From assembly GCA_000091205.1 (NCBI GenBank), contig AP006498.2: a stretch of DNA of 64,000 nt. The stretch is one strand, 5' to 3'. The translations under genes and the position numbers were made by a program. Positions 1 through 64,000 of the stretch are shown here, one piece after another. Positions within the stretch are counted from its first letter, which is position 1. Every line of letters begins with the position of its first letter. Source of the stretch: Cyanidioschyzon merolae. Lineage: Eukaryota. The notes beneath the pieces were generated by a model that did not search any database, was not told the origin of the DNA, and saw only the letters and a list, made by a program, of their open reading frames with translations.

Positions 1-555
1 GTGCAGCCATACCGCAACCGTCGTGATGATCCCGTTTCTTCGTTGTGTCAGAAAGGCAGCTGCAATCGCCAGCCCGTCGACAAAGTTGTGGACACCGTCG
101 GCGATAAGATTCAACCAACCCACTGGTGCAACAGGTGCCTTGGACGCGCTCGAAGCAGGTCGCTTGCCGTCAGCAGTCGCTTCAACGGTAGCGTTTGGAG
201 TCGCACTTAGGTGCAGCCACTGTACGAACTTCTCCAGAAGAAAAAACGTGACGAGTCCAGTCAGCATGCCGCCCGCAGTCACGTGATCGTGAGCGTGGTG
301 GTGCACACTTTCGTGGTGCGCCGCGACCTCGGCCCCCGCAAAGCACCTCGGCAGCAGGTGGAACACGACGTCAGCCAGGAGTGCTCCGGCAGCGAATCCA
401 CTTCCGATGTCGCTTAGTGGCATCGACCACGGGGAAGCGCGCCGCACGACTCGCTTCCCGAGCGGTAGACATAGCAGTGCTGCAGCTGCGGTAGCCGACG
501 CCGACACCAACGCCCCCGCCACCGACTCCAGGAACGCACGCCAGACCTGGAGCAT
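1..555 (-). CDS. ZIP-family (KE4/ZIP7-like, SLC39) metal transporter, N-terminal part; the gene runs off the left window edge.
   Basis: Manual minus-strand translation, frame 1 mod 3. The ATG is the reverse complement of 553-555 and there is no stop down to position 1. Translation reads MLQVWRAFLESVAGALVSASATAAAALLCLPL...LADVVFHLLP...HHESVHHHAHDHV...GWLNLIADGVHNFVDGLAIAAAF. The His-rich loop and the LNL(I/A)AD..HNF(T/V)DGLAI motif are typical of the LIV-1/KE4 ZIP subfamily. This ORF is absent from the supplied track because it has no stop inside the window. Confidence 0.55.
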   Translation of the reverse strand, partial: MLQVWRAFLESVAGALVSASATAAAALLCLPLGKRVVRRASPWSMPLSDIGSGFAAGALLADVVFHLLPRCFAGAEVAAHHESVHHHAHDHVTAGGMLTGLVTFFLLEKFVQWLHLSATPNATVEATADGKRPASSASKAPVAPVGWLNLIADGVHNFVDGLAIAAAFLTQRRNGIITTVAVWLH

Positions 556-2759
556 GTTGCAGGTAGCGTCTTTTGAAGCGTTCGACGGCTAACGCTCGGG
601 CACGCAAACTGCACCAGGGACCTAATCAAAGTCTGGAACAACAATACCACCGATAACGGCAGTAGCGCGACCTGGAGGCGCCAGCGTTCCGAGCAGCACG
701 CTCTGGTGCTGGTCTCCCGTCCATGCCTCTGGGGCGACGCCTGCGGATATGCAGCAAACGGTGTCGGTGCGGCGGGAGTCAGCGCCAGATATTGCACATC
801 TAGTCACATACTGCACAGCATTCGAACACCCTGTGTCGTGCAGTGATGCCAGGCTCATGGCACATGAAGCAAGGAGGTCGTTCGGGATCATGATCGAGAC
901 GCGAACCTCGCAATCGAGCGTTTCGCTGGTGGTGTATTCACCATTGCGACGCTTTCGGTTGTCGCAAGACGGCGTTTCCAACGTCGAGGTTACTCATTTC
1001 TATTGCCGTCTGGCTGTTGGTTGCCTGGTTTCACAGTACACAAAAATGAACCTGTGGAGGAAGAACCGTTATGCAGTTTGATTTGTTGGTTTTCACGTCG
1101 CAGGCGGGCCACGCACTGCGGCACGATCACGCGTCGTGCAGCACCGACATGAGGCACTTGATCCTACGCTGACAATACTTGAAGCGTCGTGACTTCAAGG
1201 ATCATCACAAACGATACAGACACGTCCTGGATGCGTCTGCAAACCATTCTTATCGTGCGAGTTCAACGTGTCTGCGCAGGATCTCCCCAGATACGGGATT
1301 GCTGGCGGCGACCGGCGAAGAAAAGCGTACCGTTCTGTTGCGGAAGCTCTCGGGAATCACGAGGTTGCGATCCATGTTCTCGTTGGCAAGAAGGCGGAAA
1401 TGGATCCCGAAGGCCTCTGAATGCCGAACTGACAGCGGATGCTTCGAGCGACACTGGAACGGCTGGATCTGTCGTCGTCCTATGATGACGGGGCAGGCTT
1501 CGCCATGCCTTAACGGGCGTCAATGCGCGCTTCGGAAATCCACAGCGCTTCACCGAGTGTTGATTACTCCACTGCTACGCCGAAATGGTGCGCCTGGCAC
1601 GACAACACAACGCAGACACCGCTGATGCCTTCTCCGGACAGCAGCGAATCCATCGATCACCGACGATGGTAGCCGCGGTTTACGGAGCGTGTTGCAAGCG
1701 GGATGGAATTATCTTGGAAGAGACGCTCTCCGTGAGGCCTCTATACGGGTTCTTCGCTGCATCATCATCGGTTCAATGCGACGAATCGATACGTTCTGGC
1801 GATCGAACGAGGTTCGCATGGGTACTGATTGAAGCCAGGACACGTGAAGAGATGCATGATGTGGAAACGGATCTACCGACTGTGCCCTTGTACGGAATAT
1901 CGCCTTATCGAATGGCATGGATACCAGCAGCGCTCGATGAAAGCAGGTCTCCAGGTAATGGACAGCGACGAGGTCGGTTTCGCCCGAGTCAGCGCTCACT
2001 GGGGGTAGAGGCGGCAGCTGTCGCGAACGAGAACCTGTCTTAAGCTCTCCGTTGCGGTTGCTGAACACGATGGAAGCTCGAATGTTTTGTGCTTATCGAA
2101 ACGCCTATCGCGTACGCTCGTCCAAGTTGGAGTCTGCCTTGCCGATCACGCCGCCAACGCCATTTTTCCTAGCAATGACTCCTGCCTTGACGCTATGAGC
2201 GTCATCGTCGTTTGGCACTGTCAACAGCGTGTTTTGTACAACATCGTATCCGCTCAAGCCCCCAGTGCATACCTGGACGGTTCCTTCTGCAATAACGATC
2301 TTGGTGTGCTGGTCCGGAGACTTGGCTCCACAGGGCGTCTGATCGCCGAGCACGGGCGCACAGCTCGAGCTGCGCTTTCGAGGGCGCCGCCGTCGAGGCA
2401 ATCTTGCTGACGTGTCCGATTGGATCCGTGCACGCGCCGCGATGCCGCCGGATGCGTGAGCGCCACGTGTCGGCAATCAGCCAGGTGGCGCACGCACGAT
2501 GCGCTGTTTTTGGTGCTGCGGACACGTCACGATCTGGAATTCACTGTAACCGTCCATCAATCGCATCGCGGTAGCGATGCTGACGCACGCCGTCTCGATC
2601 GAAAGCATTTGCGCAACGATGCAAATCGTTCAAATCTGAAGTGTTTTCCCTTGAACACTTCCGGTGTAGGGTAAACTGAAGCTTATGGCTAGAGTCGTCG
2701 CGCAACGTTCATGAAAAGGGCGTAAACAATCGCACCTGTTTGCGATATGGCTCGGCGCT

Positions 2760-3554
2760 ATGCTCCGCTTTACCTCAGTACAGTCGTTGACGGCACGTCT
2801 AGCCGCAACGGTCGTGGGTTTACCGCCAACCAAGCCCCTAGTCTTTCCACGGGAGACTGTGAGCGAAACGAGCACAGGCATAGGCGTGGATAGCGACGAA
2901 CTAGGACCAATCGCCCCGGTTCGCGTCGCAACCACCGAGCACCATCGCACCTGGGCGCGTCCAGTGGTGTCGTCGAGGGACCTCGCACCGAACGACACTG
3001 GACCTTGTTTGAAAAAGTCACAGGTCTGCCCCAGGTGTGGCAAGGCGTTATCTGGGCGCGGAAGCGTGCACAGGCATATCCGCGTTGTCCACTTAAACCG
3101 TAGGGATCATATCTGCCAAGTCTGCTGCGCCCAGTTTTCAGAGCGCAATGCCCTACGTCGCCATGTCCGTGCCGTCCACGAGAAGCGCTTCGAGTACATA
3201 TGCAAGGTGTGCAATGCCCAATATCGCTCGGCGAAAGGATTACACGTTCACTATCGTTCCAAACATTTGGGCCTTCGTCCTTTCCAGTGTTTGTTTTGCG
3301 AGAAACGCTTTGTGAGCGCCGTCCACCGTGAAACGCACGTACGCGCCGTGCACATGAACCTGCGCGAGCACGGCTGTCCACACTGCGCCTATCGAACAAC
3401 GACGCGCGTCGGCCTCTTGTCGCACATTCGAAGGATGCATGATGGTGTAGAACGACAGCCATGTCCGGAGTGCATTCGTGAATTCCGTTTCAGTGAATCG
3501 TTAAGGAAACACTTGCGTCAATTTCATCGCTGGCAAGATGACGATTTCTGGTGA
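2760..3554 (+). CDS. C2H2 zinc-finger protein with six tandem C2H2 fingers.
   Basis: ATG start. Repeated CxxC...HxxxxH units: CPRCGKALSGRGSVHRHIRVVH, CQVCCAQFSERNALRRHVRAVH, CKVCNAQYRSAKGLHVHYRSKH, CLFCEKRFVSAVHRETHVRAVH, CPHCAYRTTTRVGLLSHIRRMH, CPECIREFRFSESLRKHLRQFH. This is a eukaryote-type transcription factor. Confidence 0.7.
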   Translation: MLRFTSVQSLTARLAATVVGLPPTKPLVFPRETVSETSTGIGVDSDELGPIAPVRVATTEHHRTWARPVVSSRDLAPNDTGPCLKKSQVCPRCGKALSGRGSVHRHIRVVHLNRRDHICQVCCAQFSERNALRRHVRAVHEKRFEYICKVCNAQYRSAKGLHVHYRSKHLGLRPFQCLFCEKRFVSAVHRETHVRAVHMNLREHGCPHCAYRTTTRVGLLSHIRRMHDGVERQPCPECIREFRFSESLRKHLRQFHRWQDDDFW

Positions 3555-4262
3555 ACAATTGCAGTGTGATCACGTCCGATGTGCCACGGGGCGGCCGTCC
3601 CCTGCCATGCATTCGTCTGGCTGGACGCTGGGTCGATGCGCTCGTGGCATGTGGCATCCATGGTTTTTGGGTTTTACAGGTGCAAAGTTGATGCTGATGC
3701 CAAGTGGAACACGAGAAGGTATCGAATGAGACTTGCGGTTTTGTGCAAGCGCCGATACTGATGCGTGGGATGCTGTGCTAGGGATGCCGCTGCCGCGGCA
3801 GCAACAGCATCCTCATGTTCGGAGCGATTTTAACGGGCGGCTGTTTGCATTCAACTAGCAGTATCGGCACGGAGAACTGAAGATTCGACTTCGAATGCTC
3901 CGATTGGCAACCATTAAGAGACGCTTTCCCCGAGATCGAGGCAATTCGTGCGTTTACGCCTCATCTGCGATCGACAGGGCAGCACATTCTGGATACCTAT
4001 TGCGCGTCACGTTTCGACAATGACGCTCGAAAGGTCGACCATTCTGTGTGTGCCCCTTCGACGTCGTCCGTGCAACACGAGCGTCCGCGAAGCAACGCAC
4101 ATCACCGGATCCAATACTTGCCTGAACGCAGATACCCATCGTGCTTCCCAGGATCCAAACTAGATTCACTGATCCAACACAATAAAGAAATCCCCCGATC
4201 AAGAGCGTCCGTTGATCGCACCATTCGCTACCGGGTCGCGTGTGAAACGCTCTGAGCAAGAC

Positions 4263-5732
4263 TCAGTGCTGGTCCTTTGAGATCGGTATCCGATCCTGGC
4301 GGCTTTCGCGCTCCTCGTTGGGATCGTCACGTATTTCGAGCCGATACATCCGCACCATTTCCGGATTATCCTTTTCGGTGTACCAGTATTCCACAAAACG
4401 TCCGTCGGGGCTCTCGATTCGCTCGACATCGAGCTCGTCAAGATCGACCTCGCCAGGGCGATTTCGAAGTCGACTGACAAAATCATCGTTTCCGTTCATC
4501 CGAAAGAAGGATTCCTCGTCTTCATCGATGCTTGGTGTGAAGAGGCGGTGATCATTGGCCCTGCGCGATGCTACCGCGAAAGCATTGTTCGCATCTCGGA
4601 TGATCGGTTCTGGATGGTGCGGTTTCGGGTTGAAGCGCTCGTGCTCTTGCCGAATCATGTAACTGCGCAACAGCATTGCGCCACAAAACTGCACAGCTCG
4701 TAGAAACCACGGGTTCCTTATCAGCGCTTGAAGCGGTGAACGAGGATACCGCTCATCTGCTCGAGAGCGGCGCTTGTCATAGATGTAGACCAGCACCTGG
4801 GTATCCTCAGGTCCCGTTTCCATGCCGAATAAATCTGCTTCCAACGGGAAAACGAATCGACGAATCCCATCGTAAAGCTGCGTAATCCATGGCGTATCGT
4901 CTGGTAGCTTTCGCTCGCCGGTTTCCTCTATCACCGGGCATTTGCTGGAATTCTCTGCGACAAAGACGGGAAACCGGACGGCTTTTAGCGGCCCAGTGAG
5001 ACGTTCAATAAGTAAGTACACGTAGTCACGACGACCGCGGACGTATTCGGGGTAGCTCAGCGAGTCAGGCGGCAATGATTGACCATGGGTAAAGACTACC
5101 ATCATGTGGCGAAGCACTTCTGCCCCGAAAAATTCCATCAGAACTTTCCAATTGTGGTAATCAACTAGATCAGGGCGGGTGTCATCGAGACGCATGACGT
5201 AGAGAATAGCGTGGAAGGAACGCAGATAAGGATGCTCATCCGCACCCCGAGCGTCGAGGAGCTTTCGAAGCCGTTGGACCTGCCGTCGACTAGCTTCTAG
5301 GCCGCTGCGTCTACAAGGTGCTATCCCTGGGGTATCAATGAACTCGATCACCACGGAGTCGACTTGTCGAGCACATACTTGCGCGTTTTTCGTTCCCCGC
5401 TCCCACGCAGACACAGAGCACAGGTTCTCGTTCAGGAGCGTGTTGATCAGGGACGACTTGCCAACACCAGGTGCTCCCACGACCAGAAATCGCAGCCGTG
5501 GCACTCCTTGTCGTTCCGCTGCCAGTGCGAGACGCAGAATCGCTTGAGCAGTCGGCTCGGGTACGTCCTCAAGTGCAAGCACTTGCTCTTCGTAAACGTC
5601 AGAGTCTTCTAGAGGATAGGCAAAGGTTCCGTTTTTCCTGAACAGCGAAACAGGCCGCTGGGTAACTTGCCCAGTTCGATCTGGTGAAGCACGCTGTTCC
5701 GCTTCATTCTTGGTAGGCGTCTCCGAGTCCAT
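4263..5732 (-). CDS. TOC-family (Toc34/Toc159-type, AIG1-class) GTPase, a plastid outer-envelope import receptor homologue.
   Basis: ATG start. G1 motif VVGAPGVGKSSLINTLL and G3 motif IDTPGI. The block ILYVMRLDDTRPDLVDYHNWKVLMEFFGAEVLRHMMVVFTHGQSLPPDSLSYPEYVRGRRD is colinear with the Toc33/34 signature LYVDRLD.yRvD.lD...FG.eIw...l.VLTHAQ.sPPD.L.Y. The protein has an N-terminal roughly 80-aa extension and a roughly 190-aa C-terminal region. Confidence 0.7.
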   Translation of the reverse strand: MDSETPTKNEAEQRASPDRTGQVTQRPVSLFRKNGTFAYPLEDSDVYEEQVLALEDVPEPTAQAILRLALAAERQGVPRLRFLVVGAPGVGKSSLINTLLNENLCSVSAWERGTKNAQVCARQVDSVVIEFIDTPGIAPCRRSGLEASRRQVQRLRKLLDARGADEHPYLRSFHAILYVMRLDDTRPDLVDYHNWKVLMEFFGAEVLRHMMVVFTHGQSLPPDSLSYPEYVRGRRDYVYLLIERLTGPLKAVRFPVFVAENSSKCPVIEETGERKLPDDTPWITQLYDGIRRFVFPLEADLFGMETGPEDTQVLVYIYDKRRSRADERYPRSPLQALIRNPWFLRAVQFCGAMLLRSYMIRQEHERFNPKPHHPEPIIRDANNAFAVASRRANDHRLFTPSIDEDEESFFRMNGNDDFVSRLRNRPGEVDLDELDVERIESPDGRFVEYWYTEKDNPEMVRMYRLEIRDDPNEERESRQDRIPISKDQH

Positions 5733-6329
5733 GACCTGATCGGTGGCTAGTCGTATCGATTAGACGCAGTGCGCTCCCGACACATGCAGCCGAGCCATAG
5801 AGCGCAAGCGGTATCGGTGCCGACGCTCTGCCCGGTCCGTGTCAGTCCGTAGACTCTGGTACCGGGGCTATCGCTTGTTATCGGTACACCACCAACGCCC
5901 GGGGATAATCCTAGTGCCAGAGGTCTATATAAGCTTCGCTTGCGGACGCCGCACGCTCCTCGCTGCCGGACTTCTCTGGCAGGCGCAGGCATCTGCGAAT
6001 GGACTGCGTTCGATTGCGTCGGTGCCCAGCAGCGAGGCACTTGTGAAATCGATGGATTCTGGTTGAACAATCGACTCCCATACTGCGAGAATCTGGAGAA
6101 GCGGTGGGTTCCTCACTGGATTACCGAAAATAATTGTGGACTCGGGAGTACCGTGTTCAGATCAAACGATAGATCTTACGCCATGCACTAGAAAACCAGA
6201 TTCGATTGCTAATGGACCGCTGAACTCGTCGCTCTGCTCATGCCTTGCGATCTTTTCCGCAGGTTTTCTAGTTTTCGAGACTGGACCATTGAAATGCTGC
6301 AATTAGAGCTTAAAGGCTCATAGAATTTT

Positions 6330-7560
6330 TAGGATGCTTGGTCGTCGCGTTTTCGGAGTTGCTTTATCGATTTTTTGTCGCTGGTATTTCGTGAGTTACG
6401 TCCATGAAGATGATTCGTGACATCCTCGAGCAGGGGTTCGTAAATTAACCGATCTCGTTATCAAATGTATGCGAACAAGCCTGTGCTCTTCTCTGCTTGT
6501 GTGTATGATGCTCAAATCGCCTCTTTCTCATGTTTTCGACCAGCTCTTTCTTGGCAACTCGTGTGCGTGGCAACTCGTACACCTGCATCGACAATGGGAA
6601 AAATCAACGTCATCCTTTGACGGCTTGATGACAAGCTCAGACCTAGATCCCACTGCGCCTGTGACGTCAAATCATCGATTCCGTTCGAAACACGAATCCT
6701 GTTCTCTTTGCGGTCAGCGACAAAACGGCATTCCCCAGCAATACGATGCCTTTCACGGGATATGCTCCCAGATGCTCCCGTCTCTTCTGTTTCCTTGGAA
6801 AAGGGACTTGGAGTCCAACGATTGCAACGATCGCCTCGAGTGAGGAGGGTGTCACAGCTCTGCGCAGATGCACGTAGACTGAACGAAAACTCGCAACTTG
6901 CACTTCCTCATGTATTCTGCCTCCGGTGCTTGTTCCATAATGGATAGCATCGCGTTCCACAAATTCTCTATCGAGTCAGAGCGCGTGCGCTTGAACGTAT
7001 AGCGGACAGACTGCTCCTCAGGGGTATCGCCTGGTAGGAGCCCGTGATCCTATGGCACGTCATCGGGCCCATGAACAGAGGCGAGCATCGAGTGGAGCCT
7101 TCTGTACCCGCCAAGGTCTTGCACCGAGCGATGAAGCAAGCGTTCTAGCGCCACGCGGCTGCCCTCGGAGCAGACTTGAAAGCCGTCATTGGCGTACAGC
7201 AGCACCTGACCACATCCCAGTCTCACTGCTGCAAACGGCGCGCCGACGCCCTATACGAAGATGCTGTACAATGGCGAGCGAAACGTAGATCGCAACTTCA
7301 GCTTCTGCACGAAATCCGTGAACATCATCGGGAAGCCGCGAAATCCGGACTTGGACGCTCCCATCAACATCCTTCATTTGAGAACACTGGAGCTAGACGG
7401 AAAAATTTAATCGCCGGATTCAAATCCAGAGATGGTACGGAGCAAAAGGAATCAGTCACTGAACTAGCCCCAGATGGCATACGGTGTGCTGGTATCACTA
7501 CGAAACATGCCGCACTTGAGCCTCGGCATCCGTGGTAAACGACCTGTCCATTTGATCTAA
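6330..7560 (+). mobile_element. Family-Y TnpB/Fanzor-like element, copy A (decayed, non-autonomous). Boundaries are approximate.
   Basis: Nucleotide blocks shared with copies at 25200, 34230, 42196 and 62400, for example cgtaaattaaccgatctcgtta, gctcaaa..c, caactcgtgtgcgtgg, cccgtctcttctgtttccttggaaa and ccggtgcttgttccataatggata. The downstream ORF 7176-7538 keeps a degenerate zinc-ribbon/RuvC-III-like stretch SHCCKRRADALYEDAVQW...HEIREHHREAAKSGL, homologous to copy D's CHSCAARTEAVFKKYENEKR...CRKRHKRDLDAAINIL. Confidence 0.45.
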
Positions 7561-7754
7561 ATTGACTAGAACGGACACGCCATCGGGAGAAAACTGTATC
7601 CTATCCTTTTTGTACATTTAAATCCATTTATATGCTATAACCTCCCGTTTCTTCAGCGCTCCCTCGTACCAGGGCGCGCTCGAGCGAGCGGCGCGCAGGC
7701 GCGCCCGGAGATCGACGGCCGCCGCACGGGATCGACGCTGTACGCTGCGCCCAC

Positions 7755-9266
7755 ATGACGCGAAGCAAGTTCACGCCTGGTCCGTTCCCGTGTGGCGTCA
7801 TGTTTGTTGCATCGAATAGCATTGGAACGTCGTTATTTGTGACAGGAAAGACCCATGTTCGGCATTTGCAACCTCTAGCAAAAAACGCCGGCAGCTGCAG
7901 TGCAAAGAATACTCGAAGGAAATCGAGGATGCAAGCAGGCGCTACCACGCTCAAAGCGGTTGCCTCGGAGCGCCGTTTGTGCACGCAGCGCTCCGAAGAG
8001 ATCATGCGTGACGCCGTCAACGTTATGCCCGGAGGCGTATCTTCCCCGGTGCGAGCTTTCCGATCTGTTGGCGGGAACCCAATCGTTTTTGAGTCGACGA
8101 AGGGGAGCAAGATAGTTGACGTGGACGGCAACGAGTATATCGACTACGTCCTTTCTTTTGGACCTTCTGTTGTCGGCAGCGCGAATGACGAAGTTATCGA
8201 GGCGGTATCTACGCAGGCTCGTAAAGGGCTATCGTTCGGAGCGCCCTCTTACCTTGAGAATCAACTAGCGCACGCGATTATCGATGCTGTTCCCAGCGCC
8301 GAGATGGTGCGTTTCGTGAGCAGCGGCACCGAGGCATGCATTTCGGCGGCTCGCTTGATGCGAGCCTATACTGGTCGCGAAAAAATCATCAAGATGACGG
8401 GATGTTACCACGGACATGGTGATAGTTTCCTGGTATCAGCTGGTTCAGGTGTGGCGACACTCGGACTGTCGGATTCACCTGGTGTGCTGAAGAGCGTTGC
8501 TTCGGCAACCATCGTTGTCCCGTACAATAACATTGAAGCCATTCGGGAAGTTTTCCGAAAGCACCAGGGAGAGATCGCTGGTGTCTTCCTCGAACCAGTA
8601 GTCGGAAACAGTGGCTTCATCGAACCACTGCCGGGGTATTTGGCGGAGCTCCGGGAGATTACCAAACAGAATGGTGCGCTTTTGCTTTTCGACGAAGTCA
8701 TGACTGGCTTCCGGATTAGCTACGGCGGTGCTCAGAGTCATTTTGATGTCACACCTGATCTGACGACGCTCGGAAAGGTTATTGGCGGGGGCTACCCGGT
8801 GGGTGCGTACGCCGGCCCGCGCCATATCATGGAAACGGTAGCGCCGGCTGGCCCGATGTACCAAGCGGGTACACTGAGTGGCTCTCCAGTCGGCATGGCC
8901 GCTGGCCTGAAAACGCTGGAAATCCTCCGCCGCCCCGGCACCTACGAGTACCTTCAGCGCATCACCCAACGACTTGTCGAGGGGCTCCTCGACGCAGCGC
9001 GCTCCAATGGCCATGAGGCATGTGGTGGGTCGCTTTACTCGATGTTCGGGATGTTCTTTACCAAGGGACCTGTTCACAATTTCGAGGACGCAAAGAAATC
9101 GGACACTGAAAAGTTCAAGAAATTCCATCGTGGAATGTTGGAGGAGGGCGTTTACTTGGCTCCGTCTCAGTTCGAAGCCGGTTTTACGTCGCTTGCGCAC
9201 ACCGAGGACGATATCGAGCGTACTATCGAAGCGGCTCGTCGTGTGCTCGCGCGTATTCCGGCCTGA
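7755..9266 (+). CDS. hemL: Glutamate-1-semialdehyde 2,1-aminomutase (GSA aminotransferase, tetrapyrrole biosynthesis) with an N-terminal targeting extension.
   Basis: ATG start. Near full-length colinearity with HemL/GSA: [98 protein letters not shown], and the PLP-lysine region [19 protein letters not shown]. An N-terminal extension of about 90 aa rich in S, T, R and K reads [12 protein letters not shown]...MFVASN..., consistent with a plastid transit peptide. Confidence 0.9.
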
Positions 9267-9946
9267 GAACCCGTGAAAAGCGATTTCCACCTAGCCTCTG
9301 CACCGCTGTTCCGGAACCATGTCGTAGACGGCACCTGATTTGCCAAACAGTTGAAACCGTGTGCACAGTGCCGTGCAGTAGACAAGAGCCCAAAACGAAG
9401 CATCGCTCTTGAATGAAAATGAGGCCGCAATGAAATCTGTAAACCGAGGAGCGTTATGTACCCGTGCGTCAAGGGTTCGAAAGGTGGATGAAAAGCGTTG
9501 GCAAACGCGAAAGCTGCCTGTGCACCTCACTGTATCCGTTGTTTCAGCACCGGTGATGTTTGCAGCGTAGGTGTCCCGCTCGCGATCGATGTCAACGCTG
9601 CGATCTGTTATCAATCGAGCGCAGAGCCAGGTCTCGTCAGCCTTTGAAATGGCACCAGACGGCGTATCTCAGAGCGAACAACGCGTCTCTCGAAGCACGA
9701 CTCGAATGATGAAGCGTCGACATCTGCTGTGCACAGTACGGATGCGAGTTCGAGGTGTCTCTGTGTGGCCGTCCGGGCATAGCCGCCCGGTGCGCCCCGA
9801 CTGGTACCGTACCGAAGCCTCGGTACTTGATGGAGCGACTCTTTACAGCTACCACACAAGAGCGATACGCAAGAGTCTCGGCTGGTACTGAGTAGCACCA
9901 CGCTTCGTATCTCCGGGTTGCAATGTCCATGATGCAGAGCGCGTGA

Positions 9947-11560
9947 TTACGCTGTGCTCTGGGCGGCGCCAAGCGCCATGGCTAAGAGCTGCAAAAGCAC
10001 CTCTGCAACGATGAGAATAATGATGATCCACTCTAATCGATGCTCGGTTCGAACGTGAACTTCATCACGGAAAAGCATAAACAGATCCTTGAGGATTTCG
10101 AGCCGTTGGTTCAGGAGTTGACCCCTTTTTTCGGTATCCAACCAGCGAGCTGTTCGCTCATAGAGCGGTTCGACCTCTTCATTCTCCCAAAACCAATCCG
10201 GTGTTCCTAGCAAATCTGTCTGGAGATTAAAGTAGCTTCTGTACAAGTGTACCTCGCCGCTCATGCGCATGACATCGCGAGCACCTAGCCGAAGTTCGCC
10301 GAAACGCACCAGGTCCAGTGGCACATTGCCACAGCGCTCAATCAGAAGATCGACACTGTTCTCGAAGGAGCCCAGCTTGCAAGACTGGGCCAGTGCGTGC
10401 GAGATACCCGCTTGGACCTGAACCAACTCTTCGTCGCTGAGGTCGGCCTCCTCTAGTTGCGTCCATTCGTTTTCCGCTTCAGCGTTTGGATCTAAAATCG
10501 CCGCTGGAGGTGCTGCGATTCGCATGCCAACGAGCTGAGAGCGCTCGACCAACGCCCCCGGGAGCATGATGTTGTCGTTCTTGATTCGGGCCTTATCTGC
10601 CTCGTAACTATAAGTGTAGGTGAAGAATTCTTTCTCCATTTCCGCAGGTGATAACTGACCGTTTTCAAACGCTTGGAGCCAGTCTAAAATGCCCCATTCG
10701 CCAGCTTCGGATAATCCCCAACACACGAGGGTACCATACGAGAAGAAAAAGATAGCAGCGCCAGCGACAACATCTTCCACTTCTTGGTTATCGTCAAGCG
10801 CAAAGCTCGGGTCCAGCGCCTCCTCTGCGTCCATCGTTCTCCACGACGGGTCCATGGTGCGATTCATGCGCTGCCTCGCGAGACCTGCTCGGTTCTGCTG
10901 ATCGTTTGGCGGGGATGCTGTTGTTGGCAACATCTCGGTGTGTTCGTCACCGGATCTATCGTTACCACAAGGGAGCCTGCTCCCTCGAGCGTCTTCCCCG
11001 GATCGGAGAAGTTCTCGAATAGCGCCAATACGGCGTCGACTTGGGCGCCTCTGGAGCAGAAGCAGGTCTCGCGATAGACGCCGTACCGTCAAGTTGGCTT
11101 TCGAAGTTATCTGCTGCAGCGCTGCGTACAGCGCCCGCAAGTCATACGTTGTGCACGTGCAGTATGTGGATAACCGACCAACAAAGCCAAGTGCTGCTTT
11201 CTCGCGCAGAGGTTCCTCCCGCTCGAGACGTGCACGATGTCGGAGGCCGGTTTTGCGAGGCAGCGGCATCGTCGGCGTCGGCGCCGCCCCAGACGGGTTC
11301 CCGACACCACCGCCAGCAGCGCTCGGTGCTACTAGCCCGGAAACATGCGCTGGACCTGTGGTTCCAGCGCCCAGTGCAGCCGGTTGAGAGAGGTCTAACT
11401 TGATCTCATTGGGTGTTGGCAGCGTCCCTGCGGCTGGTGCACCAGAAGCACCAGCCTGGAACGAGGTTTGGCTCGGCGGTAACCGCGTCTCAGGTGTGCC
11501 ACTGCCGATCGCTGAGGCAAACTGTTTCAGAAGCGCCGTTCGCTCACTTGGCGCCGACAT
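9947..11560 (-). CDS. DUF155 (Rmd1 / Sif2 / plant RRG-like) protein with a low-complexity N-terminal region.
   Basis: ATG start. The core AIFFFSYGTLVCWGLSEAGEWGILDWLQAF...IKNDNIMLPGA and the C-terminal hydrophobic tail TEHRLEWIIIILIVAEVLLQLL match the DUF155 family layout. The N-terminal roughly 230 aa is A/G/P-rich. Confidence 0.5.
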   Translation of the reverse strand: MSAPSERTALLKQFASAIGSGTPETRLPPSQTSFQAGASGAPAAGTLPTPNEIKLDLSQPAALGAGTTGPAHVSGLVAPSAAGGGVGNPSGAAPTPTMPLPRKTGLRHRARLEREEPLREKAALGFVGRLSTYCTCTTYDLRALYAALQQITSKANLTVRRLSRDLLLLQRRPSRRRIGAIRELLRSGEDARGSRLPCGNDRSGDEHTEMLPTTASPPNDQQNRAGLARQRMNRTMDPSWRTMDAEEALDPSFALDDNQEVEDVVAGAAIFFFSYGTLVCWGLSEAGEWGILDWLQAFENGQLSPAEMEKEFFTYTYSYEADKARIKNDNIMLPGALVERSQLVGMRIAAPPAAILDPNAEAENEWTQLEEADLSDEELVQVQAGISHALAQSCKLGSFENSVDLLIERCGNVPLDLVRFGELRLGARDVMRMSGEVHLYRSYFNLQTDLLGTPDWFWENEEVEPLYERTARWLDTEKRGQLLNQRLEILKDLFMLFRDEVHVRTEHRLEWIIIILIVAEVLLQLLAMALGAAQSTA

Positions 11561-12159
11561 AAGCCGCTACCCTGCGCTGAGAAGCGAGGCCTGTGTCCCG
11601 CGACTAGGCGCAGGTACGCCTCAGATCCAGTGCCTGCAGATGACGCCATGGATGTTGTCAGGAAATGTCGCATTTGGCGGGATGCTTGCTTTTTGGTATT
11701 TATGTCCATTATTATCTATACGTTTTCAGATTGCCTTTTGATGATATTTATTGGGCAGGCGGGTTCCTCCTCGCCGGCCAGGGATCCTCGATCGCGCCCT
11801 TGCCACGAGCACGCAGCGGCGTATTCCGCGTACCGCGCCCTATTGCCGAGTACCACCGCGCGCACTTTCCCTCGGAGATATGAATTCGTTTCCAGGTTCT
11901 CATCGGTGTTCGATACTGCCTTGAGCTGCGCTGCACCTTCTACGATGCAGTTTCCAGTGGCGTTGGTAGCAGATGTCGAGTAGACGAGCATCGCTGGACA
12001 CCGGTTACGCCCGACAGAACGCGGATCCGTCTGAGCGTGGCATCATCGTTGACCCTTTTATAGAAAGTGGAGGATCTTTTTCGCACGAACCGGGCCAGTC
12101 TGGACAGCGCGATGCCTAAAGGTATTCGGGAGCCCGTCTGGAATGCGGAATCGCACGAT

Positions 12160-13480
12160 GCTGGTCGACGATTATTGTTCGTGAAACAAAAAATGTCCCA
12201 CGACTATGAAGGGTAAAATGAATACCCGAGTGCAGATGCCTCCCAGCCGTTTCTTGACCAGCCGCCTGCTAACGACATCAGCTTCTCGTTATGATAGCAT
12301 CGGAAGCCGCCGGACGAGGGTCGCTCGCGTGAGCTCCTCGGGTCTCGTCGTCAGCACCTGGCATTGTCCGATATTGATAGCAGCATTCAAGTCTCGGTTC
12401 GCGAACTCCCCGCGTGCATTGGCGCTGGCTGAAGTCATCAATGCAAGGATTCCTCGAACTCGTGTCCTCGGTGCCATTTGGTGCTCGGCCAGCGCTCCGT
12501 ACCATTCTGTCGCCGAAGCGCTGCGCGGCCTTCTCTCCATCTCGACGTTCTGAAGTGACCACCCCAGGTCATCCAATAGATTATGTATTTCTTGCATATA
12601 AATGCTCTTGTTTCTGTCCTTAGGTGAGGACGTTCCCGAAGGGAGACGGATTTGCGGAAGCAAGACCAGATGTACCCTGGTGCCGCCATGTGCTTAGCGC
12701 TTTAGCGATTCAACTAGTGGAGCGATCATTACGTTTCATGGTAATAACACTCCTTCGATGGGGTTCAGCTGCAGGTTGTACTGATGCATGAAAACCAGCT
12801 CTTCCCCGATAGAATCAGCAAATGCTCGGACGCGAGGGATGTGCTCAAATGCCTCGTGGTACAATAGAAGCAAGTCGCGAAACGTTACACGAAAAGTCTT
12901 TTATTTATCGACAAAGTGGTTGCTGCTGATATATGAGCGTTTTCTACGTGCGAAACTAAGACAGCCAAATGAATTCTCTATAGCTAATACAGCTGATGTC
13001 GTCGTTCTCTTCGGGATCGTTGATATAGTCAGCCGGCTCCCTGATCCGCGAATACCCACAAACGTTCCGACAGTTTCATTCGAAGCAATTCTCATCAACT
13101 AGAGAAAAAAACCAACGTCCCTTGGCTTCGTATCGATTCCGACGTTCCAGAAACGCTGTAGGTGCAATTTCTGTGGAAGGTGGCCGTGCGTGATCTACGA
13201 CTCTTTTTTGCGACTGAATCCTAGTGTTTACGGGACCGCACGAACGAGCTGTTGCGAAACAGAGAAGCCTGTGGCGGTTACGATCGCCGCTTTTGCTATT
13301 TGCGTAAGATGCTCAACCGGTCCTTTTCTACCATTGACCACAAGCACGCTTTAAGAATACAATTCTCTGCCCAAGGCGCGTATACTTGTTTCGTTCTGTG
13401 TTCCTCAACCATCTGAGTACTGTGGTATAACTGTGCTTATGGAGGAATGCAGACCTCTTCGCACTGCTCAGTAACGAATG
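12160..13480 (-). mobile_element. Family-X TnpB/Fanzor-like transposon remnant, copy 1. The tnpB-like gene is on the minus strand and carries frameshifts.
   Basis: Its ends are defined by homology to the second copy at 35060-36480. The left ends read tattgttcgtgaaacaaaaa(a)tgt...cagatgcctcccagcc. The right ends read attgacca(c/a)aagcacgctt...cagagtactgtggtat(a/g)act...gaggaatgcaga...cactcagtaa. The minus-strand ORF 12289-12663 encodes ...ANARGEFANRDLNAAINIGQCQV, a canonical TnpB RuvC-III (D.NAA.NI) motif. ORF 12901-13098 has VLAIENSFG, resembling the RuvC-II glutamate motif. Confidence 0.55.
12289..13100 (-). pseudogene. TnpB/Fanzor-like RNA-guided-nuclease homologue, frameshifted (family X copy 1).
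   Basis: Split across at least three short minus-strand ORFs. The RDLNAAINI motif is followed by the C-terminal tail LTTRPEELTRATLVRRLPMLS, which is shared with copy 2 (ALKTRPEKLTRADFVRQPLML). Confidence 0.5.
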
Positions 13481-13510
13481 CATCCTACAGGCAAGTCACC
13501 CACGATCTGT

Positions 13511-14377
13511 TCAAAACATAACATCATGACTTCGATCACCTGCGATAACCTGCAAAAAGAGCATTCGGTAACACGCAGGCGTGGTTGAGTAAAATTGAGT
13601 TTCCAGAATATGACTAGTGCTGAGCATGCGATAACCGCCCCAGTGCATCCCTGAACCTTCAGCGGCATCTGCAAGGTGGTGTTTCTCTTTGGATGTCAGA
13701 TCTGACTCAGCGCCGGTCAAATGTGCAGCATTGATATGGACGCCGTGTCGAGTCCCCGCAGCTGGATGGATGAACTGAATGATCTCATGACGAGAACTTG
13801 CCATGTCTTTCAAAATTCGACGAGAGGACACATTTTTGCGACTTTGGGTCCTGTCACGCTCCTGGGCACTTCTACGAGCCGTCATCGTCACTGACATTGC
13901 ACCGTAAACATCACAGAGACATACGCTGTGCTTGTGGCGCTGGTCAATTCCACCGATGGTACGGGGGCCGAAGACCAAAGCTCCTCGCTTGCAGCGGATC
14001 TTTGGGAAATCGGTAGGACGATGAGGGTCTCTGTGTTTTCGCGATAATATGATGAACGCTGCGATATCAAAAAGCAGCGCACTGTAGTCGTCAACCAGTT
14101 GCCCGGGAAAGTCGTTTCTGGTGTATGCATGCGGCTTCCCAGGCTCGCTGTATCGCTGATTGATCCAGACGAGTGGCTTGTTCCCGGCAGCGACGAAGAG
14201 AGGCACAGCATCGATCTCAGCTGCGTAGTCTTCGAACGCTTTTGAGCGATGAAAAACGATACTGTCTACGATCAGGACAGAATAATTTACGAAGCAGTAC
14301 CCACGACCTGCTTCGACGGAATGATGGCATGTTGAAGGAGCTTGGCCATTCAGTGATTTGCAGGCGACCACACACAA
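13511..14377 (-). CDS. Hypothetical ORF of 288 codons. Doubtful as annotated.
   Basis: The track start is TTG (cag ttg tgt gtg...). The first in-frame ATG is only at about codon 160 (MSVTMTARR). I recognise no domain. It abuts the right end of family-X copy 1 but has no counterpart next to copy 2. Confidence 0.2.
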   Translation of the reverse strand: MCVVACKSLNGQAPSTCHHSVEAGRGYCFVNYSVLIVDSIVFHRSKAFEDYAAEIDAVPLFVAAGNKPLVWINQRYSEPGKPHAYTRNDFPGQLVDDYSALLFDIAAFIILSRKHRDPHRPTDFPKIRCKRGALVFGPRTIGGIDQRHKHSVCLCDVYGAMSVTMTARRSAQERDRTQSRKNVSSRRILKDMASSRHEIIQFIHPAAGTRHGVHINAAHLTGAESDLTSKEKHHLADAAEGSGMHWGGYRMLSTSHILETQFYSTTPACYRMLFLQVIAGDRSHDVMF

Positions 14378-14833
14378 CTGAATCGTCGCTAGGGCGGATT
14401 TCGTCGGAATGCTCGCTTGTCTCCTCTATACCAAAAACCGTATTCGGGTAATGTTTTTCAACACGGCCAGATCTGTTTCCAATGCACAACGTTCAGGGCG
14501 AGGACTATGTTATGAGTGGTTCATCCACCTGCTCACCATAAAACGACTGAGTTTTACAAGCGGCGCCGTTTTCCCGCACGCTCGCCGTGATAGCCTCAAG
14601 CCGATTCGTCACCTCCCTCCAGTCTACAGCACACATTCCCACCATTGAATACTTGTGAGAAACACGAATCAAATCATCAAGAGCGTGCTGGTCCAGGTAC
14701 TCCAGGATTCAGTGCTCGCAGCGTAACAATACTAAGGCCAGGCGAGGGAATCTCGAGCCGAGCACTCTTACGAGCACTCAGCGGTTCAGGTTTCCAGCGT
14801 GTCGTCGGCGGTTGTTTTCAACCCAGATACCAT

Positions 14834-15850
14834 CTATACGTCTTCACCCTGCGAAACTGGTGCCCCTCGAGCTCTCTTCGCACCAACTGTTCGTTTCCTC
14901 TTCGGTTCAGGAGCTTCGGAGCCTTCGAGTCCTTGCTCTGTAGTCGAGGCATCAGCACATAACCAGTTCTCCTTGTCTTGCGTGATTCGATGTTGGACGC
15001 GCTGGACGGCGTCACACATGCACTCTAGCTGCTGCTGATACGCACGCCAATCCTCAGCTGACATTTGTCGCCTTTCTGCAAATCCTGGCAGCACGATATG
15101 ACCTAAACTTTCAAGTTGAACCCAGTGACGCGTTGTTGATGGCGAAGTTGCGGCTTGCAACTGGAGCCACTCTCCGGCAAGGAGCTGGTGCAGTCGTTGC
15201 TGCTGGACCTCAGGAAGAGATTGCAGCAGAGTATGAACGTCTTGCCACTGCTGCTCACGAGACAAAAGACGTAGTTCGAACTCTGCTTCACGAACACGCG
15301 TTTCAGGGAGGGCGAATCGTTCGCGATTTTCGCGCAGGCGTGCAACGACCACTTCTCGAGAGGGATTCGGACCCTCGTTGATTACTAAACCCATCTTCGT
15401 CTTCGCCCCGGCCTTGATTTTTTCCCTGTTCACTAAGAAAACCTCAGCCGGATCAATCTGAAGCCCAGTAAACTCTGCGAGCGATTGCTGTCCCAGGAGT
15501 TTTTGCGTTTGCAGGTTCAGTTGGGAGATCGTCTTGCCGACAAGGTACCCGCTCTGTACTATCTGGGACCAGCGCCCAACACCGTGCACCATCAAACACA
15601 GACGCAAGCGGTGAACCTCGTCTCCAGTCCATCCAGGCGACAAACTAAAGTTCCAAAGAGACAAAGCGTGAGGTGCAGCGGGCCCTGGCTTCATGTCTCC
15701 CTGCAGGAGCACAAGCCCAGCGTCTCCAAAGCGTTGACCGGAATTTTGGCGCCAGCATGCGTCGACTGTTGCTGGCGTTTTGCGCGCCAAACTCGGGCGT
15801 TGAACTTTTGTTGTGCGCTTGAGAGCCTCGCCGGCATCTTCGTGACGCAT
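14834..15850 (-). CDS. Myb/SANT-like DNA-binding domain protein.
   Basis: ATG start. WTGDEVHRLRLCLMVHGVGRWSQIV fits the Myb/SANT W..(D/E)E...L...V...G...W..I pattern. The Q-rich coiled C-terminal half ends in a KRKRTVGAKRARG basic tail that may be a nuclear localisation signal. Confidence 0.5.
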   Translation of the reverse strand: MRHEDAGEALKRTTKVQRPSLARKTPATVDACWRQNSGQRFGDAGLVLLQGDMKPGPAAPHALSLWNFSLSPGWTGDEVHRLRLCLMVHGVGRWSQIVQSGYLVGKTISQLNLQTQKLLGQQSLAEFTGLQIDPAEVFLVNREKIKAGAKTKMGLVINEGPNPSREVVVARLRENRERFALPETRVREAEFELRLLSREQQWQDVHTLLQSLPEVQQQRLHQLLAGEWLQLQAATSPSTTRHWVQLESLGHIVLPGFAERRQMSAEDWRAYQQQLECMCDAVQRVQHRITQDKENWLCADASTTEQGLEGSEAPEPKRKRTVGAKRARGAPVSQGEDV

Positions 15851-16681
15851 ATAAACATTAGGATTCAGCGAGCTTTCTTCGCGAACAGGCCCAGACGCGT
15901 AGATTCAACTTTGTACTATTGAGCATACGTTTGACTGCGCTCGGTGGGGGTTTGTGTACGAGCGGGTGTTGCCAGGTTGTCACTTCAACTTGAAGCAGCA
16001 CGAGTCTCGCGTGTTGGCACTCGGGTCCACGTTGGTGTTCACGAGACCGCTGTACGTACCCGTACTGTGGCAGGAAGGTGCATTATTTGCGCCTCTCGTT
16101 CTGAAACTGCGTAGAGTGTGTCCGCGTGGTGCGAGCTGGCCCGAAGCAGCCTTCGCTTGCGCATCGCCTCAAGCGAGTGTGCTGGTGCACTTGACTCGAA
16201 GAAGCTCTGAGCGGGACGATCCGGATTTTTCGGTGCGTTCTACGTAGTGTTCACTTGTGGTGAACGATAACACCAGTGTGAACGGTTGGGTGGTACCGTG
16301 CGAAACGTTTCGCAAGAGGGCACAAACAGACGCGCTCATTGCCTTGTGCAGCAGCCGAGTTTGAACCGAGGCCGTTCCGGAATAGGTCTCGCTTCCTGTC
16401 TGTTCGCAATCTTCAGGCAAGTACAGTGTTGTTCAGCAGCAAAGCGCACACCGGAAACTACGCACCTTTTGTCAGTACGAAGTTATCATACCCAGTGCTG
16501 TGCTTGCGCCGGCGGTCTCATCGGTGACACCCGAATTCCCCGCTCGGACGTATTCGTGAGTTTCGCTCTGCAGAGTCACGCGCGGCAGCGTGGATTCCTT
16601 AGAGGGAACCACTCTGAAAGATTGGCGAGCTTCTCAAAAATCACTCGCGCGTACAGGGCGTAGCTCGAGCTATTTGAATAA

Positions 16682-18274
16682 ATGACGAAGCAGGTCTCCG
16701 CTTCGAATGCATTCGATACTGTATTGACGGCAGCACGTTCTGCAAAGAAGGAATCACCGCAAACTGACTCGTCAGCTTTGCAAGAGAAACACCGTAGAAA
16801 GCCTCGTGCTGACAAACGCTCTATCAAGCAGGAGCACACCCCTCTGGATACGGTTTCGTCATCTGATTCCGCGGCTCCCTACTGTTTGGAAAGTGTACCG
16901 CGGAATTCGAGCGATGGCGCACCGGGTTTGCAGCCAAACGGTTTATGTAATGTTGCGTCCTGGAAGAACATACAACCGCTTCGAACGTACGTGCACCAGG
17001 GCGCAGTCCACTGCCTTGTCATGAGCCCGTCGGGGAGCGTGCTGCTCTCGGCGTCGACTCGTGGCTCACTCTGCCTCTGGGATGCGCAAGTTGGCGACCA
17101 CATTCAGCTTCGGGAACTGCGCGATACCCGAGAACATGTCTTTAATCGATATATCGAAGAATATCTGACAGCTCGCTTTACCCCCGATGAACGGTATGTG
17201 GTCGCCGCCGGAACCCGACGAGATCGCCACCTTTGGGACTTTGACGAGTCTGATTGCAAGGTGGTGCCGCCTGCAATCAAAATATTCGATGTTGTGAGTG
17301 GCGAGGTCCTAGCCGACCTAGAGGGTCACCTAGAAGAAGTCTTCTGTGTCCAAATATATCGCGAGTTGGGCGATCATGGACCCTGGATGATGATGAGTTG
17401 CTCCCAGGACGGCACAGTCATACTCTGGCGGTTTGCCGCCAACGGTACCGCTTTCAACACTGCCACCAAAGAGCGTGTCATTTCGCTGGAAGCACTGGAC
17501 GTCGAGCAGCTTGATCCAAACTATGTCTCTGGTATCTCTTTGAGCGAGCCGACTGCACGAGATGCGATTCAAGCGCTGGCACGCCAAGTAGGTGTCGCGC
17601 CCAACGAGTTGAATGGCGAGTCCTACATCGCCACCTGGTGTGCGTTGCTGCCGGCTACCGCTGCGCGCTATGCGTTGGTATCCGTCGACACTGGACTGTG
17701 TGTACTCGACCTGAAAGCCGGTCGGGTGATTGCCAAGTTCCCAGCCCTATTCACGGCGATTTGCGATTCCTTTCTCGTGCTGGATGACGTCGACGAGGCT
17801 GGTACGCGTTACTTTTCGCTAGCGGTCCATGGCGTAGAAGCGCTCTCCGGCGACGGGCGCAATGCCGAACAGATTCGCCCCGATCGATGTTTGCTCTGTC
17901 GTCTGTACGTTCCAATGAAAGACGGTGATCAGTGGCGTCTGATCACGGAGCAAGAGCTCAGTCATTCAACGAAATACGTTTCCAATGTCTGGCCCTCTCG
18001 AATCAGTGCAGCTGCGGGGCAATGGGTTGCAGCGGGAACAGAGCACGGCACGGTTTGTGTTTGGGATCTCACAAACCGTGGCCAACATCTGCTGACCCTC
18101 GTGGGCTCGCACGACAATCAAAGCTGTGTGCGGGACCTTATCGTTCATCCAACACGGCCATGGCTCTATAGCGCTGCTGATGACGGTACCATTCAGGTTT
18201 GGGCGGTGCCTTCTCCGGCGGACGCCGGGGACCCGCATGCGCCTACCTCGAATGGCATGTGTGGAAGCATATAG
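16682..18274 (+). CDS. WD40-repeat protein.
   Basis: ATG start. Multiple WD repeat endings: GSLCLWDAQ, DRHLWDF, GTVILWRF, GTVCVWDL, DGTIQVWAV. Confidence 0.65.
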   Translation: MTKQVSASNAFDTVLTAARSAKKESPQTDSSALQEKHRRKPRADKRSIKQEHTPLDTVSSSDSAAPYCLESVPRNSSDGAPGLQPNGLCNVASWKNIQPLRTYVHQGAVHCLVMSPSGSVLLSASTRGSLCLWDAQVGDHIQLRELRDTREHVFNRYIEEYLTARFTPDERYVVAAGTRRDRHLWDFDESDCKVVPPAIKIFDVVSGEVLADLEGHLEEVFCVQIYRELGDHGPWMMMSCSQDGTVILWRFAANGTAFNTATKERVISLEALDVEQLDPNYVSGISLSEPTARDAIQALARQVGVAPNELNGESYIATWCALLPATAARYALVSVDTGLCVLDLKAGRVIAKFPALFTAICDSFLVLDDVDEAGTRYFSLAVHGVEALSGDGRNAEQIRPDRCLLCRLYVPMKDGDQWRLITEQELSHSTKYVSNVWPSRISAAAGQWVAAGTEHGTVCVWDLTNRGQHLLTLVGSHDNQSCVRDLIVHPTRPWLYSAADDGTIQVWAVPSPADAGDPHAPTSNGMCGSI

Positions 18275-19109
18275 TGCCGTTCGCTGATGACGAGTGCTCG
18301 TTGTTCGTCTATCGACACGATCATGGCGGCGCCCGAGCGTTTCGACTCGATGGTATCGTGGACCGGGTCGCCACCTGGATCGGACAGCTGTAGACAGTCC
18401 CGATTCCAGACAAGAGGCATGGAAACGGCCGACGTTACGGAAGCAGCTCCCGGGCGGGCAATGTCACGCTAAATTCGGGCTAGACGAGGTCGCTGCTTCC
18501 GATGCTAGGCTTGCGCGTCTTGGAAGGAAACGTATTGATCATCACACAAACATGCGGTTCGTACTGGAGTCCGTAGCTGTGATTCCCAAACTGAGGTAAC
18601 GGATCATTCCCGCACAGCCAGTGCATCGACGAACGCATCAGATACCTCAGGGTACGTTTGCGTGCCTGGAATATAAACGATAGCCCGCATTGGCTAGGCA
18701 GCTCTTTACTGGCCGCGTTGCAGCTTTGGTACCGCATCCGCAGTGTCCAGCATGCTCGCGGTGGGCGTTACTGGCTCGACGCGGCTCCCGCACCGTCCAC
18801 GCTTGTGTATCGAGCAGCGTCAGGTGCGCGCCCTGCGACGTAGACGCCGCTGCAAGAGACAACTCCTTCTTTTGCTCAGCTCGACGCTGGCGTCATGATG
18901 CAGGCTCGAGCGAGCGGGTGCGTGCTCACGCTTGAGCAACGAAAACGCGGCCAAGACGTTCCAGATGGCAGCATGCGCTTCTCCAGGTACGCGTGTCGCG
19001 TACGGTGTATCCGGCTTTGCGTCCAACAGCCAGCAGTTGCCCGCGTGTTCTTGTATGGATCTGGTGCTGCATTTGCTTCACGTATTCATTCCGAAGCATC
19101 CGAAGAGCA

Positions 19110-19310
19110 TCGATAGATGCTGGCACTCGGGTGCAACAACAACAACAACAGCAGCGATCTATGCGCAAAGCAATATCCTCGTGTTACGGTAGCCGGGCAC
19201 TGTAGTCATCGATAGATGCTCGCACTAGGGTGCATCAACAACAACAACAGCAGCGATCTATGCGCAAAGCAATATCCTCGTGTTACGGTAACCGGGCACT
19301 GTGTTCCGTG
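19110..19310. repeat. Tandem duplication of two units of about 100 bp, each containing a (CAA)n(CAG)n microsatellite.
   Basis: The unit atcgatagatgctggcactcgggtgcaacaacaacaacaacagcagcgatctatgcgcaaagcaatatcctcgtgttacggtagccgggcactgtagtc is repeated immediately with about six substitutions. Confidence 0.6.
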
Positions 19311-19575
19311 TGCCGTGCGAACTACAAGTCGTACGACATGCTCGACTCGCGTGCAAACTCCCAGTTCAGTACCAGGAAGCTCGACATCCTCGCCATGCGA
19401 TCTCTCTCAACACCGTTACGTCCCAGCGCGATAATCTCGAGGCACCAGCGGGTACCCGTGTCTCGTGTGTCCTCCTATCAGCGGTGACAGCAGTTGTCGC
19501 TCTCTGCTGATCAAGGCACCTATCCAATACTTTGCAATCGCAGTCAATCGTCGTCTAGTGCCTCCAGTGCACGGT

Positions 19576-21222
19576 TCAAAGCATTTCTCTGAGCCGCCGC
19601 ATACGACGCGCCAGCACCACGTGCGGTTCATCTGGTTCCACCGGAAGCACCGGAAATGGCTGGCCTCGAGCACGATCCACAATCAGTGCGTTTGCCGCCT
19701 CAAGACCCGTCACATAGGCCTTCTCCTGCGAAAATGAACCGTGCCTGGTATCGATCCAGTCGCCCGCAAAGTAGACATTATTTTGAAGGCCTGCATCCGT
19801 GGCGCGAACTTGTGGAAAGTGTCTGTAAGAGCCCGGCCGAAAGTGCGTCACAGCTCTGGGTGCACGAACCACAGTCGAGTCTATGACGCGAGCTTCGTTC
19901 ATGGCAGAAGCAATGCACTTGCGCAGAATCCGGTCACAGTGCTCCACAATCGAGTCATTATCCCAGACCAAGAGCGACGATGCGCCGTACAAATCCATTT
20001 CAATGACCTCACCAGGTGCATCACCAAATGACTCATCGTGAAGCGCATTCAGATCGAAAAAGGTGCCACCGATATCAGCATCAAAGCCGAAAAATGCATT
20101 ACTCGGACGGTGGAGACGCATTCGGCGATCATAGTACAAGCGTACTGCAAGAACATCTACACTTCCCAAATGCATGAAGCGGCGAAACTGACTCGAGTGT
20201 TTCGCGAGCGCTGCCGACTGCCGTACGAGCGCCTGGGCCCCGGAGATACCCACTGCGAAGATGACGGCATCAACGGGCAGGCGTTCTGGACTATTGCCCC
20301 CGTCCTGCAGCATGAGAGCGTCAACATGGCCTCTGGTTGGATGCAGATCAACGTCGACTACGCGGGTGCCTAGGCGCAGGTCGAGGCCGCGCTGTTGCGT
20401 CATGACTTGTAGCCAGGGTTCGAATACGCGCTCTGCTGTGGTGCCACGGACCCATTTCACGTCAAAGTCACTTTGGTGCGCGAGAATGAAATAATAGAGC
20501 ATACCCAGCGCACCGCTCGCAGAGCACAGCTCACTCGGCGCAAACAAGCCTACCAGTAGCATCGGTTCGAACGCGTTTGTGATGAGACGTTCACTACAGC
20601 CGTAGCGGGTGAAAAGCTCTCGTGCCGTCATCTGGTCATATTTTCTCCATGCTTCTGGCGAGTTGTCAAAGTCTGCCACGGCGTCGAAGAGCGCGAACGC
20701 TGAAAGTCGATCCATCCACGGCAAGCGATAGAAGCGCGGATATATCATGGTGCCGAGTGGGCTCGGTAGTCGTGGCAGCTCGCTAAAGAGCGGCGACTCT
20801 GCTTCCAAACCGGCTGGCGAGTACTGGGCGCTACGGGTGAATCGCGTGAAAGGGTCTGCGTCTCCTGCTAGCCTCAACTGACGATAGACCAGGTCGAAGA
20901 TATTTACATAAGGCTTCCAGAAACCGTGGACGCCAACCTCTACCGGCCTGTTTTCACGCTGAACCCAGCCAGCGGCAAGGCCCCCGATGGATTCACGGCT
21001 CTCGATGAGCGTCACGTGGAAAGCCTCGCGGTTCCGTGGAGAGCTCGTAAGCGCATGGGCAGCGCCGAGTCCAGCCCAGCCCCCGCCGACGATCGCGACC
21101 CGCAGCGGTCTTGTTCTCGATTCAGGGTCCGCGCTTGCAATGCAAGTTCGAAGGCAACGCTGGCGACTGAGGTTCTTGCAGTGACGCGACTGTCGCCTGG
21201 TTGGAAGCGCGCTCTGAAACAT
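19576..21222 (-). CDS. FAD-dependent amine-oxidase-superfamily oxidoreductase, a PDS/ZDS-like carotenoid desaturase homologue, with an N-terminal extension.
   Basis: ATG start. The dinucleotide-binding motif RVAIVGGGWAGLGAAHAL...VTLIESRESIGGLAAGW, the HGFWKPYVNIFDLV block (compare PDS/ZDS GLH.FFG.Y.N...L) and the C-terminal VYFAGDWIDTRHGSFSQEKAYVTGLEAANAL (compare LAGDYTKQ.Y..SMEGA.LSG) place it in this family. A roughly 35-aa basic N-terminal extension is consistent with organelle targeting. Confidence 0.65.
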   Translation of the reverse strand: MFQSALPTRRQSRHCKNLSRQRCLRTCIASADPESRTRPLRVAIVGGGWAGLGAAHALTSSPRNREAFHVTLIESRESIGGLAAGWVQRENRPVEVGVHGFWKPYVNIFDLVYRQLRLAGDADPFTRFTRSAQYSPAGLEAESPLFSELPRLPSPLGTMIYPRFYRLPWMDRLSAFALFDAVADFDNSPEAWRKYDQMTARELFTRYGCSERLITNAFEPMLLVGLFAPSELCSASGALGMLYYFILAHQSDFDVKWVRGTTAERVFEPWLQVMTQQRGLDLRLGTRVVDVDLHPTRGHVDALMLQDGGNSPERLPVDAVIFAVGISGAQALVRQSAALAKHSSQFRRFMHLGSVDVLAVRLYYDRRMRLHRPSNAFFGFDADIGGTFFDLNALHDESFGDAPGEVIEMDLYGASSLLVWDNDSIVEHCDRILRKCIASAMNEARVIDSTVVRAPRAVTHFRPGSYRHFPQVRATDAGLQNNVYFAGDWIDTRHGSFSQEKAYVTGLEAANALIVDRARGQPFPVLPVEPDEPHVVLARRMRRLREML

Positions 21223-21261
21223 GGTAAGCTGCGCGAGTGTCTTCGAACGAAAAAAGGAAAG

Positions 21262-21372
21262 CTCCGCGGCGGGGAGTCGAACCCCGGTCTCGACGGCGTT
21301 GTGAACTGCAACTGCGTCGACAACGTCGTATTCTGGCAGTTACACGAAAACCGTTCGTTAAACTACCGCGGA
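21262..21372 (-). tRNA. tRNA-like gene of 111 nt with non-canonical internal extra sequence (intron or introns suspected). Anticodon not resolved.
   Basis: On the minus strand the 5' acceptor strand TCCGCGG (reverse complement of 21366-21372) pairs perfectly with the 3' strand CCGCGGA (reverse complement of 21263-21269), followed by discriminator G. A canonical T-arm CGGGG-TTCGACT-CCCCG lies immediately 5' of the 3' acceptor strand, preceded by an ..GAGAC variable region, the same layout as tRNA-Asp/Glu-type genes. Downstream is an oligo-T tract (gagc TTTCCTTTTTTCG) resembling a Pol III terminator. The internal region of 77 nt is about 35 nt too long and contains a 12-bp hairpin, TCGACGCAGTTG[CAGTTCA]CAACGCCGTCGA. 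CCA is not encoded. Confidence 0.45.
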
Positions 21373-23088
21373 TGGAGGAATATGATGATGTGAATGACCG
21401 ATCACAATTGATATATAAATGCATTGGCGGGTGATGCGCGTTGGCGACATCGCGGCAGCCGAGGCAGCTGGCACCGACCGCGTTGTGACGCAGGCGTTCG
21501 TGATCGCGCTGCGCAGCGGTCTAGTGCGGGCGACTTCCTGAAGTCGTGCTTCCGGTCTCCCGGGTACGACACTGCACCCATCGGGCCGGTTTGCTGTGAG
21601 AGCGCAGCTCTGGACACGGTGGACCGTGGAAATCATCCGAGAAATGGGTACGTTTGAAACCTAAGTGACTGAGAGTGCTCGCAATCGCACGAAATCCCTG
21701 TTAGATCCATCGATCATGTGGGGAGGAATTCCCTCAGTCATTCGAGACTGGGCGGCATCCGCGGTGCGTTCCACCAGCGCAGCGCTATCGGGCTTTCGCA
21801 CGAGTCGACGCGCTCAGCTTCTGCATAACCGGTTTTTCTTGGAGTTGAATCACTTGAACGAACTGGGATTCCCCGGGTATGCCATTTGTGTTGGAAACCT
21901 GTGAAGAGACCGGGTTGCCTTTGAGGCATCTCAACGTTCCGCAGGTCGCATACCAGTGCATCCATCGGGATCTGCGCCTAGACTGATCTAGCGCTTTCCC
22001 TCGTATGCTGAGTCTGTATCCGAAACTGGCTGTGGCGCCAGCATTTTTCTTTTTTGTTTCACAGAAAGCTAACTTAGAGCAGATATGCCTGCGATGACGC
22101 TATCTCATACCCGCACCCAGAAAAGCGTCCGCCACGTATCCAAGCACCGCTTCCCATATTTGCCCGCGAAGATACACATCATTTCCTCCGTTCCACTCTG
22201 TGGCGAGTCTGTCGTGATCCCCATCAATGACACCTATCGCGCCGGTGTGCATGCAGCAAGGATACGAGACGCGTTTACCGTAACACTACGAGCGTCTGCT
22301 CGAGATCTCCGCTCCATAACGAATCATGATAATGATGATATATGTCAGTCAAACGAAAGCGTTTCACGACCGTTGCTAACGAATATATCCCCAAACGCGC
22401 AAACGGCTCCCAGCCTTTTTCGCCCGATCGACTGGTATCGTTTTCAGATTTTATCCCTGCAGAGTTCGAGCCTGAAAGACCGCCCTATAAAGTTCGCTCG
22501 CCTCAGCTCCCCAGGTCTGATCATTAGCACCACACATCGTCTGATGCTGTGTGAAGTCTTGGTTCGGGAACTCCATGCGTATATTCCCGCATGTTGAACT
22601 CATGTTTGCAAGAATTGCTCGAACACGTACCCTCTGTGTCACAAGAATCTTGTCATCGCCCCGTGGGGCAAATACCTTCTATCGTCTATCTCTCCATATT
22701 TTTTTATTCTGATTCTTCGTTCGAAAGTCGGCGAGATGAGGGTTTTTTTTCGTTTTTCCGGCAGCTGGTGATCACGTCCCCGCAGGATCCTCGCCTTTTC
22801 CGTCCATACATTTCCCTCGGATTTTTATTTCTTCGAATCAGCGCACGTCATACATACTTCCTATGAAAAGTAAAAAAGCATTTGATGACACTTACCTGGT
22901 TATGGAACACCCTTTAGTTGAGGCATTACCATCATGGTACACTTGTCAGGAAACAATGCCCCTGTCTCATGCAAATGCAGACGCCTATTGCGCGTCGAAT
23001 CTGCGTCTGCGACTGCTGCGTCGATTGCGCAGTTTTCGAACACGAGCGCTCGCCCCCAGTGCCTCTATTCGAGCGTTAAACTCGGGTT

Positions 23089-24864
23089 ATGACCGAAACA
23101 AACCATAATAGTTTAGGGACGGGAGGGAGACCAGACTCGCCTCCACCCTACGTACCACAGCACATATACTCGCGAGAAGACTTTTTGCTGGTGCGTACCG
23201 CGGCGGCTGACACGGCGGTGAGTCTGGCGCCGTCGTTGCCGGTGGCAAGTCCTCGGGCGAAGGAGCGCTGGACGCTGCGCCTCGTGCACAACGACTGGGG
23301 TGCTGCAGCTGCTTTGCCCTCCTCAGGGTCACACCTTGAACGTACAGGACGTGCAGCGCGCCCGGAGGCTAGTGGACGGCGCCAACGACGCAGTGCACCA
23401 GGTGCTCCTGGAGCAGCGACCTCCGAGCACGCTGTGGTACCGGTTCAGCTGCCTGAGCTTGTCCCTGTGAGTGAAGACTGGCTGAAGCCGCATCCTTTGT
23501 TAGACCTTACTCAAGACATTCCCTTAGAGGAGACCGGCAAGGAAACCAAAGATGGCGACGAGTTCGTGGACGGCTTCCTCGAGCACGCCCGCAAGGGGGA
23601 AGACCTCCTCGTGCTGGACTTTGAAGCACAAGATCAGTCGCAAGGGTCTAGTCTTTTGCCGAGTGTTCAACCGGGCAAGCCACGCAGCACCATCGGCGCT
23701 CGTTCGGCACCCGATGATGCCGAGCTGATCGCACCGCTTCATGATATGCGACTGAGCGGAACAGTGAGCGGATTCTCCGTGGATACAGCTGAGCCGCCCA
23801 AGCATCATGCCCAGTTTGCTGATTCGGAGACACCTGGTGGAAAGACAGGTCCGTGGGCGGGCTCACAGCGACCTGTTGCACAGAGCTGGCATGCCGCACC
23901 AAGCATCGGCACTGCGACCAATGTCTCGAACCAGCGGGAGACGTTCGCTGGAAAACCTCCAGCGGAGACGACTCCTGCCAACCCCCATCCGGCATCTTTT
24001 GGGGATATTGGTATGCTTGAGAGTCGACTTGGTCGGTGGACGCATCGACAGGCCGATGTTGCACCAACTGGTCCCGGCGACCGGAGCGCTCAGGAGTACA
24101 TCCCTGACCGGGGCGCACCAGTTGCAGGCGGCGCCACAAGACGGGAGCAAGACCCCCGTGCAGAGACGCTCTCGCCAAGTGTCCTGGCGTTCTTTAACCA
24201 GGTACGGGCACAGGCTGCAGTTTCGAATCCACCGTCTCGTGTGATGGAGACGACGTCTGATCAGCAGTACGCAGCAGTGACAACGCATCCGAGACCGGAG
24301 TCTGGAACGCGTTTCCCCGCAGATGCAGACCCCAGTCTCTACGCATTATTCGGTAGATATCCTGTGCCGCCACTGAGTCAGCTGGGTCCACCGCCGGGAT
24401 TCGGGTTTCCACCGCACCTGGAACAAAGCGGTGTTATGGACATGCAGTCAAATTTTGAACAGCAACGGCAACGACCGCAGCACGTTGCACGAGGACTGCA
24501 TATCCCGCAGCCGCAGCCGCAGCCGCAACAGCCGCCACAGTCGCAACTCCCCACGCTCAATGTTCCGTATCAAGAAGCGTTCCCAGTGCGAGGCGGGCCC
24601 CCGTCGGGATCCACGTTGGGTGCTTTAGTCCCAAACTCGGAACTAGATCCATCGCGAACAGGTCATATTCCGCAACCAGTCTTCATCCAAACGAGTTCGT
24701 GGATATCAGGGCCCGCTCAGAACGGTCCATTCGGTCCACTGGATACGTTCCCGAATGGTCCTGTTCCGTTTGACGCGCAAGCACCCTATGCACAAAGCAC
24801 CGACCCGGCCAATCGACATTTTCGTGATCAGAAATGGCCACCGAATCTGTCTTATCAGCCATAG
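23089..24864 (+). CDS. Hypothetical P/Q/S-rich low-complexity protein.
   Basis: ATG start and a 591-codon ORF. PQPQPQPQQPPQSQ and proline-rich tracts throughout, with no recognisable domain. A T-rich low-complexity tract upstream (22680-22760) may be its promoter region. Confidence 0.35.
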   Translation: MTETNHNSLGTGGRPDSPPPYVPQHIYSREDFLLVRTAAADTAVSLAPSLPVASPRAKERWTLRLVHNDWGAAAALPSSGSHLERTGRAARPEASGRRQRRSAPGAPGAATSEHAVVPVQLPELVPVSEDWLKPHPLLDLTQDIPLEETGKETKDGDEFVDGFLEHARKGEDLLVLDFEAQDQSQGSSLLPSVQPGKPRSTIGARSAPDDAELIAPLHDMRLSGTVSGFSVDTAEPPKHHAQFADSETPGGKTGPWAGSQRPVAQSWHAAPSIGTATNVSNQRETFAGKPPAETTPANPHPASFGDIGMLESRLGRWTHRQADVAPTGPGDRSAQEYIPDRGAPVAGGATRREQDPRAETLSPSVLAFFNQVRAQAAVSNPPSRVMETTSDQQYAAVTTHPRPESGTRFPADADPSLYALFGRYPVPPLSQLGPPPGFGFPPHLEQSGVMDMQSNFEQQRQRPQHVARGLHIPQPQPQPQQPPQSQLPTLNVPYQEAFPVRGGPPSGSTLGALVPNSELDPSRTGHIPQPVFIQTSSWISGPAQNGPFGPLDTFPNGPVPFDAQAPYAQSTDPANRHFRDQKWPPNLSYQP

Positions 24865-25199
24865 CGCGATGATTGATTTGGATTACGAAGGAACCTTGCT
24901 TCCAGCGAACTGCACCCGCGCTTTCTAGGTTCCTTGTAAAAAATCTCTGGGACTACTCCTCCGAGCGCTATCATGTTTGAATCATACGAGAAGCGGGCGC
25001 TAGCTGGTTGTTGCGCTCATTCCGGAGCGCGAGGCGCACCCGATCACTACGACCTGTTGATAGGGGGTACAATCCGCGAATACCCCAGCGGGTACCGTGT
25101 CATCTATCATGGTAGGATTCCAAGCGGGACGCTGAACGAATCGCTGTGTTCCTGCCTTTCGACTTTATTCCGAAAGCTTTTTAGGTGATACTTAGTTTC

Positions 25200-26530
25200 G
25201 ACATCCGAGGAGCAGCACAAAGGGCGTGCGCGTTCATACGGACTTTCAGGCATGTAGAATGCGTTTTCATTGAGAATCCTTCGACTCCTTACCGCTGGCA
25301 TTCGTTAGGATACAGGAACCGAGATGGTTCACGGCGCCAACGACCGTGGGTTTGTCAAATAATCGATATCGTTATCCTGCTCATGCGCAGGGGTCCCCAT
25401 GCGTCTCGATCCCGTTGGTCAGGCATACTGGAATCACGCATTCTTCAAATATTCGATCGTACTGGTTCAAAGCAACTCGTGGGCACAGCTATTCATGCCT
25501 CAGGACTGACGAAGAAAACGATTCGACGACGTTTCTCGACGACTTGTTCACACGCTCGTGCAGAAAGTTCACTGAGCCTGTCACGTCTATTTATAGATTC
25601 CTTTTGAAAGACAGATCCCCCGTGACCTAATGGCCATCTAAAAAACGGGGTATGCTCTCTGAGGCTGCCGTCTCTTCTGTTTTCTTGGAAAGGGCTTGGA
25701 TGCGGGTCCAAGTCACCGCTGCGATCGCTTCCAGTGGAGCGTGCTTCAGCGTTGTGTAGCTAGGGTATGTAAAAGGATCGACATTGTTCGAATGGGTACC
25801 AAGCTCAGATTTTCCTTCCGGTACCTGCCTCGTTATGGACAATATCGTGTTCCGCAAATCCGATTGTTTTAGGGAAAACGGCATAGAGTGGATTATGGGT
25901 TATCTTGGTGACTACGAGTTATTCTCAATGGCCCGACTCGAATCGGAACATGCTCAGGGCCGTCAGGAACGAACCTGGAGTCAACATATGCGTATCTCAG
26001 CAACTCTGGGCCTCCTCTTCGATCCGAGCTGGTGCCTCGTGCTCGTACCGCCACGGCTATGCGCACTGGGCTCATCGGAGTGTGCTTTCCGCCATTCGAT
26101 CGTATTTTCGGATCGAAGAGTTCCGTAGAAGCATGAAGATCAGTGTTGAACGGGGCACAAAAAGTATGTATTGCACGGTTGGCAGTGGCGGTGCAACACC
26201 CATGCGTACCAGGCACCTCAGTAGAACAATTCAGTGCGAGCAAGAAAGATTTCCGGGGGTGTTTCGGAAACAGCTGCATAGCATCTTCAAAGAACATCGC
26301 CACTCCCGGAGAAAACGCGTTTGCTGCGAAATGCTTATCGCCTGGTCGTCCGTATTTGAGTGTCAACATGAGCAATTGGGCAAAAACGCGTAAACGAAAC
26401 ATGTCGAGATTTTTCTCCTCGTCAATTCGGAGACGTGCGCTGCTCCGTCCACGAGTTGCCCATACAAAGAAAGGTCGAAATTTTTGTACAATGCGTGATT
26501 TTATCATGCTCCTCATCAGGCAATAAGAAT
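25200..26530 (+). mobile_element. Family-Y TnpB/Fanzor-like element, copy B (decayed). Boundaries are approximate.
   Basis: Shares the upstream blocks caaataatcgatatcgttatcc, caactcgtgggcacagc and gacgacttgttcacacgctcgtgcagaaagttcactgagcctgtcacgtc with copy D, and ccgtctcttctgttttcttggaaagggcttgg plus tgcgatcgcttccagtggagcgtgc with copies A, D and E. The downstream segment ggatcgacattgttcgaatggg...ccttccggtacctgcctcgttatggacaatatcgtgttccgcaaatccgattg is homologous to copies A and D. ORF 25905-26393 has a degenerate zinc-ribbon-like stretch, CEQERFPGVFRKQL...EHRHSRRKR. Confidence 0.45.
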
Positions 26531-27571
26531 AGTGGAGGTTAGTCCTTAAGGCTTGGATGATTACATAGGTTATGGTACGAGCTCGTGTTCGACGGCATCG
26601 CAAACCATCTTTACGTCGTTGAGGATATGAATTCCAGGGCCAAAAGCGCCGAGGAAGCCACTCGAAAAAATGAACCGAAAAGTCTACACCTATGGGTGAG
26701 TTTGTAAACCTTTATTGCTGCATTTCGAATTCCGAGCCTGCATATCTCAAAAAGTTTCGAAAATGTCGACATGCAGGAATAGCATGCATAGGACAGTGTC
26801 GCATTTTACTCTGCATTGATCCTAGTTCGCGGTCGATGCTTTCGTACTGCACTCTCCCAGTGTAGGATACCGGCAACGAGTGGCATTGCAGCAACATGCA
26901 AACTGTTCGACACCCGACCACGTTACAGTATGCACGAGCTTCGACAGTTCCGGGAATGTGGTGTACCTTCGATCACGAAATGCGCTCGCTCTAGCGATAC
27001 AAGGTCAAAGCGCCAGTTAATGATCGACTTGTTCTCGACTTGTCTTGCCCAGCGATGCATCTCGGTGCCAAAGCGGCCCGTAATGTACATGATACTGTAG
27101 ATCAACAACCGGAGCTCCCAATGCTGCGAATCCACGTGGTCGCTCTTTTCGGAATACGGCGGCAGTCGAGCTTCCTCTCATTGCGATTTCGATCACCTCG
27201 AAGGCGCTCGCTCACGAGACACGTCATACCGGTCGGTCCTCGCGGTGCCGAGACCACGCTTTCGACAGATCGTATAACATCCCGCAAGATGCTCCGTTCG
27301 TGCGACAGATGTTATCCCGTTCACCATCTTTGCGAGCAGACTGTGCGCTACCGCTCGATCTAACGCAGTCTCGCGAGACGCTGTGTTCGTGTGACGGACG
27401 CTGTCGTGTTCGCGATCACAGCGCCGGAGCACCGCGTTTCCAAAGGCCGCATTGCAGCGTCAATGCACCTTCGTAGGCAACGATCGGTGCCCCGTAGAAG
27501 CTGTCCAACGCGCTGATGTTCTCCAGGACACCGTCAAATGCACAGACGTCCGCCCAAGCATCGTCATTTGT

Positions 27572-28021
27572 TTAGGGCGCCGTTTTCGGGCCTGCTCCAG
27601 ACGGCAACTCCCAGCGAATGATTGTACGTAACGCCTGGTTCAGGTCTCCGTTTGCTTCGCGTAACAGCTGCTCAGCCTCAGCTTTGGATACGTATACGGC
27701 ATTGGCTAGCTCTGCAATATCCGCATCCGAGACGCGCACGGCAGCGAGTTGCTTGCGCCGAAGCGCTTGTGACTCCAGTTGTCTCAGTGTCTTGTCGCTC
27801 AGGCGGAGTTTTGGCAAGTCGTCGGAGGCCGCTCGAAGCAGGCGTGCTACTTGAGCCTCATCAGCGGACTCGTCTCCCTCAGGCCCAGTCTCCGTGAGTT
27901 GTGCGATGTCCCGCTCCGTTTGACTTCGTTCACTGCGTGCTGTCGACTTTTGCGTAGCTTCCCGAGCGGCAGCATCACGCTCTTCGCTGCTTACTGGTGG
28001 AAGCTTTGTTTCCGCACTCAT
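27572..28021 (-). CDS. HYPK-like / NAC-type UBA-domain protein.
   Basis: Re-set to the first ATG, because the track start at 28105 is TTG. The acidic region is followed by the C-terminal SDADIAELANAVYVSKAEAEQLLREANGDLNQALRTII, matching the UBA-like fold of HYPK and NAC-alpha (..eDi.li...m.vSra.AE.aLre..Gd...Al..l). Confidence 0.45.
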   Translation of the reverse strand: MSAETKLPPVSSEERDAAAREATQKSTARSERSQTERDIAQLTETGPEGDESADEAQVARLLRAASDDLPKLRLSDKTLRQLESQALRRKQLAAVRVSDADIAELANAVYVSKAEAEQLLREANGDLNQALRTIIRWELPSGAGPKTAP

Positions 28022-28742
28022 GACGACGCGACGCTCCCGTGCTTGCGTTCGACGACGTGCAGCTCTTGAAACGCTGTAGCACCACGTCAATCCCAGGAGC
28101 GTCAACGAAACTTTGCACGATTCGTTATACCGCGTTCAATGAATCGTAAGTACACTGTGATACAAAGATTCGAGATATTGATCGACAAAAACTCACCAGG
28201 TTTACACCAAACACATAGCTATGTACGTCGCCGTACGCTGTGAAAGGTCGTTAGCAATCACTCATCAACATTGCTCGCTTTGCAGCGTCGCTTGCGGACG
28301 TGTTCTCGGACGTTGCTACGCACCGTAACGGAGGATCGTGTTGATACGCGTTCATCCTGCCGATTTCGGCAGGACGAGACGCTTGAAGGCAATAGAGCGA
28401 GTGGACACGAGTTGCTGACGCGAAACTGGCGCACGAAAAGGTTCTAAGCGGTGCGTTGTTTGGTAAAAGACGCCAAGCGGGTGCCATAGATTTTGCATCC
28501 GCTTTGCAGAGACGAAACTGGCAAACAAAACGATTTAGAGGTTTACTTTCCGCAAAGAAGAACGCCTGGTACCGGTGGTAGTAGTTCATAAACTGTATCC
28601 AGCGGAGAGGCAGGATTTCTAGGAAAACAGAGTAACGATACGGCTGGAAAAGGTGGCGCTCTTTGCACGAGTTCCACCGGCCTTGGAAGCGTTGCAAGAG
28701 TGCGCATCCATCAGCACAACGCGCGGTGTGTGTAAGGTGTTC

Positions 28743-29783
28743 ATGGATGGCCATGAGTACTCGCAGCTCGCTTCCAAAATCCCTTGCTTTCTCACGAACA
28801 TGCATGGCTTTCTGTCGATCCATGACCTTCCTCAACAACAGCTCCGGTTCACAAGACAACGTGAAAGACAATGGCGACTCGCTGCCGCAGCTTGCCGCAC
28901 GTGCACCCGTCTGACCTGGCCACCACGGTACGCTACGCAACGAACGCGCACTGCAACACTCATGGCAACGTTCGATGTTCCGACGAGAAGCTTTCCTGTA
29001 CCTGAGAAGACGCGTACGTACCTCCGGAGGCAGCCGCTCATTGTCTGCATTCGGCTCAAGAGCTTCATCCTGGACCAGTATGCAGGCGCTCGAGATGCAC
29101 TTGAGGCGCAACGCAAGAGGTTGCTGACGCTTGCCGCGGGCCATGGTGTTGAACTAACCGACCAGGAGAGCCAAACTGCCGCAATGATCATTCAGATCGT
29201 TGAAACTCTTCAGAATGCGGGTCTACACAACTTCGAAATCACCATGGACATGCCAGGAGTGGAATGGGCACTCCGCTACCTTCACGAAACGAGAGGCACA
29301 AGCATCCTCCTGGGTGCAGGCACTGTGCTCCACGCGAGTCAGCTGGAAAGGGCGATCGCCTGCGGCTGCCGCTTTACCATGTCGCCTGTGTTCCTACCCG
29401 GACGATCTGAGCAACTCATTGCTTATGCTCGCGAGCACAATGTCCTGTTCATACCGGGTGCTGCAACTCCTTCGGAGTGCGTTCAGGCCTCGCTAGCTCT
29501 TGGGGAATATCAGCCTGTGAAGGTGTTCCCCGCTGATGTCGTCGGTGGCCTGCGATTTATTCGGGCACTGGCAGGCCCCTTGAGTCATATTCCCCTGATC
29601 CCAACCTCGGGCGTAACCTTTGACGTCGTTGAAGACTACCTATCTGCAGACAATGTGTACGCAGTTGGTGTGTCACAGCAGATCCTTCCGACCTCACGTC
29701 TACTGGCTGGCGACTGGCCTCAGATTCACCGTCTGGCCTGCGTTTGGCGGAAAGCCGTGGAGTCTGCCGCCCCGAGTCCATGA
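28743..29783 (+). CDS. eda: KDPG / KHG aldolase (Eda family, class I aldolase). The start is ambiguous.
   Basis: The C-terminal roughly 215 aa are colinear with Eda: LLTLAAGHGVEL..AAMIIQIVETLQNAGLHNFEITMDMPG, ILLGAGTVLHASQLERAIACGCRFTMSPVF, LFIPGAATPSECVQASLALGEYQPVKVFPADVVGG..FIRALAGPLSHIPLIPTSGV. The track start at 28653 is GTG; in-frame ATGs lie at 28743 and 28962. The N-terminal extension of 70-145 aa precedes the aldolase fold. This CDS overlaps an antisense ATG-initiated ORF at 28251-29144 that has no recognisable domain. Confidence 0.6.
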   Translation: MDGHEYSQLASKIPCFLTNMHGFLSIHDLPQQQLRFTRQRERQWRLAAAACRTCTRLTWPPRYATQRTRTATLMATFDVPTRSFPVPEKTRTYLRRQPLIVCIRLKSFILDQYAGARDALEAQRKRLLTLAAGHGVELTDQESQTAAMIIQIVETLQNAGLHNFEITMDMPGVEWALRYLHETRGTSILLGAGTVLHASQLERAIACGCRFTMSPVFLPGRSEQLIAYAREHNVLFIPGAATPSECVQASLALGEYQPVKVFPADVVGGLRFIRALAGPLSHIPLIPTSGVTFDVVEDYLSADNVYAVGVSQQILPTSRLLAGDWPQIHRLACVWRKAVESAAPSP

Positions 29784-30426
29784 TTACGGAACACTGCCGC
29801 ACCGGCGACTGCAGGCAGAAGCGACGACACGTTCTCCTGGTGACTGACCAGGTGCAAAGGTAAAGCGGACACTGCTGCTCCATATCCATTTCCCTAAATG
29901 GCGAAAGAGCGCCCGTCGTCCGCAGAAAAATGCCCCGTATTCCGCAAAGAGGTCGATGCAGATTTTGAGAGGGATTTCCATTGCGGCCACTGGCAGTGCG
30001 AGTTGCATGCACCACAGAACCCAGTGACGCTCGCACCAGCGAGCTCGATTACGGTGAACAAGCAGTCCCGCAGCAGCACCCAGCTTAGATGAACACAACA
30101 CGAGCCTGTCTCAAATCGAAACGATCTGGTCGCAAGACAACCATCTGAGAGGCGTTCGTTGGCCTCCGCCTAACCTCAAGCCAATGCTCAGCGGCAACCG
30201 TTCCGGTCGTATCCCGAGTGCACCCAGACGTATCAATGGGCGCTTGCTAGCGCACGATGTTCGAGATGTCTTCGACCAAGCGGATAAGTGCCTTTTCGCC
30301 GCTGAAACACCTAGTGCAGTCTATGCACTTCCGGGCTCTGCAAGTGTTGTTGTTGGCACACACACACATCCCCGGAAACTAGCACGCAATCCAATGCTGC
30401 GGCTCTATCGCCATTGCCCACAGGAC

Positions 30427-30810
30427 TCATCGGAAAAGTCGCAGTTTAGGAAAGTACCCTCGAAGCCGAGACCGCGGCCCCGGTGCGGTTGCCAACGCAG
30501 TGGAAACGGCTTCGGGTTGCTCGGTCCAGACAACGTGCTCGATTCCATCGACCTCAAGCGCCTGCGCAATATCCTGTATCGCCTTCTCGTCAGGTGCTTC
30601 TAATACCAATGTCCGCATCTGTGTACCTTGAGCTTCCTCACAGTAAAGCTGAACATGAGGGCTCTGTTCCCGAAAACGCCACACTGCAGCAACCGCAGCG
30701 TGAACGCCTTGCGCTATAACAGCTCCAGTCGGCCAGTTGAACGGTGCCTGTAATAGATCACGTCGGACGACAACGTACTGCACCAGTGGATCCGTAGATT
30801 GGCTCATCAT
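30427..30810 (-). CDS. PTRHD1-like putative peptidyl-tRNA hydrolase (PTH2-related).
   Basis: Track start 31002 is TTG. In-frame ATGs lie at 30933 and 30810, and I chose the ATG giving a PTRHD1-sized product. DPLVQYVVVRRDLLQAPFNWPTGAVIAQGVHAAVAAVW...LVLEAPDEKAIQDIAQALEVDGIEHVVWTEQPE..STALATAPGP...YFPKLRLFR is colinear with human PTRHD1 ([35 protein letters not shown]...[33 protein letters not shown]...YLKKFRLFK). Confidence 0.6.
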   Translation of the reverse strand: MMSQSTDPLVQYVVVRRDLLQAPFNWPTGAVIAQGVHAAVAAVWRFREQSPHVQLYCEEAQGTQMRTLVLEAPDEKAIQDIAQALEVDGIEHVVWTEQPEAVSTALATAPGPRSRLRGYFPKLRLFR

Positions 30811-31366
30811 CGTCAGGTTGCCCGCAAAAACGTTTCTTCGACGGGAGCAGATGCACTTTTTCGGCGGGGATAGCCAATGCGTCGTCCAAGGAACGATCCA
30901 GCCACAGCTCCGCCAAGGTGCGCTCCTGACCATGCACGAGCAGCTGGAGTAGCAGCAGTGAGCAGCGAGCGAAGAAGCACTAGGAGAGGTAGTCGCAAGC
31001 AACAGCTTCGGCTGCTAAAGCCAGCAGGGCGCTTTCGCTATCACACCCTGCGAACGCTTTTTAGCGTGTATCAGAGACAGTTGTTTCTCAAAAATCAAAA
31101 AAAAGCTTGCCTCAACAAGAAGCTCTATCTTAATGTAGAGGCTGCTGCTGAAATGACGAATGTTCATGCAATCGTCTCGTCGGGTGCACTGGCGTTTGAG
31201 GCACTCGCGCCCGACTGGCCACCGACTTGGCTTCTGGGGCGGTATCGCTACCTCGTTTCAACCGCGCAAGACGACGCTTACGAGACCTCGGGAGCGTTGA
31301 ACGCTACCTCCAAATCTTGCCAACAATTCACGACGTTTTCTGTGAGGATATTTCGCCGCCCCCTCA

Positions 31367-32845
31367 ATGGAGCGAGGAATCCCGGAGGAGATACTGCGAG
31401 AGTCGACAGACGCCATCGCACAGCGTGCACGTCTCATTGAAAACGAGGTGCGTGAACTCCGGCGTGAGGAAGAACGGCTTCGTCGCGAAATCCAATCCCT
31501 AAACGAGAGAGTGAAAGAGAATGAGGAGAAGATCAAGCTCAACGCTCAGTTACCGTTCTTAGTCGCGCATGTTGTGGAAGTGCTCACGCCGGCCGCTTTG
31601 AAGCGAGCGCCCCCGTCGCTCACCGGGCCAGGAACGCAGAGTGCGCCACACGCTGAGACGGCCTTAGCAACGCAGCCGAATGGTAGTGTTTCGGAAACTC
31701 AAGGCGAAGCAAGGAACCAGCGTTTGGGCTCGGGTGCACGCGGAGGGAGCGACCTCATCAACCGGAGCTCCGGTATCACCAGCGAGACCCAGACCCCGGG
31801 CGCTGCCGATCACGAAGACGACCTTGACGACGCTGAGGAGGATGAAGGCGCTGCTCAAGAGTCGGATGCCAATCAGCAGTCACCTGCGGTCGTTGTGAAG
31901 ACTTCCACCCGACAAACAGTGTTTTTGCCCATCCCTGGACTGGTTGATGTCTCCGAGCTCCGCCCTGGTGACCTCGTCGGGGTCAACAAGGACAGCTATT
32001 TGATTCTTGAAAAGCTTCCCGAAGAGTACGACGCACGAGTAAAGGCCTTTGAGGTCGATGAAAGGCCCACGGAAGATTTCGCCGACATTGGCGGCTTGGA
32101 CAAGCAGATCGAGGAAGTAATCGAAGCTGTTGTGCTGCCGATGACGCACAAACACTTGTTTGAACGGGTGGGAATCAAGCCCCCAAAAGGGGTGCTCATG
32201 TATGGCCCGCCTGGAACTGGAAAGACGCTCCTTGCTCGCGCGTGTGCAGCACAAACCAAAGCCACATTTCTGAAACTAGCGGGAACCTCACTCGTTCAGA
32301 TGTTTATCGGAGATGGTGCCCGTCTTGTGCGAGATGCATTCGCACTGGCAAAGAAAAAGGCGCCGTCTATCATTTTCATCGATGAACTGGATGCAATTGG
32401 TACGAAACGTTTCGATTCAGATCGCAGTGGTGATCGCGAAACACAACGCACCATGCTCGAGTTGTTGAACCAACTTGATGGATTCGATCAGAACGATGAC
32501 GTTCGCGTCCTTGCTGCGACGAACAGACCAGATATCCTGGATGCAGCACTGATGCGTAGCGGTCGACTCGATCGGAAGATCGAGTTTCCCCATCCCGATG
32601 AAGCTGCTCGGGCGCGGATTCTGCGCATCCATTCACGGAAGATGAACGTTCACCCTGACGTATCCTACGAGGAACTTGCTCGCTCAACAGACGATTTTAA
32701 CGCAGCAATGTTGAAGGCGGTTTGCGTGGAAGCTGGGATGGCGGCGTTGCGTGCGGATCGAAAGGTTGTGATTCACGAGGATTTCATCGATGGGATTGCG
32801 GCTGTGCAAGCGAAGAAGAAAATGAGTTTGAACTACTATGCGTGA
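31367..32845 (+). CDS. RPT5: 26S proteasome regulatory subunit Rpt5 (6A, PSMC3-type AAA ATPase) with an acidic low-complexity insertion.
   Basis: ATG start. Walker A motif [32 protein letters not shown] and the C-terminus [17 protein letters not shown] (Rpt5 ends in NYYA/QYYA). The N-terminal coiled coil [22 protein letters not shown] and the OB segment [20 protein letters not shown] match Rpt5. About 90 aa ([23 protein letters not shown]...[26 protein letters not shown]) replace the roughly 24-aa acidic linker of other Rpt5 proteins. Confidence 0.9.
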
Positions 32846-32927
32846 TACGACCCGAAAGGTTGTGATTCACGAGAATTTCATCGATAGGATTGCGGGTGTA
32901 CAAGCGAAGAACAAGATGCGTTTGAAG
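32759..32927 (+). repeat. Duplicated 75-bp segment: the last 75 bp of the Rpt5 CDS (32759-32835) recurs at 32853-32927, immediately after the stop codon.
   Basis: cgaaaggttgtgattcacgaggatttcatcgatgggattgcggctgtgcaagcgaagaagaaaatgagtttgaa compared with cgaaaggttgtgattcacgagaatttcatcgataggattgcgggtgtacaagcgaagaacaagatgcgtttgaag gives about 90% identity. The copy encodes RKVVIHENFIDRIAGVQAKNKM in ORF 32838-33026. Confidence 0.8.
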
Positions 32928-34229
32928 AACGACGCGGGAACGCGGTTGTGTTTTGGCTACGCGGTGCCACAGAATCACACCGCGAGCGTAGCACCGGGAT
33001 TGCAGCCTGTTCAAAAGTGTGACTAGATTTTCCAGACAAGTTGCACTTGGATCGCTCCGTATTGTGAACCGGATCATTCCTGCACCCGACAATTGAGGCA
33101 TGGTCGGGTTGTGCTGCAAGCAGCTGTCCGGTGAGCGGTGCTCATGGGTACCTTACCATTACGTTTACTCAAAGCGCCGAATACCATATGGATATTGAAA
33201 CCAGGCTCCCAAGCTCCTGACCACTTTCATGTACCTCATTGGTTACATCATGCTCGAACTTGTCCGTGAATACAGTGAAAAGCGATTCAGTTTCGAGCGA
33301 GACAGGTGTACCATGGTGATTGCGACGTTCCCCGCTGAAGCATGGCGAGAGCCTCGTCGAACTGCCTTCTCAACAAGGTATCAAAGAACAGCAAATACAA
33401 CCCTTGATTTTGGCGCATGTCTGTGCGAGCTTTTGGTTGCAATTTGACGACGAAAATGAGTCACAAATCGACATTCACTGCTCTTCTCATTTCAAGAGTG
33501 CACATCTAGAAAGTTCCGAAAGCGCAGCAGCAGCAGCAGCAGCAGTTTCAGATATGGCGACAGCCTGATGCCCGGCCCTCCGCAATACCATTCTCGATGC
33601 ACTTCGAATTGCGGAACTACGTGCGAACAGCACGTGCGCGACCTCGTTCACAAGCAGTGCGATGTGCTGACCATCCCCGAAAAACCGCTGATACACGACG
33701 TAAAGCCACACGGCGAAAGCCTCTGAGCGTAGCTACCCCATGGGACGACATTGCGCACCGAGCAGGGAGTCAAGAACTTGCCCCGTCTACTCCGAGAAAC
33801 GAAATTGCATATGTGCGTTGCTGCAGACGCCTCCCGCCAATACCTGGCGAGTGCGGGAACGCATCCACGCTGACGAACACACGTTGTGCCGGTGCCATGT
33901 GATCCCGCATCACTTTATCGACTCATATTGTGGCATTCGAGACGCCGGATTCGCGATACCCTTTGTTTCCATACTTTGCATACCAGATGCAGCAGTGAAT
34001 GCAGCGCGGAATGATGCAGCGTGCACCTTTCTCGTCGAAAATCTCAATGACCACAGCTGCACGAGGCGCAGGCGTCCTTCACCCGCGTCCGATGCATATG
34101 GAACACGGAACGACTTGCCGGGTTCCTGAATGGAGTTTTTTTTGCGAAAGCTTTTCAGATGCACAGTTTCGAGAATCGCATCGCAGCAATTAGAGATGAT
34201 GGACGCAAACGTGGTCTCCGGATCCTCGC

Positions 34230-35055
34230 AAGCCTTCTCGGAATGGATCATATGACGCTTTGCAAATGGAACCTGGTTACGACACCGGAAGCGAGATGAA
34301 TCGCGATTTGTCGAATAACGCTTCGTAAATCAACCGATATCATTACCAAGTGCATTCTCGCAAGCATCAAAGCTTCTGCTGTTGTTTCCTTTTCGTGCAG
34401 CATGCTCAAAGCACGCATTTTTCAGGTTTCGATTCTTTTAGGCAACACGAGGGCGCAGCCATTGGAGCCATCCATTGACGACGAAAGAAAATCGATTTCG
34501 TCTCTTGACGACTCGTTCATTGGTTCATGCGGCAAGCACCTTGAACAAGTCATATCAATGAATCGACTCCGTTCGATAGCCGAATGCTCCTCTCCTCCTG
34601 GCCATTGATGAAACGATATTCCACGACAGTATGATGCCTCTGATGAGATATGCGCTGAGCGGCTCTCGTACGTGCTGGCTGCGTTTCACAGGATCTTGAA
34701 CTCGGACTTGAGTCATCCCAGCGATCGAGTAAGCGGAGAGTGCGTCGTCGCTTTACACGAACGGAGCATTGACGGATCGAAGGCATATCCAACATTCTAT
34801 TCTCCTGCAGCGGAGGCGCTCTTCCTCGCCCGGTCTAAACACCTTTTGCAGACTGACAATATGGGCGGACCTATATTCTGATAAGCGCCTCCTCGACAGA
34901 GTCAATCTTCACGACAGTGCTGTTCCATAAACCTTATCATTGCAAATCGAACAAGACGTTTGGTATGGAGATCTGGATCGACCTCCAAAGCACATGTCTC
35001 TCATGTTGCTGCTGCTGCTGCTGCACGGTGTGTCAGTCAGCCGAAGATCGATGCG
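34230..35055 (+). mobile_element. Family-Y TnpB/Fanzor-like element, copy C. It is truncated at its 3' side where it meets family-X copy 2.
   Basis: cgtaaatcaaccgatatcattacc, gcatgctcaaagcacgcatttttcaggtt, cgactccgttcgata, gagatatgcgctgagcggctctcg, cttgaactcggac, cagcgatcgag and cattgacggatcgaagg are homologous blocks shared with copies A, B, D and E. There is no TnpB C-terminal region, and the homology stops near 35055. Confidence 0.4.
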
Positions 35056-35059
35056 TCTA

Positions 35060-36480
35060 TTGTTCGTGAAACAAAAATGTTTCATGACCCTGGCAGGTAT
35101 ACATTTACCCATTTACAGACGCCTTCCAGCCATTTTGGACCCGTCCCCTGCTACCGATTTCAGTTTCTCCTTGCACATCTCGAGCATGAGAGGCTGCCTC
35201 ACAAAGTCAGCTCGTGTCAGTTTTTCGGGTCTCGTCTTCAGTGCCACACATCTTCTGATACTGATGGCGGCTTTGAAGCCTCGGCTCACGTGCTCCATGC
35301 GTGCTCCCGCGCTGGTTAAACTTGCCGATGCAAGGATTCCACCGACTCGTGCCCGTTACGCTACTACAGTCCCGTCATCGGTCCGTCGAGGCGAACACTT
35401 TTTGCCGCCTATCTCCCCTCATGATCGTAGTCGTCGTCACTTGCTCTTCTTCGCTCGATACTCCGCGAGAAGAGGTTTTTTTCCTTGATTAGGCATCCGA
35501 GGATGACGGCCCTCCAGGATCCTCGACTTTTACGCACATACCTTTTCCTTAGATTTTTTTATTTATTCAGATGAACCCACTTCTTTATGCACATAGGTGT
35601 GGACCTACGCGGAGCGACTAGAACTTGTGGAAAAAAGAAATTATATGCCCGGCTTGCTACGGTGTGCTGAAAGCTCCAGCGATTCGTCCAGTGGAGCAAT
35701 CATGATACGTTTCACGATAGAAACTACGCCTTCGATTGAATTCAACCTCGGAGCGAATGGATTCATGAAAAGCAGCTCTACACGGTTGCATTCGCGAAAG
35801 CTCGAACGCAACGGGAATGGTGAAATGCCGCGTTGTCGAATAGGAGGACGTCGCCAGACGTCAGCGGAAAAATCCCCAATAATCCGTCGAAGTCGGTGCT
35901 GTTGTACGAGCCTCTTCTACGAGCGAAACTGAGGCGGCCAAATGGATCCACTCTATCTCGAACAGATGAAGGTATCGTCGTTCTCCTCGAGTTCAATCGT
36001 ACACACAACGATCCTTCTACTCTCCGCGAGTACCCATGTAGGGTCCGAACGTCCCGTCCGCAGCAAGTCTCAGCGACTGAAAAACACAAACCGACGTCTC
36101 CGTACAACATAACTATCGCGACGTTCCCGGAACGGTGTAGGTGCAATTTCGGTGAAAGATAGCCGTGGGTGAACTAGGACTCTCTTCTCTTGCGACGGTA
36201 TCCCAATGCTTCCAGAACCCAATGAATTAGTTATTGAGAACCGAAGAGAGCGCGAGAGAGACGCGTATGCCAACTAGAATCGTCGTTTTTGCTTTTCGTA
36301 AAGTGACCAACGGGTCGATTCCTACCGTTGACCAAAGGCACGCTTAGAGCACACTAGTTTTCGCGCAGTGCGCATCTACTTGTTTCTGTCAGTGCTCCTC
36401 AGCTATCAGAGTACTGTGGTATGACTGACCTGAATGAGGAATGCAGAGTCCCCCGCACCACTCAGTAAAGAATATATATC
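35060..36480 (-). mobile_element. Family-X TnpB/Fanzor-like transposon remnant, copy 2 (more decayed).
   Basis: Its ends are homologous to copy 1 (see the 12160-13480 feature). The minus-strand ORF 35113-35298 encodes RGFKAAISIRRCVALKTRPEKLTRADFVRQPLML, in which the RuvC-III Asp is replaced by Gly but the C-terminal tail is conserved. ORF 35778-36146 has FGRLSFARRRGSY, matching FGCLSFARRKRSY in copy 1. Confidence 0.5.
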
Positions 36481-36678
36481 CTAGAGCCAATTCGTCTCCG
36501 ATCTATACAACGCATTGCACCGTAACGTCGACCTCCTGCCACACACTGCGAACTAGCATTCCATAAGAGGCAGTGGCGTTGGAACAACCTCTCGCTGGAC
36601 GCATCTAGCGAACTTCAACGTTCGACGCGCAAGGATTCCGGATGCTATTCTTGTACGCGTTCGTACTGCCGTCGAGGG

Positions 36679-38472
36679 ATGCTTTCACCCACACTTGCCG
36701 ACTCTTTGGCTCTTTTTGTAGGCTCTAAGTTGCCTGTTTGCATCGGGAATAGCGCAGGTGACCAACCTAGCCACCATTTTTGTACAGCAGGTGTTTACCG
36801 AAGGCAGGGAACGAGCAACTCAGCACGCTGGCACTCACGAAGAACCTCGGTTCGTCGGCCGCCACGCGCCTGCGAAGAGTTCGGTCCCCGAAAGACAGGG
36901 GGTAGTTTGCGTGATTCATCCAAAATTGACTCGAGTCATATTTATAATGTAGGGGCGCGAGACACTGCCCGCGACTTGTTCGAACTAGAACCCTTCATGC
37001 AAAACCTGAGAGAGATTTGCGAGGTCTTCGAGGGAAGCATCGCAGCAACCCTTGAGCGAAATCTTATGCTAACGCCTTCCATTGTTCTCATTCGACGCCT
37101 GCATCACAAAGCGATTCTTAACTTTTCGGAGCCGCGAGTTTTGGTACCCACTGCTGTTGCCGAGCAGGCCGCACCGTCAGACTTTGTGCAAGTTCCAGCA
37201 GTCTATGCTGTCCTGGACGGCCCGTCGTGGCGGTATGGTGAACCTTCCTACGAAGAAGAGAGTCTGCAAGATATTCCAATAGACCCGTCGAAGATCAAGC
37301 GCGTTCCGTTGGAGCCCAATGAACGTCGCCTCTATCCTTTTGCAGACTATGTCCTGCAGTACGGCGAAAAGCGCGTTCCGGTCCGCAGCGCTCCAATGGG
37401 GCGAATCGATCAAAAGCGCCTGCGTCGAAACCGTGTCTCCGTCCAGTATATTGGCACCAGTCCTAATGTGGCGCTTAGCGTTCGCCACCACTTGCAACGG
37501 TTCGGCCCCGATACTTGCCAGTTCGTGCGAGTGTGTGTGTTCCCTTCAATGGACGTAGCCAATATGGAGGCCCTGAAGCAGGCGTGGATAGCAGAGATCG
37601 GCTATACTCCTCGAGGAAATCGCACCCAAGATCCGGCGCTAGCCACGTATGTTCAACAGTGGCAAGCTGCTCACGAATGGCTCAACGGTGTGCATCAGTG
37701 TAGCAGCGAGCCGACGCCGCCTCGCAGCGAGCCCGCTGCACAACAAGCCGATGAGACGAACGATGAGGCGCAAGCGCCAACGATACCGTCCCGATCGAAT
37801 AACGTCGGCACAGGGACGTACCCGATGCCACCCGCGGAGGCCTCTGCGAACACGAACTCGCTTCCATCGAGCGCAGCGGAAGCCGCAGCTTGTAGCGGCA
37901 CCGAGGACGAGCAACGTGTCGTATCGCCGTTCCGTAACGAGTCCGTACAGGCTGGCGTCTGCAACGGCCCAGATACGAGGTTGCCGCTTAGTGTGACCAC
38001 GGTTGAGGCGGCGCTTTCGGAAGTTCGCCCGCTCCTCCAAAAAGATGGTGGTGACGTGCAGGTGGTAAGTGTGGATCCCGAGAACGCCACTGTGAGGCTC
38101 CAGTTCCTCGGTGCCTGCGCCTCATGTCCAGCACTGGAGGATACAGTTCGTTTTGGCGTGGAGATTGCTTTACGCAAGTACTTTGGCGAGGAACGCGTTC
38201 GAAACATCGAGCTCGTCCCGGTTACCGAATCCACGCTCTGGGAGCAGAACAACAAAAAACTACTCGAGTCGTGCGAGGTCGTTCTCGATGAGTTGCGGCC
38301 ATCGCTTTTCGCACAAGAGGCTGTTTTTGAGCTAGAGCGCGTTGAACGCGGCGTTCTTTACCTTCGATACAGCAGCTCTGATGATGTTCTGTACCAGATT
38401 TCGCGCATTATTTCCGAACGAGTGCGAGGCATTCTTCGAATCGATGCAAGGCCCTTTGACGACCATGAATAA
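36679..38472 (+). CDS. NFU/NifU-like iron-sulfur cluster scaffold protein (CnfU-type, one functional and one degenerate Nfu domain) with a roughly 430-aa N-terminal region of unknown function.
   Basis: ATG start. Nfu domain LSEVRPLLQKDGGDVQVVSVDPENATVRLQFLGACASCPALEDTVRFGVEIALRKYFGEE with the CxxC pair. It is followed by a second Nfu-like domain lacking the cysteines (VLDELRPSLFAQEAVFELERVERGVLYLRYSSSDDVLYQISRIISERV), the arrangement seen in plastid NFU/CnfU proteins. Confidence 0.65.
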   Translation: MLSPTLADSLALFVGSKLPVCIGNSAGDQPSHHFCTAGVYRRQGTSNSARWHSRRTSVRRPPRACEEFGPRKTGGSLRDSSKIDSSHIYNVGARDTARDLFELEPFMQNLREICEVFEGSIAATLERNLMLTPSIVLIRRLHHKAILNFSEPRVLVPTAVAEQAAPSDFVQVPAVYAVLDGPSWRYGEPSYEEESLQDIPIDPSKIKRVPLEPNERRLYPFADYVLQYGEKRVPVRSAPMGRIDQKRLRRNRVSVQYIGTSPNVALSVRHHLQRFGPDTCQFVRVCVFPSMDVANMEALKQAWIAEIGYTPRGNRTQDPALATYVQQWQAAHEWLNGVHQCSSEPTPPRSEPAAQQADETNDEAQAPTIPSRSNNVGTGTYPMPPAEASANTNSLPSSAAEAAACSGTEDEQRVVSPFRNESVQAGVCNGPDTRLPLSVTTVEAALSEVRPLLQKDGGDVQVVSVDPENATVRLQFLGACASCPALEDTVRFGVEIALRKYFGEERVRNIELVPVTESTLWEQNNKKLLESCEVVLDELRPSLFAQEAVFELERVERGVLYLRYSSSDDVLYQISRIISERVRGILRIDARPFDDHE

Positions 38473-38584
38473 GCCGGTTGCAGTACGCTTGATCTGATTC
38501 GTCTAAAACGGATACATGATCGTTGACTAGACGCGAACTCGAACGGGAATCCGAGTATGCGTCATTGCCTCGAGTACGACATGT

Positions 38585-38612
38585 GCTCCATCTGCTGCTG
38601 CTGCTGCTGCTG
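38585..38612. repeat. (CTG)9 microsatellite.
   Basis: ctgctgctgctgctgctgctgctgcctg. Confidence 0.8.
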
Positions 38613-38865
38613 CTGCCTGAAAGTCGCGAGCATGCTTTCAACGCCGAGAGTTACATCCCAGTCGACTATGCACACCAGAATCTGGGCAAGCGGACACTGT
38701 ATAAATATTCCGAGTTGGCGACACGTTCTCTGAAGCGCAATATGACTCACTTTTGCTGGAAAATCGACCGGTTCTGGCGACCTTCCGCTAAAATATACAG
38801 CATAAGCGTATCGAAACACGTCGCTTCCCGGCCTTGCCACGGACAAGTGAAACTTACCTGCCTAC

Positions 38866-38912
38866 CTATCTTCCTTCCTTCCTTCCTGCCTGCCTGCCTG
38901 CCGGCTCGCAGG
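38866..38912. repeat. (CCTT)n(CCTG)n compound microsatellite.
   Basis: cttccttccttccttcctgcctgcctgcctgcc. Confidence 0.8.
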
Positions 38913-39777
38913 TGCACAAACGACGTCTCTATCCAACAGTCGGGTGCCTCTGTTCGCCGCTTTGCTTTCGTGTGCGCCGACGAATACTTTCGTACCAAGT
39001 TTGTCGCCGGGGAACTTCAGGCATCCGGTCAAGCTTCCCGAGAGTCGGTCTGAGCGCAGCACTCGGAACGGACTCTGCCCTTCTGGGAGAGCTGGTTCCT
39101 TGCTGTCAAATGGCAATACGGAGCGCCCGCAGCTCCCGTCTGGAGGCCTTGGGGCCTCTAGGCTGTGCGCCGCTGAATGAACTTACAACGCAAACCACTG
39201 TTATTGTTTCCCTACGCAAGGATCAATTCATGTTCCTTCAGCTTCCGCAAGGCCGCTCTGCGTCTAAAGTCCCCGCAACTTTGCTACACTGCTCGCGACG
39301 CCTTGCTAGCTTGCACACCTAAAGTGTTCCTGTTCGAAAATAGTGCAGTTGCTATGACTCCCCGGTCCTTTGCATGCTCCCGAATACTGTTCTTCAGTGC
39401 TCGTGTATCCAGCTTGAGTGCCTGCAATAGCCAAGGGCCGTTGGGGACGTGCACCATCAGCGTCTAGCTTGCCCTCCTGACAGTGCGAGGGTACACAAGG
39501 GCTTGTCTCGGACCGCGCTTGAGCCTCCAACTGTAGGCCGCAGCCCCGTATGTGATACCACGATACCCTGACACGTCCCGTGAACACAGTCGTCACGTGA
39601 GCACCAAAATGCGTTACGTCCTAGCGTACGTCATAAACTGCTGCTTTTTCCGACGCTGCATACCGTGTCGTCGCATGCCAGCTGGCCAGGGAGGCGTCTG
39701 AGCGCCCGCCCTCACATGAACAGGCCGTTGTTCCACAGCGGCACCGTGCGTCGTTGTCTGCAGCGTGAAAACCTCCC

Positions 39778-41922
39778 ATGGGTTTTGCTTTTTCAGCCAA
39801 AGGGGAATTCTTTACACCCTGCGAACCACAGAAAACGTATGTAAGTGGTCTGAGCAACCAAAGATGCGTTCAGCAGCGAACACCGCGTTTCCTCTTTAGG
39901 AGAGGGGGCTGCTGTCGCAGTTGCCGTCGCTGCTGCAACGTGCAGCCACTGCAGCGGCGACTCGTGAGCCGCTTGGAGGAAAAAAGACCCACTGAAGAAA
40001 AATCTGATGCACACGGACCGAATCCTCTCAAATCAGGCTCTCCGTTGTCGTTTGGGACCTTCTTGAAGAGCCGGTTCCAGGAGTTCCGACGCTTCTTGGC
40101 TGAACCCGTGCGAATCTCCGTTCCCAAACCGCTTTTGATCATAGTCGGCGTTGTGGGTAGCATCTTCGTGATCGCTTTCGTATCCTATGCTCCGGACTGG
40201 AAAACCGAGTCGAAAATCCGTGAAAAGGTAGCTTTATTCGACTTTATCCTCACGGATATTGTGCACGGCTACGTGGACCCCGTTGATACTGACCAACTTT
40301 TCGAGGCCGGAGTCGATGGGATGCTTGGCTCTCTTGATCCTTATACCCAGTTTGAGGGAAATATTGCTGCTAGGGAAATGCAACTCAAAACCTCCGGACG
40401 ATACGGCGGTGTGGGGCTTGGTATCGCACAAAGCATTTTGCAACCCGAAGAGACAGTGGTGCTGAACGCTTTCGAAGGCTATGCTTTCGACCGCGGTGTC
40501 CGAGCCGGCGACGTCATTGTGGAAGTTGACGGCACACCGGTACGCGGTATGCCACTGGACAAAGTAACGGAGCTTTTGCGTGGCGAGCCCGGTACGCTGG
40601 TGCGCGTGCGCCTCGCCCGGGAAACGCGAGCACCCGACGGCAGTCGACGTCTCTTTGACGTGGTGCTCCCGCGTCGCCTCGTTACCATCCATGATGTGCC
40701 GCTCTACGGTATGATTAGAAGCTACGATGGAGTCGGTTACATTCGGCTGCAGTCGTTTGCAACGAATGCAGGTCGGGAACTGCGAGCTGCTATTGATAAC
40801 ATGGTTCGAACGGGTCGATTGAAGGCCCTCGTACTGGATCTACGCAATAACCCCGGCGGCTTGTTGGACGCTGCCGTGGAAACCGCAGAGGCGCTTGTTC
40901 CCAAAGATTCAGCTATTGTGAGCACCAAAGGCCGCGCGCTCGGAGAGACCGTCTTCATGAGTGATCGGGAGCCGTCCTTGCCGGCGGATGTTCGACTCGT
41001 GGTGCTCACGAACGAGCAGACTGCCTCTGCAGCGGAGATCGTCGCTGGTGCTGTTCAAGACCTCGATCGCGGCGTTATTGTCGGAACGCGCACTTTCGGC
41101 AAGGGTCTCGTTCAGAATGTGGAGCCTTTACCCTATAACACCGCGCTCAAGTATACGGTTGGCAAATATTATACACCATCGGGACGCTGTATCCAGTCCG
41201 TGAACTACAAAGAGGGAAGCGCGCTGACAGCCGCGCTGCCGGAAGCCGAGAGCGGTCGACCTTTTCTGGATCCTTCGGGGACGTTGGTACCGGCGTTACC
41301 GCCAGCAAACGGAGCAGCGCGCTACCTGTCAACGAAAGTTCCCGAGTCGGAGCGCAAAACCTTTCGCACACTGCATGGACGCATCGTTCGTGACGGTGGT
41401 GGCATTGAGCCCGACATGGAATCCACTGTAACGAAACCGAGTGAGCTGGAGCTGCAGTTATTAGAGGGGGGCAAGTTTTTCTTTTTTGCAAATCGGTACG
41501 CTGCAGGCATATCAAGCCTCCCCGAGGACTTCGAGGTCGACGACAAGCTGTACAAGGAGTTCCAGCGATACGTTCTCGAAGATGCTAGCAAATGGCGAGA
41601 GCACACCCGATTTGAGCCAGGTTTGAAGCTGTTCACGAGCACTTTTGCAGAGGCAGGCTACAAGAATGCTGAAAAGGAACTAGAACATCTGCGAGAGACC
41701 ATTGTCACTGAACTCAAGCAGGACTTTGAACGGCACGCCGATGCCATTCGGCAGCGATTGGAGGATGCCATTCGACAGCGCTTTGAGCCAGAGAGCCGCC
41801 GACTCTCTGCAGCCCTTCGGTACGACAAGGTACTTCAGGATGCATTGCGGCTTTTGACGGAGAAACAAGGCGAAGCGTATGAGCGTCTGCTGCAACCAGC
41901 AGCCGAGACTGCACAAACCTGA
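39778..41922 (+). CDS. ctpA: C-terminal processing peptidase (S41 family, CtpA / tail-specific protease type; candidate photosystem II D1 processing protease) with N- and C-terminal extensions.
   Basis: ATG start. A PDZ-like segment (GVRAGDVIVEVDGTPVRGMPLDKVTELLRGEPGTLVRVRL) is followed by the S41 catalytic core VLDLRNNPGGLLDAAVETAEALV ... TASAAEIVAGAVQDLDRGVIVGTRTFGKGLVQNV, with the Ser in NNPGG and the Lys in TFGKG. About 200 aa lie C-terminal to the core. Confidence 0.8.
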   Translation: MGFAFSAKGEFFTPCEPQKTYVSGLSNQRCVQQRTPRFLFRRGGCCRSCRRCCNVQPLQRRLVSRLEEKRPTEEKSDAHGPNPLKSGSPLSFGTFLKSRFQEFRRFLAEPVRISVPKPLLIIVGVVGSIFVIAFVSYAPDWKTESKIREKVALFDFILTDIVHGYVDPVDTDQLFEAGVDGMLGSLDPYTQFEGNIAAREMQLKTSGRYGGVGLGIAQSILQPEETVVLNAFEGYAFDRGVRAGDVIVEVDGTPVRGMPLDKVTELLRGEPGTLVRVRLARETRAPDGSRRLFDVVLPRRLVTIHDVPLYGMIRSYDGVGYIRLQSFATNAGRELRAAIDNMVRTGRLKALVLDLRNNPGGLLDAAVETAEALVPKDSAIVSTKGRALGETVFMSDREPSLPADVRLVVLTNEQTASAAEIVAGAVQDLDRGVIVGTRTFGKGLVQNVEPLPYNTALKYTVGKYYTPSGRCIQSVNYKEGSALTAALPEAESGRPFLDPSGTLVPALPPANGAARYLSTKVPESERKTFRTLHGRIVRDGGGIEPDMESTVTKPSELELQLLEGGKFFFFANRYAAGISSLPEDFEVDDKLYKEFQRYVLEDASKWREHTRFEPGLKLFTSTFAEAGYKNAEKELEHLRETIVTELKQDFERHADAIRQRLEDAIRQRFEPESRRLSAALRYDKVLQDALRLLTEKQGEAYERLLQPAAETAQT

Positions 41923-41944
41923 ACCTCATTTGTAGGAGGATGCG

Positions 41945-41955
41945 CACCAGCAGGT

Positions 41956-41999
<44 letters not shown>

Positions 42000-42000
42000 T
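41945..42000. repeat. (CAG)n(TAG)n microsatellite just 3' of ctpA.
   Basis: cagcagcagcagcagcagcagcagcagcagtagtagtagtag. Confidence 0.8.
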
Positions 42001-42195
42001 CGAGCCAAGTGCGCTGCTGCGGAAGTGCTCCGAATGGCTTCGCAATAGCGCCCTGCACCTCTGTCAGATTCAAATGGAACACAAAACTGCTCGCCATGTT
42101 CCTGTGTTGAGGCTTTTTAACCAAAGTCTGTTCAGGCGCAGAGCCTCGACATGCGTAACGCAGCACAACGAGTTCAGGAATTCATGATTAGCTAT

Positions 42196-43300
42196 AGGAT
42201 TCTAGGTCGTCGTTCCGGAATGGCTCATTGGATTCTTTCCCGCTGGAATTTATTGAGTCATTCACAGCAAATTGATCGGCGACGCCCTCGAACAAGAATT
42301 CGTAATAAAAAACTGATACCATGATCTAGTTTATTCGTACAAGCCGGGTATCATGTCCTCCTTTCCATATGTGGAGCACGCTCAAAGCATGCGTTGTTTG
42401 AGTTGTGGATCTTTCGGTTTCAAGAAAACTCGTGGGTGTGGCTAAGCGCGCAAGCGAATGGTCGACGATAAAAGCTCTCGATGTTGTCCCTTGGCGACTT
42501 GTTTACAAGCTCATGCGCAAAACTTCTCTGAACTTGTCACGTCAGGTCGTCGATAGCGTGTTTGGAAGACAAATTATTCAAACTTTGCGCCCATCCACGA
42601 ACTGTTACTCGATAACTTCATGAAACCGCTAACAGCAAATGGTCTCAAAGGTTCCTGTCTCTTCTACATGTGTGGAAGAGCGTCTTCGACTAGGGGTTTC
42701 GTCATCGCGGCGATCGCTCCCAGTGGAGCATGCGTCACCGCTTTGCAGAATGGGATCGCAGACGGATCGACATTACCCTGACTGGTTCTCCAGCGAAGAG
42801 TTTTCTTCCGATTCTTTTTCTCATCATGGACGAGATTCTTTTCTAGAGATCGTTGATTGTATCGGAGAGCATACCCGCCAACGGGATCGCAAAGAAGAAG
42901 CTCATGACATTAAGGTACGCTACAGGACCTGGATACAGACCAGAGCATTGAGTGCATCCTTCTGCAGCCGTACAGTGAATGTATCGAGCACTGGTGCAGG
43001 CTTTTTCGCGCCACAGGGTGGTCCTCGTAGGCTGCGGTGTGATGAACATATGGCAAGACTTGACCACCGTCAAGTGTCACAGCTGTGCAGCGCGCACCGA
43101 GGCTGTATTCAAAAAATATGAGAATGAGAAGCGAATCGTAGATCGCGCCTTGTTTGAGGGCATGACGTGCATCGACAACTGCCGGAAGCGACACAAACGC
43201 GACTTGGACGCTGCCATCAACATCCTGCGACAGCTGACAAACAGCTGGAGTCACATGTGAGACCAGCGTCTTGAAAGCCGGGGATCAGTGTGTGTGTGTG
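42196..43300 (+). mobile_element. Family-Y TnpB/Fanzor-like element, copy D (best-preserved 3' half).
   Basis: It shares all family-Y nucleotide blocks (aggattctaggtcgtcgttccgg, gagcacgctcaaagcatgcgttgtttgagtt, aactcgtgggtgtggc, ggcgacttgtttacaagctcatgcgcaaaacttctctgaacttgtcacgtc, cctgtctcttctacatgtgtggaaga, ggcgatcgctcccagtggagcatgcgtcaccgc, gacggatcgacattaccctgactgg). It ends with a TnpB C-terminal coding region, and a (GT)n tract follows the stop. Confidence 0.55.
42830..43260 (+). pseudogene. TnpB/Fanzor-like nuclease 3' fragment (family Y copy D). The zinc-ribbon and RuvC-III segment is intact in one 93-codon ORF.
   Basis: ORF 42979-43260 reads YRALVQAFSRHRVVLVGCGVMNIWQDLTTVKCHSCAARTEAVFKKYENEKRIVDRALFEGMTCIDNCRKRHKRDLDAAINILRQLTNSWSHM. 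This is the TnpB architecture L.YKa...G..v..V..yTSq.Cs.C ... C..CG ... DRD.NAA.NIlr, placed directly before the stop. The upstream frame (42639-43121) carries a possible RuvC-II-like segment, FLEIVDCIG. The 5' half of the gene is missing or degenerate. Confidence 0.6.
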
Positions 43301-43302
43301 TG
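43283..43302. repeat. (GT)n microsatellite at the right end of family-Y copy D.
   Basis: gtgtgtgtgtgtgtgtgagtgt. Confidence 0.8.
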
Positions 43303-44673
43303 TGAGTGTCTTTGACGTCGAAAAGCAAGCAGTGTCGAGAAAAGGCCCGAAAGGCTGGTGTTGATGACTCTCGGAAGATACGCTCACTAAAGCATGTGCG
43401 CTCAAGTTGGAGAAACTATCCCATTTTGTTCTGGCATATACATGGCAGACTGGCTGATAGTTCAGTGCCTATTTCTCAACAGCATTCCAATTGCTTGTTT
43501 CGAAAGTCATCGTGGAGCACCGAGTCCAATGGGAACGTCATGGAGTCAGCGACGTTTCCGACGTTTGCTGCTGCTCCAAGTCCATTCAAGGCATTTGTGC
43601 GTCCTGAGCACACCTCTGTAGAGCCCTCTCGTCCTTTTTCTATTCGGGTACGTGATCAACGACGTGGAAGCGAGCGAGGCAGCAATACCAAAGGCCTCGA
43701 CGGGTAACCTTGAGTTCAGGTGCCTCGAAAGCCACGTCCGCGTACGCGCTGAAGATCCCCCGAACGACGTCCTTGTCGCACCGAGTCTGGCACGAAGCGT
43801 TCGGTTTGAGTGCAGATGCCAGAAGTGCACGCGTCATACTTGGCGGCTCATGCTTATCATAGCCGACTACTCATGTTCTTGGGTGTGAAGCGTGGCATCA
43901 ATGACCGTGCGCTAACCGGATATCCGGCAGCGTTTGGTTGCCCTGCAACCCTACGACGTCCTCACAGGGCCTGCTCAGTGCCCTATGCATACTTTCTACC
44001 AGCGGGCAGCGAAAACCCAGCGCCATAGATCCGCAAAATCGAATACTGGTACGTGACGGACCCTGTCCGCCACGTGCTGTTCGTGGCTCAGGCGCAGGTT
44101 CAATCACACACAAGTCCCTGCAATATGCACCCACAGAACAAACCCCAACCGCGGACTGGTGCCTGCGTTCAAGACCGATCGCTCGCAGCCACGAGTCCCC
44201 AAACACCTACAAGCACACACCCATACCCTAACTGAGACTGATGAACCCGCCAACGAACCTGCGTTCCTCAATGCGGTGAGCCTCGCTCCGCTGCACGCAG
44301 CAAGTGCACGGGTACTGGAACGTCATCCCCAGTGCGCGCTGGCGGCTCGAGCCGCTGCTCCGTACGAAAACATCGCCCCCACTATAAAGCCAAGAAGCGT
44401 CCGCGAATCAAGCGAGGTTTCCATCCAGATCACCACTTCAAAGTCCACCTTCTGAGCGGTCTGAGTCGATGTACCAAGGCTCAACGCTAGTGGACGGCTT
44501 TTGAAAGCTCCGCAAAGACCGCCTCCGTCTGGGGCACGCGCTCGGCCGTTGCGAGCCGAGCCGGCGGGCCTGGTGTTCGTCAACGCTTCGTGGCTGCCAC
44601 CAGACGACTTGATCTTCCTTCACTGGGGTATTCATATCACCAACATAGGCATTTCCAAGCCTCATTTTGTTGG

Positions 44674-47600
44674 ATGGAGGCGTGCACGCTCCTGATCTAC
44701 TATCACCGACCGGACAGCTGCTACGATGACTGGAAACTCTGGGTCTGGGAAAACGCCGGCCCAGAGGCTTCTGATGCGCTCTTGCCCCAGTTGGTGCAAC
44801 CCGCTTTCCTTAACTGGACACAGCAGGCTGCCTCTAGCCTAGAGGAACGTGGAATGCATTTCTCGCGGCAACCAGTTCCAACGGCACTGGCCGTACCCGG
44901 ATCGAAAGGAGCCGCATCGAACTGGGCTCCGAGAGGAAGCCCAGTCGATCACTGGTATGGACGCTTGTTCCGGGTGGATGTACCCCACACGTCACGACAG
45001 CAGCGCGTACTAGGTGTTCTCCCGGTAAAGGCACGCGAGCCGTACCAGGAGTTCGAGGCGAAAGACGCAGGCGGCGATCGCTTGTTGCACCTATCGAGTG
45101 CACAGGTCGGCGACCCGTCCCTACCGCGGATTTTCTATCTACACCAGGATCTGGCTGATGTCGCCGATAATCCTGCTGTGTTTGGCCTCAGCGAAGATGT
45201 CGCGCACATCTACGTGCGGCGTGTACCAAGTCAGCGGCGAACTTGTAGCCTCGGTTTGCGGTTGCGATGGACATCGGTACAGGGGAATGTTACGGAGCGC
45301 GTGGTGTCTCCGGACTGCGGCTGTTCGCCTTATGGATGCCTTGCTCCCTGGTCGGCTGCATTCGGACAGCGTTTTACGTTGCCGCGATTCCTCTTTCAGT
45401 ATTGGATGACCGCTGCCTTGAGCCTGGAACTGGTTACCGGAAACAGCACCGTGATGCTCACTGTCGGAGAAACGGAGGGCAGCGCTGGAGCCGGCCTTAC
45501 ATGGCCTTCGCCTCTGACGACGGCGAGTGAATGCCCCCGTGCGTATTTTGCCGTGGAGGATAGCCCAGGCTTGTTCACAAGCGTGGAGTCCGTAACAATG
45601 CTGGGTGAGGCGGGTACGCCCCGCTTCCTGCGGATCGGTATCCACGGTCTGGATGCCCCGTTCCCCGTAGCTATATTCGATGATGCGCTCACCAGTTTTG
45701 CAGAGATTCCAGCTGATGCCTTTCGGGACGGCTGGTCGCTCTACATCCTGGATCGCCAGGCCTATGGTCGAAGTAGAAGACTCGGTCTCGCCGTCGTTGA
45801 TCCGCTACTCGATGAACCGCTGCCAACGCCCCAGTTCTGGCTGGAACCGGAGCCTGCCATGGAATGCGCTGTAGCATTCGAGTACGCAGAGGGTTCGCTT
45901 CGACTGTCTCCGGCCTCTTTCTGGACGCTATTCAGCCAGCGACGGTCTGTCGACGAGCACCAAAGCACTCGCCCTGGCTATGCGCGAGGCGCCACCCTCG
46001 CTTGTAGAGAAAACGTTCTCCGCTCGCTCACGGACACGCTTGGGCTCTGCTCCTCAGAGGTCCATTGTTTCCGCGGCATCGAGCAGACTCACTGGGCGTT
46101 GTGCCGGTTGCCGACGTCACCGCCAATGGAGCAACTATCCGTTGGACAAGCGTCCAGCATGCTTGCTGTACTGCACTCGGAGCAGGGTGCCTCGAATAGA
46201 GGCCTCCATCTGTTTGCACCGCGTTGGGGAGCACCGTACTTCTTCCCCGCGGAGCAGAGCGTCTTCTACGTGTGGTATCGGCGCTATAGTCGGGATCACT
46301 GGCTGCAGTGGCGCCTTTGGATCCTGACCAATAACGTGCCCCGGTATTCGAGCCCTGTGATTAGCTGGGAGCACGCTACGGATCGAGCGCTTTTCGTGGC
46401 CCTGGTACCGCCTGCTATCCAAGGCACAGCGGTTGCGTTGTTGCTCTCCCGAGACGACCAGCTGCCGCCGTCGATTGCCGAGCACCTCGAAGCGTCTGTG
46501 GAAGAGGTCTTCGATCCAAGCGCCCTCAACTGGGACCTGCAACGGATCTGGTACCCGAACGCTGCGGAGCGAGAGGTTTTCCTCTTCCAGGGCAGAGAGC
46601 AGGTGTTTCACCAGGCAGACCTTGTCGATGTTGAACCGCGCTGGTTGCAGGAGCAGTATCTAGAGGTTGCATATCTCCGGCCGCGCGGTGACTACGAGGC
46701 GTGGCATCTCTGGCTCTGGGATGCTGACTTTGCCGCCTCTACTGGCAGAGAAGTAGCCTCTGCGGCGAGAGCACCCATCGACGAGCAGCATCCGCATGTT
46801 GAAGCGCTCATCTTTCGGATCGATCGTGGCTGGTTTGGACCCGCCAAGCGACTCGGTTTTCTTGCCAAGAAACGAGGTGAGCATGGGGTTTGGGCTGATC
46901 GAGATGGTCCCGATCGCTTCTGGACGCTGAGTCCGCAGACCACGCGCGTATGCTTCCTGCAGGGTCGTGAAGAGCTCGCGTTGTCCATTGAGGACTTTGT
47001 GCTCGAAGTGACGCCGTTCTTTGAAGATGATCTTCTGGAGCTGTGTTTCCCGTTTCCGCCGTGGTGGAAGCATTCGGCCTCTGTGACAGCCGCAGCCGAG
47101 CGAGACGGAAGCGCCCTCGTGACAACACCCAGGCTGGATGCTGTTGCGAGAGACGCACCCAGAGGCGATGCACCACCCGAGGAGCACTTTTTGTGGCATG
47201 GCAGGGCGCCGACGCGCGAACCGCGGGTCTATCGTCGTACAGCTCCGGGCGCTCCGAACCGAATACTTGGCGACGACGTCGACGTCAACGACGACGACGA
47301 CGACATCATTGAGGCACTCGAACTGACCCTCTATTGGCAGGCACTGCCTAACAGACCCGATGGTGGACATGGAGCGAGCGCTGTTTCGCATGAGCTGTGC
47401 GTTCGGAGTACGCACCAAGCGTCGCTGCTAGCCATAACAGCTGACGATGCTGCTGGTGTAACGTCAGCGGTGCTTAGCGCCAGCGAGTGCACTGCTTCTG
47501 CCATGCAGAAGAATCCTGCTGATCCCTGGCGTTCGGATACCACAACAGGACGCAGCGTCTCTGCGTCCGCCTCAGCGAGCATCGAGTCAGGAACAACACA

Positions 47601-50040
47601 ATACGCGCTACCTCATATTGTTCGCATGCGCTCGTGCTCGGACCCTTTGAAGCTGCAGTTTCAGCTGGATCGCACCTTGGATGAGGACTTTCCAGTCGAA
47701 GAGGTGATGGTGCACCTGAAGGGGTTCTCGCCTTCGCGCGGTGCTTGGCGGCGCTACGAAAACGTCGACGACTACTACTACAGCGGAGCTCTCGGCTGGC
47801 ACTACACCAAGAGCGCTACAACGTTTCGAGTGTTTGCTCCGACTGCCGACCTTGTGGTGCTCTGCCTCTATCGAGAACCGGTTGGAACGGTCGGTCGACA
47901 AGCGTTCCCCATGCGACGCATTCCTCAGGGTGTTTGGAAGATCGTTGTTCATGGCGACTTGCAGGGCCTCTACTACACCTACCTCGCCGAGGGCGTCAAC
48001 AAGCGGCTCTTCCCCGGAGTAGAGGTCATTGATCCGTATTCGCGTTGTAATACTGCCCACAACGGACGAGGACTCATCTTCGGTGAGGATCACACGGAGG
48101 TCGCGGATCGACCCTGTATCCCGCCCGAGCATACCATCATCTACGAGGTTCACCTGCGGGACTTTACCATAGACGAGTGCTCGGGTGTTCCGGAGAAGTT
48201 GCGCGGCAAGTATCTGGGTCTTGCTCAGCAGGGGACGCAACTCCCGGAGCACTGGGTCCGCAGTCGCATTGTATCCTCAGCAGGTCGAGCGGCGCTCTTC
48301 TTGCGAGATCGCGCGACACCAGACGCTTTCGAAGAAGACGTATGCCCGTCAACTGTTGAAGAGGACGTCTATACCGCACCGGTGCTCACGGAGGTTGCCG
48401 CCCAGGTTGACTGGACAGATCGCAGCACGTGCCTGGACCACGTGCGTTTCCTTGGCGTGAATGCACTCCAGATCATGCCAGTCCAAGACTTTGATAATGA
48501 TGAATCGAATCCGCTGGAGTATCGCTGGGGATACATGCCGGTGCACTTCTTCTCGCCCGACGGCTGGTACGCCTCGTGTACCAGCGACGCGAGCCGGGTG
48601 CGCGAACTCAAGCAGTTGATCGATACCCTGCATCGTGCTGGTCTGAAAGTGATTCTGGATATGGTTCTGAATCACACCGCGGAGGACCCGAACGAGTTCA
48701 ACCTCGAGGCGCGCTTCTCGTTCAACGGCCTCGCACCGCGCTACTACTACCGCTTCTGGCCGGACGGCTCCTGGGGCGTCTCCGAGGCCTGCTACGCCAA
48801 CGGCAGCGGTTGCGGTAATGAGTTTCGTTCCGAGTCACCGATGGGTCGCAAGTTTATCCTCGACATGCTGTGGTACTGGGCCACCGAATACAAAGTCGAC
48901 GGGTTCCGGTTCGACCTCATGGGTCTCATGGATCGAGAAACGCTGCGCATTGCTGCAGCCAAACTGCACGCGCTGGACCCGAACATTCTGGTATACGGGG
49001 AGCCCTGGAGCGCCGGGGAGACCCCCATAATCATCACTGGAAAAGGTGCGCAGCGACACTTGGGGTTTGGTGTCTTCAACGACACGTTTCGGAATGCGTT
49101 ACGCGGAAGCAACCAGGGCATCGAAGAGAATTTCCTGCTCGACGGTGGATGTATCGAAGCTGTGAAGCAGGGCATTCTCGGCAGTATCGATGATTTCGCT
49201 GCGTCGCCGCTGGAAGTCATCAATTACGTGGAATGTCATGACAATAGGACCTTGTGGGATCACCTCTGGTACGTGATTCGGGAGCGCGCAGACGCGAACA
49301 TTACCTACACTGCCGCCGATGTCTTGCGCGTCTGCAAACTCGCTGCCGTCATCCTGCTTACAAGCCAGGGTATACCGTTTCTGCATAGTGGTCAGGAGAT
49401 GGCGCGAAGCAAGTTTGGTGTAGAAAACTCGTATCAGAGCGGTGACGATATTAACCGCCTGCGATGGGAGCGCAAAATCGACTTTTACGGACTCGTCGTT
49501 TACGTGCGTGGACTCGTGCAGTTACGACGAGCTCGCCCCGATATTTTTTCCATGAGCGACGCTCAGCAAGTTCGCCGATGTATCGCATTCTACGAAGCAC
49601 TCGGTTTGCCCGTTCCCGAGCGTTGCCTCGCTTATCGGATAATAGCGGATGCTGGCCAATCCGAGACGAACGCTATCGAAGACGACCCCTGGCGGTGTGT
49701 TGCGCTGCTCTTCAATCCGACACCGGTTGCGCAGGTGTTTCCCCTGCCACCCGAGGCAAAGGATGAGCTCATGACGGTTATTGTGAACGATCTGGAGGCA
49801 CCTCGGGATGCTGGTGCGTCGCTCGGGGAGTACCACATCGGTTGGGCGTCTGTCCCCGGACGCAGTGCAATGGTGCTGCGACTCTGCACCGAATCGGAGC
49901 GGGAGCGAGCGCTTATCGAGACTCGATTGAACGCCATCAGTGAGCCGTATTCGAGTACAACAGATCTTCCTGGTCTGTATTCGTCGTATGCCACCCCAGG
50001 GGGCTCGAAGACATCTTCACCGGCGCCAGTGGCGGAGTGA
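44674..50040 (+). CDS. Pullulanase-type starch debranching enzyme (GH13, limit-dextrinase/pullulanase class) with a roughly 1100-aa N-terminal region containing two pullulanase-N (CBM41/early-set-like) modules.
   Basis: Track start 44590 is GTG, and the first in-frame ATG is at 44674 (MEACTLLIYYH...). Catalytic-domain signatures: YRWGYMPVHFFSPDGWYAS (pullulanase YNWGYDP..Y..PEGSY), VILDMVLNHTA (region I), GFRFDLMGLMD (region II, Asp nucleophile), YGEPWS (region III, Glu), YVECHDNRT (region IV). N-terminal repeats read LLIYYHRPDSCYDDWKLWVWENAG and YLEVAYLRPRGDYEAWHLWLWDADFA, matching the (H/Y)YhR.dg.Y..W.LW.W starch-binding module motif. Confidence 0.8.
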   Translation: MEACTLLIYYHRPDSCYDDWKLWVWENAGPEASDALLPQLVQPAFLNWTQQAASSLEERGMHFSRQPVPTALAVPGSKGAASNWAPRGSPVDHWYGRLFRVDVPHTSRQQRVLGVLPVKAREPYQEFEAKDAGGDRLLHLSSAQVGDPSLPRIFYLHQDLADVADNPAVFGLSEDVAHIYVRRVPSQRRTCSLGLRLRWTSVQGNVTERVVSPDCGCSPYGCLAPWSAAFGQRFTLPRFLFQYWMTAALSLELVTGNSTVMLTVGETEGSAGAGLTWPSPLTTASECPRAYFAVEDSPGLFTSVESVTMLGEAGTPRFLRIGIHGLDAPFPVAIFDDALTSFAEIPADAFRDGWSLYILDRQAYGRSRRLGLAVVDPLLDEPLPTPQFWLEPEPAMECAVAFEYAEGSLRLSPASFWTLFSQRRSVDEHQSTRPGYARGATLACRENVLRSLTDTLGLCSSEVHCFRGIEQTHWALCRLPTSPPMEQLSVGQASSMLAVLHSEQGASNRGLHLFAPRWGAPYFFPAEQSVFYVWYRRYSRDHWLQWRLWILTNNVPRYSSPVISWEHATDRALFVALVPPAIQGTAVALLLSRDDQLPPSIAEHLEASVEEVFDPSALNWDLQRIWYPNAAEREVFLFQGREQVFHQADLVDVEPRWLQEQYLEVAYLRPRGDYEAWHLWLWDADFAASTGREVASAARAPIDEQHPHVEALIFRIDRGWFGPAKRLGFLAKKRGEHGVWADRDGPDRFWTLSPQTTRVCFLQGREELALSIEDFVLEVTPFFEDDLLELCFPFPPWWKHSASVTAAAERDGSALVTTPRLDAVARDAPRGDAPPEEHFLWHGRAPTREPRVYRRTAPGAPNRILGDDVDVNDDDDDIIEALELTLYWQALPNRPDGGHGASAVSHELCVRSTHQASLLAITADDAAGVTSAVLSASECTASAMQKNPADPWRSDTTTGRSVSASASASIESGTTQYALPHIVRMRSCSDPLKLQFQLDRTLDEDFPVEEVMVHLKGFSPSRGAWRRYENVDDYYYSGALGWHYTKSATTFRVFAPTADLVVLCLYREPVGTVGRQAFPMRRIPQGVWKIVVHGDLQGLYYTYLAEGVNKRLFPGVEVIDPYSRCNTAHNGRGLIFGEDHTEVADRPCIPPEHTIIYEVHLRDFTIDECSGVPEKLRGKYLGLAQQGTQLPEHWVRSRIVSSAGRAALFLRDRATPDAFEEDVCPSTVEEDVYTAPVLTEVAAQVDWTDRSTCLDHVRFLGVNALQIMPVQDFDNDESNPLEYRWGYMPVHFFSPDGWYASCTSDASRVRELKQLIDTLHRAGLKVILDMVLNHTAEDPNEFNLEARFSFNGLAPRYYYRFWPDGSWGVSEACYANGSGCGNEFRSESPMGRKFILDMLWYWATEYKVDGFRFDLMGLMDRETLRIAAAKLHALDPNILVYGEPWSAGETPIIITGKGAQRHLGFGVFNDTFRNALRGSNQGIEENFLLDGGCIEAVKQGILGSIDDFAASPLEVINYVECHDNRTLWDHLWYVIRERADANITYTAADVLRVCKLAAVILLTSQGIPFLHSGQEMARSKFGVENSYQSGDDINRLRWERKIDFYGLVVYVRGLVQLRRARPDIFSMSDAQQVRRCIAFYEALGLPVPERCLAYRIIADAGQSETNAIEDDPWRCVALLFNPTPVAQVFPLPPEAKDELMTVIVNDLEAPRDAGASLGEYHIGWASVPGRSAMVLRLCTESERERALIETRLNAISEPYSSTTDLPGLYSSYATPGGSKTSSPAPVAE

Positions 50041-51879
50041 GATGAGAACGAGTTGTCGGCGTTTGCGGAGCTTGCGTTTTGCGCAGGTGCGACGCGCACT
50101 TGTCGAGACGCGTCTCCACGGTCGACGCTGTGTGTGCGGGGAGTATTGCGCATGCTGGTGCGGTGACGGAGTTTCATGGCGCGTCTGGAGCGATTCTCTG
50201 GGTTATGGACCGGACATCTTGCGCGATGCGACAGATGATCATCATGATGATCGTGATAGTGGTGCATGTTCCAGGTCACCCTAAAGATTCACTAGGAAGG
50301 GCGTCGTGTCGGAGCGCGTGTCTCCGAGAACGCGTCGAACCCAGCAGAATGATACTGGGATGACGTACGCGTACACACTGAATCGCCAACGACTCCACCA
50401 CGCTCGCCAGCTACTTGCCAGAGACCATGGTGAGGCCCATGATTTCCGGGTGGAACGCGCTCCGAACGACGCGTCTTGGGCGAATGACGTCATACACTGG
50501 AGCGCTGGAAGGCTGCATGAGCAGCGGCTGCTGATCAACAGGCACGCCCATCGAATGCAGCACGAACGGTTCTTGACGTTTTCTCGCTGCCGAATAAGGT
50601 TGGTATGCTGGCGCAAACAACTTTCAGTCTGGTCTCTTTGCTATTTGGATGTCGCGGAATCCGCATATGGAAATCATGCAAACGCCAGGTACTCAGTGGA
50701 TGTCGCTGTATCCGAACTTCTAGGGTCCTCAAGGGCTCGCGCCTCTGCCCGTGCGTTTGGATGGCTTCTCGAGCAGCAACAAGTATCCCTGGGATAATAC
50801 GGACATGCCGATGCCACTCGTCGCCAATTCCCTGGCGCTTCCGACTCTTCCAGTAGACACCTGTCCACCACGTGCTCGGCAGGACTGGAGACTGAATCGA
50901 GTCGGTCTAAAGCACACAACCTCGGCGCCAGTCGACGGGTGCTTTGAGCTTCCCAGAGCGCCCGTATGGCACTGTTTCCAGAGTGCATTCCGAATTCTCA
51001 CTCGTTTCGACAACGTGACGCGGTTGCACCTCGAGTCAGGGTTGCGTGGCGGGTGCCGGCGACCCCACTATTCGCCGAACCGACAGCAGAAGCGCGAGCG
51101 CGTTGCCCGCTTTGATCCGACGCAAGTCACGAAAAGCAGAGCGGACGTGAACGGTTCCAGTCCGTGCGAGCGAGTACAAAATGCTGGTTTGGTTGCGTGC
51201 TTCCCAGCGCCCGCATGAAACCACGCCGAGTTGCTTGCGCTTGTGGTCTTCCGGTCATCAAGACCGCCTCGTTTTGCTGGAGGCTGTAGGTAAGTGCTCA
51301 TTCAAGTCTTCGCAAACGGCGGGTTCTGGCAGTGCATTGACCCCCGCGGCGGCATCGTCCGGCCAAGGCCTTGTCGTTGTTTGTGACGAGGTTCCTTATC
51401 GCACAGGACGTAGATCCGCTTACCGCGTCGAACGATACGACATGATTCACAGACGCGACGCACGGATGATCGTACCTTGAAGTAGCGCACAAACTGCCAA
51501 ACCGTTGCAAGTTGCGTATGGTTGGTTTCTCGGAATGTGCTGGTGGTCCCACTGGCGATTCCCGTGGAGGTGGCGAAGCGTCGCCAGACTGCGGGTACAC
51601 GTGAAACAACAGAGCTCCACATGCGCCCCGCTGCAAGCTTCGTTGCCCGTTCTGGGTCCGAAACGGTCACTCAGTGTCTGTCGGACAGAGAAGGTCAACA
51701 GACGAAAAGCTGTAGAACGTGTTTTGTCGCCAGAGCGGGTACTGCTCCTTGCTGGACGCGTCTCGCGTAGCACAGCGTTTCGCACGCCTTGGAGCGTCAG
51801 TGCTTGCGCGCGATCACAGGGCGCGTCCGCGGACGGAAAGATGCGCTGATGAAGGTATCACGAATCATTCTTGTTCAAG

Positions 51880-51985
51880 ATGGTTCATAAATGTATATAA
51901 ATAGATCAACAGGGAACACTGGGATGCGAAGCACAATGCAAAGGAACATTATATACAAATATGAATCTATCTATATAAAATGATC
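51880..51985. promoter_or_regulatory. AT-rich island of about 100 bp in an otherwise GC-rich spacer, with TATA-like elements.
   Basis: ataaatgtatataaatagatcaacagg...attatatacaaatatgaatctatctatataaaatgatcg lies about 190 bp upstream of a small ATG ORF at 52179. Confidence 0.3.
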
Positions 51986-52178
51986 GATTCGGGACAACAA
52001 GTCGGAAATGCTGCTCGCGCGCACCGAAACCGCACCGCGTTCGCGTGTTCGGTACAGCGTCGATGCGAGCGCTTGGTACACAGACACGCAGGAACTGGGC
52101 GTTGTTGTTCGCCGTGGGCGATTCCCTTCAAAAGCTTGATAGTTTTCGCTTGGACTTCAGTTACTAGTGATCAGAACG

Positions 52179-52469
52179 ATGCAAGCGTTGAGGGCTTGCC
52201 GCGGCTTTGGACGCTGGAGCACTGGCGCCACGACAGCGCCGCAGCGCTGTCCGCGACGTTCGTTTGCTAGCCACGGTTCGGACGCGGACTACAACGAACC
52301 AACTGGCAGGCTCTTTCCTGAGTGCTATGATGAGAATGGTGTGAAGCAGAGACAAGGTTGGGAGACGGTTACATATGCTACATATGGTTTGACGTTCGTA
52401 CTTTTGGTGTTTGGGCTGAGCAACAAACCCGAGTCTAGAACGCTGCAGCGCGAGCGGAGGAAACCCTGA
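52179..52469 (+). CDS. Candidate small mitochondrial membrane protein of 96 aa (presequence plus a single TM helix). Speculative.
   Basis: First ATG of track ORF 52167, whose own start is GTG. MQALRACRGFGRWSTGATTAPQRCPRRSFAS is Arg-rich and lacks acidic residues, like a mitochondrial presequence. The hydrophobic helix is TVTYATYGLTFVLLVFGL. Its position downstream of the AT-rich island is consistent with a small gene. Confidence 0.25.
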   Translation: MQALRACRGFGRWSTGATTAPQRCPRRSFASHGSDADYNEPTGRLFPECYDENGVKQRQGWETVTYATYGLTFVLLVFGLSNKPESRTLQRERRKP

Positions 52470-53899
52470 GGAGCAGCGGCACTGGCTGTCACGCTGTACG
52501 AAACTCGCGGAGAAACTGTCCAGCAACCCATGTCCGACTCGAGTGGTGGTGCTGCTGTCTCTTCTGGACTTGGTGTTGTCTGGCGTGTTGTCACTGGGGC
52601 AGGCGGCTCTGCTCAAGAGCATGGTTCAAGCTATCTCGTTCCTGGTGCTGGTTCACAGGCGTCGTGGTCAGCATACCATGTCGGTAATACGTCATTGTTA
52701 TAGCAGCTGGACGACGTATGCGTCTAGCACTGAGCACCGCACAGACCGGAGTTCATCGATGACGTGCGTGAATGTGTTTGAGAGATCGTTTATCGGGGCA
52801 GACGACGAAATAGCCCCCGACACGCTGCCATACTGTGTCAGGCATTTCATCGCTCATATCCGCACACAGGTGCACGCGTCTTTGGCGACATGAACGTAGC
52901 CATACGTTCAATACCTGTTACGAACCGATGCGATCATGACCCAGTTTGGTATGCCGGGTCAGTGCGGAGGTATGTGCATTGTGTAGACACGAGACGGACA
53001 CAGGCCTTGGGAACAGTACCAGCCGACGCACCATGATGCTGGCCCTTCATTGATCGACGACGAACAAGCACAAACCATTGAGCACGGTGCGTTCCTTCGG
53101 CTCTGGAAGCTATGGGCATCTGAGGGCAAACGAGGGGCCTGCAACGAGTCTACCCTGCGCATCGTTCACCTTGAAACCTAGGCTCCGGCATCCAAGAGTC
53201 GCGCACCTACGATACGCAGGCGTTCAACGTCGCCGCATGAGCGCGTCGCGTTTGCCGCTTCATCGACCAACGTGCCGCCGACGTCATAGGATCGATGTGC
53301 CGGCAGCGGGCAGTTTCCACGCATCTATCGCGTCTACCGGGAGGCTACAAAAAAAAGCCACCCGCCAATGTTGCTGCTGCGCATGCTGCCTGCGGTTTAT
53401 TCACAGGCAACAGATCCGTTTATCCCATGCGTCTTCGAATACCTCCGAATGTGTGGGCATCACGTCCAACGCACCGACCCTACACGATAAAGCATGCCGC
53501 TGCCCAGAAGTCGTCACTCTTTGCCTGATGGAGGTTGCACGAATCCATGCAGGGATCTTAGAACACTCGACGTGCATCATCATCCAGATATGCGAACCCT
53601 AGTACGTTTCATCAGCTCAAAGCTCCACCGAGCATTACCCCAGCGTTCCCTGCAAAGGTCTCTCTTCGCTCAAAAATGAGCCCCTGCGTGCCGTGCCTGC
53701 CTCAACCGCTTACCACAGCACTGAGCACACCGGTGCAGACGCAGCACGCAGACAGAACGTCTTCACAGAACCAGTGAACGTACCAGCTCGACGACACCCG
53801 CTGCCCTATGGCGTGCCGCAGGTTCCCCGTTCGTCTCTTTTGCAGCGTTCTTGACGCCTCTGCGAGCACCCCTCGAGTTGCGCACGGCACCGGTACTGA

Positions 53900-55716
53900 T
53901 TTATCATGAAAAAATCGAACGCAACACGATCAATTGCATTCAGCACTGAGGTCTATCATGAAAAAATCGAACGCAACACGATCAATTGCATTCAGCACTG
54001 AGGTCTATCATGAAAAAATCGAACGCAACACGATCGATTGTATTCGGCACTGAGGTCGATCATGAAAAAATCGAACGCAACACGATCGATTGTATTCGGC
54101 ACTCAGGTCTATCATGGAAAAATCGAACGCAACACGATCGATTGCATTCGGCGGTGAGGTCTATCTTGAAAAAATCGAACGCAACACGATCGATTGTATT
54201 CGGCACTGAGGTCTATCATGAAAAAATCGAACGCAACACGATCGATTGTATTCGGCACTGAGGTCTATCATGAAAAAATCGAACGCAACACGATCGATTG
54301 TATTCGGCACTGAGGTCTATCATGAAAAAATCGAACGCAACACGATCGATTGTATTCGGCACTGAGGTCTATCATGGAAAAATCGAACGCAACACGATCG
54401 ATTGTATTCGGCACTGAGGTCTATCATGAAAATCGAACGCAACACGATCGATTGCATTCGGCGGTGAGGTCTATCATGGAAAAATCGAACGCAACACGAT
54501 CGATTGCATTCGGCACTGAGGTCTATCATGAAAAAATCGAACGCAACACGATCGATTGTATTCGGCACTGAGGTCTATCATGGAAAAATCGAACGCAACA
54601 CGATCGATTGCATTCGGCACTGAGGTCTATCATGGAAAAATCGAACGCAACACGATCGATTGCATTCGGCACTGAGGTCTATCATGGAAAAATCGAACGC
54701 AACACGATCGATTGCATTCGGCACTGAGGTCTATCATGGAAAAATCGAACGCAACACGATCGATTGTATTCGGCACTGAGGTCTATCATGGAAAAATCGA
54801 ACGCAACACGATCGATTGCATTCGGCACTGAGGTCTATCATGGAAAAATCGAACGCAACACGATCGATTGCATTCGGCACTGAGGTCTATCATGGAAAAA
54901 TCGAACGCAACACGATCGATTGCATTCGGCACTGAGGTCTATCATGGAAAAATCGAACGCAACACGATCGATTGCATTCGGCACTGAGGTCTATCATGGA
55001 AAAATCGAACGCAACACGATCGATTGCATTCGGCACTGAGGTCTATCATGAAAAAATCGAACGCAACACGATCGATTGCATTCGGCACTGAGGTCTATCA
55101 TGGAAAAATCGAACGCAACACGATCGATTGTATTCGGCACTGAGGTCTATCATGAAAATCGAACGCAACACGATCGATTGTATTCGGCACTGAGGTCTAT
55201 CATGAAAAAATCGAACGCAACACGATCGATTGTATTCGGCACTGAGGTCTATCATGGAAAAATCGAACGCAACACGATCGATTGTATTCGGCACTGAGGT
55301 CTATCATGGAAAAATCGAACGCAACACGATCGATTGCATTCGGCACTGAGGTCTATCATGAAAAAATCGAACGCAACACGATCGATTGCATTCGGCACTG
55401 AGGTCTATCATGGAAAAATCGAACGCAACACGATCGATTGTATTCGGCACTGAGGTCTATCATGAAAAAATCGAACGCAACAAGATCGATTGCATTCGGC
55501 GGTGAGGTCTATCATGAAAAAATCGAACGCAACACGATCGATTGTATTCGGCACTCAGGTCTATCATGGAAAAATCGAACGCAACACGATCGATTGCATT
55601 CGGCGGTGAGGTCTATCATAGAAAAATCGAACGCAACACGATCGATTGCATTCGGCACTGAGGTCTATCATGGAAAAATCGAACGCAACACGATCGATTG
55701 TATTCGGCACTGAGGC
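53900..55716. repeat. Tandem satellite of about 35 copies of a 52-53-bp unit.
   Basis: Unit tgaggtctatcatg(a/g)aaaaatcgaacgcaacacgatcgattg(t/c)attcggcac. Variants include gaaaaaatc or ggaaaaatc, tgtattc or tgcattc, ggcact or ggcggt or ggcactc, and occasional 1-bp deletions; edge units are more diverged. Each unit contains the palindrome atcgat. The track ORFs in this interval on both strands (53986-54261, 54320-54568, 54350-54571, 55046-55294, 55076-55297, 55438-55713) are frame artefacts of the repeat. Confidence 0.95.
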
Positions 55717-56007
55717 GCGATGGCGCGCGCGCAGCCAAATCCCCGCCCCGCAGTGAGTCGCTGCAGCGCTCCGTTCATCATCGGATAAGGCGGGATGCGC
55801 TTCTCCTTGGGCGGTGCCAGTAGGGAGGCCACGGACGCAGCCAGTGTACGCGGGTTGTACTTGGGTATTCGTTTGTTCGGTTGTGTGTGTGTGTTCGTGT
55901 TCAATCGACTGATCGTTCGATCATACCTGGACGGAGGTACTAGCTTGTTGTGGAGTAAGTTTTTGAGCACTGTCTGAAGAGGTGCGTGGTCCAGTCAGGT
56001 CTATGCT

Positions 56008-58002
56008 ATGCTTTTACGTCTATCGCAAGTTGACGCTGTCTGGCCGGTGGTGCGATCAGGGCGTGCGCGGGCGCTCTTGGACACGGTAGCTCAGCAGGAT
56101 GCGATAGTCGATGCGTTGCTGTGGCCACAGCAACTTTCAGAGAGCACTCTGCAACGTCGTGGAAAGCGAACTGTAGCGCCGGCGCACCCGAGCGACGGGC
56201 TGCAAGCTGGACGGCGGCAGGTTTCGTCGCAGGCTGCAATGTGTTTCCTGGTGGCGCCAAGCGTAGACGCGCTGGCTGCAACTCGTACGCTAACGCTGCT
56301 GCTCCAAGCCGAGTCTATACCCTATCACATATATCCCATCCACGATTACCGCGAACTGGAAAACTTGCAGTGCGGTGGGCGCTCGGTTTTGGGATCGATG
56401 GACGTGCAGGACACCTCGCCGTTGCGGGCAATTGTTTGTGTGAACTGCGGTGCGGGTGTCGATATTGCCGCTCTGCTTCGTCTTCCTGAGGACAGCGATC
56501 TGCCCGTTCTTGTCATCGACTCGCATCGTCCGTATCATTTGCGCAATCTGCAGAGCGCCCATGTGATCCTCCTGCATGATTCGGACGTTTTTGAGGTGCA
56601 GTTGCCGCCGAGCGGCGCAGAAGATGCCCTGGGGCAGATCCTGCCCATGGACCCGGAGGCGCACGTTGATGACGCCACATCCAGCGACTTGGACACTGAC
56701 GCAGATACGTCCCCACAGGACGCAAGGAACCGGCGACGTCGGCGCAGGGGCTTCGGATCGGGCATCCAGCGCGCTGTCCAGCGTTATTACCGACGAACGG
56801 AGCGAGCCGCGAGCGCTGCAGGTGTAGCGTACGCGCTTGCTGCGAACCTGAACCGTGCAGATCTGGACACCTTATGGTACTGGATCCTTGCTGTTACGGA
56901 GCAGTTTTTTGATCGCCAAGCGAGCGATACGGCATGTTACGAGCAAATTGTACGCTGTATCCGGGAGGAATGGAAACGCATCATTTCTCGATTATCAACC
57001 GATGATGATAACGGTGATGGACAGAAAGACGCGCTGGCACCTCTCGAGCCGTCGACTGAGTTCTCTCTGGAACTGCTTCGCCACTGGACTCTTTACGATA
57101 GTCTTATTCATTCGACGTGGCTGGCAAGTCGGGTTCAACGCTGGCGTCAGGAAGCCGAACGAAGTATCAGCGAGATTCTCGCCCTGCTAGGCATTCCGCT
57201 GCGCGAGAGCAAACAGCGATGGACGCATCTCGCTGCTGAACTCAAGGATAGGGTACGAGAGCGTCTTATTCCAGTGTTATGCACCTATTTTACTCGTCGC
57301 GAGTCTGATGCGGGGCGAGTACGCACAAACAGCCGATGTCGACGTTCGGCTATTGCGAATACTTTGTGTTATGAATCCTTCGTGCGACGTTTTGGTGCAC
57401 ATCGCGGGCAAACGGTGTCGGCCGCTGATGTTGTGCTGGCGGCAGGTGCTCTTCTCGATCGGGGCCATTTCTGGCGAGCATACGCTCTTTTGCAATGTCG
57501 ACATATCGACGACATGGTACCAGCATTTGAGCTTGCGAAGCGAAGCCAGCGCCTCTTGCTCGAAGCGGCTGTAAGCGTGCTGGAACGCCGTGCCTACACT
57601 CGCGGACGTCATGCCTGGTGCGCAATGCTGGACGGACCGCCCCTGCTCGCCGCGAAGATAGAACGCAAGCTCCATCTTCAAAGACGCCTAGCGCTCGCTT
57701 TAGGAGACTGGTTTTATGGCACAAAACGCCATCCGAAACCGCTCTGGCTGATTGTAGACAGTCCACAGAGTGAGCACGCAACGGTCACACTGGTAACACC
57801 TCAGCGCTCTGCAAGCGAGGACGCGGTGAGCGCCACTTGTGCTGAATGCGATCTGCGTGCCTACGCACAGACTTCAGCGACAGCAGCTACTTTACTGGCG
57901 CCTGCGTTTCATGGTTGCGAACCTGTCCAGGCTTCGCTCGGGTCAGGCTCGGTGCCGGACCTGAAGGACCTCCTCACACGCGGGCTCTCCGCACGGCGAT
58001 GA
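56008..58002 (+). CDS. CDC45: CDC45 (CMG helicase component of the replisome).
   Basis: ATG start. N-terminal region FLVAPSVDALAATRTLTLLLQAESIPYHIYPIHDYRELENLQ...VNCGAGVDIAALL...LVIDSHRPYHLRNL (compare human [40 protein letters not shown]...INCGANVDLLDIL...FVCDTHRP), then an acidic loop, RADLDTLWYWILAVTEQFFD, FSLELLRHWTLYDSLIHSTWLASRVQRWRQEAERSISEILALLGIPLRESKQRW, and a C-terminal TVTLVTPQ. Confidence 0.8.
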   Translation: MLLRLSQVDAVWPVVRSGRARALLDTVAQQDAIVDALLWPQQLSESTLQRRGKRTVAPAHPSDGLQAGRRQVSSQAAMCFLVAPSVDALAATRTLTLLLQAESIPYHIYPIHDYRELENLQCGGRSVLGSMDVQDTSPLRAIVCVNCGAGVDIAALLRLPEDSDLPVLVIDSHRPYHLRNLQSAHVILLHDSDVFEVQLPPSGAEDALGQILPMDPEAHVDDATSSDLDTDADTSPQDARNRRRRRRGFGSGIQRAVQRYYRRTERAASAAGVAYALAANLNRADLDTLWYWILAVTEQFFDRQASDTACYEQIVRCIREEWKRIISRLSTDDDNGDGQKDALAPLEPSTEFSLELLRHWTLYDSLIHSTWLASRVQRWRQEAERSISEILALLGIPLRESKQRWTHLAAELKDRVRERLIPVLCTYFTRRESDAGRVRTNSRCRRSAIANTLCYESFVRRFGAHRGQTVSAADVVLAAGALLDRGHFWRAYALLQCRHIDDMVPAFELAKRSQRLLLEAAVSVLERRAYTRGRHAWCAMLDGPPLLAAKIERKLHLQRRLALALGDWFYGTKRHPKPLWLIVDSPQSEHATVTLVTPQRSASEDAVSATCAECDLRAYAQTSATAATLLAPAFHGCEPVQASLGSGSVPDLKDLLTRGLSARR

Positions 58003-60012
58003 GCGAGTGTCGCTTATCTCGCTAACTGCATCCGATGAAGACGGCACACTGCCCCGCGCGCTATGTTCATGTTAAGCAAATTTTTCCGAAAGTTTCCCAG
58101 GTGTGCAAGCTTGATAATTTGTATGAAGCAATGAGTACGTTTCCAGTCGTACATCGATTTAGGATTGTGCATCGGTGTTGTGGAGTGCTTTTTCAGAATA
58201 TTTTGCGGGCGGCATTCGTTCGTCATGAGAATGAAGATGATTCGTGACGCCCACCGCCTACGATTCCTGGAGTAACCGATAGGGCCGTCCAACGCACAGG
58301 TACAAGCCTCCACTCTTCTGCTTTCCCAAAGAGCAGTATACCCAGGTCACGCATGCTTCACGTTTTCGATACGTCTCTGTGGAGCGATACTTCATGGGTG
58401 AAGCAAGTTGCGCCGCTGCATGAGCAGCTCGAAGAAAGTCTTGTTCATCGTCATCCGTTGACGACTTGGTCACCCGCTCATGCCGAACGTTCACTGAACA
58501 TCGCACCTCAAGCAATCGACTCGGATCGAAACGCAAATCCTTTTCTCTTTGCGAGCATCGGTGAGCCTGCATGCCACTGCAGCATGATGCCAGCTCGAGT
58601 GCTATACTCGCAGCGGCTCCCGTGTATCGTGTTTGCGTGGAACATCGTTTTAGAGTTTATTCACCGCAGCGATCACTTGACATGGGGATTGCGTCAGCGC
58701 TCTATACGAAGCGAGCGTAGGCAGATTGAACGTTCTCGATTTCATCTGCAGCCTGGAATTTTCTTCCGATTCTTGCTCTACCTTGGAAAAGATTGCGTTC
58801 CGCTGATCCCCTTCTCTTCCGGATAATATCATCGAACACAGGGTGGTTCATCCTCTGTTCTCCAGCTTATCTTCCGTGATTCAATACCATGGAGAACGTT
58901 TGCGGTACCGTGGACAACAAATTTAGCGAAGCAAATGCACGTTTCGATGCACCGGAACCTGCTCGATGCTTAGTGGTGCTCGACGCTTTGGGCACCGCGA
59001 CTGCGTCCACCGGGGCTCTTCGGAGCTTGTTCTACGAAATTCGTTGAGGTTTGCGGATCTCATATTTCCATCGAGTCATGAAACAAAGAGATGAACGAGC
59101 CACAAAGAATGAGTATGGATAGCTTGCTCATCTATGGCGGCACATAGCCCATGCACACCTGGCATGCTACGGATCCTACAGTTTACCCGCAACGCAGATG
59201 CCCTAAAGCGTTTCGAAAAGAGGTGCGCAGCTTTCGCTGAGAACGTCGCCATTGTCAGACGGAACGCCTGGCTGCGAGAAGCCCATCGCTTTTCTCTGAC
59301 GCTACGATAGTGAAGCGATCGCCTATGAGATACGAACGCTTGCGAGAACATAGACCTCGTGTAGACACATATGCACTTGTTCGAAGGATGCCCCAGCAAC
59401 GCGCTTGCCGCTATCCATGTTCGCGTACCCTGCTCCAAGCATAGATCGTTGCAGGAGCCAACGCGTCGCCACACCGTGTACCACGGAGGTCGTCTCAGGG
59501 ATCCTGATGCACAACGACCGTTACCAGCGTCGTTGTAGAGAAAGCGCAGCTCAGGCGCCGATGCACCACACTGCTGGTAGAGGTTTCCTCTGGAACGTAT
59601 GAACCCAACCCATGGACCAAGAACTGTGATCGTTCGCATATACCATCAGGCGGTCTTGTTCGCGTTTCGGCAGCTAGTGGAGGTGCACCCGTCTTGGGCA
59701 CGAAGTGTCGTCATTGTACACGAGGCCGCGCATGGCAAGTACGCCTGCAGAAGCTCCGCGTGAGCCATAGGGCATGCTGTCCCGCGTTTTTTACTCTGTC
59801 TGCTGGCACCATGCTGGGCTGCCTCGGCAGACACAGTCCGCGGATACAGATCTGGAGAATTCGCACTTGCAGATGAGTCTGTTCTGAGCGCCGGCACAGC
59901 GCGTTCTAGTTTACGATTCCCGTAGAAAGGAGGCGGTTGTGGGTGTCCCAACGAGCTGTCCGCCAGAGCGCCAGCGATCCGCAGTATTCGTTCATAGGCT
60001 TCCTGGACCTGC

Positions 60013-60034
60013 AGCACACACACACACACACACA
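60013..60034. repeat. (CA)n microsatellite.
   Basis: cacacacacacacacacacacg. Confidence 0.8.
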
Positions 60035-60548
60035 CGTGTCTCGTCGCTGGGATCGATATGCGCTTTGCACGAGCACCTGCGCAAATCACCTGGCGCGCTA
60101 CAAGTTCGCCAATGCGTTGCGGTTGCCTGCTCTGTCACAAGGCGGGATGCCATACATGGACGCACCTAGTGCATGCACGTCGTTCATGGTTCCTGGGTCA
60201 GCGTATTCGACCAGTACCCGTGCAGAAACCTGGAATCCGAGCAGATGTCGCATCTCAGGCAAGCTCCTGCAAAAGAGCATGCCATCAGTACCTCTGGATA
60301 CGTACGGATCACGATCTGTCTCTTGACAATCGCAGTCGACACGTCTGAATATGCAGAGCTGCGCTTTCGGGCATTGCGAGGCAGTCTCTCGCCAGTTGAC
60401 ATCATGCCAATACTGCCTCCTGCGACATGTGAAACGCGGGTGTCCGCCTCGACCTCGTCGCGAGTGCTGAACTAAATCGTTCCTACTTCATCGGGAGTCT
60501 CTTGACTCCACTGTATGTCGGCTACTGGCCTCGGATGCGTCCAGTGCT

Positions 60549-61916
60549 CTAGAGATCCAATTTGGTGCCCCGTCGGATGACACCCCAGCCGATCAGCCGC
60601 CAGTGCCGCTCAATACGCCGACTCAGAGCGATTTTCTCGCCTTCCTCCGTACAAACCGGAGACGTCAAACGCAGTTTTGCGAGATCGCGCTTTGTAGCCA
60701 GCACCCGACCACCAGTAGATGTTGAGCCAATGTTCACCATGAGGATCTCGTCTTTGGTTAGCTTGCTTACGCGTGCTCCATCAGCGCCCTCGGTTTTAAC
60801 GCCCAACAACCGTCTGAGCAGGAAAAAGTTAATCTCAATTTCCGTGAAAACCGGGGGTAACGTGCCGACTGCACCAAGCACTTGGCCAACAAGGCGATCA
60901 CCTCGGGTAAGCGTCGGGTCAATCTTGGTACCCACTCCTATGAGTCCGCCCGGAACCGCGTATTGCAACTCGTTGCGCTCGGCGTGCATCGAAACAATTT
61001 TCGAGATAATCGGCTGGCACTTGAAGTTTCCTTCTGCGTCCTTGATGGTGATCCCCGGTCGAATCTCGATAAGATCTCCGACTCGCAGCACGCCTTGCAT
61101 GATCGAGCCGCCGGCAACACCACCGCGTAGATTCTCTACGTCTTCGCCCGGTTTGTTCACGTCAAAACTCCGAATAATAATCATCCGCGGAGGCGATACA
61201 AAATCCCGCCGTGGAACGGGCACATGTTTAATGAGGTATTCGACGACGACATCGACGTTGTATCGCAACTGGGCGGAGATCGGCACGATTGGAGCCTGCT
61301 CAGCAACAGTTCCCCGGATGAAGTTCTTGATCTGCTCATATTGTGTGCGTGCTGCAGATTCGTCCACTAAGTCGATTTTATTTTGGCAGACGATGATACT
61401 TCGGAGCTGCATGACCTCCACGGCGGCGAGATGCTCGGAGGTCTGCGGCTGCGGACAGCTCTCGTTCCCAGCGATGATCAGCAGCGCCGCATCCATAACT
61501 GCAGCTCCGTTCAGCATCGTGGCCATGAGAATATCATGGCCTGGACAGTCGACAAAACTCACGTGACGCTCCAACCGTAGTCGCTGTCCGCAGCCCGGTA
61601 CCTCGCACGGTAACGAGTCCGGTGCGTCCGATGGGAACGCTCGATAGCAGTAAGGTCGCGGACACTCGGGCCGCTCGCAGCGGTAAAGCTTCGCATTAGC
61701 ATACCCAAGCTTTATAGTGATGTTGCGCTCAAGTTCATTGCGGAAACGAACTGTCTGCACACCGGAAATGGAGCGCACGAGTGTCGACTTGCCGTGTGCG
61801 ACGTGCCCGATCGTTCCGATGTTTACCGTGGCTTGCCGGGAAATCACCTCCGGGGTCAGCGGTGTAAGCTCCTCGACCTTTAGCTTAGAAAGATCTTGGA
61901 CAGCTAAACCTGACAT
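60549..61916 (-). CDS. Translation initiation factor eIF2 gamma subunit.
   Basis: ATG start. [49 protein letters not shown] (eIF2-gamma G1 and switch regions), the zinc-ribbon cysteines CPRPYCYRA...[53 protein letters not shown], and [10 protein letters not shown]. The antisense ORF 60562-61566 is spurious. Confidence 0.9.
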
Positions 61917-61992
61917 GCCCGGAATCCAAAGTGATCAACTGCAAACCCAAGGAAACTGTTGACCAGAGGAAGCTGCTGTACGAGGATTCCGG

Positions 61993-62044
61993 GTACTGTG
62001 GAGAGACCGTGAGCGGCGGCGGCGGCCGCGGCGGCGGCGGCGGC
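61993..62044. repeat. (GGC)n / (GCG)n trinucleotide tract in the 5' flank of the eIF2-gamma gene.
   Basis: gagcggcggcggcggccgcggcggcggcggcggcag lies about 80 bp upstream of the start codon at 61916, on the other strand. Confidence 0.8.
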
Positions 62045-62399
62045 AGACGTTTCAACGCAGGCACTTGTCCTCTCTTGCTACAGGCTTGCAAGAAAGCGAC
62101 AATATGCTGAACTGGTCGATGAGTTCGTGCTTTGTAATCCTTTTCCGAGAGCTTAGTGGATATACAGCCTCTGCATACAAAGTATATACATAAAGGTTAC
62201 TTGTATATCTACTGTTGTAGGTTTCTCGATTGTCGTCTCGGAGTTGCCCTATCGAAGGTTGGCGTTTGGAACTTGTTTCATCACCGGAAACCAGATAATT
62301 CGCGACGCACGCAAACAAGTGTTTCTAATGTAACCGATATCACTATCCAATGTATATATTCATGCCTCCATGCTTCTCGTTTGACAACGTGTACCGTAT

Positions 62400-63400
62400 T
62401 GCAACCGTGCATTGCTCCAAGACTTCGATCGCTCGCATGAAGTCAACTTGTGGACGGAGCGACTCGCACCGAAGCGTAGACGACTAGAGGTCTCGATATC
62501 GTCCGTATCGTCTTGTGCATACGCTCATGTCGAAAATTCAGTGAATCACTCCCGTTGAGTGATAGTCGATTCCGTTCGAACAATGAGCGCTCTGCGCGTT
62601 ATGGCGACAGACAGAACGGGCGTCGATGACAGCTGCAGCAGCATGATATCTGTCATGGGATATGCTGCCAGAGGCTCCCGTCTCTTCTATTTACATCGCA
62701 ATAGGACCTTGAACTCGGGTGTCAGGCATCACAGCGATCGCTCCCATTTGAGCATGCGTCATCGCCTTGCATGACGGTATTGCTGGCGAAAAAGGAATCA
62801 CTGGGACCCCGGCATCGTCTGAGTATCCGGATCCAGCGACGCGTGACGGATTCGATGACGTGGAGACGATTAAGCGACGACTCGGTTGCCAGTCTGCACG
62901 GGATGAAGGAGTTTTTCATGAATGGAGCTTCGGCAAGGCCCAGCGGCTCGAATGATAGCGAGCGCTTGATGAGCCTCCATCGTAGATTCTTCGAAAGCGT
63001 ACACGCTGCGTAGAAAATCGACCAGCTGCTTACGAGCAACACGTCTGCGAAAGCGATGGTGCCGAGTTGTCTGGAGCGGTGCTCCGGAGCCCCTGGCGCG
63101 TCGAGACATTCGACTTTTCCGAACGCATCTTTCCCTCGAACTTATCAGCGTCTCGATTCGCGCCTATTTCGTTTCGTTGGGGACGGGCGCCCGCACGACA
63201 GCGCGAGTCCGATACGACCGATGGAGAGCAAATGCGTCGAAGAAGCAGACGAGGAACTAATCGAAGACATCGAGTGTATGAAGCGAACGAAGCACTTTTC
63301 GCTCTGACATTCGATGCCACTTATGGATCACTGGGGGAACAAAGCCCCACGGAATGCAATGCAAACTGCGTATTAGAAGTGAAAATTAAGCCATAGGAGT
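62400..63400 (+). mobile_element. Family-Y TnpB/Fanzor-like element, copy E (internally shortened and decayed). Boundaries are approximate.
   Basis: ggtctcgatatcgtccgtatcgtcttgtgcatacgctcatg, cgattccgttcgaacaatgagcgc, gggatatgctgccagaggctcccgtctcttctatttacatcg, ccttgaactcgggtg, cagcgatcgctcccatttgagcatgcgtcatcgc and gtgacggattcgatgacgtggagacg are homologous to copies A-D. The downstream ORFs (62767-62955, 63067-63396) carry degenerate counterparts of copy D's TnpB 3' region. Confidence 0.4.
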
Positions 63401-64000
63401 TTCGTATGAAGGCGAGTAGACCAAGTGACTTCCTTCAAGATCGATGGCGTTGGCGTATCCATCGTCATCAACAGTGATTGACGTAAACGCAAAACGAGCT
63501 CTTCAGGGCTCAAACATACAGCGGCTCAAAAAAGGAAATACAAGGAAGCGCAACGAGTAATACAGATTTGCGACCTCATGAGCTTGCCCTCCAATTTCAT
63601 CAGTATCGTCATGGACGCGGGAGAGCGACCCTCTACACATGCGCTCTCATTAGACTCGAAGCGGAGAACGACGCTCCCCTCAATGATAATCGACGACGAC
63701 GCTTTGGAGGCACGAGTTTCGAACTCTCCGACTTGTATCTGAATTCGCAAGCTGTGCGAGTGCGCTTGTCATCTTCGTGTCAGCGGACGCGAACAAATGG
63801 AAAACTAGTATGATGGGCGATCGCATCATATCTGAGACTTTCATGCCTTTGTTTCATTTTCACAAACGAGAGGAACTCGCCGGTATCATGCCCACGAGTC
63901 GTTTAGGCGCCCCGATAGCCGTTACGCGCATCGCAACGTGTTGTGAGAAAAAACGCGGAAAAACGAAGAACGTACAAGGAAGCGGGTCGTGAGTTATCGA

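Follow-up and report, generated by a model that had tools for sequence, protein, structure and literature searches.

The Fanzor1 family of Cyanidioschyzon merolae, CMe-1/CMe-1A, has been on record since its description by Bao and Jurka (2013, Mob DNA 4:12; PMC3627910). CMe-1A has a 3,169-bp consensus with 905 bp of non-coding sequence at its 5' end, the first 635 bp of which are the same as TE-N2_CMe; CMe-1A was reported without terminal inverted repeats (TIRs) and with its classification unknown, and intact CMe-1A Fanzor genes exist in C. merolae itself (PMC3627910). Two further elements described there, PUl-1 from Pythium ultimum and PGv-1, are Mariner/Tc1 elements carrying Fanzor1 (PMC3627910). 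In Spizellomyces punctatus, Fanzor1 "ghost loci" with an omega-RNA region were described; small-RNA sequencing revealed the omega RNA, and DNA cleavage by the protein was demonstrated (Saito et al. 2023; PMC10432273). The literature that we searched contained no report of RNA-guided DNA cleavage by any C. merolae Fanzor.

We analyzed a stretch of 64,000 nucleotides (the window; positions are counted from its first letter) from C. merolae 10D chromosome 16, ten open reading frames of which exactly match CMP28x-29x proteins; for a further frame, 36679-38472, an exact look-up yielded no record. Three elements in the window, designated X1, X2 and X3, are very probably dead, fixed relics of a C. 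merolae cut-and-paste transposon that carried a DDE transposase together with a CMe-1 Fanzor1 gene. As the Fanzor family is the one already known, the addition made here is modest; it is likely to consist of an IS630/Tc1-mariner-type carrier transposon for the CMe-1 Fanzor lineage, which was previously unclassified. The result carries little weight for biology at large, since the family is long on record and the copies are dead, and its points of interest are for transposon specialists.

Copies in the window

The initial annotation described two copies on the minus (coding) strand, and the alignment of X1 with X2 from end to end confirmed this. The 5' blocks (12577-13578 and 35550-36573) showed 67% identity (blastn, E 2e-86) and the 3' blocks (12173-12467 and 35058-35354) showed 70% identity (E 3e-27). 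As a whole, the X1 relic comprises 1,434 bp (12175-13608, minus strand), with boundaries set at the start and end of homology among paralogous copies, and the X2 relic comprises ~1,545 bp (35060-36603, minus strand), with a 5' end that is uncertain by 2-3 nt. The left end that had been quoted as common to both, the 20-nt TATTGTTCGTGAAACAAAAA, was identical in X1 and X2 and was found 0 times elsewhere in the window, with 0 expected. The quoted right end (...cactcagtaa, ~13479) is internal, as homology among the copies runs to 13608 in X1 and to ~36603 in X2. The quoted peptides were likewise recovered, namely NRDLNAAINIG at 12399-12367, SRGFKAAISIR at 35286-35254, the common tail and FG(C/R)LSFARR. 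Both copies had been called frameshifted, which is correct for X2 but not for X1, where one continuous frame with stop codons runs from 13560 to 12289 uninterrupted by a frameshift.

Besides these two copies, comparison with CMe-1 and CMe-1A (tblastn/blastn) revealed a third, partial copy, X3 (22343-22898, minus strand). It is a 5'-truncated copy of the X2-type without the transposase part, in which the Fanzor1 5' UTR and residues 1-43 (22807-22685) are followed by residues 643-728 (22642-22394), and it was 66% identical to X2 over 457 nt (blastn, E 2e-28). The mutual identity of the window copies is ~70%. X1 was found to be fixed without indels in six strain contigs, each sharing more than 99% identity with the window; these contigs (L002-L007) are syntenic and more than 99% identical throughout, so the comparison is too shallow to speak to constraint or to presence and absence. 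An orthologue of X2 with 97-100% identity was present in another strain (L063). A second Fanzor-like family (Y), of more canonical type, has also left relics in the window; for C. merolae, a single Fanzor family was listed in the 2013 survey (PMC3627910).

Transposase and Fanzor1 parts of the relics

In both X1 and X2, the first 1 kb from the 5' end is a DDE transposase gene of the IS630/Tc1-mariner type that has become a pseudogene; it lies on the minus strand at 12682-13482 in X1, where it forms a single frame interrupted by stop codons, and at 35644-36476 in X2, where there is one frameshift near 35781-35787. Only once this frameshift was repaired did X2 reveal a match to Pfam DDE_3 (PF13358), scoring 33.8 bits (cut-off 28.6; E 3.7e-8); the match to NCBIfam IS630 (NF033545) had an E value of 7.7e-8 but lay under the 100-bit cut-off. 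The X2 transposase had 38% identity (126 aa, E 6e-19) to the DDE_3 protein encoded directly ahead of a CMe-1 homologue in a related locus (L008), 28% (192 aa) to the transposase of another (L009) and 27% (89 aa, E 5e-6) to the Mariner transposase of PUl-1, the last alignment extending across the second D and the E. A Pfam scan of the raw X1 frames yielded nothing, and the X1 transposase was detectable only via the X2 relic (42% identity, E 7e-37) and the L008 transposase (30% over 104 aa, E 5e-9). A profile built from both transposase relics gave no match at E <= 0.001 among 5.8 billion proteins. Both are pseudogenes with stop codons, and the D,D(34-35)E triad is intact in neither. In X2, the first catalytic D was lost (SVAET, D to A), and the second D (LLFDNAAFHH) and the E (LNSIE) were retained ~35 residues apart. 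In X1, the second catalytic D was lost (LLLYHEAFEH), and the E of LNPIE was the sole triad residue retained.

In X1 and X2 alike, the last 260-400 bp derive from the C-terminal end of the CMe-1 Fanzor1 gene, and the earlier assignment of the 3' part of each copy to a Fanzor/TnpB-like relic is thereby upheld: the published CMe-1 protein matched X1 (tblastn, E 1.7e-21), X2 (E 3e-19) and X3 (E 2e-5). The X1 relic (12313-12570, minus strand) corresponds to CMe-1 residues 612-698, including NRDLNAAINIG, and was 55% identical to CMe-1 (tblastn) and 73% identical to nt 2737-2971 of CMe-1A (blastn). X2 contains a C-terminal relic of residues 646-726 (35116-35355, minus strand; 56% identity by tblastn) and an N-terminal relic of residues 5-44 (VEDPGGP..., 35396-35527, minus strand; 48% identity, E 0.006). 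The X copies align inside the C-terminal block of the CMe-1 family, and the CMe-1 consensus was their best match among 46 family proteins. The RuvC-III motif (RD.NAA.NI) is present near the C-terminus in X1 (NRDLNAAINIG) and has decayed in X2 (SRGFKAAISIR) and X3 (NQDF..SIRR), the change from D to G in X2 being the loss of the catalytic Asp that had been noted before. Chance was rejected as the source of the pattern D.[ND]AA.NI, which had 2 occurrences in the six-frame translation and 0 in 300 shuffles.

The catalytic triad of the nuclease is incomplete in X1, X2 and X3, where residues ~45-611/645, with DPGNTN (RuvC-I Asp) and DEFRTS (RuvC-II Glu), were deleted. In the alignment of intact family members, both motifs (D484 and E656) are invariant; because this region is deleted, the window copies are relics of the CMe-1 family and not functional members. 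An intact copy had been anticipated elsewhere, and a 752-aa family member was indeed found in a closely related strain. The Fanzor1 fold was examined with an intact relative (P0121), not with the relics. All seven PDB matches of its AlphaFold model at E <= 0.001 were Fanzor1 (Foldseek; SpuFz, E 5e-12; GtFz, 3e-9; PpFz, 8e-9), the model being of low confidence (mean pLDDT 59, TM 0.29-0.35). Searching the PDB by sequence, with P0121 and with the family profile, gave no match, and the fold search was required. Although an intact CMe-1 family member thus resembles SpuFz1 in fold, the sequence identity between them is just ~14%.

In the initial annotation, the whole 1.3-1.4-kb unit, upstream peptides included, was read as a decayed stand-alone TnpB/Fanzor gene of the OrfB_IS605 type. 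This reading correctly assigns the RuvC-III motif and C-terminal tail to Fanzor, and the continuous frame of X1 would suit a single gene. However, the upstream 1 kb matched DDE_3/IS630 transposases rather than Fanzor, and the FG.LSFARR motif that had been counted as part of the nuclease belongs to the transposase pseudogene. In addition, tblastn revealed no counterpart of CMe-1 residues ~45-611 in X1 or X2, and the unit is too short for a 734-aa protein. The DDE_3 matches, together with the mapping onto the fuller copies L043 and L050 described below, already refute this reading, to which we give next to no credence. The label OrfB_IS605 is itself misleading, since DDE_3 was the only significant Pfam family in the minus-strand frames of the element and the carrier is a DDE_3 element; no TnpA of the Y1 (TnpA_IS200) or serine-recombinase (TnpA_IS607) kind was found by Pfam in those frames. 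Features in common with bacterial IS200/IS605 and IS607 TnpB are the C-terminal RuvC-III motif RD.NAA.NI and, in general terms, the concept of a 3'-end guide RNA. In contrast to those systems, the C. merolae element lacks a Y1 or serine-recombinase TnpA, and the CMe-1 protein has ~730 aa versus ~400 aa. Its clade has no recognizable C4 zinc ribbon, the cysteine pairs being largely absent, and falls under the PF07282 threshold even when intact. The check on the C-terminus with PF07282, the zinc-ribbon/TNB domain expected between RuvC-II and RuvC-III (E 0.25 for X1), therefore does not discriminate, because intact CMe-1 (E 0.5) and P0121 (0.2) also fail the threshold; OrfB-type checks were uninformative on the same grounds.

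Parent gene order and deletion derivatives

In related loci, the gene order of the parent was found to be transposase, then Fanzor1, on one strand. Two of these loci are near-full-length decayed copies: L043/L044 contains a transposase relic and Fanzor residues 1-83 and 221-726, and L050 contains a transposase fragment and Fanzor residues 1-734. X1 maps onto L043 at 2859-3734 and 5131-5525. The order was also observed in more distant relatives (L061, L062 and L068), and the gene pair is present in at least four loci of other organisms, in three of which it is intact (L009, L062 and L068); in L008, the Fanzor gene lies behind a transposase fragment, and the gene adjoining Fanzor in such relatives is DDE_3. 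The distant two-gene homologues L008, L009, L062 and L068 showed 28-43% identity. The transposase-bearing subfamily and these related DDE_3/Fanzor1 gene pairs point to a carrier of the IS630/Tc1-mariner type.

An old mariner-like relic could also have come to lie beside an unrelated CMe-1 fragment by nested insertion, with the composite then spread by segmental duplication. Such a chance juxtaposition would be compatible with the abundance of the CMe-1A subfamily without a transposase, with the often chimeric nature of Fanzor elements (PMC3627910) and with the weakness of the TIR evidence given below. We nevertheless regard it as extremely improbable: the transposase is directly upstream of Fanzor, on the same strand, in at least 11 distinct unlinked loci with unrelated flanks; L043 and L050 place it beside an almost complete Fanzor gene; the distant homologues have the same two-gene arrangement; and homology between the copies ends sharply on both sides. 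A single fused protein, with a DDE transposase and a RuvC-like tail, was also considered on account of the one frame of X1 and was rejected, because the fuller copies revealed a separate Fanzor start codon and ~600 intervening codons.

Returning to the two-gene transposon, we found that each deletion junction of the window copies is common to paralogous loci. In X1 (12175-13608, minus strand), the transposase pseudogene is fused directly to Fanzor1 codon ~611, a junction shared with L056, L070 and L067. In X2 (35060-36603, minus strand), the transposase pseudogene is followed by the Fanzor1 start with residues 1-44 and then by residue ~646 to the end; this junction is shared with L064 and L075, which also contain the N-terminal segment. 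Between the junction-sharing paralogs and the window copies, the translated transposase parts had only 36-51% identity. The X1-type and X2-type are thus propagated derivatives with the Fanzor gene deleted. Weighing against the two-gene transposon, the searches yielded no intact member of the transposase-bearing subfamily, and every X-type copy among 69 loci was decayed.

We propose that the full-length form was ~3.2 kb long, with an IS630/Tc1-mariner-type DDE transposase gene followed on the same strand by a CMe-1-family Fanzor1 gene, the frame of which would have ended only a few bases short of the element's 3' end. Internal deletions would then have removed most of the Fanzor gene, sparing its last 90-125 codons, the 3' terminus and the transposase gene in full. 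Derivatives of two kinds multiplied: in the X1-type, the region immediately before the Fanzor start is joined to codon ~611, and in the X2-type, codon ~44 is joined to codon ~646. All copies would later have decayed by point mutation to ~70% mutual identity. Mobilization was probably effected by the transposase of the element itself at TA sites, and the retained 3' module may have been needed in cis as a transposon end and possibly also have encoded an omega RNA. The multiplication of two derivatives that lost almost the entire Fanzor gene and kept the transposase gene and the 3' end fits a nuclease that is dispensable for transposition and a 3' end that is needed in cis.

Compared with CMe-1/CMe-1A, the X copies reside in the same genome and belong to the same Fanzor1 gene lineage; they match the 734-aa CMe-1 consensus over its first 44 and its last 90-125 residues with ~55% identity, and both groups are old, with copies ~70-80% identical mutually or to the consensus. 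The differences are that CMe-1A lacks the transposase and has another 5' region, whereas the X copies bear the DDE_3 transposase pseudogene upstream, and that the X copies have another last ~60 nt, a 3-nt deletion, diagnostic Fanzor substitutions and large internal deletions. Since CMe-1A has another 5' region and no transposase, the association could be a secondary capture and not ancestral in C. merolae.

Element ends and the 3' module

X1 is flanked by TA at its 3' terminus (12173-12174) and at its 5' terminus (13609-13610), as read directly from the sequence, and these are candidate target-site duplications. The 3' ends of X2 (35058-35059) and X3 (22341-22342) also adjoin TA; at the 5' end of X2 there is a 2-nt offset, and the flanks are short and decayed. 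Many paralogs terminate in ...CA|TA, and their 5' consensus is (A)TA|TGGTC, so that the consensus ends read TA|TGGTC...GACCA|TA. Right at the ends of the element, 20 of 29 positions match between the consensus termini (ATATGGTC...TGTTCCA); scored as a free local alignment, the inverted-repeat match was equaled by 137 of 500 shuffles, and a search of individual copies for TIRs with up to 3 mismatches found none. Of 68 copies, only X1, X2 and the orthologue of X2 carried the terminal 18-mer of X1 and X2, and it is therefore a variant of two copies and not the family terminus.

As in PUl-1 and PGv-1, the Fanzor1 part of the X copies lies downstream of a Mariner-type transposase in the same orientation; the TA target-site duplication of those elements has candidate counterparts in the X copies. 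In contrast, PUl-1 is intact with clear 24-bp TIRs, whereas the TIRs of the X copies are suggestive only, both of their genes are destroyed and the Fanzor gene is mostly deleted.

Every deletion derivative retains the last ~270-370 bp and the terminus. In X1, alignment of the copies placed the decayed end of the Fanzor frame, two hairpins and the terminus ...GTTTCACGAACAA in this 3' region (12175-12312, minus strand), with the terminal hairpin at 12182-12200. The X2 terminus (35060-35115, minus strand) has a perfect 7-bp hairpin, TGAAACA-TTTT-TGTTTCA (35067-35084), which was read directly from the sequence and seen in the alignment, and the terminal hairpin of X3 is located at 22349-22366.

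Nothing suggests any present-day function of the relics. The initial annotation had placed an omega-RNA scaffold at the 3' end. Hairpins do exist, with three possible within the terminal 110 nt and formed in 79% of cells, compared with 37-54% for slid controls, but covariation was not above the shuffled expectation, with 153-247 of 500 shuffles reaching the observed values. RNAalifold gave -3 kcal/mol, without any consensus fold or structure at the terminus, and Rfam had no family match for the 3' region. The kept 270-370-bp module could be an omega-RNA gene, with the derivatives acting as "guide-only" parasites or partners of an intact Fanzor1, a proposal that we consider highly doubtful. If true, scattered relics would still program a eukaryotic RNA-guided nuclease in trans in a thermoacidophilic alga.

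More broadly, the relics would be alive if the module yielded an omega-RNA-like guide in trans for an intact CMe-1 Fanzor1 or had been co-opted as regulatory sequence. The retention of the module by every derivative, the hairpins, the intact CMe-1A Fanzor genes (PMC3627910) and the ghost loci of Spizellomyces (PMC10432273) are in line with this, whereas the covariation, RNAalifold and Rfam results speak against it, and the copies have diverged to ~70% identity, like neutral DNA. Additionally, the last ~60 nt of the X-type are unlike those of CMe-1A, so the CMe-1A protein need not recognize X-type ends, and the strain comparison is too shallow to reveal constraint. A living module is accordingly very improbable in our judgment, and dead relics of a two-gene transposon are the reading that we prefer. 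The resemblance to S. punctatus is that both species have short non-autonomous derivatives retaining the region at the 3' terminus, which in S. punctatus lies at the inverted repeat and encodes the omega RNA; the C. merolae derivatives differ in that they also retain the transposase gene.

Extent and coding content of the X copies

Cyanidioschyzon merolae is a thermoacidophilic, unicellular red alga whose nuclear genome is very compact and poor in introns. Ten long window ORFs were identical to annotated strain 10D proteins, encoded by genes CMP28x-CMP29x on chromosome 16. The initial annotation described two decayed OrfB_IS605/TnpB/Fanzor-like copies in the window, at 12160-13480 and 35060-36480, and blastn bore out this pair, with 12577-13578 matching 35550-36573 (67% identity, E 2e-86) and 12173-12467 matching 35058-35354 (70% identity, E 3e-27). 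All peptides that it quoted were found in the window translation, and the motif D.[ND]AA.NI occurred twice in the six-frame translation compared with 0 occurrences in 300 shuffles. The proposed right end proved to be internal, as homology extended to 13608 in X1 (12175-13608, minus strand) and to about 36603 in X2 (35060-36603, minus strand). The count of two was also too low; a third, 5'-truncated copy, X3, was present at 22343-22898 (minus strand). The shared 20-nt left end was identical in X1 and X2 and, within the window, unique to them; it is a variant of the family terminus that, among 68 copies, was seen in X1, X2 and the X2 orthologue only. Both copies had been called frameshifted; this applied to X2, in which one frameshift was repaired, whereas X1 was interrupted by stop codons without a frameshift.

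Judged by its sequence, the 5' part of X1 and X2 is a transposase. The signature of IS630/Tc1-mariner transposases, L(L/F)(D/Y)(N/H)(A/E)AF(H/E)H ... LN(P/S)IEGV, preceded the Fanzor fragment in X1 and X2 alike. With one frameshift repaired, X2 matched Pfam DDE_3 (33.8 bits, cut-off 28.6, E 3.7e-8) and NCBIfam IS630 (E 8e-8), and it aligned to the Mariner transposase of PUl-1 (E 5e-6), a Pythium element that likewise carries a Fanzor1. The segment FG.LSFARR, quoted in the initial annotation as a shared upstream peptide, fell after the first and before the second catalytic Asp of the transposase. In X2, the second D and the E survived, spaced by about 35 residues, and in X1 only the E; both transposases are pseudogenes. 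We also observed a 288-aa ORF without a Pfam domain that abutted the X1 5' end (13511-14377, minus strand) and was recovered by gene calling in each of the six strain contigs. Its residues 25-73 (SVLIVDSIVFHRSKAFEDYAAEIDAVPLFV) resembled the second-D-to-E segment of the transposases on the contigs L008 and L009 described below (33% identity, pairwise E 4e-5), and the ORF is probably another transposase relic beside X1.

The 3' part of the X copies is a Fanzor by sequence comparison. One Fanzor1 family, CMe-1A, was reported in C. merolae by Bao & Jurka 2013 (PMC3627910). Its consensus measures 3,169 bp and encodes a protein of 734 aa, and about 150 copies share about 80% identity with it; the family was described as lacking TIRs and was left unclassified. 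The CMe-1 consensus protein and DNA from the supplements of that paper were used as queries. In tblastn, X1 matched residues 612-698 at 12570-12313 (55% identity, E 1.7e-21); X2 matched residues 5-44 at 35527-35396 and residues 646-726 at 35355-35116 (56% identity, E 3e-19); and X3 matched residues 1-43 at 22807-22685 and residues 643-728 at 22642-22394, all on the minus strand. When 46 family proteins were compared, the consensus ranked first for X1 and X2 and second for X3, in line with the copies being old.

Family assignment and parent architecture

The initial annotation suggested that an intact copy may exist elsewhere; we found an intact member, P0121, a 752-aa protein from a hot-spring metagenome. 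The Pfam check proposed in the initial annotation cannot decide the assignment, because on PF07282 the intact CMe-1 consensus gave E 0.5 and P0121 E 0.2. PDB sequence searches with P0121 and the family profile also gave no match. As these searches were uninformative, the P0121 structure was modelled from a 45-sequence alignment (mean pLDDT 59). All seven Foldseek matches of the model in the PDB at E <= 0.001 were Fanzor1 structures: Spizellomyces SpuFz (E 5e-12 to 7e-11), Guillardia GtFz (3e-9) and Parasitella PpFz (8e-9 to 8e-8). TM-scores reached only 0.29-0.35, as is consistent with a multi-domain model that is poorly packed; despite this, the predicted fold was clearly specific for Fanzor1. 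Separate evidence came from the second repeat family of the window, Y, of which a 682-aa protein passed PF07282 at 34 bits and aligned with P0121 over 272 residues (E 4e-6), spanning DPG..N, the central G.G block and NRDFNAAINI.

A protein search revealed distant CMe-1 homologues on short contigs resembling whole elements. L009 (1-3858) encoded a 395-aa DDE_3 protein followed on the same strand by a 662-aa Fanzor, the transposase gene overlapping the Fanzor start, and positions 1-28 of this contig recur at 105-130 as a 28-nt direct repeat; L008 encoded a DDE_3 fragment and then a 698-aa Fanzor, also on one strand. The X2 transposase relic was 38% identical to the L008 transposase over 126 aa (E 6e-19) and 28% identical to that of L009 over 192 aa. 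A single scan of metagenome contigs with the family C-terminal alignment gave 69 loci, of which most belonged to C. merolae-like genomes, and a transposase relic lay directly upstream of the Fanzor on the same strand in at least 11 distinct loci. In particular, L043/L044 combined the transposase with Fanzor residues 1-83 and 221-726, and L050 combined a transposase fragment with residues 1-734. The same order was found in the more distant L061, L062 and L068, at full length in the latter two; the DDE_3 transposase and Fanzor1 pair was intact in L009, L062 and L068. L008, L009, L062 and L068 represent other organisms, from ENA, JGI and NCBI metagenomes. L001, a standard CMe-1A copy, was without the transposase part. 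X1 and X2 mapped on the 5' 0.9 kb and the last 0.23-0.4 kb of L043.

For the C. merolae genome itself, this Fanzor family is on record (PMC3627910), and so is the two-gene Mariner-plus-Fanzor1 architecture for other species. The link between a Mariner-type transposase and Fanzor1 in C. merolae may be new, since the published CMe-1A was left unclassified.

Deletion derivatives and the retained 3' module

In X1, the sequence preceding the Fanzor ATG by about 10 nt was joined directly to codon ~611, and this junction was common to the loci L056, L070 and L067. In X2, the ATG and about 44 codons were kept and followed by codon ~646; L064 and L075 had this junction, and the X3 layout was the same. 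Over the translated transposase, the identity of these loci to the window copies was no more than 36-51%. Each deletion thus arose once, and the derivative multiplied afterwards. In both types the transposase gene was preserved whole, as were the final 270-370 bp. The derivatives would have been mobilised by their own or a sibling's transposase, with the 3' module presumably required in cis. Multiplication of Fanzor-deleted, transposase-retaining derivatives is possibly new as an observation.

Element boundaries were taken where homology started and stopped in the paralog alignment, giving consensus termini of (A)TA|TGGTCTTTCAACTCAATTTTGTTCCA... at the 5' end and ...TGGAACATTTTTTGTTTCACTGACCA|TA at the 3' end. 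TA flanked X1 on both sides and X2 and X3 on the 3' side. As an inverted repeat, the consensus ends agreed in 20 of 29 positions, among them the outermost 8; when scored as a free local alignment, the repeat was not significant (137 of 500 shuffles scored as high). The consensus Fanzor frame stayed open up to a TGA that lies within CACTGACCA at 5 nt from the element end, and the gene thus overlaps the terminal repeat. In Spizellomyces, the 3' inverted repeat is covered by the omega RNA, which reaches 14-15 nt into the flank, and short 'ghost loci' retain the omega-RNA region (Saito et al. 2023, PMC10432273); retention of the 3' module in the X-type derivatives is analogous. Three hairpins could be drawn in the last 110 nt of the 16 X-type copies, and they formed in 79% of cells compared with 37-54% with slid partners, the structure having been derived from those same sequences. 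Covariation in the 16 copies equalled the shuffled expectation, RNAalifold gave no terminal structure, and Rfam gave no match for this 3' end. An omega RNA encoded there, as proposed in the initial annotation, is therefore a hypothetical candidate that these results neither support nor refute.

X1 was present without indels in six strain contigs, which were >99% identical to the window everywhere, genes and spacers alike, and are therefore uninformative on constraint. Within the X-type subfamily, no intact copy bearing the transposase was found in the protein profile search or among the 69 loci. The simplest reading is that the X copies are fixed, neutrally decaying relics.

Family Y and other repeats of the window

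Six decayed Y copies were found, all on the plus strand, at ~6200-7400, 25130-25820, 34072-34670, 42048-43260, 58231-58800 and 62293-64000, the last extending past the window end. The Y 3' end encoded a canonical TnpB/Fanzor C-terminus (TTVKCHSC...CIDNCRKRHKRDLDAAINIL) with a CxxC...CxxC zinc ribbon and RDLDAAINI. With 25.5 bits, the 93-aa Y ORF at 42979-43260 fell just short of the PF07282 cut-off (26.3); the relatives P0173 and P0186 (about 680 aa) were above it and aligned with the CMe-1A Fanzor (E 4e-6). Y looks like a second Fanzor1-like family. It may be undescribed, because the table of Bao & Jurka 2013 (PMC3627910) lists a single Fanzor family for C. merolae. The two families were opposite in orientation, with the three X copies all on the minus strand and the six Y copies all on the plus strand; the Y copy at 34072-34670 was only ~400 bp away from X2.

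Additionally, a 52-bp unit with the consensus TATCATGGAAAAATCGAACGCAACACGATCGATTGCATTCGGCACTGAGGTC was arrayed in 35 tandem copies (96% matches) at 53902-55715. The array lay where AT content was higher (GC 0.47, AT skew +0.15), a short way upstream of a Cdc45-like gene. Runs of (CTG)n/(CAG)n at 38575-38616 and 41950-41997 formed an inverted pair around a carboxyl-terminal protease gene (39778-41922), and a CTG run at 35004-35026 was located just beyond the X2 3' end. Local tandem duplications were observed at 19108-19302 (96-99 nt, 96% identity) and at 32759-32939 (87-94 nt, 86% identity), the latter at the 3' end of the ORF at 31367-32845.

Follow-up and report, generated by a model that had tools for sequence, protein, structure and literature searches.

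What does Cyanidioschyzon merolae encode in the short stretch which lies just before its desaturase-like gene? In the window (the whole 64,000 nucleotides of DNA that were analysed, with a G+C content of 54.6%), reading of the minus strand revealed a tRNA-like gene of 111 nt between positions 21372 and 21262. The first-pass annotation had reported there a perfect 7-bp acceptor stem, a discriminator G, a textbook T-arm and an oligo-T terminator, and all these elements were found again: TCCGCGG (21372-21366) faces CCGCGGA (21269-21263) with a span of 110 nt, the discriminator is the G at 21262, the T-arm CGGGG TTCGACT CCCCG occupies 21286-21270 (minus strand) and a T-run follows at 21255-21250. 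The position of the gene just before the ATG of the desaturase-like ORF (21222) is also correct, 39 nt separating the discriminator from this codon on the same strand. The excess of sequence between the acceptor and the T-stem is real, but the body is 79 nt long and not 77, so that the excess over a 72-nt tRNA is 39 nt instead of about 35. Three readings had been proposed for such a body: non-canonically placed or multiple introns, a permuted tRNA, and a pseudogene or SINE head. The results described below allow us to conclude with high confidence that the locus is a nuclear tRNA-Asp(GUC) gene made of three exons (17, 20 and 35 nt), with one intron of 18 nt placed in the D-loop and another of 21 nt at position 37/38. 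From this model we infer the mature ends, the splice junctions (including the exact D-loop junction), transcription, the order of splicing and aminoacylation.

The intact sequence escapes the standard tools. ARAGORN, in default and in intron modes, returned 0 tRNA on the intact sequence, and Rfam at gathering thresholds returned 0 matches. In E-value mode, the Rfam tRNA model gave a partial match of 13.5 bits, which spans a false D-arm, an anticodon stem and the T-arm; a mascRNA-like match (15.8 bits, T-arm and acceptor) obtained in the same mode is not meaningful. Another Rfam match, to the archaeal C/D-box sRNA sR11 at 21381-21435 on the plus strand, is non-significant (13.4 bits, E = 4.1); it faces the leader and the TATA region of the tRNA gene on the other strand, and the matching sequence is not conserved in the orthologues. 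When the ARAGORN thresholds were lowered, an implausible Ala(tgc) fold, its D and anticodon stems mismatched, was proposed for the locus, and 25 matches appeared throughout the window, all spurious, with "introns" of up to 2,329 nt. The best low-threshold match, a "tRNA-Gly(gcc)" at 15352-15598 (minus strand; score 99.0, 152-nt intron), contains a one-mismatch B box (15363-15373); it falls within an ORF of 338 aa (14834-15850, minus strand) and is in all likelihood spurious as well.

The features of the locus exceed chance. The B-box consensus GGTTCGANTCC has exactly one perfect match in the 64 kb, and this match belongs to the present gene (GGTTCGACTCC, 21283-21273, minus strand, inside the T-arm of exon 3); five matches with one mismatch are found in the window, which is the chance level. 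The folding of the pre-tRNA gives a z score of -2.7 versus shuffled sequences.

The identity of the tRNA was sought by an unbiased scan, in which every single deletion of 0-45 nt was made at all positions and ARAGORN was left free to place a canonical anticodon-loop intron. A tRNA-Asp(gtc) with a 21-nt intron accounted for 136 of the 219 ARAGORN hits, upon removal of 15-25 nt from the D region, and filled the top ten scores. Excision of gene positions 18-35 and 56-76 yields a 72-nt tRNA-Asp(gtc) with an ARAGORN score of 117.3 and a regular cloverleaf, the four stems of which are perfect. It comprises the 7-bp acceptor stem, a D-arm with the stem GUUU/GAAU (including G10·U25 and U13·G22) and the 8-nt loop AACGGCCA, an anticodon arm with the stem CGACG/CGUCG and the loop UUGUCGC, a variable region of 4 nt, the T-arm and G73. 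The anticodon G34 U35 C36 stands in a 7-nt loop behind U33, and is identical in all the lineages compared. The spliced 72-mer aligns without gaps with what we take to be the yeast tRNA-Asp sequence, with agreement at 55 of the 72 positions, among them the whole D-arm and the anticodon loop. The yeast-type Asp identity set consists of G73, G10·U25 and C38. It is present here, as G73 at 21262, C38 as the first nucleotide of exon 3, and the pair 10-47 (gene positions) corresponding to G10·U25, which holds in all five sequences aligned. Alternative excisions, including products with Val anticodons and products of 70 or 75 nt, receive ARAGORN scores of 115-118 (118.1 and 115.2 for instance). Since these scores leave the junctions unfixed, the junctions were tested by the geometry of the bulge-helix-bulge (BHB) motif and by comparison of orthologues; BHB geometry, identity elements and orthologues together decided between the Asp and the Val-type excisions.

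In the resulting model, the gene reads, on the minus strand from 21372, TCCGCGG UA GUUU AACG[aacgguuuucguguaacu]GCCA GAAU A CGACG UUGUCG, and continues with [acgcaguugcaguucacaacg]C CGUCG AGAC CGGGG UUCGACU CCCCG CCGCGGA G down to 21262. Exon 1 (17 nt, 21356-21372) holds the acceptor strand TCCGCGG, U8 A9, the D-stem strand GUUU and the D-loop nucleotides AACG up to the first conserved G. Intron 1 (18 nt, 21338-21355, aacggttttcgtgtaact) is inserted in the D-loop between the two conserved Gs and splits the A box. Exon 2 (20 nt, 21318-21337) starts with the D-loop nucleotides GCCA, followed by GAAU, A26, the anticodon stem strand CGACG and U32 U33 G34 U35 C36 G37, the anticodon GTC lying at 21321-21319. 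Intron 2 (21 nt, 21297-21317, acgcagttgcagttcacaacg) is at the canonical position 37/38, and exon 3 (35 nt, 21262-21296) brings C38, CGUCG, the variable region AGAC, the T-arm, the acceptor strand CCGCGGA and G73. The elements thus follow one another colinearly, from the acceptor 5' strand through the D-arm, the anticodon arm and the T-arm to the acceptor 3' strand; a 3' half encoded upstream of the 5' half, which would characterize a permuted gene, is absent from the locus and the permuted option falls. The imperfect hairpin with a CAGTTCA loop which had been noticed in the body does exist, also in the minimum free energy (MFE) fold, and is mostly made of intron 2 sequence; as had been stated, CAGTTCA is not an anticodon loop, for it falls inside intron 2, the real anticodon loop being UUGUCG|intron|C. 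Of the three readings, that of a tRNA gene whose introns are multiple or non-canonically placed is therefore the one retained, with two introns of 18 and 21 nt and a cloverleaf after their excision.

In the BHB geometry used, a helix between four nucleotides of the exon and positions -6 to -3 of the intron is followed on each strand by a 3-nt bulge which is cut after its second nucleotide. This agrees with the published motif of two 3-nt bulges separated by 4 bp, as given in the text of PMC3978253 and PMC3728597. Intron 2 displays a strict 3-4-3 BHB (scan values p=55, q=77, H=4, h=5): the central helix H is formed by U32 U33 G34 U35 with the intron nucleotides acaa (4/4 Watson-Crick pairs), C36 G37 a and c g C38 form the two bulges, and the anticodon stem, with its 5 bp, serves as the outer helix. 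No strict 3-4-3 BHB adjoins this stem at any junction other than 37/38. Intron 1 displays a relaxed BHB, in which H comprises U12-a, U13-a and A14-u with an A15xg mismatch (3/4) and C16 G a and c u G form the bulges; the outer helix is absent and the inner helix h' is acgg/ucgu capped by UUU. A strict or relaxed motif is consequently present at each junction, that of intron 1 being within the relaxed classes described in the text of PMC3728597.

The intron 1 junction was chosen among 45 junction pairs that leave a D-loop of 7-11 nt, the BHB score being summed over four species. The chosen pair has the best summed score (24, versus 18 for the runner-up) and is the sole top candidate which restores G18 G19 in every species, whereas the alternative D-loop junctions score lower and lose G18 G19 in three of the four. 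The model structure with the two BHBs has an energy of -23.9 kcal/mol versus -44.6 kcal/mol for the MFE fold, in which the intron 1 BHB is missing and the last nucleotides of intron 1 and the first ones of exon 2 pair instead with acceptor and D-stem nucleotides. As the MFE fold is far more stable, the intron 1 junction rests on geometry and comparison, not on thermodynamics. A naive BHB scan permitting G·U pairs gave many false candidates; an hBHBh' motif (p=26, q=66) that would excise exactly 39 nt in one piece was rejected, its product having neither anticodon stem nor D-arm.

A scan of metagenomes with the desaturase-like protein gave near-identical C. merolae strains only, and more distant orthologues were therefore sought by a protein search with the desaturase-like ORF. 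The near-identical strains possess the same tRNA gene, from which theirs departs by T7 in place of T6 and by a single substitution within the intron 1 hairpin loop; apart from this substitution they tell little. In one of the contigs recovered (L007; JGI Ga0556030_01595, contig end, 1-200), the sequence begins inside the tRNA gene (positions 6-91, GGTAGTTT...ACCGGGG), and this fragment is fused straight to a complete second copy starting with TCCGCGG, as in a partial tandem duplication; a C-to-G change immediately follows the discriminator. This duplication is probably an assembly artefact. The protein search reached Cyanidiococcus yangmingshanensis (L008; 75% identity of the desaturase-like protein) and two metagenomic relatives (L009 and L010; 77% and 62%, respectively). 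On these three contigs the local gene order is kept, and a tRNA-Asp-like gene stands directly upstream of the desaturase-like gene on the same strand.

The exons measure 17, 20 and 35 nt in all four lineages, and in the three closer ones they differ at a single D-loop position. Across the four lineages, the length of intron 1 is 18, 18, 18 and 22 nt and that of intron 2 is 21, 12, 17 and 60 nt. The variation of intron 1 among the three closer lineages is confined to its 5-nt hairpin loop. In intron 2 of the close relatives, the first a and the last nine nucleotides, ttcacaacg, which include the H strand and the bulge, are kept around a variable middle; with 12 nt, the Cyanidiococcus intron 2 comes near the minimum for a BHB intron. 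The intron 2 BHB of L010 is degenerate, with only 2/4 pairs in H. The CAGTTCA hairpin rests on a perfect tandem GCAGTT GCAGTT of the C. merolae intron 2; hairpin and repeat are both missing in the relatives. Compared with the orthologous introns of 12 and 17 nt, the length of the C. merolae intron 2 looks like the result of a lineage-specific 6-nt duplication in an unconstrained middle.

When the five sequences were aligned, standard pairs filled all 105 cells of the 21 cloverleaf pairs, versus 37-59% when the partners are slid. Two changes are compensatory, 7-66 from G-C to A-U and 50-64 from G-C to U-A, both in L010, and the pair 27-43 goes from C-G to U·G. The shuffle statistic is modest (13/500), as obtained with five sequences. 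Judged from the alignment, this pairing pattern is that of a functional tRNA. Both intron positions are kept in lineages where the flanking protein is only 62% identical; this comparison was not found in the literature covered and is a small addition to it.

The flanks of the gene have diverged with the exception of two elements, a TTTATATA box and a T-run. The box is the sole invariant block in the 68 nt upstream in the four lineages, and ends 30-39 nt before the gene. In C. merolae, a TATA-like element, TTTATATAT, is located at 21411-21419 (minus strand), i.e. -47 to -39 from the first tRNA nucleotide, and is the proposed promoter. On the 3' side, the discriminator is followed by cuuucc and then by the T6 run (21250-21255, minus strand), 7 nt after the discriminator (+8 to +13), which is the proposed Pol III terminator; a T5-T8 run occupies the same downstream place in every orthologue. 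[quoted passage not shown] The description of the locus as a Pol III gene is acceptable with a qualifier, because transcription of C. merolae tRNA genes is proposed in the text of PMC3728597 to depend on a TATA-like box and not on TFIIIC and the A and B boxes.

Other explanations of the locus have to be weighed against the two-intron tRNA-Asp gene. A decayed, non-functional copy with insertions, i.e. a tRNA-derived pseudogene or a SINE-like head, would be compatible with the 39 extra nucleotides of the body and with the failure of the standard tRNA finders and of the Rfam tRNA model on the intact sequence. Yet the four stems are perfect, excision of two segments restores a full cloverleaf with Asp features, and the locus is single-copy in the window. 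Neither degenerate stems nor a loss of purifying selection could be detected, all 105 alignment cells being paired, and the exons are kept in four lineages while flanks and intron interiors diverge. This conservation, with its two compensatory stem-pair changes, argues against a pseudogene or SINE head, which the first-pass annotation had left as an option. Moreover, the text of PMC3728597 counts only 43 tRNA genes in the nucleus and one anticodon that is duplicated, so that decoding of Asp codons should depend on one gene. We consider a decayed copy as hardly credible. A functional intron-containing tRNA with other junctions, for example a Val tRNA (GAC, AAC or CAC) produced by a shifted intron in the anticodon region, or a D-loop reading AACUGCCA, draws its interest from the ARAGORN scores, equal or slightly higher (118.1 and 115.2) for several excisions. 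Against it stand the restriction of the strict BHB on the anticodon stem to position 37/38 and the Asp-type character of the UUGUCG|C loop, of G73, of G10·U25 and of the 3' half GAGACCGGGGUUCGA.UCCCCG, as judged from the established Asp identity elements and from what we take to be the yeast sequence; for the D-loop, other junctions have the lower BHB score and the loss of G18 G19 in three of four species against them. Different junctions are in consequence very improbable.

The proximity of the desaturase-like gene raises the question of a cis-regulatory or co-transcribed element, the segment being primarily a promoter or a 5' leader of this gene instead of, or besides, a tRNA gene. The end of the tRNA gene is separated from the ATG on the same strand by 39 nt in C. 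merolae (21222-21262), 44 nt in Cyanidiococcus (L008:5957-6003) and 40 nt in L009 (5874-5916; this value counts up to an ATG at 5914 which is in frame and precedes the called start), and the linkage is kept in four lineages. However, local gene order is conserved around the locus anyway, so that the linkage alone is weak evidence. A TATA box and a T-run terminator, both conserved, belong to the tRNA gene itself, the conservation pattern of this gene is that of a tRNA cloverleaf, and a side role in regulation would leave the function as a tRNA in place. A primarily regulatory element is accordingly unlikely in our opinion, and the tRNA-Asp gene with two introns stays the preferred reading.

The three ORFs flanking the tRNA-Asp gene are exact matches of C. 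merolae 10D BAM81889, BAM81890 and BAM81891 (CYME_CMP290C). The desaturase-like ORF itself (19576-21222, minus strand) is BAM81890, an exact protein match annotated as "similar to phytoene desaturase precursor". The nearest non-algal relatives of this protein are cyanobacterial (52-55% identity) and bear the names of hydroxysqualene dehydroxylase or FAD-dependent oxidoreductase; on these similarities, the name of carotenoid desaturase, taken strictly, may not apply to it. Since the T-run lies inside the gap between the tRNA and the ATG, either the leader of the mRNA is very short or the mRNA starts upstream of, or within, the tRNA gene. That the tRNA-Asp and desaturase-like genes form a conserved and functionally coupled unit is doubtful. 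If they were coupled, the mRNA might start within the tRNA gene or read through it, for instance as a dicistronic tRNA-mRNA precursor freed by tRNA processing, or the coupling might take the route of a shared promoter architecture.

The expression of the tRNA-Asp gene can be proposed from what is described in this alga. In the text of PMC3728597 and PMC3978253, C. merolae tRNA transcription is proposed to be driven by TATA-like sequences independently of TFIIIC, of which no homologues were found according to these sources, and a TATA-like sequence is reported within about 50 bp upstream of most tRNA genes; T-stretches lie 3' of most of them (PMC3728597). The TATA-like box located about 40 nt upstream of the tRNA-Asp gene would recruit Pol III and the T-run would end transcription, giving a colinear precursor of about 130 nt. 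In this precursor, the intron-exon junctions would fold as bulge-helix-bulge motifs, of the strict form at the anticodon-loop intron and of the relaxed form at the D-loop intron, and these motifs would be substrates of the cmSen2/cmSen34/cmSen54 endonuclease, for which an action on BHB motifs is described in the text of PMC3728597 and PMC4090602. In tRNA-Phe, tRNA-Ile and tRNA-Gly(CCC), the BHB of the anticodon arm is always processed last (text of PMC3728597); therefore, by analogy with tRNA-Phe and tRNA-Ile, the D-loop intron would probably leave first here and the 37/38 intron last. Trimming of the ends and addition of CCA would then lead to a tRNA of 72+3 nt carrying G73, G34 U35 C36, C38 and G10·U25. 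Purifying selection on the exons and the compensatory changes in the stems speak indirectly for such transcription and splicing.

The type of gene described here is already known, and the class has been described for the C. merolae genome in 2013. The first-pass annotation was right in stating that such genes are documented in unicellular red algae, as reported for C. merolae 10D by Soma et al. 2013 (Sci Rep 3:2321, PMC3728597). According to the text of this article, 27 of the 43 nuclear tRNA genes contain introns and nine contain two; 14 introns are in D-loops and 17 at position 37/38, their sizes range from 11 to 69 bp, and both strict and relaxed BHBs occur. The published set represents a sufficient anticodon repertoire in which only Gly(CCC) is duplicated, and the present gene is hence almost certainly the catalogued tRNA-Asp(GUC). 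The running text of the literature covered contains no explicit entry for a C. merolae tRNA-Asp, and the tRNAs which it gives as tested experimentally are Asn, Phe, Ile and Gly(CCC), Asp not being among them. With about 43 genes and essentially one per anticodon in the text of PMC3728597, the gene is probably the only nuclear one decoding GAU and GAC in C. merolae, in which case the alga could not do without accurate removal of its two introns. The locus offers a worked example of a gene class missed by standard annotation, ARAGORN and Rfam both failing on the intact sequence, and the class bears on how the tRNA-splicing endonuclease of a eukaryote can recognize BHBs at ectopic sites in the archaeal manner. 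The value added here is small and consists of an explicit exon-intron model and of the comparison with Cyanidiococcus and two uncultured relatives, in which both intron positions are conserved and the length and interior of the introns evolve freely around the BHB-forming nucleotides.

Among known systems, the disrupted tRNA genes of C. merolae, as described in the text of Soma et al. 2013 (PMC3728597), belong to the same organism and show no difference in kind from this locus. The two have in common intron sizes within 11-69 bp, strict and relaxed BHBs, an upstream TATA-like box, a downstream T-stretch and an A box split by an intron, and all the sequence features of the class are present here: a nuclear gene, a cloverleaf after excision, an ectopic and a canonical intron, BHBs and the TATA/T-stretch pair. 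The circularly permuted tRNA genes of C. merolae (Soma et al. 2007) share the same genome and the same logic of BHB-dependent processing, but in the present gene the halves stand in the usual order, 5' before 3', with an acceptor strand at either end. Canonical eukaryotic intron-containing tRNA genes resemble the locus by their 37/38 intron, by a 3' splice site in a 3-nt bulge and by an anticodon-intron pair, nucleotide 32 being paired here with the nucleotide of the intron that precedes this splice site by 3 positions. The second intron of the locus, in the D-loop, sets it apart from them and would interfere with the mature-domain "ruler" on which the endonucleases of yeast and human rely for recognition. 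The multi-intron hBHBh' tRNA genes of archaea (crenarchaeal and nanoarchaeal) have, like the locus, introns in the D-loop or elsewhere than 37/38, several per gene, and junctions made of two 3-nt bulges and a 4-bp helix. Unlike these archaeal genes, the locus is eukaryotic and nuclear with a TATA and T-run Pol III arrangement, its D-loop BHB is relaxed (H 3/4) and has no outer helix, and the endonuclease is a Sen2/Sen34/Sen54-type complex in place of the archaeal EndA.

Follow-up and report, generated by a model that had tools for sequence, protein, structure and literature searches.

Decayed Tc1/mariner-type transposon copies, probably carrying a Fanzor1 stub, in the nuclear genome of Cyanidioschyzon merolae

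Family Y, a repeat present in seven copies (A-G, one of them inverted) in a 64-kb window of Cyanidioschyzon merolae 10D nuclear DNA (the window being the whole 64,000-nt stretch analysed), very probably represents a DNA transposon of the Tc1/mariner superfamily whose copies are dead and decay neutrally, and in which an internal deletion left a stub of a Fanzor1 gene. The progenitor would have comprised, in this order, a terminal inverted repeat (TIR), a transposase gene (HTH and DDE_3), a short spacer, a Fanzor1 gene on the same strand, a 3' non-coding stretch and the second TIR. One internal deletion of ~2.6 kb, common to all short copies, would have taken ~60-70 codons from the end of the transposase gene, the catalytic E among them, then the spacer and ~725 codons from the start of Fanzor1, with RuvC-I. 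The outcome would be a non-autonomous element of ~1.37 kb with both ends kept, multiplied presumably by cut-and-paste through a transposase supplied in trans. Copies A and D would represent this short form, B and F a longer form with the transposase C-terminus, and C, E and G 5' fragments. Judged from sequence, family Y appears to be a second, mariner-borne Fanzor1 lineage that the compact C. merolae genome holds besides CMe-1A.

The family-Y relics (Table 1) occupy ~7.1 kb of the window and stand 30-200 nt from gene ends; neighbouring proteins are identical to the C. merolae 10D entries BAM81895-7. A first-pass annotation had recognised five copies in the same orientation; these five are homologous, collinear and on the plus strand, but F and the inverted G had escaped it, and the orientation of the whole set (6/7 plus) is not significantly biased (two-sided binomial p ~0.125). 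The conserved blocks that it had pointed out recur in the alignment (TTCGTAAA.TAACCGATATC, GCTCAAA, AACTCGTGGGC, GTCACGTC, CCGTCTCTTCT and GCGATCGCTCCCAGTGGAGC.TGCGTCA). The window was scanned by nhmmer with an HMM built solely from 12 metagenomic copies (A and D were left out), and only A and D proved to be complete elements in which the Fanzor tail and the right end were matched. For B, C, E, F and G the match stops at HMM positions 435-794. In the tail region of B, C, E and F 54-61% of positions differ from the consensus, which is close to random, and BLASTN at standard settings matched their 3' regions to no other copy; those of B and F match each other only under permissive scoring (62% identity between 26014-26341 and 58958-59289). 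Of the degenerate tails formerly read in A, B and E, the first is borne out and the other two find no support. The consensus, 1.38 kb long and drawn from 18 copies (metagenomic ones included), is usable for masking or counting the family, with the proviso that metagenomes were scanned with two peptide patterns of the DDE core, so that the copy sample is biased.

Table 1. Family-Y features in the 64-kb window (positions counted from its first letter)
Feature	Position	Strand	Basis
Copy D, complete short-form element, ~1.37 kb	42062..43436	+	nhmmer HMM 4-1374 at 42063-43437, E=9e-207
D 5' TIR, TGTCAGATTCAAATGGAACA	42062..42081	+	18-copy alignment, consensus TIR
D transposase relic (Tc1/mariner, DDE_3), HTH to second catalytic D	42145..42850	+	frameshifts and stops; tblastn with consensus transposase: 42145-42285, 42312-42560, 42470-42769
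GCGATCGC site within D transposase relic	42710-42717	+	
D Fanzor1 C-terminus relic, one frame, two stops	42862..43260	+	tblastn with consensus tail: 52% identity, E=1.6e-35
D 3' non-coding stretch, Fanzor stop to right TIR	43261..43416	+	conserved among full-length copies
D 3' TIR, TATCCCATTTTGTTCTGGCA	43417..43436	+	sequence and consensus TIR
Copy A, second complete short-form element	6197..7566	+	nhmmer HMM 14-1363 at 6211-7553, E=7e-227
A transposase relic	6322-7044	+	tblastn E=5.8e-47
A Fanzor tail relic	6984-7404	+	tblastn E=6.5e-32
Copy B, long-form relic: 5' end and transposase beyond short-form junction	25124..26341	+	nhmmer HMM 15-794
Copy G, inverted 5' fragment (HMM 5-435), tail-to-tail with B	26383..26814	-	nhmmer E=1.8e-61; tblastn of transposase N-terminus
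Copy C, 5' fragment	34085..34781	+	nhmmer HMM 2-701, E=3e-118
Copy F, long-form relic	58030..59289 (end approximate)	+	nhmmer HMM 4-782
Copy E, 5' fragment	62103..62790	+	nhmmer HMM 19-696, E=4.8e-85

The conserved 5' module, annotated at first as the decayed half of a nuclease, is by homology the relic of a separate Tc1/mariner (DDE_3) transposase gene, and we suggest that its annotation be corrected to that of a mariner-type transposase fossil. In this half an ORF of ~255 codons, interrupted by a single stop, is restored in the 18-copy consensus; it scores 45.1 bits against Pfam DDE_3 (PF13358; cut-off 28.6, E=1.2e-11) and aligns with an intact 324-aa transposase, P0141, from Met1 to residue 253 of the latter (37% identity over 261 aa, E=2e-52). 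The blocks VAIDETAF, GYAPRGSRL, VIAAIASSG, EGSVDGSKFL and FIMDNIAFHKS are common to the consensus and to intact Tc1/mariner-type transposases. The catalytic triad is incomplete: the first D (VAIDETAF) and the second (FIMDNIAF) are found in the consensus, the alignment with P0141 ends at the NP of the catalytic NPIE motif, and NPIE itself is deleted in A and D. The third residue survives only as a relic in the long-form copy F (GWFILCSPAYLP*FNTMENV), to which residues 236-297 of P0141 align at 58835-59011 (E=5.7e-5); in copy B, intact transposases align up to aa 264. At the N-terminus the HTH matches of the consensus are weak (HTH_Tnp_Tc3_2, E=0.007; HTH_33, E=0.07), and this part aligns with intact relatives in which HTH matches are present (RILGRLFGVAPSTLCRWN vs RKLGVIFGVSPSTICRWN). 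A six-copy consensus had remained below threshold for both DDE_3 and IS630, and twelve further copies had to be added; a DDE_3 match is on record for the natural ORF P0038. A profile built from window and metagenome fragments matched 452 representative proteins, mostly short fragments, among which were complete DDE_3 transposases of 286-324 aa. A PDB sequence search with the transposase consensus returned noise only. Two candidate motifs were discarded on the way: VIAAIAPSG as a mutated RuvC-I (GIDPG, D to A), as this block aligned to DDE_3, and a DDE 'E' at ...NKGEH, as that stretch belongs to the Fanzor frame (GNGGEH).

Directly after the transposase relic, and in a different frame, the consensus carries a tail (KKPVIIGYGTG...GLWEHLTTAKCHRC...CMKC...HRDLNAAINILRLL...RPAYL) that corresponds to the C-terminal ~125-150 residues of a Fanzor1. 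With an HMM made from the C-termini of eight Fanzor1 proteins of Bao & Jurka it reaches 49.2 bits, and with Pfam TNB (PF07282) 28.7 bits, above the 26.3-bit cut-off; both the zinc ribbon ([TS][TS]-x-x-C4) and the RD.NAA.NI stretch (TNB and RuvC-III) can be read in it. Within the tail relic of copy D (GIAKKKLMTLRYATG...TTVKCHSC...CIDNC...RDLDAAINIL), a 93-aa ORF at 42979-43260 (TTVKCHSC...CIDNC...RDLDAAINILRQ) runs straight into its stop. This ORF lies just below the same cut-off (PF07282, Cas12f1-like TNB, 25.5 bits, E=1.5e-5), ranks second among 1627 window ORF fragments with the Fanzor1 C-terminal HMM (E=0.006) and matches, by BLASTP, an intact 898-aa Fanzor1 (E=3e-5; see below), so that the zinc ribbon and RuvC-III C-terminus claimed for it from the outset are genuine. 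The same tail recurs in A and in metagenomic copies and lies within the TIRs. The residues specific to Fanzor1 are G500 and E536 (in the vvvgxG strand and before the TS motif, respectively; Bao & Jurka 2013, PMC3627910). Both are present in the consensus (PVIIGYGTG, GLWEHLTTAKC), where they align to the HMM columns, and in the 898-aa protein (PLVVAVGS, GVWEHNTTAKC), and both motifs are degraded in copy D (LMTLRYATG, NIWQDLTT). No significant similarity to Fanzor2 (ACa-1, ACa-2) was detected; a word-indexed protein search with the 93-aa ORF returned only itself, a PDB sequence search only a 23-residue motif match to LaTranC, and NCBIfam IS200_TnpB only 12 bits over the last 24 residues. These comparisons point to a tail of Fanzor1 type, rather than of bacterial TnpB or Fanzor2 type, of which the ORF of copy D is the best surviving piece, having survived by chance. 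The RuvC-I motif and the N-terminal WED/REC region are absent from family Y, which thus encodes no complete nuclease. We also observed that the JGI 'transposase' label on the ORF of copy D sits on the Fanzor stub. The window as a whole contains five Fanzor-tail relics (A, D and three of the CMe-1-like family X), not the seven TnpB-like relics previously counted; one family-X relic, on the minus strand (CMe-1 tblastn match at 35116-35527), lies downstream of copy C, and no Fanzor tail is detectable in copy B.

The spacing from DDE core to tail is the same in five distinct metagenomic loci and in copies A and D, which both align across the junction to the HMM built without them. The junction can be placed only within ~70 nt, where weak similarity to the respective families is seen in the transposase frame (…YSPKGSP) as well as in the Fanzor frame (…VLAEGIAQKK). 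Among the copies recovered, none of family Y was full-length (transposase plus whole Fanzor1), and the architecture is documented by an intact relative from the metagenomes (L034, positions 378-4395). This element (4018 bp, 65% G+C) has 29-nt TIRs (TA followed by CAGGGATGGAAAAAC...) and is flanked by TA on both sides. It encodes (L034/L035) a 313-aa DDE_3 transposase (P0174) and then, after a 160-nt gap and on the same strand, the 898-aa protein, which lacks a recorded Pfam family, reaches 49.6 bits with the Fanzor1 HMM and bears a RuvC-I motif (LAIDPGRAN) ~150 aa upstream of the start of the Y tail. Over 150 aa its C-terminus shares 30% identity with that tail (E=3e-14; GVWEHNTTAKCFGC vs GLWEHLTTAKCHRC). 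L034 resembles family Y in gene order, strand, transposase (31% identity over 260 aa, E=1.7e-39) and TIR core (CAG..ATGGAA), but at 4.0 kb and with both ORFs intact it is a distant relative and not the Y progenitor. A 4.0-kb element of this kind, less ~2.6 kb, gives the 1.37-kb structure observed in Y; we reason that the N-terminal ~725 residues of the nuclease were removed by one common deletion, and did not decay in place as had been supposed. The 898-aa Fanzor1 could, moreover, be of practical interest as a candidate RNA-guided nuclease.

The copy alignment fixed the termini and made the element wider than first noted. Copies A and D end in 20-nt TIRs (TGTCAGAttAAAATGGAACA) beginning with CAG, and the consensus ends (TGTCAGATTAAAATGGAACA and TGTTCCATTTTGTTCTGACA) match at 18/20 positions, a score that 0/500 shuffles reach. 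The TIRs are visible in D and most full-length copies, as is typical of Tc1/mariner elements; none was found at the 3' ends of B and F, and no clear one in family X. The TA target-site duplication to be expected of Tc1/mariner elements could not be recovered, as the flanks of these old copies show no consistent TA. The ~500-bp repeat, as rightly stated before, is not a free-standing MITE: it forms part of a 1.37-kb element with coding relics. The partner gene that had been anticipated (TnpA/Y1 or a serine recombinase) is neither present nor expected, the sole partner relic being that of the DDE_3 transposase.

Family-Y copies decay neutrally and encode nothing functional now. Mismatches to the consensus are evenly spread over the three codon positions in the transposase (0.254/0.257/0.266, p=0.43) and in the tail (0.356/0.328/0.339, p=0.11), and every copy contains stops and frameshifts, all being pseudogenes. 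Copy D occupies the same site in three environmental strains, and differences of environmental strains in its ORF amount to 0 synonymous and 4 non-synonymous changes. Strain divergence (0.3-1.2%) is too low for a region-by-region test of constraint; the 3' non-coding stretch, which in D includes a (GT)n run at ~43287-43306, is the most variable between strains (up to 4%). Since the copies have diverged by 21-33% from the consensus and are fixed in wild strains at identical sites, we regard them as old residents.

Several other readings were weighed. The short forms may have been favoured for an ωRNA that they still made, being guide-RNA-carrying parasites of the autonomous element that borrowed a Fanzor1 nuclease in trans for homing or retention, and not random deletion debris; the idea stems from Y and X, two separate transposase-plus-Fanzor1 lineages, both surviving as ~1.4-kb derivatives that combine the transposase side with only the 3' end of Fanzor and the stretch downstream of it, and we consider it unlikely.

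A native chimera, made of the DNA-binding domain and part of the catalytic domain of a mariner-type protein joined to a Fanzor zinc ribbon, and possibly domesticated or regulatory, would account for the uniform architecture of all full-length copies, for some environmental ORFs (P0041, P0043) that cross the junction in one of the two frames and for the broadly similar layout of family X. It is nevertheless quite improbable: the two parts are in different frames in the consensus and are separate genes in the intact relative, neither activity is possible, the transposase having lost its catalytic E and the nuclease both RuvC-I and RuvC-II, and the even codon-position substitutions, together with stops and frameshifts in every copy, speak against a maintained protein.

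The sequence for Fanzor and TnpB guide RNAs lies at the gene's 3' end and the end of the transposon, a part that the short form keeps. The relics might, then, have been co-opted as non-coding elements, either as an ωRNA-like transcript or as regulatory sequence beside housekeeping genes, which would suit their closeness to gene ends and the slightly better folding of the consensus 3' region compared with shuffles (z=-2.0). We hold the chances of this to be slim: RNAalifold on 11 copies found no shared pairs, the 3' region of copy D folds no better than z=-0.4, Rfam gave no match, so that none of the three approaches supported an ωRNA-like structure, the 3' non-coding stretch is the part that varies most between strains, and no intact Fanzor1 partner was found.

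The model of the first-pass annotation, a TnpB/Fanzor element whose 5' module is the decayed N-terminal half or 5' region of the nuclease and whose C-terminus is best preserved in D, was right about that C-terminus (a true TNB/RuvC-III relic), and the spacing of ~160 aa from AIDxTAF to TTxKCxxC even fits the D-X(125,275)-[TS][TS] rule. We find it very hard to sustain, as the module exceeds the DDE_3 cut-off and matches intact transposases block by block from Met1, copy F keeps the third DDE motif and the two halves are in different frames. Upstream of the tail, moreover, there is no resemblance to a Fanzor1 N-terminus or RuvC-I, the space being filled by the DDE_3 relic, and TnpB-related Pfam families besides TNB gave no match at E<=1.

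The octamer GCGATCGC (HIP1) in the conserved core had been taken as a hint of a bacterial source. It occurs at 7 sites in the window against 3.2±1.7 expected (4/100 shuffles reach 7), and three of these are one ancestral position in copies B, D and E, encoding A-I-A of the transposase motif VIAAIASSG. A recently acquired bacterial (cyanobacterial) insertion sequence of IS630/TnpB type has next to nothing to recommend it beyond this octamer and the coverage of bacterial IS630 by DDE_3 (NCBIfam IS630 match weak, E=0.004), given that common descent leaves 4 independent sites and no enrichment, that the copies are old residents and that the tail is of the Fanzor1 type, a clade of exclusively eukaryotic proteins (Bao & Jurka 2013, PMC3627910). 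The suggestion of a cyanobacterial origin is withdrawn; family Y is an ordinary transposon fossil, neither a working nor a bacterial element.

Mariner elements in which a Fanzor1 follows the transposase on the 3' side have already been described (Bao & Jurka 2013, PMC3627910), and the TIR-bounded PGv-1, PUl-1 and relatives carry a mariner-type transposase in the 5' ~1 kb and a Fanzor1 on the 3' side (PMC3627910). Family Y holds relics of both genes in that order; it differs from them in being a 1.37-kb internal-deletion derivative in which neither protein is complete and the TA duplication is unrecoverable, and in its host, a red alga whose only previously reported Fanzor family was the unclassified CMe-1A. 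CMe-1A/CMe-1 shares with Y the genome, the Fanzor1-bearing repeat and a similar age (~80% identity to consensus). Described as unclassified and without TIRs (Repbase; Bao & Jurka 2013, PMC3627910), it is distinct from Y, which has recognisable TIRs and a DDE_3 relic. The early view that Y is a second Fanzor-bearing family is corroborated by the lack of nucleotide similarity between the first 630 nt of the CMe-1A consensus and the Y copies, by the low similarity of the Y tail to the CMe-1 protein (22% identity, E=0.003) and by a CMe-1 tblastn search that, in the window, matched only minus-strand family-X relics. Family X has a layout broadly similar to that of Y (transposase plus Fanzor tail), and suggests that the 'unclassified' CMe-1 lineage, too, was carried by a DDE_3 transposon. 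With bacterial TnpB (IS200/IS605, IS607) and Fanzor2, family Y shares the C-terminal [TS][TS]xxCxxC...CxxC...RDxNAAxNI; unlike the IS200/IS605 and IS607 elements it has a DDE_3 relic and TIRs in place of a Y1 or serine recombinase partner and subterminal hairpins, and unlike TnpB and Fanzor2 its tail has the G motif particular to Fanzor1 (VIIGYG) and an E three residues ahead of TT (WEHLTT). Finally, family Y resembles Tc1/mariner MITEs and deletion derivatives in its preserved ends, deleted interior and many dispersed intergenic copies, but with 1.37 kb, ~1.2 kb of which are recognisable coding relics, it is a deletion derivative and not a true MITE.

Three housekeeping proteins of the window were found to be identical to entries of C. 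merolae 10D (BAM81895-BAM81897, on a chromosome of 908,485 bp), in a stretch that is densely packed with genes (G+C 50-59%), and copies C and D of family Y were recovered in place, at the same locus, from three metagenome contigs (0.3-1.2% divergence from the window). By scanning JGI metagenomes with degenerate peptides we retrieved 26 loci, to which L008 (from the look-up of the protein P0037) was added; 12 metagenomic copies of this set were taken as distinct (two pairs are partly redundant) and aligned with six window copies to give an 18-copy alignment. Several simple repeats were encountered in the window: trinucleotide repeats, (GCA)n/(GTA)n, directly 3' of the protease gene (41940-41995), in a spacer where strains are 5-14% apart; a tandem array (53798-55600) whose 52-bp period shows in at least 35 overlapping 300-nt registers and which coincides with the lowest G+C (46.6%) and highest AT skew of the window; and two short local tandem duplications, at 19108-19302 (96-nt units, 96% identity) and at 32759-32939 (87-nt units, 86% identity), the latter repeating the last codons of the proteasome subunit gene at its 3' end.

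The 5' module of Y, which the first-pass annotation had taken for the remains of a nuclease 5' half, is, by homology, the relic of a transposase gene. The 18-copy consensus restored a ~255-codon ORF with one stop (MYRLDIRSAAIRAYGFIRSFRILGRLFGVAPSTLCRWN ... PLFVAIDETAF ... GYAPRGSRLF ... VIAAIASSGACVTALHEGSVDGSKFL ... CFIMDNIAFHKS ... YSPKGSP) that matched Pfam DDE_3 at 45.1 bits (cut-off 28.6) and Tc3-type HTH only weakly. When fragments from window and metagenomes were combined into a profile and run against 1.84 billion representatives, 452 proteins were returned, and as these were mostly short fragments, many decayed copies must exist; complete DDE_3 transposases (286-324 aa) were also among them. 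With one intact protein (P0141, 324 aa) the consensus could be aligned from Met1 to residue 253 (37% identity, E=2e-52); the alignment breaks off inside the catalytic motif, at the NP of NPIE.

The zinc ribbon and RuvC-III C-terminus proposed for copy D are indeed retained, in a 93-aa ORF (42979-43260; TTVKCHSC...CIDNC...RDLDAAINILRQ) that matched Pfam PF07282 (Cas12f1-like TNB) with E=1.5e-5 and 25.5 bits, slightly below the 26.3-bit cut-off, and whose last 23 residues align weakly with the LaTranC RuvC-III end and with NCBIfam IS200_TnpB. Directly 3' of its transposase relic, the consensus encodes, in another frame, (Q)KKPVIIGYGTGRGNGGEHRVEPSVSVKGMHRAMKQAFTRH...VVVGLWEHLTTAKCHRCEW...GKRNVDRNFCLCMKCIDNSRKLRHRDLNAAINILRLLTRELDGKERPAYL; this tail exceeded the Pfam TNB cut-off (28.7 bits), scored 49.2 bits on an HMM built from the eight Fanzor1 C-termini of Bao & Jurka, has both positions (G and E) that are specific to Fanzor1, and had no significant match to Fanzor2 proteins. 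The 3' part of Y is thus a Fanzor1 stub. Of the window copies, A (E=6.5e-32) and D (E=1.6e-35) were the only ones with a detectable tail. The spacing between DDE core and tail is identical in five distinct metagenomic loci and in both these copies, indicating that the junction is a family character.

The five same-orientation copies listed initially proved homologous and collinear, with all the quoted sequence blocks present in the copy alignment, and two more were added: F, on the plus strand, and G, inverted and partial. Similarity ceases abruptly at both ends of the 18-copy alignment, ~1.38 kb apart, where inverted repeats are located (TGTCAGATTAAAATGGAACA / TGTTCCATTTTGTTCTGACA; 18/20 positions matching, a score reached by 0/500 shuffles); together, boundaries and repeats set the limits of A and D (see table). 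An HMM made solely from the 12 metagenomic copies matched A and D in full, whereas its matches to B, C, E, F and G were confined to its 5' 435-794 positions. Of these five copies, three (C, E, G) are 5' fragments and two (B, F) are relics of a longer form: F retains the third catalytic transposase motif and the sequence that follows (a stretch reading GWFILCSPAYLP*FNTMENV... aligned with P0141 residues 236-297), B also extends beyond the junction, and the two share ~330 nt of 3' sequence absent from the short form (A and D). This longer form may have been the full-length element, although its Fanzor part is unrecognisable in both copies.

Coordinates of the features discussed
Feature	Position	Remarks
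Housekeeping proteins BAM81895-BAM81897		26S proteasome subunit, NifU-like protein, C-terminal processing protease
Copy A	6197-7566	limits from alignment ends and inverted repeats
Copy D	42062-43436	limits from alignment ends and inverted repeats
Family X	12173-13578, 35058-36573 (~1.4 kb each); 22394-22807 (shorter relic)	all minus strand
Apparently intact Tc1/mariner-Fanzor1 element, 4.0 kb	L034:378-4395, L035:351-4366	ENA metagenome contigs

Copies B (+) and G (-) lie tail to tail (25124-26814), forming a 1.7-kb block with inverted element 5' ends at both borders that may stem from rearrangement or from nested insertion; a 236-aa minus-strand ORF (25893-26603) is in part the transposase relic of G. 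A 187-aa ORF (59076-59639, minus strand) without Pfam match overlaps the B-homologous 3' extension of F (to ~59289), and may be a spurious ORF on transposon debris rather than a gene.

Among the complete transposases, P0174 (a 313-aa DDE_3 protein) was located on metagenome contigs L034 and L035; 160 nt downstream of it, in the same orientation, comes an 898-aa ORF with no Pfam family in its database record. The 898-aa protein has a RuvC-I motif (LAIDPGRAN), scored 49.6 bits on the Fanzor1 HMM, and its last 150 residues match the Y tail (30% identity, E=3e-14; GVWEHNTTAKCFGC vs GLWEHLTTAKCHRC, RPAYLCP vs RPAYLKP). The element as a whole (4018 bp, 65% G+C) is TA-flanked, with 29-nt TIRs starting CAGGGATGGAAAAAC, and its presence on 11 contigs suggests that it may be active in its host. 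A related transposase (L036:6001-6930; JGI contig Ga0104935_100011, 30 kb) is called within a single ORF together with a helicase N-terminus of ResIII/DEAD type (P0115), on a contig that also includes genes for UvrD-helicase, RING-finger and ADP-ribosylglycohydrolase proteins. A helicase gene belonging to a large virus, or to another GC-poor genome, may here contain a transposon insertion.

We infer that the parent of the short form was laid out like this intact relative (transposase, spacer, Fanzor1), and that one internal deletion of ~2.6 kb would have taken out the spacer together with ~60-70 codons from the end of the transposase gene and ~725 from the start of the Fanzor gene; an L034-type element minus ~2.6 kb matches Y in layout and length. 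DNA transposons usually suffer such deletions through abortive gap repair. The short form would then have spread by means of transposase supplied in trans, presumably from full-length copies now lost or unsampled.

The Y copies are fossils, and the open frame of D is a chance survivor. All of them contain stops and frameshifts, they diverge from the consensus by 21-33%, and their mismatches are spread evenly over codon positions, as in neutral decay, both in the transposase part (0.254/0.257/0.266) and in the tail (0.356/0.328/0.339); environmental strains differ from the D ORF by 4 non-synonymous and 0 synonymous changes. No shared RNA structure was found in the Y 3' region, where folding was unremarkable for D (z=-0.4) and only marginal for the consensus (z=-2.0), and an Rfam search of the window gave no match. 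The 3' non-coding stretch of D contains a (GT)n microsatellite (43287-43306). The HIP1 octamer, previously read as a hint at a bacterial source, loses that meaning: GCGATCGC occurs 7 times (3.2±1.7 expected), three of these represent a single ancestral site, and it supplies the codons for A-I-A within transposase VIAAIASSG.

One Fanzor1 family, CMe-1A, has been reported in C. merolae (~150 copies, each ~80% identical to the consensus), without TIRs and left unclassified (Bao & Jurka, PMC3627910). Since CMe-1 protein matches fall elsewhere in the window, all on the minus strand (12313-12570, 22394-22807, 35116-35527), and the CMe-1A 5' consensus has no match in Y, Y is a different family. The three family X relics carry a CMe-1-like Fanzor1 tail (55% amino acid identity to CMe-1); the two long ones (67-70% mutual identity) have their own DDE_3 transposase relic upstream of it (QLNPIEGVL kept in X1, LLFDNAAFHHS in X2), which suggests that the 'unclassified' CMe-1 lineage was also borne by a Tc1/mariner-type transposon. 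The 630 nt that open the published CMe-1A consensus have no match in these two copies, and no clear TIR was found for family X. A 342-aa metagenome ORF (P0079) runs from a CMe-1-type tail (RMEFANKDFNAAINIIRCAVLETRPDELTRANFVGQ) directly into a Y transposase relic; elements of types X and Y thus also lie side by side, or one inside the other, in places other than window copy C.

No open-access paper was found to mention a mariner-type Fanzor element in C. merolae, and on that literature we rate Y as an apparently undescribed mariner-borne Fanzor1 family. A decayed derivative of this kind will not surprise the specialist; the useful outcome is the corrected anatomy of Y, its consensus and the intact 898-aa relative. 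Mariner elements with Fanzor1 have been described (Bao & Jurka, PMC3627910), and their gene order is the same as that of the L034/L035 element.

Follow-up and report, generated by a model that had tools for sequence, protein, structure and literature searches.

Classical single-locus minisatellites (VNTRs) are known in animals, fungi, and plants, and the human INS VNTR is an example that lies close to a promoter. They are built of a non-coding unit of tens of base pairs that is repeated head to tail in tens of copies at one locus, they contain interspersed unit variants with a homogenised interior and divergent edges, and their structure varies between individuals far more than the DNA that flanks them. 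The satellite centromeres of plants and animals are also head-to-tail tandem repeats with a homogenised interior.

In Cyanidioschyzon merolae, the centromeres are regional. According to the summary of Kanesaki (2015) given in bioRxiv 10.1101/096016, each chromosome has one CENH3 region of 2-3 kb, and the mean GC content of these regions is 48.4% as opposed to 55% genome-wide, with “no other apparent pattern”; a passage of PMC11005252 likewise speaks of “short low-GC centromeric regions”. The subtelomeric elements of the same species comprise eight types, reach up to 20 kbp, and adjoin AATGGGGGG repeats (Nozaki et al. 2007, PMC1955436). Unlike the hosts of classical VNTRs, the genome is known for a very low repeat content, with 0.7% transposable elements and 5% “WSV repeats” in the figures cited in a passage of PMC5405695.

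The locus described here lies in a 64-kb stretch of DNA that was analysed as a whole (hereafter, the window) and that belongs to chromosome 16 of C. merolae 10D, whose length is 908,485 bp (Table 1 of Nozaki et al. 2007, PMC1955436); the CDC45 and eIF2-gamma encoded in the window match BAM81900.1 and BAM81901.1 of this strain exactly. The gene content is that of an ordinary, gene-dense part of a chromosome arm: the window codes for an AIG1-family GTPase, an aminotransferase, RMND1, a WD40 protein, an amine oxidase, a proteasomal AAA ATPase, NifU, an S41 protease, a pullulanase-like protein, mitochondrial L36, CDC45, and eIF2-gamma. The AIG1 GTPase gene at 4263..5732 is probably CMP284C; this identification, together with the protein index P003173 set against cumulative gene counts, suggests that the locus appears at about 80-90% of the length of chromosome 16, a position deduced rather than measured.

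A tandem array of a 52-bp unit occupies the spacer upstream of CDC45 (Table 1). The genes on either side of this spacer are both on the + strand, so that it includes the region at the 3' end of the gene before it together with the promoter and leader of CDC45. Specifically, the real upstream neighbour of the array is a 100-aa ORF with 65-74% amino acid identity at the syntenic position in Cyanidiococcus L012 and L009 (tblastn). The 174-aa ORF that lies nearer to the array has no Pfam match and no tblastn match in the Cyanidiococcus loci, though the neighbouring genes match there, and it is probably not a gene; the lack of a counterpart for this ORF and the conservation of the 100-aa ORF place the array within a spacer of 3.5 kb. 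The ATG assigned to CDC45 is sound, since the N-terminus of the protein aligns from residue 1 with that of Cyanidiococcus CDC45, and the gap between the last base of the array and this conserved start codon is 292 bp, in line with the approximately 290 bp given in the first-pass annotation of the window.

Table 1. Features of the array locus upstream of CDC45 (positions are those of the window).
Feature	Position	Strand	Evidence or remark
100-aa ORF	52167..52469	+	conserved; no Pfam family; real upstream neighbour of the array
Intergenic spacer holding the array, 3.5 kb	52470..56007	.	flanking-ORF conservation; GC
174-aa ORF just upstream of the array	53078..53602	+	probably not a gene
Decayed partial unit, left boundary	53878..53901	.	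direct reading of the sequence
Tandem array, 35 units of 52 bp	53902..55715	.	TRF, 25-mer scan, unit map, GC
GC-rich right boundary, cgcgatggcgcgcgcgcagcc	55716..55736	.	direct reading and wild-strain contigs
CDC45, 664 aa (BAM81900.1 / XP_005537936.1)	56008..58002	+	Pfam PF02724, E=3.8e-75

The consensus unit is TATCATGGAAAAATCGAACGCAACACGATCGATTGCATTCGGCACTGAGGTC. TRF calls one large array in the window, with a period of 52, 35.0 copies, 96% matches, and a score of 3264, and a direct reading of the sequence agrees with this call. The core 25-mer AAATCGAACGCAACACGATCGATTG has 35 matches at no more than 3 mismatches, all on the + strand and all within the array, against 0 matches expected from a shuffled-sequence control. 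Two of the 35 units measure 50 bp through the loss of AA from the A-run, and the others measure 52 bp; the earlier count of about 35 head-to-tail copies of roughly 52 bp is thus borne out. The ATCGAT palindrome that had been attributed to every unit is present in 33 of them, while both units at the left edge have ATCAAT in its place. The period is not divisible by three, and the ORFs inside the array, which run on both strands, are stop-broken and only 82-91 aa long, as expected of the artefactual frames that had been noted there; a coding repeat was rejected on these grounds.

The units fall into 14 variant types in the order EEHFIBBBCGJDCAAACAAAADAGBCCDABKFLAM. Both edges of the array consist of rare types and the interior consists of runs of one type, and no strict higher-order period is present in this 35-unit variant map. 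The mean difference between units of the 10D array is 2.0 per 52 bp over all units and 1.24 among interior units, which upholds the earlier description of a homogeneous interior with diverged edges. The array has a GC content of 44.4%, as opposed to 56.6% and 57.5% in the spacer on either side and 54.6% in the whole window, and the lowest-GC 2-2.5 kb of the window coincide with the array stretch (45.9% and 47.8%, the latter over 2.5 kb).

The two boundaries differ in kind. At the left, TTGCGCACGGCACCGGTACTGATT is similar to the 3' part of the unit, TTGCATTCGGCACTGAGGTC, and this partial unit may be a remnant of the original single-copy sequence; the left junction is identical in the wild contig L001. 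At the right, the last unit ends after CACTGAGG and is followed directly by the GC-rich stretch that the first-pass annotation had pointed out, and every strain whose contig extends this far has the same junction, with no more than point differences (CGCAATGG in L013 and L016). The left partial unit and the truncation point of the last unit have GGCAC in common, which possibly served as a microhomology for the first duplication of the 52-bp unit.

Contigs of wild C. merolae from metagenomes were reached via exact-protein look-ups, and their flanks are 98.8-99.6% identical to the window. The same array occurs at the same junctions in all wild contigs that extend to the locus. Two of these, L001 and L002, have 7 units with both flanks present; L016 has at least 16.3 units and ends within the array; and the L008, L013, L003, and L004 contigs start or end inside it. 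The apparent unit counts in wild contigs are therefore 7, at least 9.7, and at least 16.3, vs 35 in 10D, and short-read collapse may affect these lengths. The array is structurally polymorphic between strains: the differences in unit sequence are secure, whereas those in copy number may reflect the collapse of repeats in short-read assemblies.

The unit variants are largely strain-specific. Only 3 exact unit types are common to 10D and L016, which have 14 and 10 types, respectively. The 10D array is dominated by GCATTCGGCACTGAGG with ATGGAAAAA, and that of L016 by CAGCTCCGAGG and CAGCACTGAGG units, many of which carry GATCAATTG; the units of L001 are GAAAATATCGAACGCAAT. The edge units of 10D (type E, with GATCAATTG and CAGCACTGAGG) resemble the common units of L016, from which the two left-edge units of 10D are separated by 2.31 differences and its interior units by 3.36. 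The mean difference between units is 3.1 per 52 bp within L016 and 3.54 per 52 bp (6.8%) between 10D and L016, while the flanks of these two strains are about 1.2% divergent (98.8% identical). Divergence that is lower within a strain than between strains, combined with divergent edges, is what concerted evolution through slippage or unequal exchange classically produces; on the comparison of unit sequences, the array is thus under concerted evolution, with units that are alike within a lineage and edges that escape homogenisation, and the recent concerted evolution proposed from 10D alone gains support from the wild strains.

The unit is confined to this locus in the sequences covered. The core 25-mer occurs at no second place in the 64-kb window, and in the metagenome collection, which consists of short-read assemblies, an exact match to it is found in two contigs, both from this locus and one of them a C. 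merolae contig of 152 kb; the viral contig collection has 0 matches. A single-locus distribution is thus well supported, though not proven, over the window and the metagenome assemblies. In the sister genus Cyanidiococcus, whose CDC45 is 57% identical to that of C. merolae, the gene order pullulanase - L36 - 100-aa ORF - CDC45 - eIF2-gamma - GT64 - L27 is kept, the syntenic spacer DNA is not alignable, and the 52-bp unit is absent from it. A comparison of the whole spacer with L009 and L012 (blastn, word size 7) for a proto-unit returned only a chance match of 25 bp. Presence in wild C. merolae and absence from Cyanidiococcus indicate that the array is specific to the C. merolae lineage and predates the split of the sampled populations.

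These observations are best explained if the array is a locus-specific, non-coding, hypervariable minisatellite (VNTR) in the upstream spacer of CDC45, which turns over by slippage and unequal exchange and needs no sequence-specific function, a reading to which we assign a probability of roughly 80%. Like classical VNTRs, it has a head-to-tail unit within the range of about 10-100 bp, is polymorphic between strains, shows the pattern of concerted evolution, and is non-coding. The first-pass annotation had offered a local minisatellite expansion as one of several possibilities, and had reasoned that a unit absent elsewhere and variable among individuals would be an ordinary minisatellite; the occurrence of the array at the same locus in wild strains, with variable units, at no other locus of the sequences covered, and not in the sister genus corresponds to that description. 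Under this explanation, a 52-bp stretch of the spacer would have been duplicated, plausibly via slippage between the short GGCAC microhomologies; replication slippage, unequal sister-chromatid exchange, or gene conversion would then have driven the growth of the array and its continuing turnover; and this turnover would homogenise the interior units of each lineage while older variants stay at the edges. We infer both the mechanism of slippage and unequal exchange and the selective neutrality of the array from these patterns. A selected element would likewise be retained in every sampled C. merolae population and lie as close to the start codon of a cell-cycle gene as the array does (292 bp). 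The literature on C. merolae that was searched contains no published mention of the array, a hitherto undescribed case of a familiar class of sequence.

A function in gene expression is improbable, even though the array is on the same side of CDC45 as the promoter, ends 292 bp short of the ATG, and is kept in all sampled C. merolae populations. As a cis-regulatory module of CDC45 or as a boundary towards the upstream gene, it would offer 35 factor-binding sites that tune or insulate the promoter, and the candidate sites in such a module are the AATCGA...TCGATT and CGATCGAT palindromes. In two Cyanidiococcus lineages, too, short tandem repeats, though unrelated ones, precede CDC45 (L009 9610-9874, L012 9057-9207), which counts in favour of such a role. 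However, no known motif was identified in the unit, and the CDC45 protein is identical across strains in which the sequence of the units and the apparent length of the array differ freely. Moreover, the Cyanidiococcus repeat units have no detectable similarity to the 52-bp unit, two further relatives (L025 and L026) have no minisatellite upstream of CDC45, and low-copy tandem duplications are common in the spacers of these genomes (window 19108-19302, L001 19140-19381, L009 19591-19773, L012 7210-7439). Given how common such duplications are, repeats upstream of CDC45 in three of the five lineages (C. merolae, L009, and L012) do not exceed chance, and a conserved habit of carrying them was rejected.

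Still less probable is that the array marks a replication origin, a fork-stalling site, or a fragile site, of which its instability would be a by-product. The array has an intergenic position, a higher AT content than the DNA around it, and a structure that is unstable between strains, all of which would suit such a site; however, there is no positive evidence for one, and the physical properties computed from the sequence are unremarkable. Specifically, hairpin- or cruciform-prone DNA was considered and rejected, as three units folded as single-stranded DNA reach -22.7 kcal/mol (z=-1.71) and 10 of 200 shuffles fold as well. Intrinsic curvature caused by A-tracts that recur in phase every 52 bp (4.95 helical turns) was rejected too: in a wedge model, the ratio of end-to-end distance to contour length of the array is 0.43, inside the range of 0.09-0.68 spanned by five control regions, and arrays of shuffled units are as compact in 4.4% of cases, a weak departure. 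No origin maps of C. merolae were found in the literature searched.

The proposal that chromosome 16 has its centromere at or around the array, as a short low-GC region on which CENH3 is loaded, has a lower probability again, and the same small chance is given to the array being the CENH3-binding core there or some other landmark of the chromatin, for instance an origin. Like the regional centromeres of C. merolae, the array is kilobase-scale, intergenic, and below average in GC, and its 1.8 kb form the GC minimum of the window, which fits the low-GC regions of 2-3 kb reported for the species. This resemblance discriminates weakly, since other intergenic GC troughs in the window reach 49.7-49.9% at the same scale and about 48% GC is therefore not distinctive of a centromere; besides, the low GC stops at the edges of the array, and the adjoining spacer is at 56.6-57.5%. 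Where the summary of the centromere map describes sequences without a shared or repeated pattern, the region is a 35-copy tandem repeat and thus an obvious pattern. The satellite centromeres of plants and animals offer a closer structural parallel, and three units make up 156 bp, which is roughly the size of a nucleosome. In contrast to such satellites, the array is only 1.8 kb long, is devoid of a pericentromeric repeat context, and has an essential gene, CDC45, that begins 292 bp away; a related family on other chromosomes, as satellite centromeres have, was not detected, the exact 25-mer being seen at no second locus in the window and the short-read metagenome assemblies. The location of the locus at an apparent 80-90% of the chromosome also speaks against a centromere, as does that of the syntenic Cyanidiococcus locus, at 729-750 kb of an 849-kb contig and hence about 100 kb from the contig end. 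Finally, with 261 protein genes on the chromosome, a given spacer has a prior probability below 1% of being the centromere. Papers that cite Kanesaki et al. 2015 were searched for CENH3 coordinates of chromosome 16, and none were found. If the array were such a CENH3-binding core after all, it would be a rare repeat-based centromere with fast turnover between natural strains in an organism to which pattern-free centromeres of unique sequence are ascribed.

The least probable of these alternatives is an artefact of the reference assembly, either in the presence of the array or in its 35 copies, which we consider very unlikely. The short-read metagenome assemblies show 7 units (L001, L002) or break inside the array. 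Strain 10D itself can no longer be obtained, and for the two strains derived from it the resequencing relied on 2x125-bp reads alone, which yielded about 2,650 contigs (PMC7291098). Against this stand at least five independent assemblies from different samples with the same junctions, one of which has at least 16 units, and an aperiodic pattern of 14 variants that is unlike a collapsed or duplicated consensus. Within the 10D array, exact repeats reach at most 235 bp and no 250-mer occurs twice, so that Sanger reads can tile the 1.8-kb array unambiguously; assemblers with k of 141 or less cannot resolve it, which accounts for the broken or short versions in the metagenomes. The assembly error that the first-pass annotation had raised as a caveat is therefore not borne out.

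The remaining candidates gained no support. Subtelomeric elements of C. merolae are, like the array, repeated DNA in an otherwise repeat-poor genome; however, they are dispersed duplications common to chromosome ends, whereas the array is a short-unit repeat amid single-copy housekeeping genes that are conserved and syntenic with Cyanidiococcus. A search of the 64-kb window for a dimer of the telomere repeat AATGGGGGG at no more than 2 mismatches found none, and proximity to a telomere was rejected; the subtelomeric region suggested earlier is thus not supported for this gene-dense arm region. An RNA gene was likewise rejected, with 0 Rfam matches at gathering thresholds and 0 tRNAs by ARAGORN in the whole window, and a mobile-element or viral origin, with 0 matches in viral contigs.

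As an ordinary minisatellite, the array is mainly of practical value and would not surprise a specialist. It is a ready hypervariable marker for strains and wild populations of C. merolae, in which the flanks diverge by only about 1%, and a predictable site of breakpoints or collapse in short-read assemblies of this species. Moreover, it is relevant to the engineering of the CDC45 promoter and to the choice of “neutral” integration sites on chromosome 16. Only if the array bound CENH3 or replication factors would it be informative about what specifies centromeres or origins in a eukaryote with a minimal genome.

CDC45 and eIF2-gamma form a convergent (tail-to-tail) gene pair at 56008-61916 of the window. 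When the four related loci L009, L012, L025 and L026 were compared, this arrangement was found to be kept in C. merolae, in Cyanidiococcus and in the GC-rich relative L025, in which CDC45 identity is only 38%, and the CDC45/eIF2-gamma microsynteny is unusually deep. At the L012 locus (Cyanidiococcus yangmingshanensis, GCA_013995675.1, VWRR01000002.1), CDC45 (9976-11897) is annotated with a product of 490 aa, while tblastn recovers the full-length protein over three pieces (9976-10254, 10256-11236 and 11295-11897); the split points to erroneous frameshifts, or to a gene model cut short, in this assembly. The pullulanase-like gene of the same locus is also broken up, into models of 603 aa and 838 aa. 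Its counterpart in the window (see the table) has a GTG as the listed start and carries about 690 N-terminal residues without a Pfam match; in metagenome gene calling the protein comes out at 1787 aa.

Features of the window and their coordinates
Feature	Coordinates	Strand	Remarks
AIG1-family GTPase, 489 aa	4263-5732	-	
Pullulanase-like protein, 1816 aa	44590-50040	+	PUD, CBM48 and alpha-amylase domains
152-aa antisense ORF	52164-52622	-	overlaps the 100-aa ORF; Cyanidiococcus identity 44-52%
100-aa ORF	52167-52469	+	conserved in Cyanidiococcus, 65-74% aa identity
CDC45 leader and promoter stretch, 292 bp	55716-56007		

The AIG1-family GTPase, which serves here solely as a rough positional landmark, is probably the 'Toc34 homolog' CMP284C, whose role in chloroplast import was put in doubt by a 2022 PNAS paper (PMC9407449). 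The 100-aa ORF matches no Pfam family; it contains the hydrophobic stretch TYATYGLTFVLLVFGL, and its N-terminal region looks like a targeting sequence. Metagenome gene callers pick the antisense 152-aa ORF instead (e.g., minus strand, 7609-8067 of L001, a wild C. merolae contig); this ORF has the lower identity of the two and is probably on the wrong strand.

The CDC45 leader and promoter stretch includes a (TG)n microsatellite (~55882-55894) and the GC boxes GGCGCGCGCGC, CCCCGCCCCGC and GGCGGGAT, which loosely resemble E2F-type sites and are candidates only.

Elsewhere in the window, a 99-bp x2 tandem duplication (19108-19302, 95% matches) that includes a (CAA)n/(CAG)n run sits in the intergenic spacer between the WD40 and amine-oxidase genes. 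L001 and L009 have comparable duplications, each in two copies (L001, 120 bp, 19140-19381; L009, 89 bp, 19591-19773), so low-copy tandem duplications seem common in these spacers.

Small repeats lie upstream of CDC45 in two distinct Cyanidiococcus-like lineages, namely 29 bp x2.6 and 84 bp x2 in the L009 spacer (9610-9874) and 47 bp x3.2 in that of L012 (9057-9207); a further small tandem repeat of L012 is located at 7210-7439. The L009 and L012 repeats have no detectable relationship to the C. merolae 52-bp unit, and the CDC45-upstream spacers of L025 and L026 contain no small tandem repeats. The occurrence of repeats at this position in C. merolae, L009 and L012 is probably a coincidence, the spacers being repeat-prone; their presence in several lineages could hint at a slippage-prone region upstream of CDC45.
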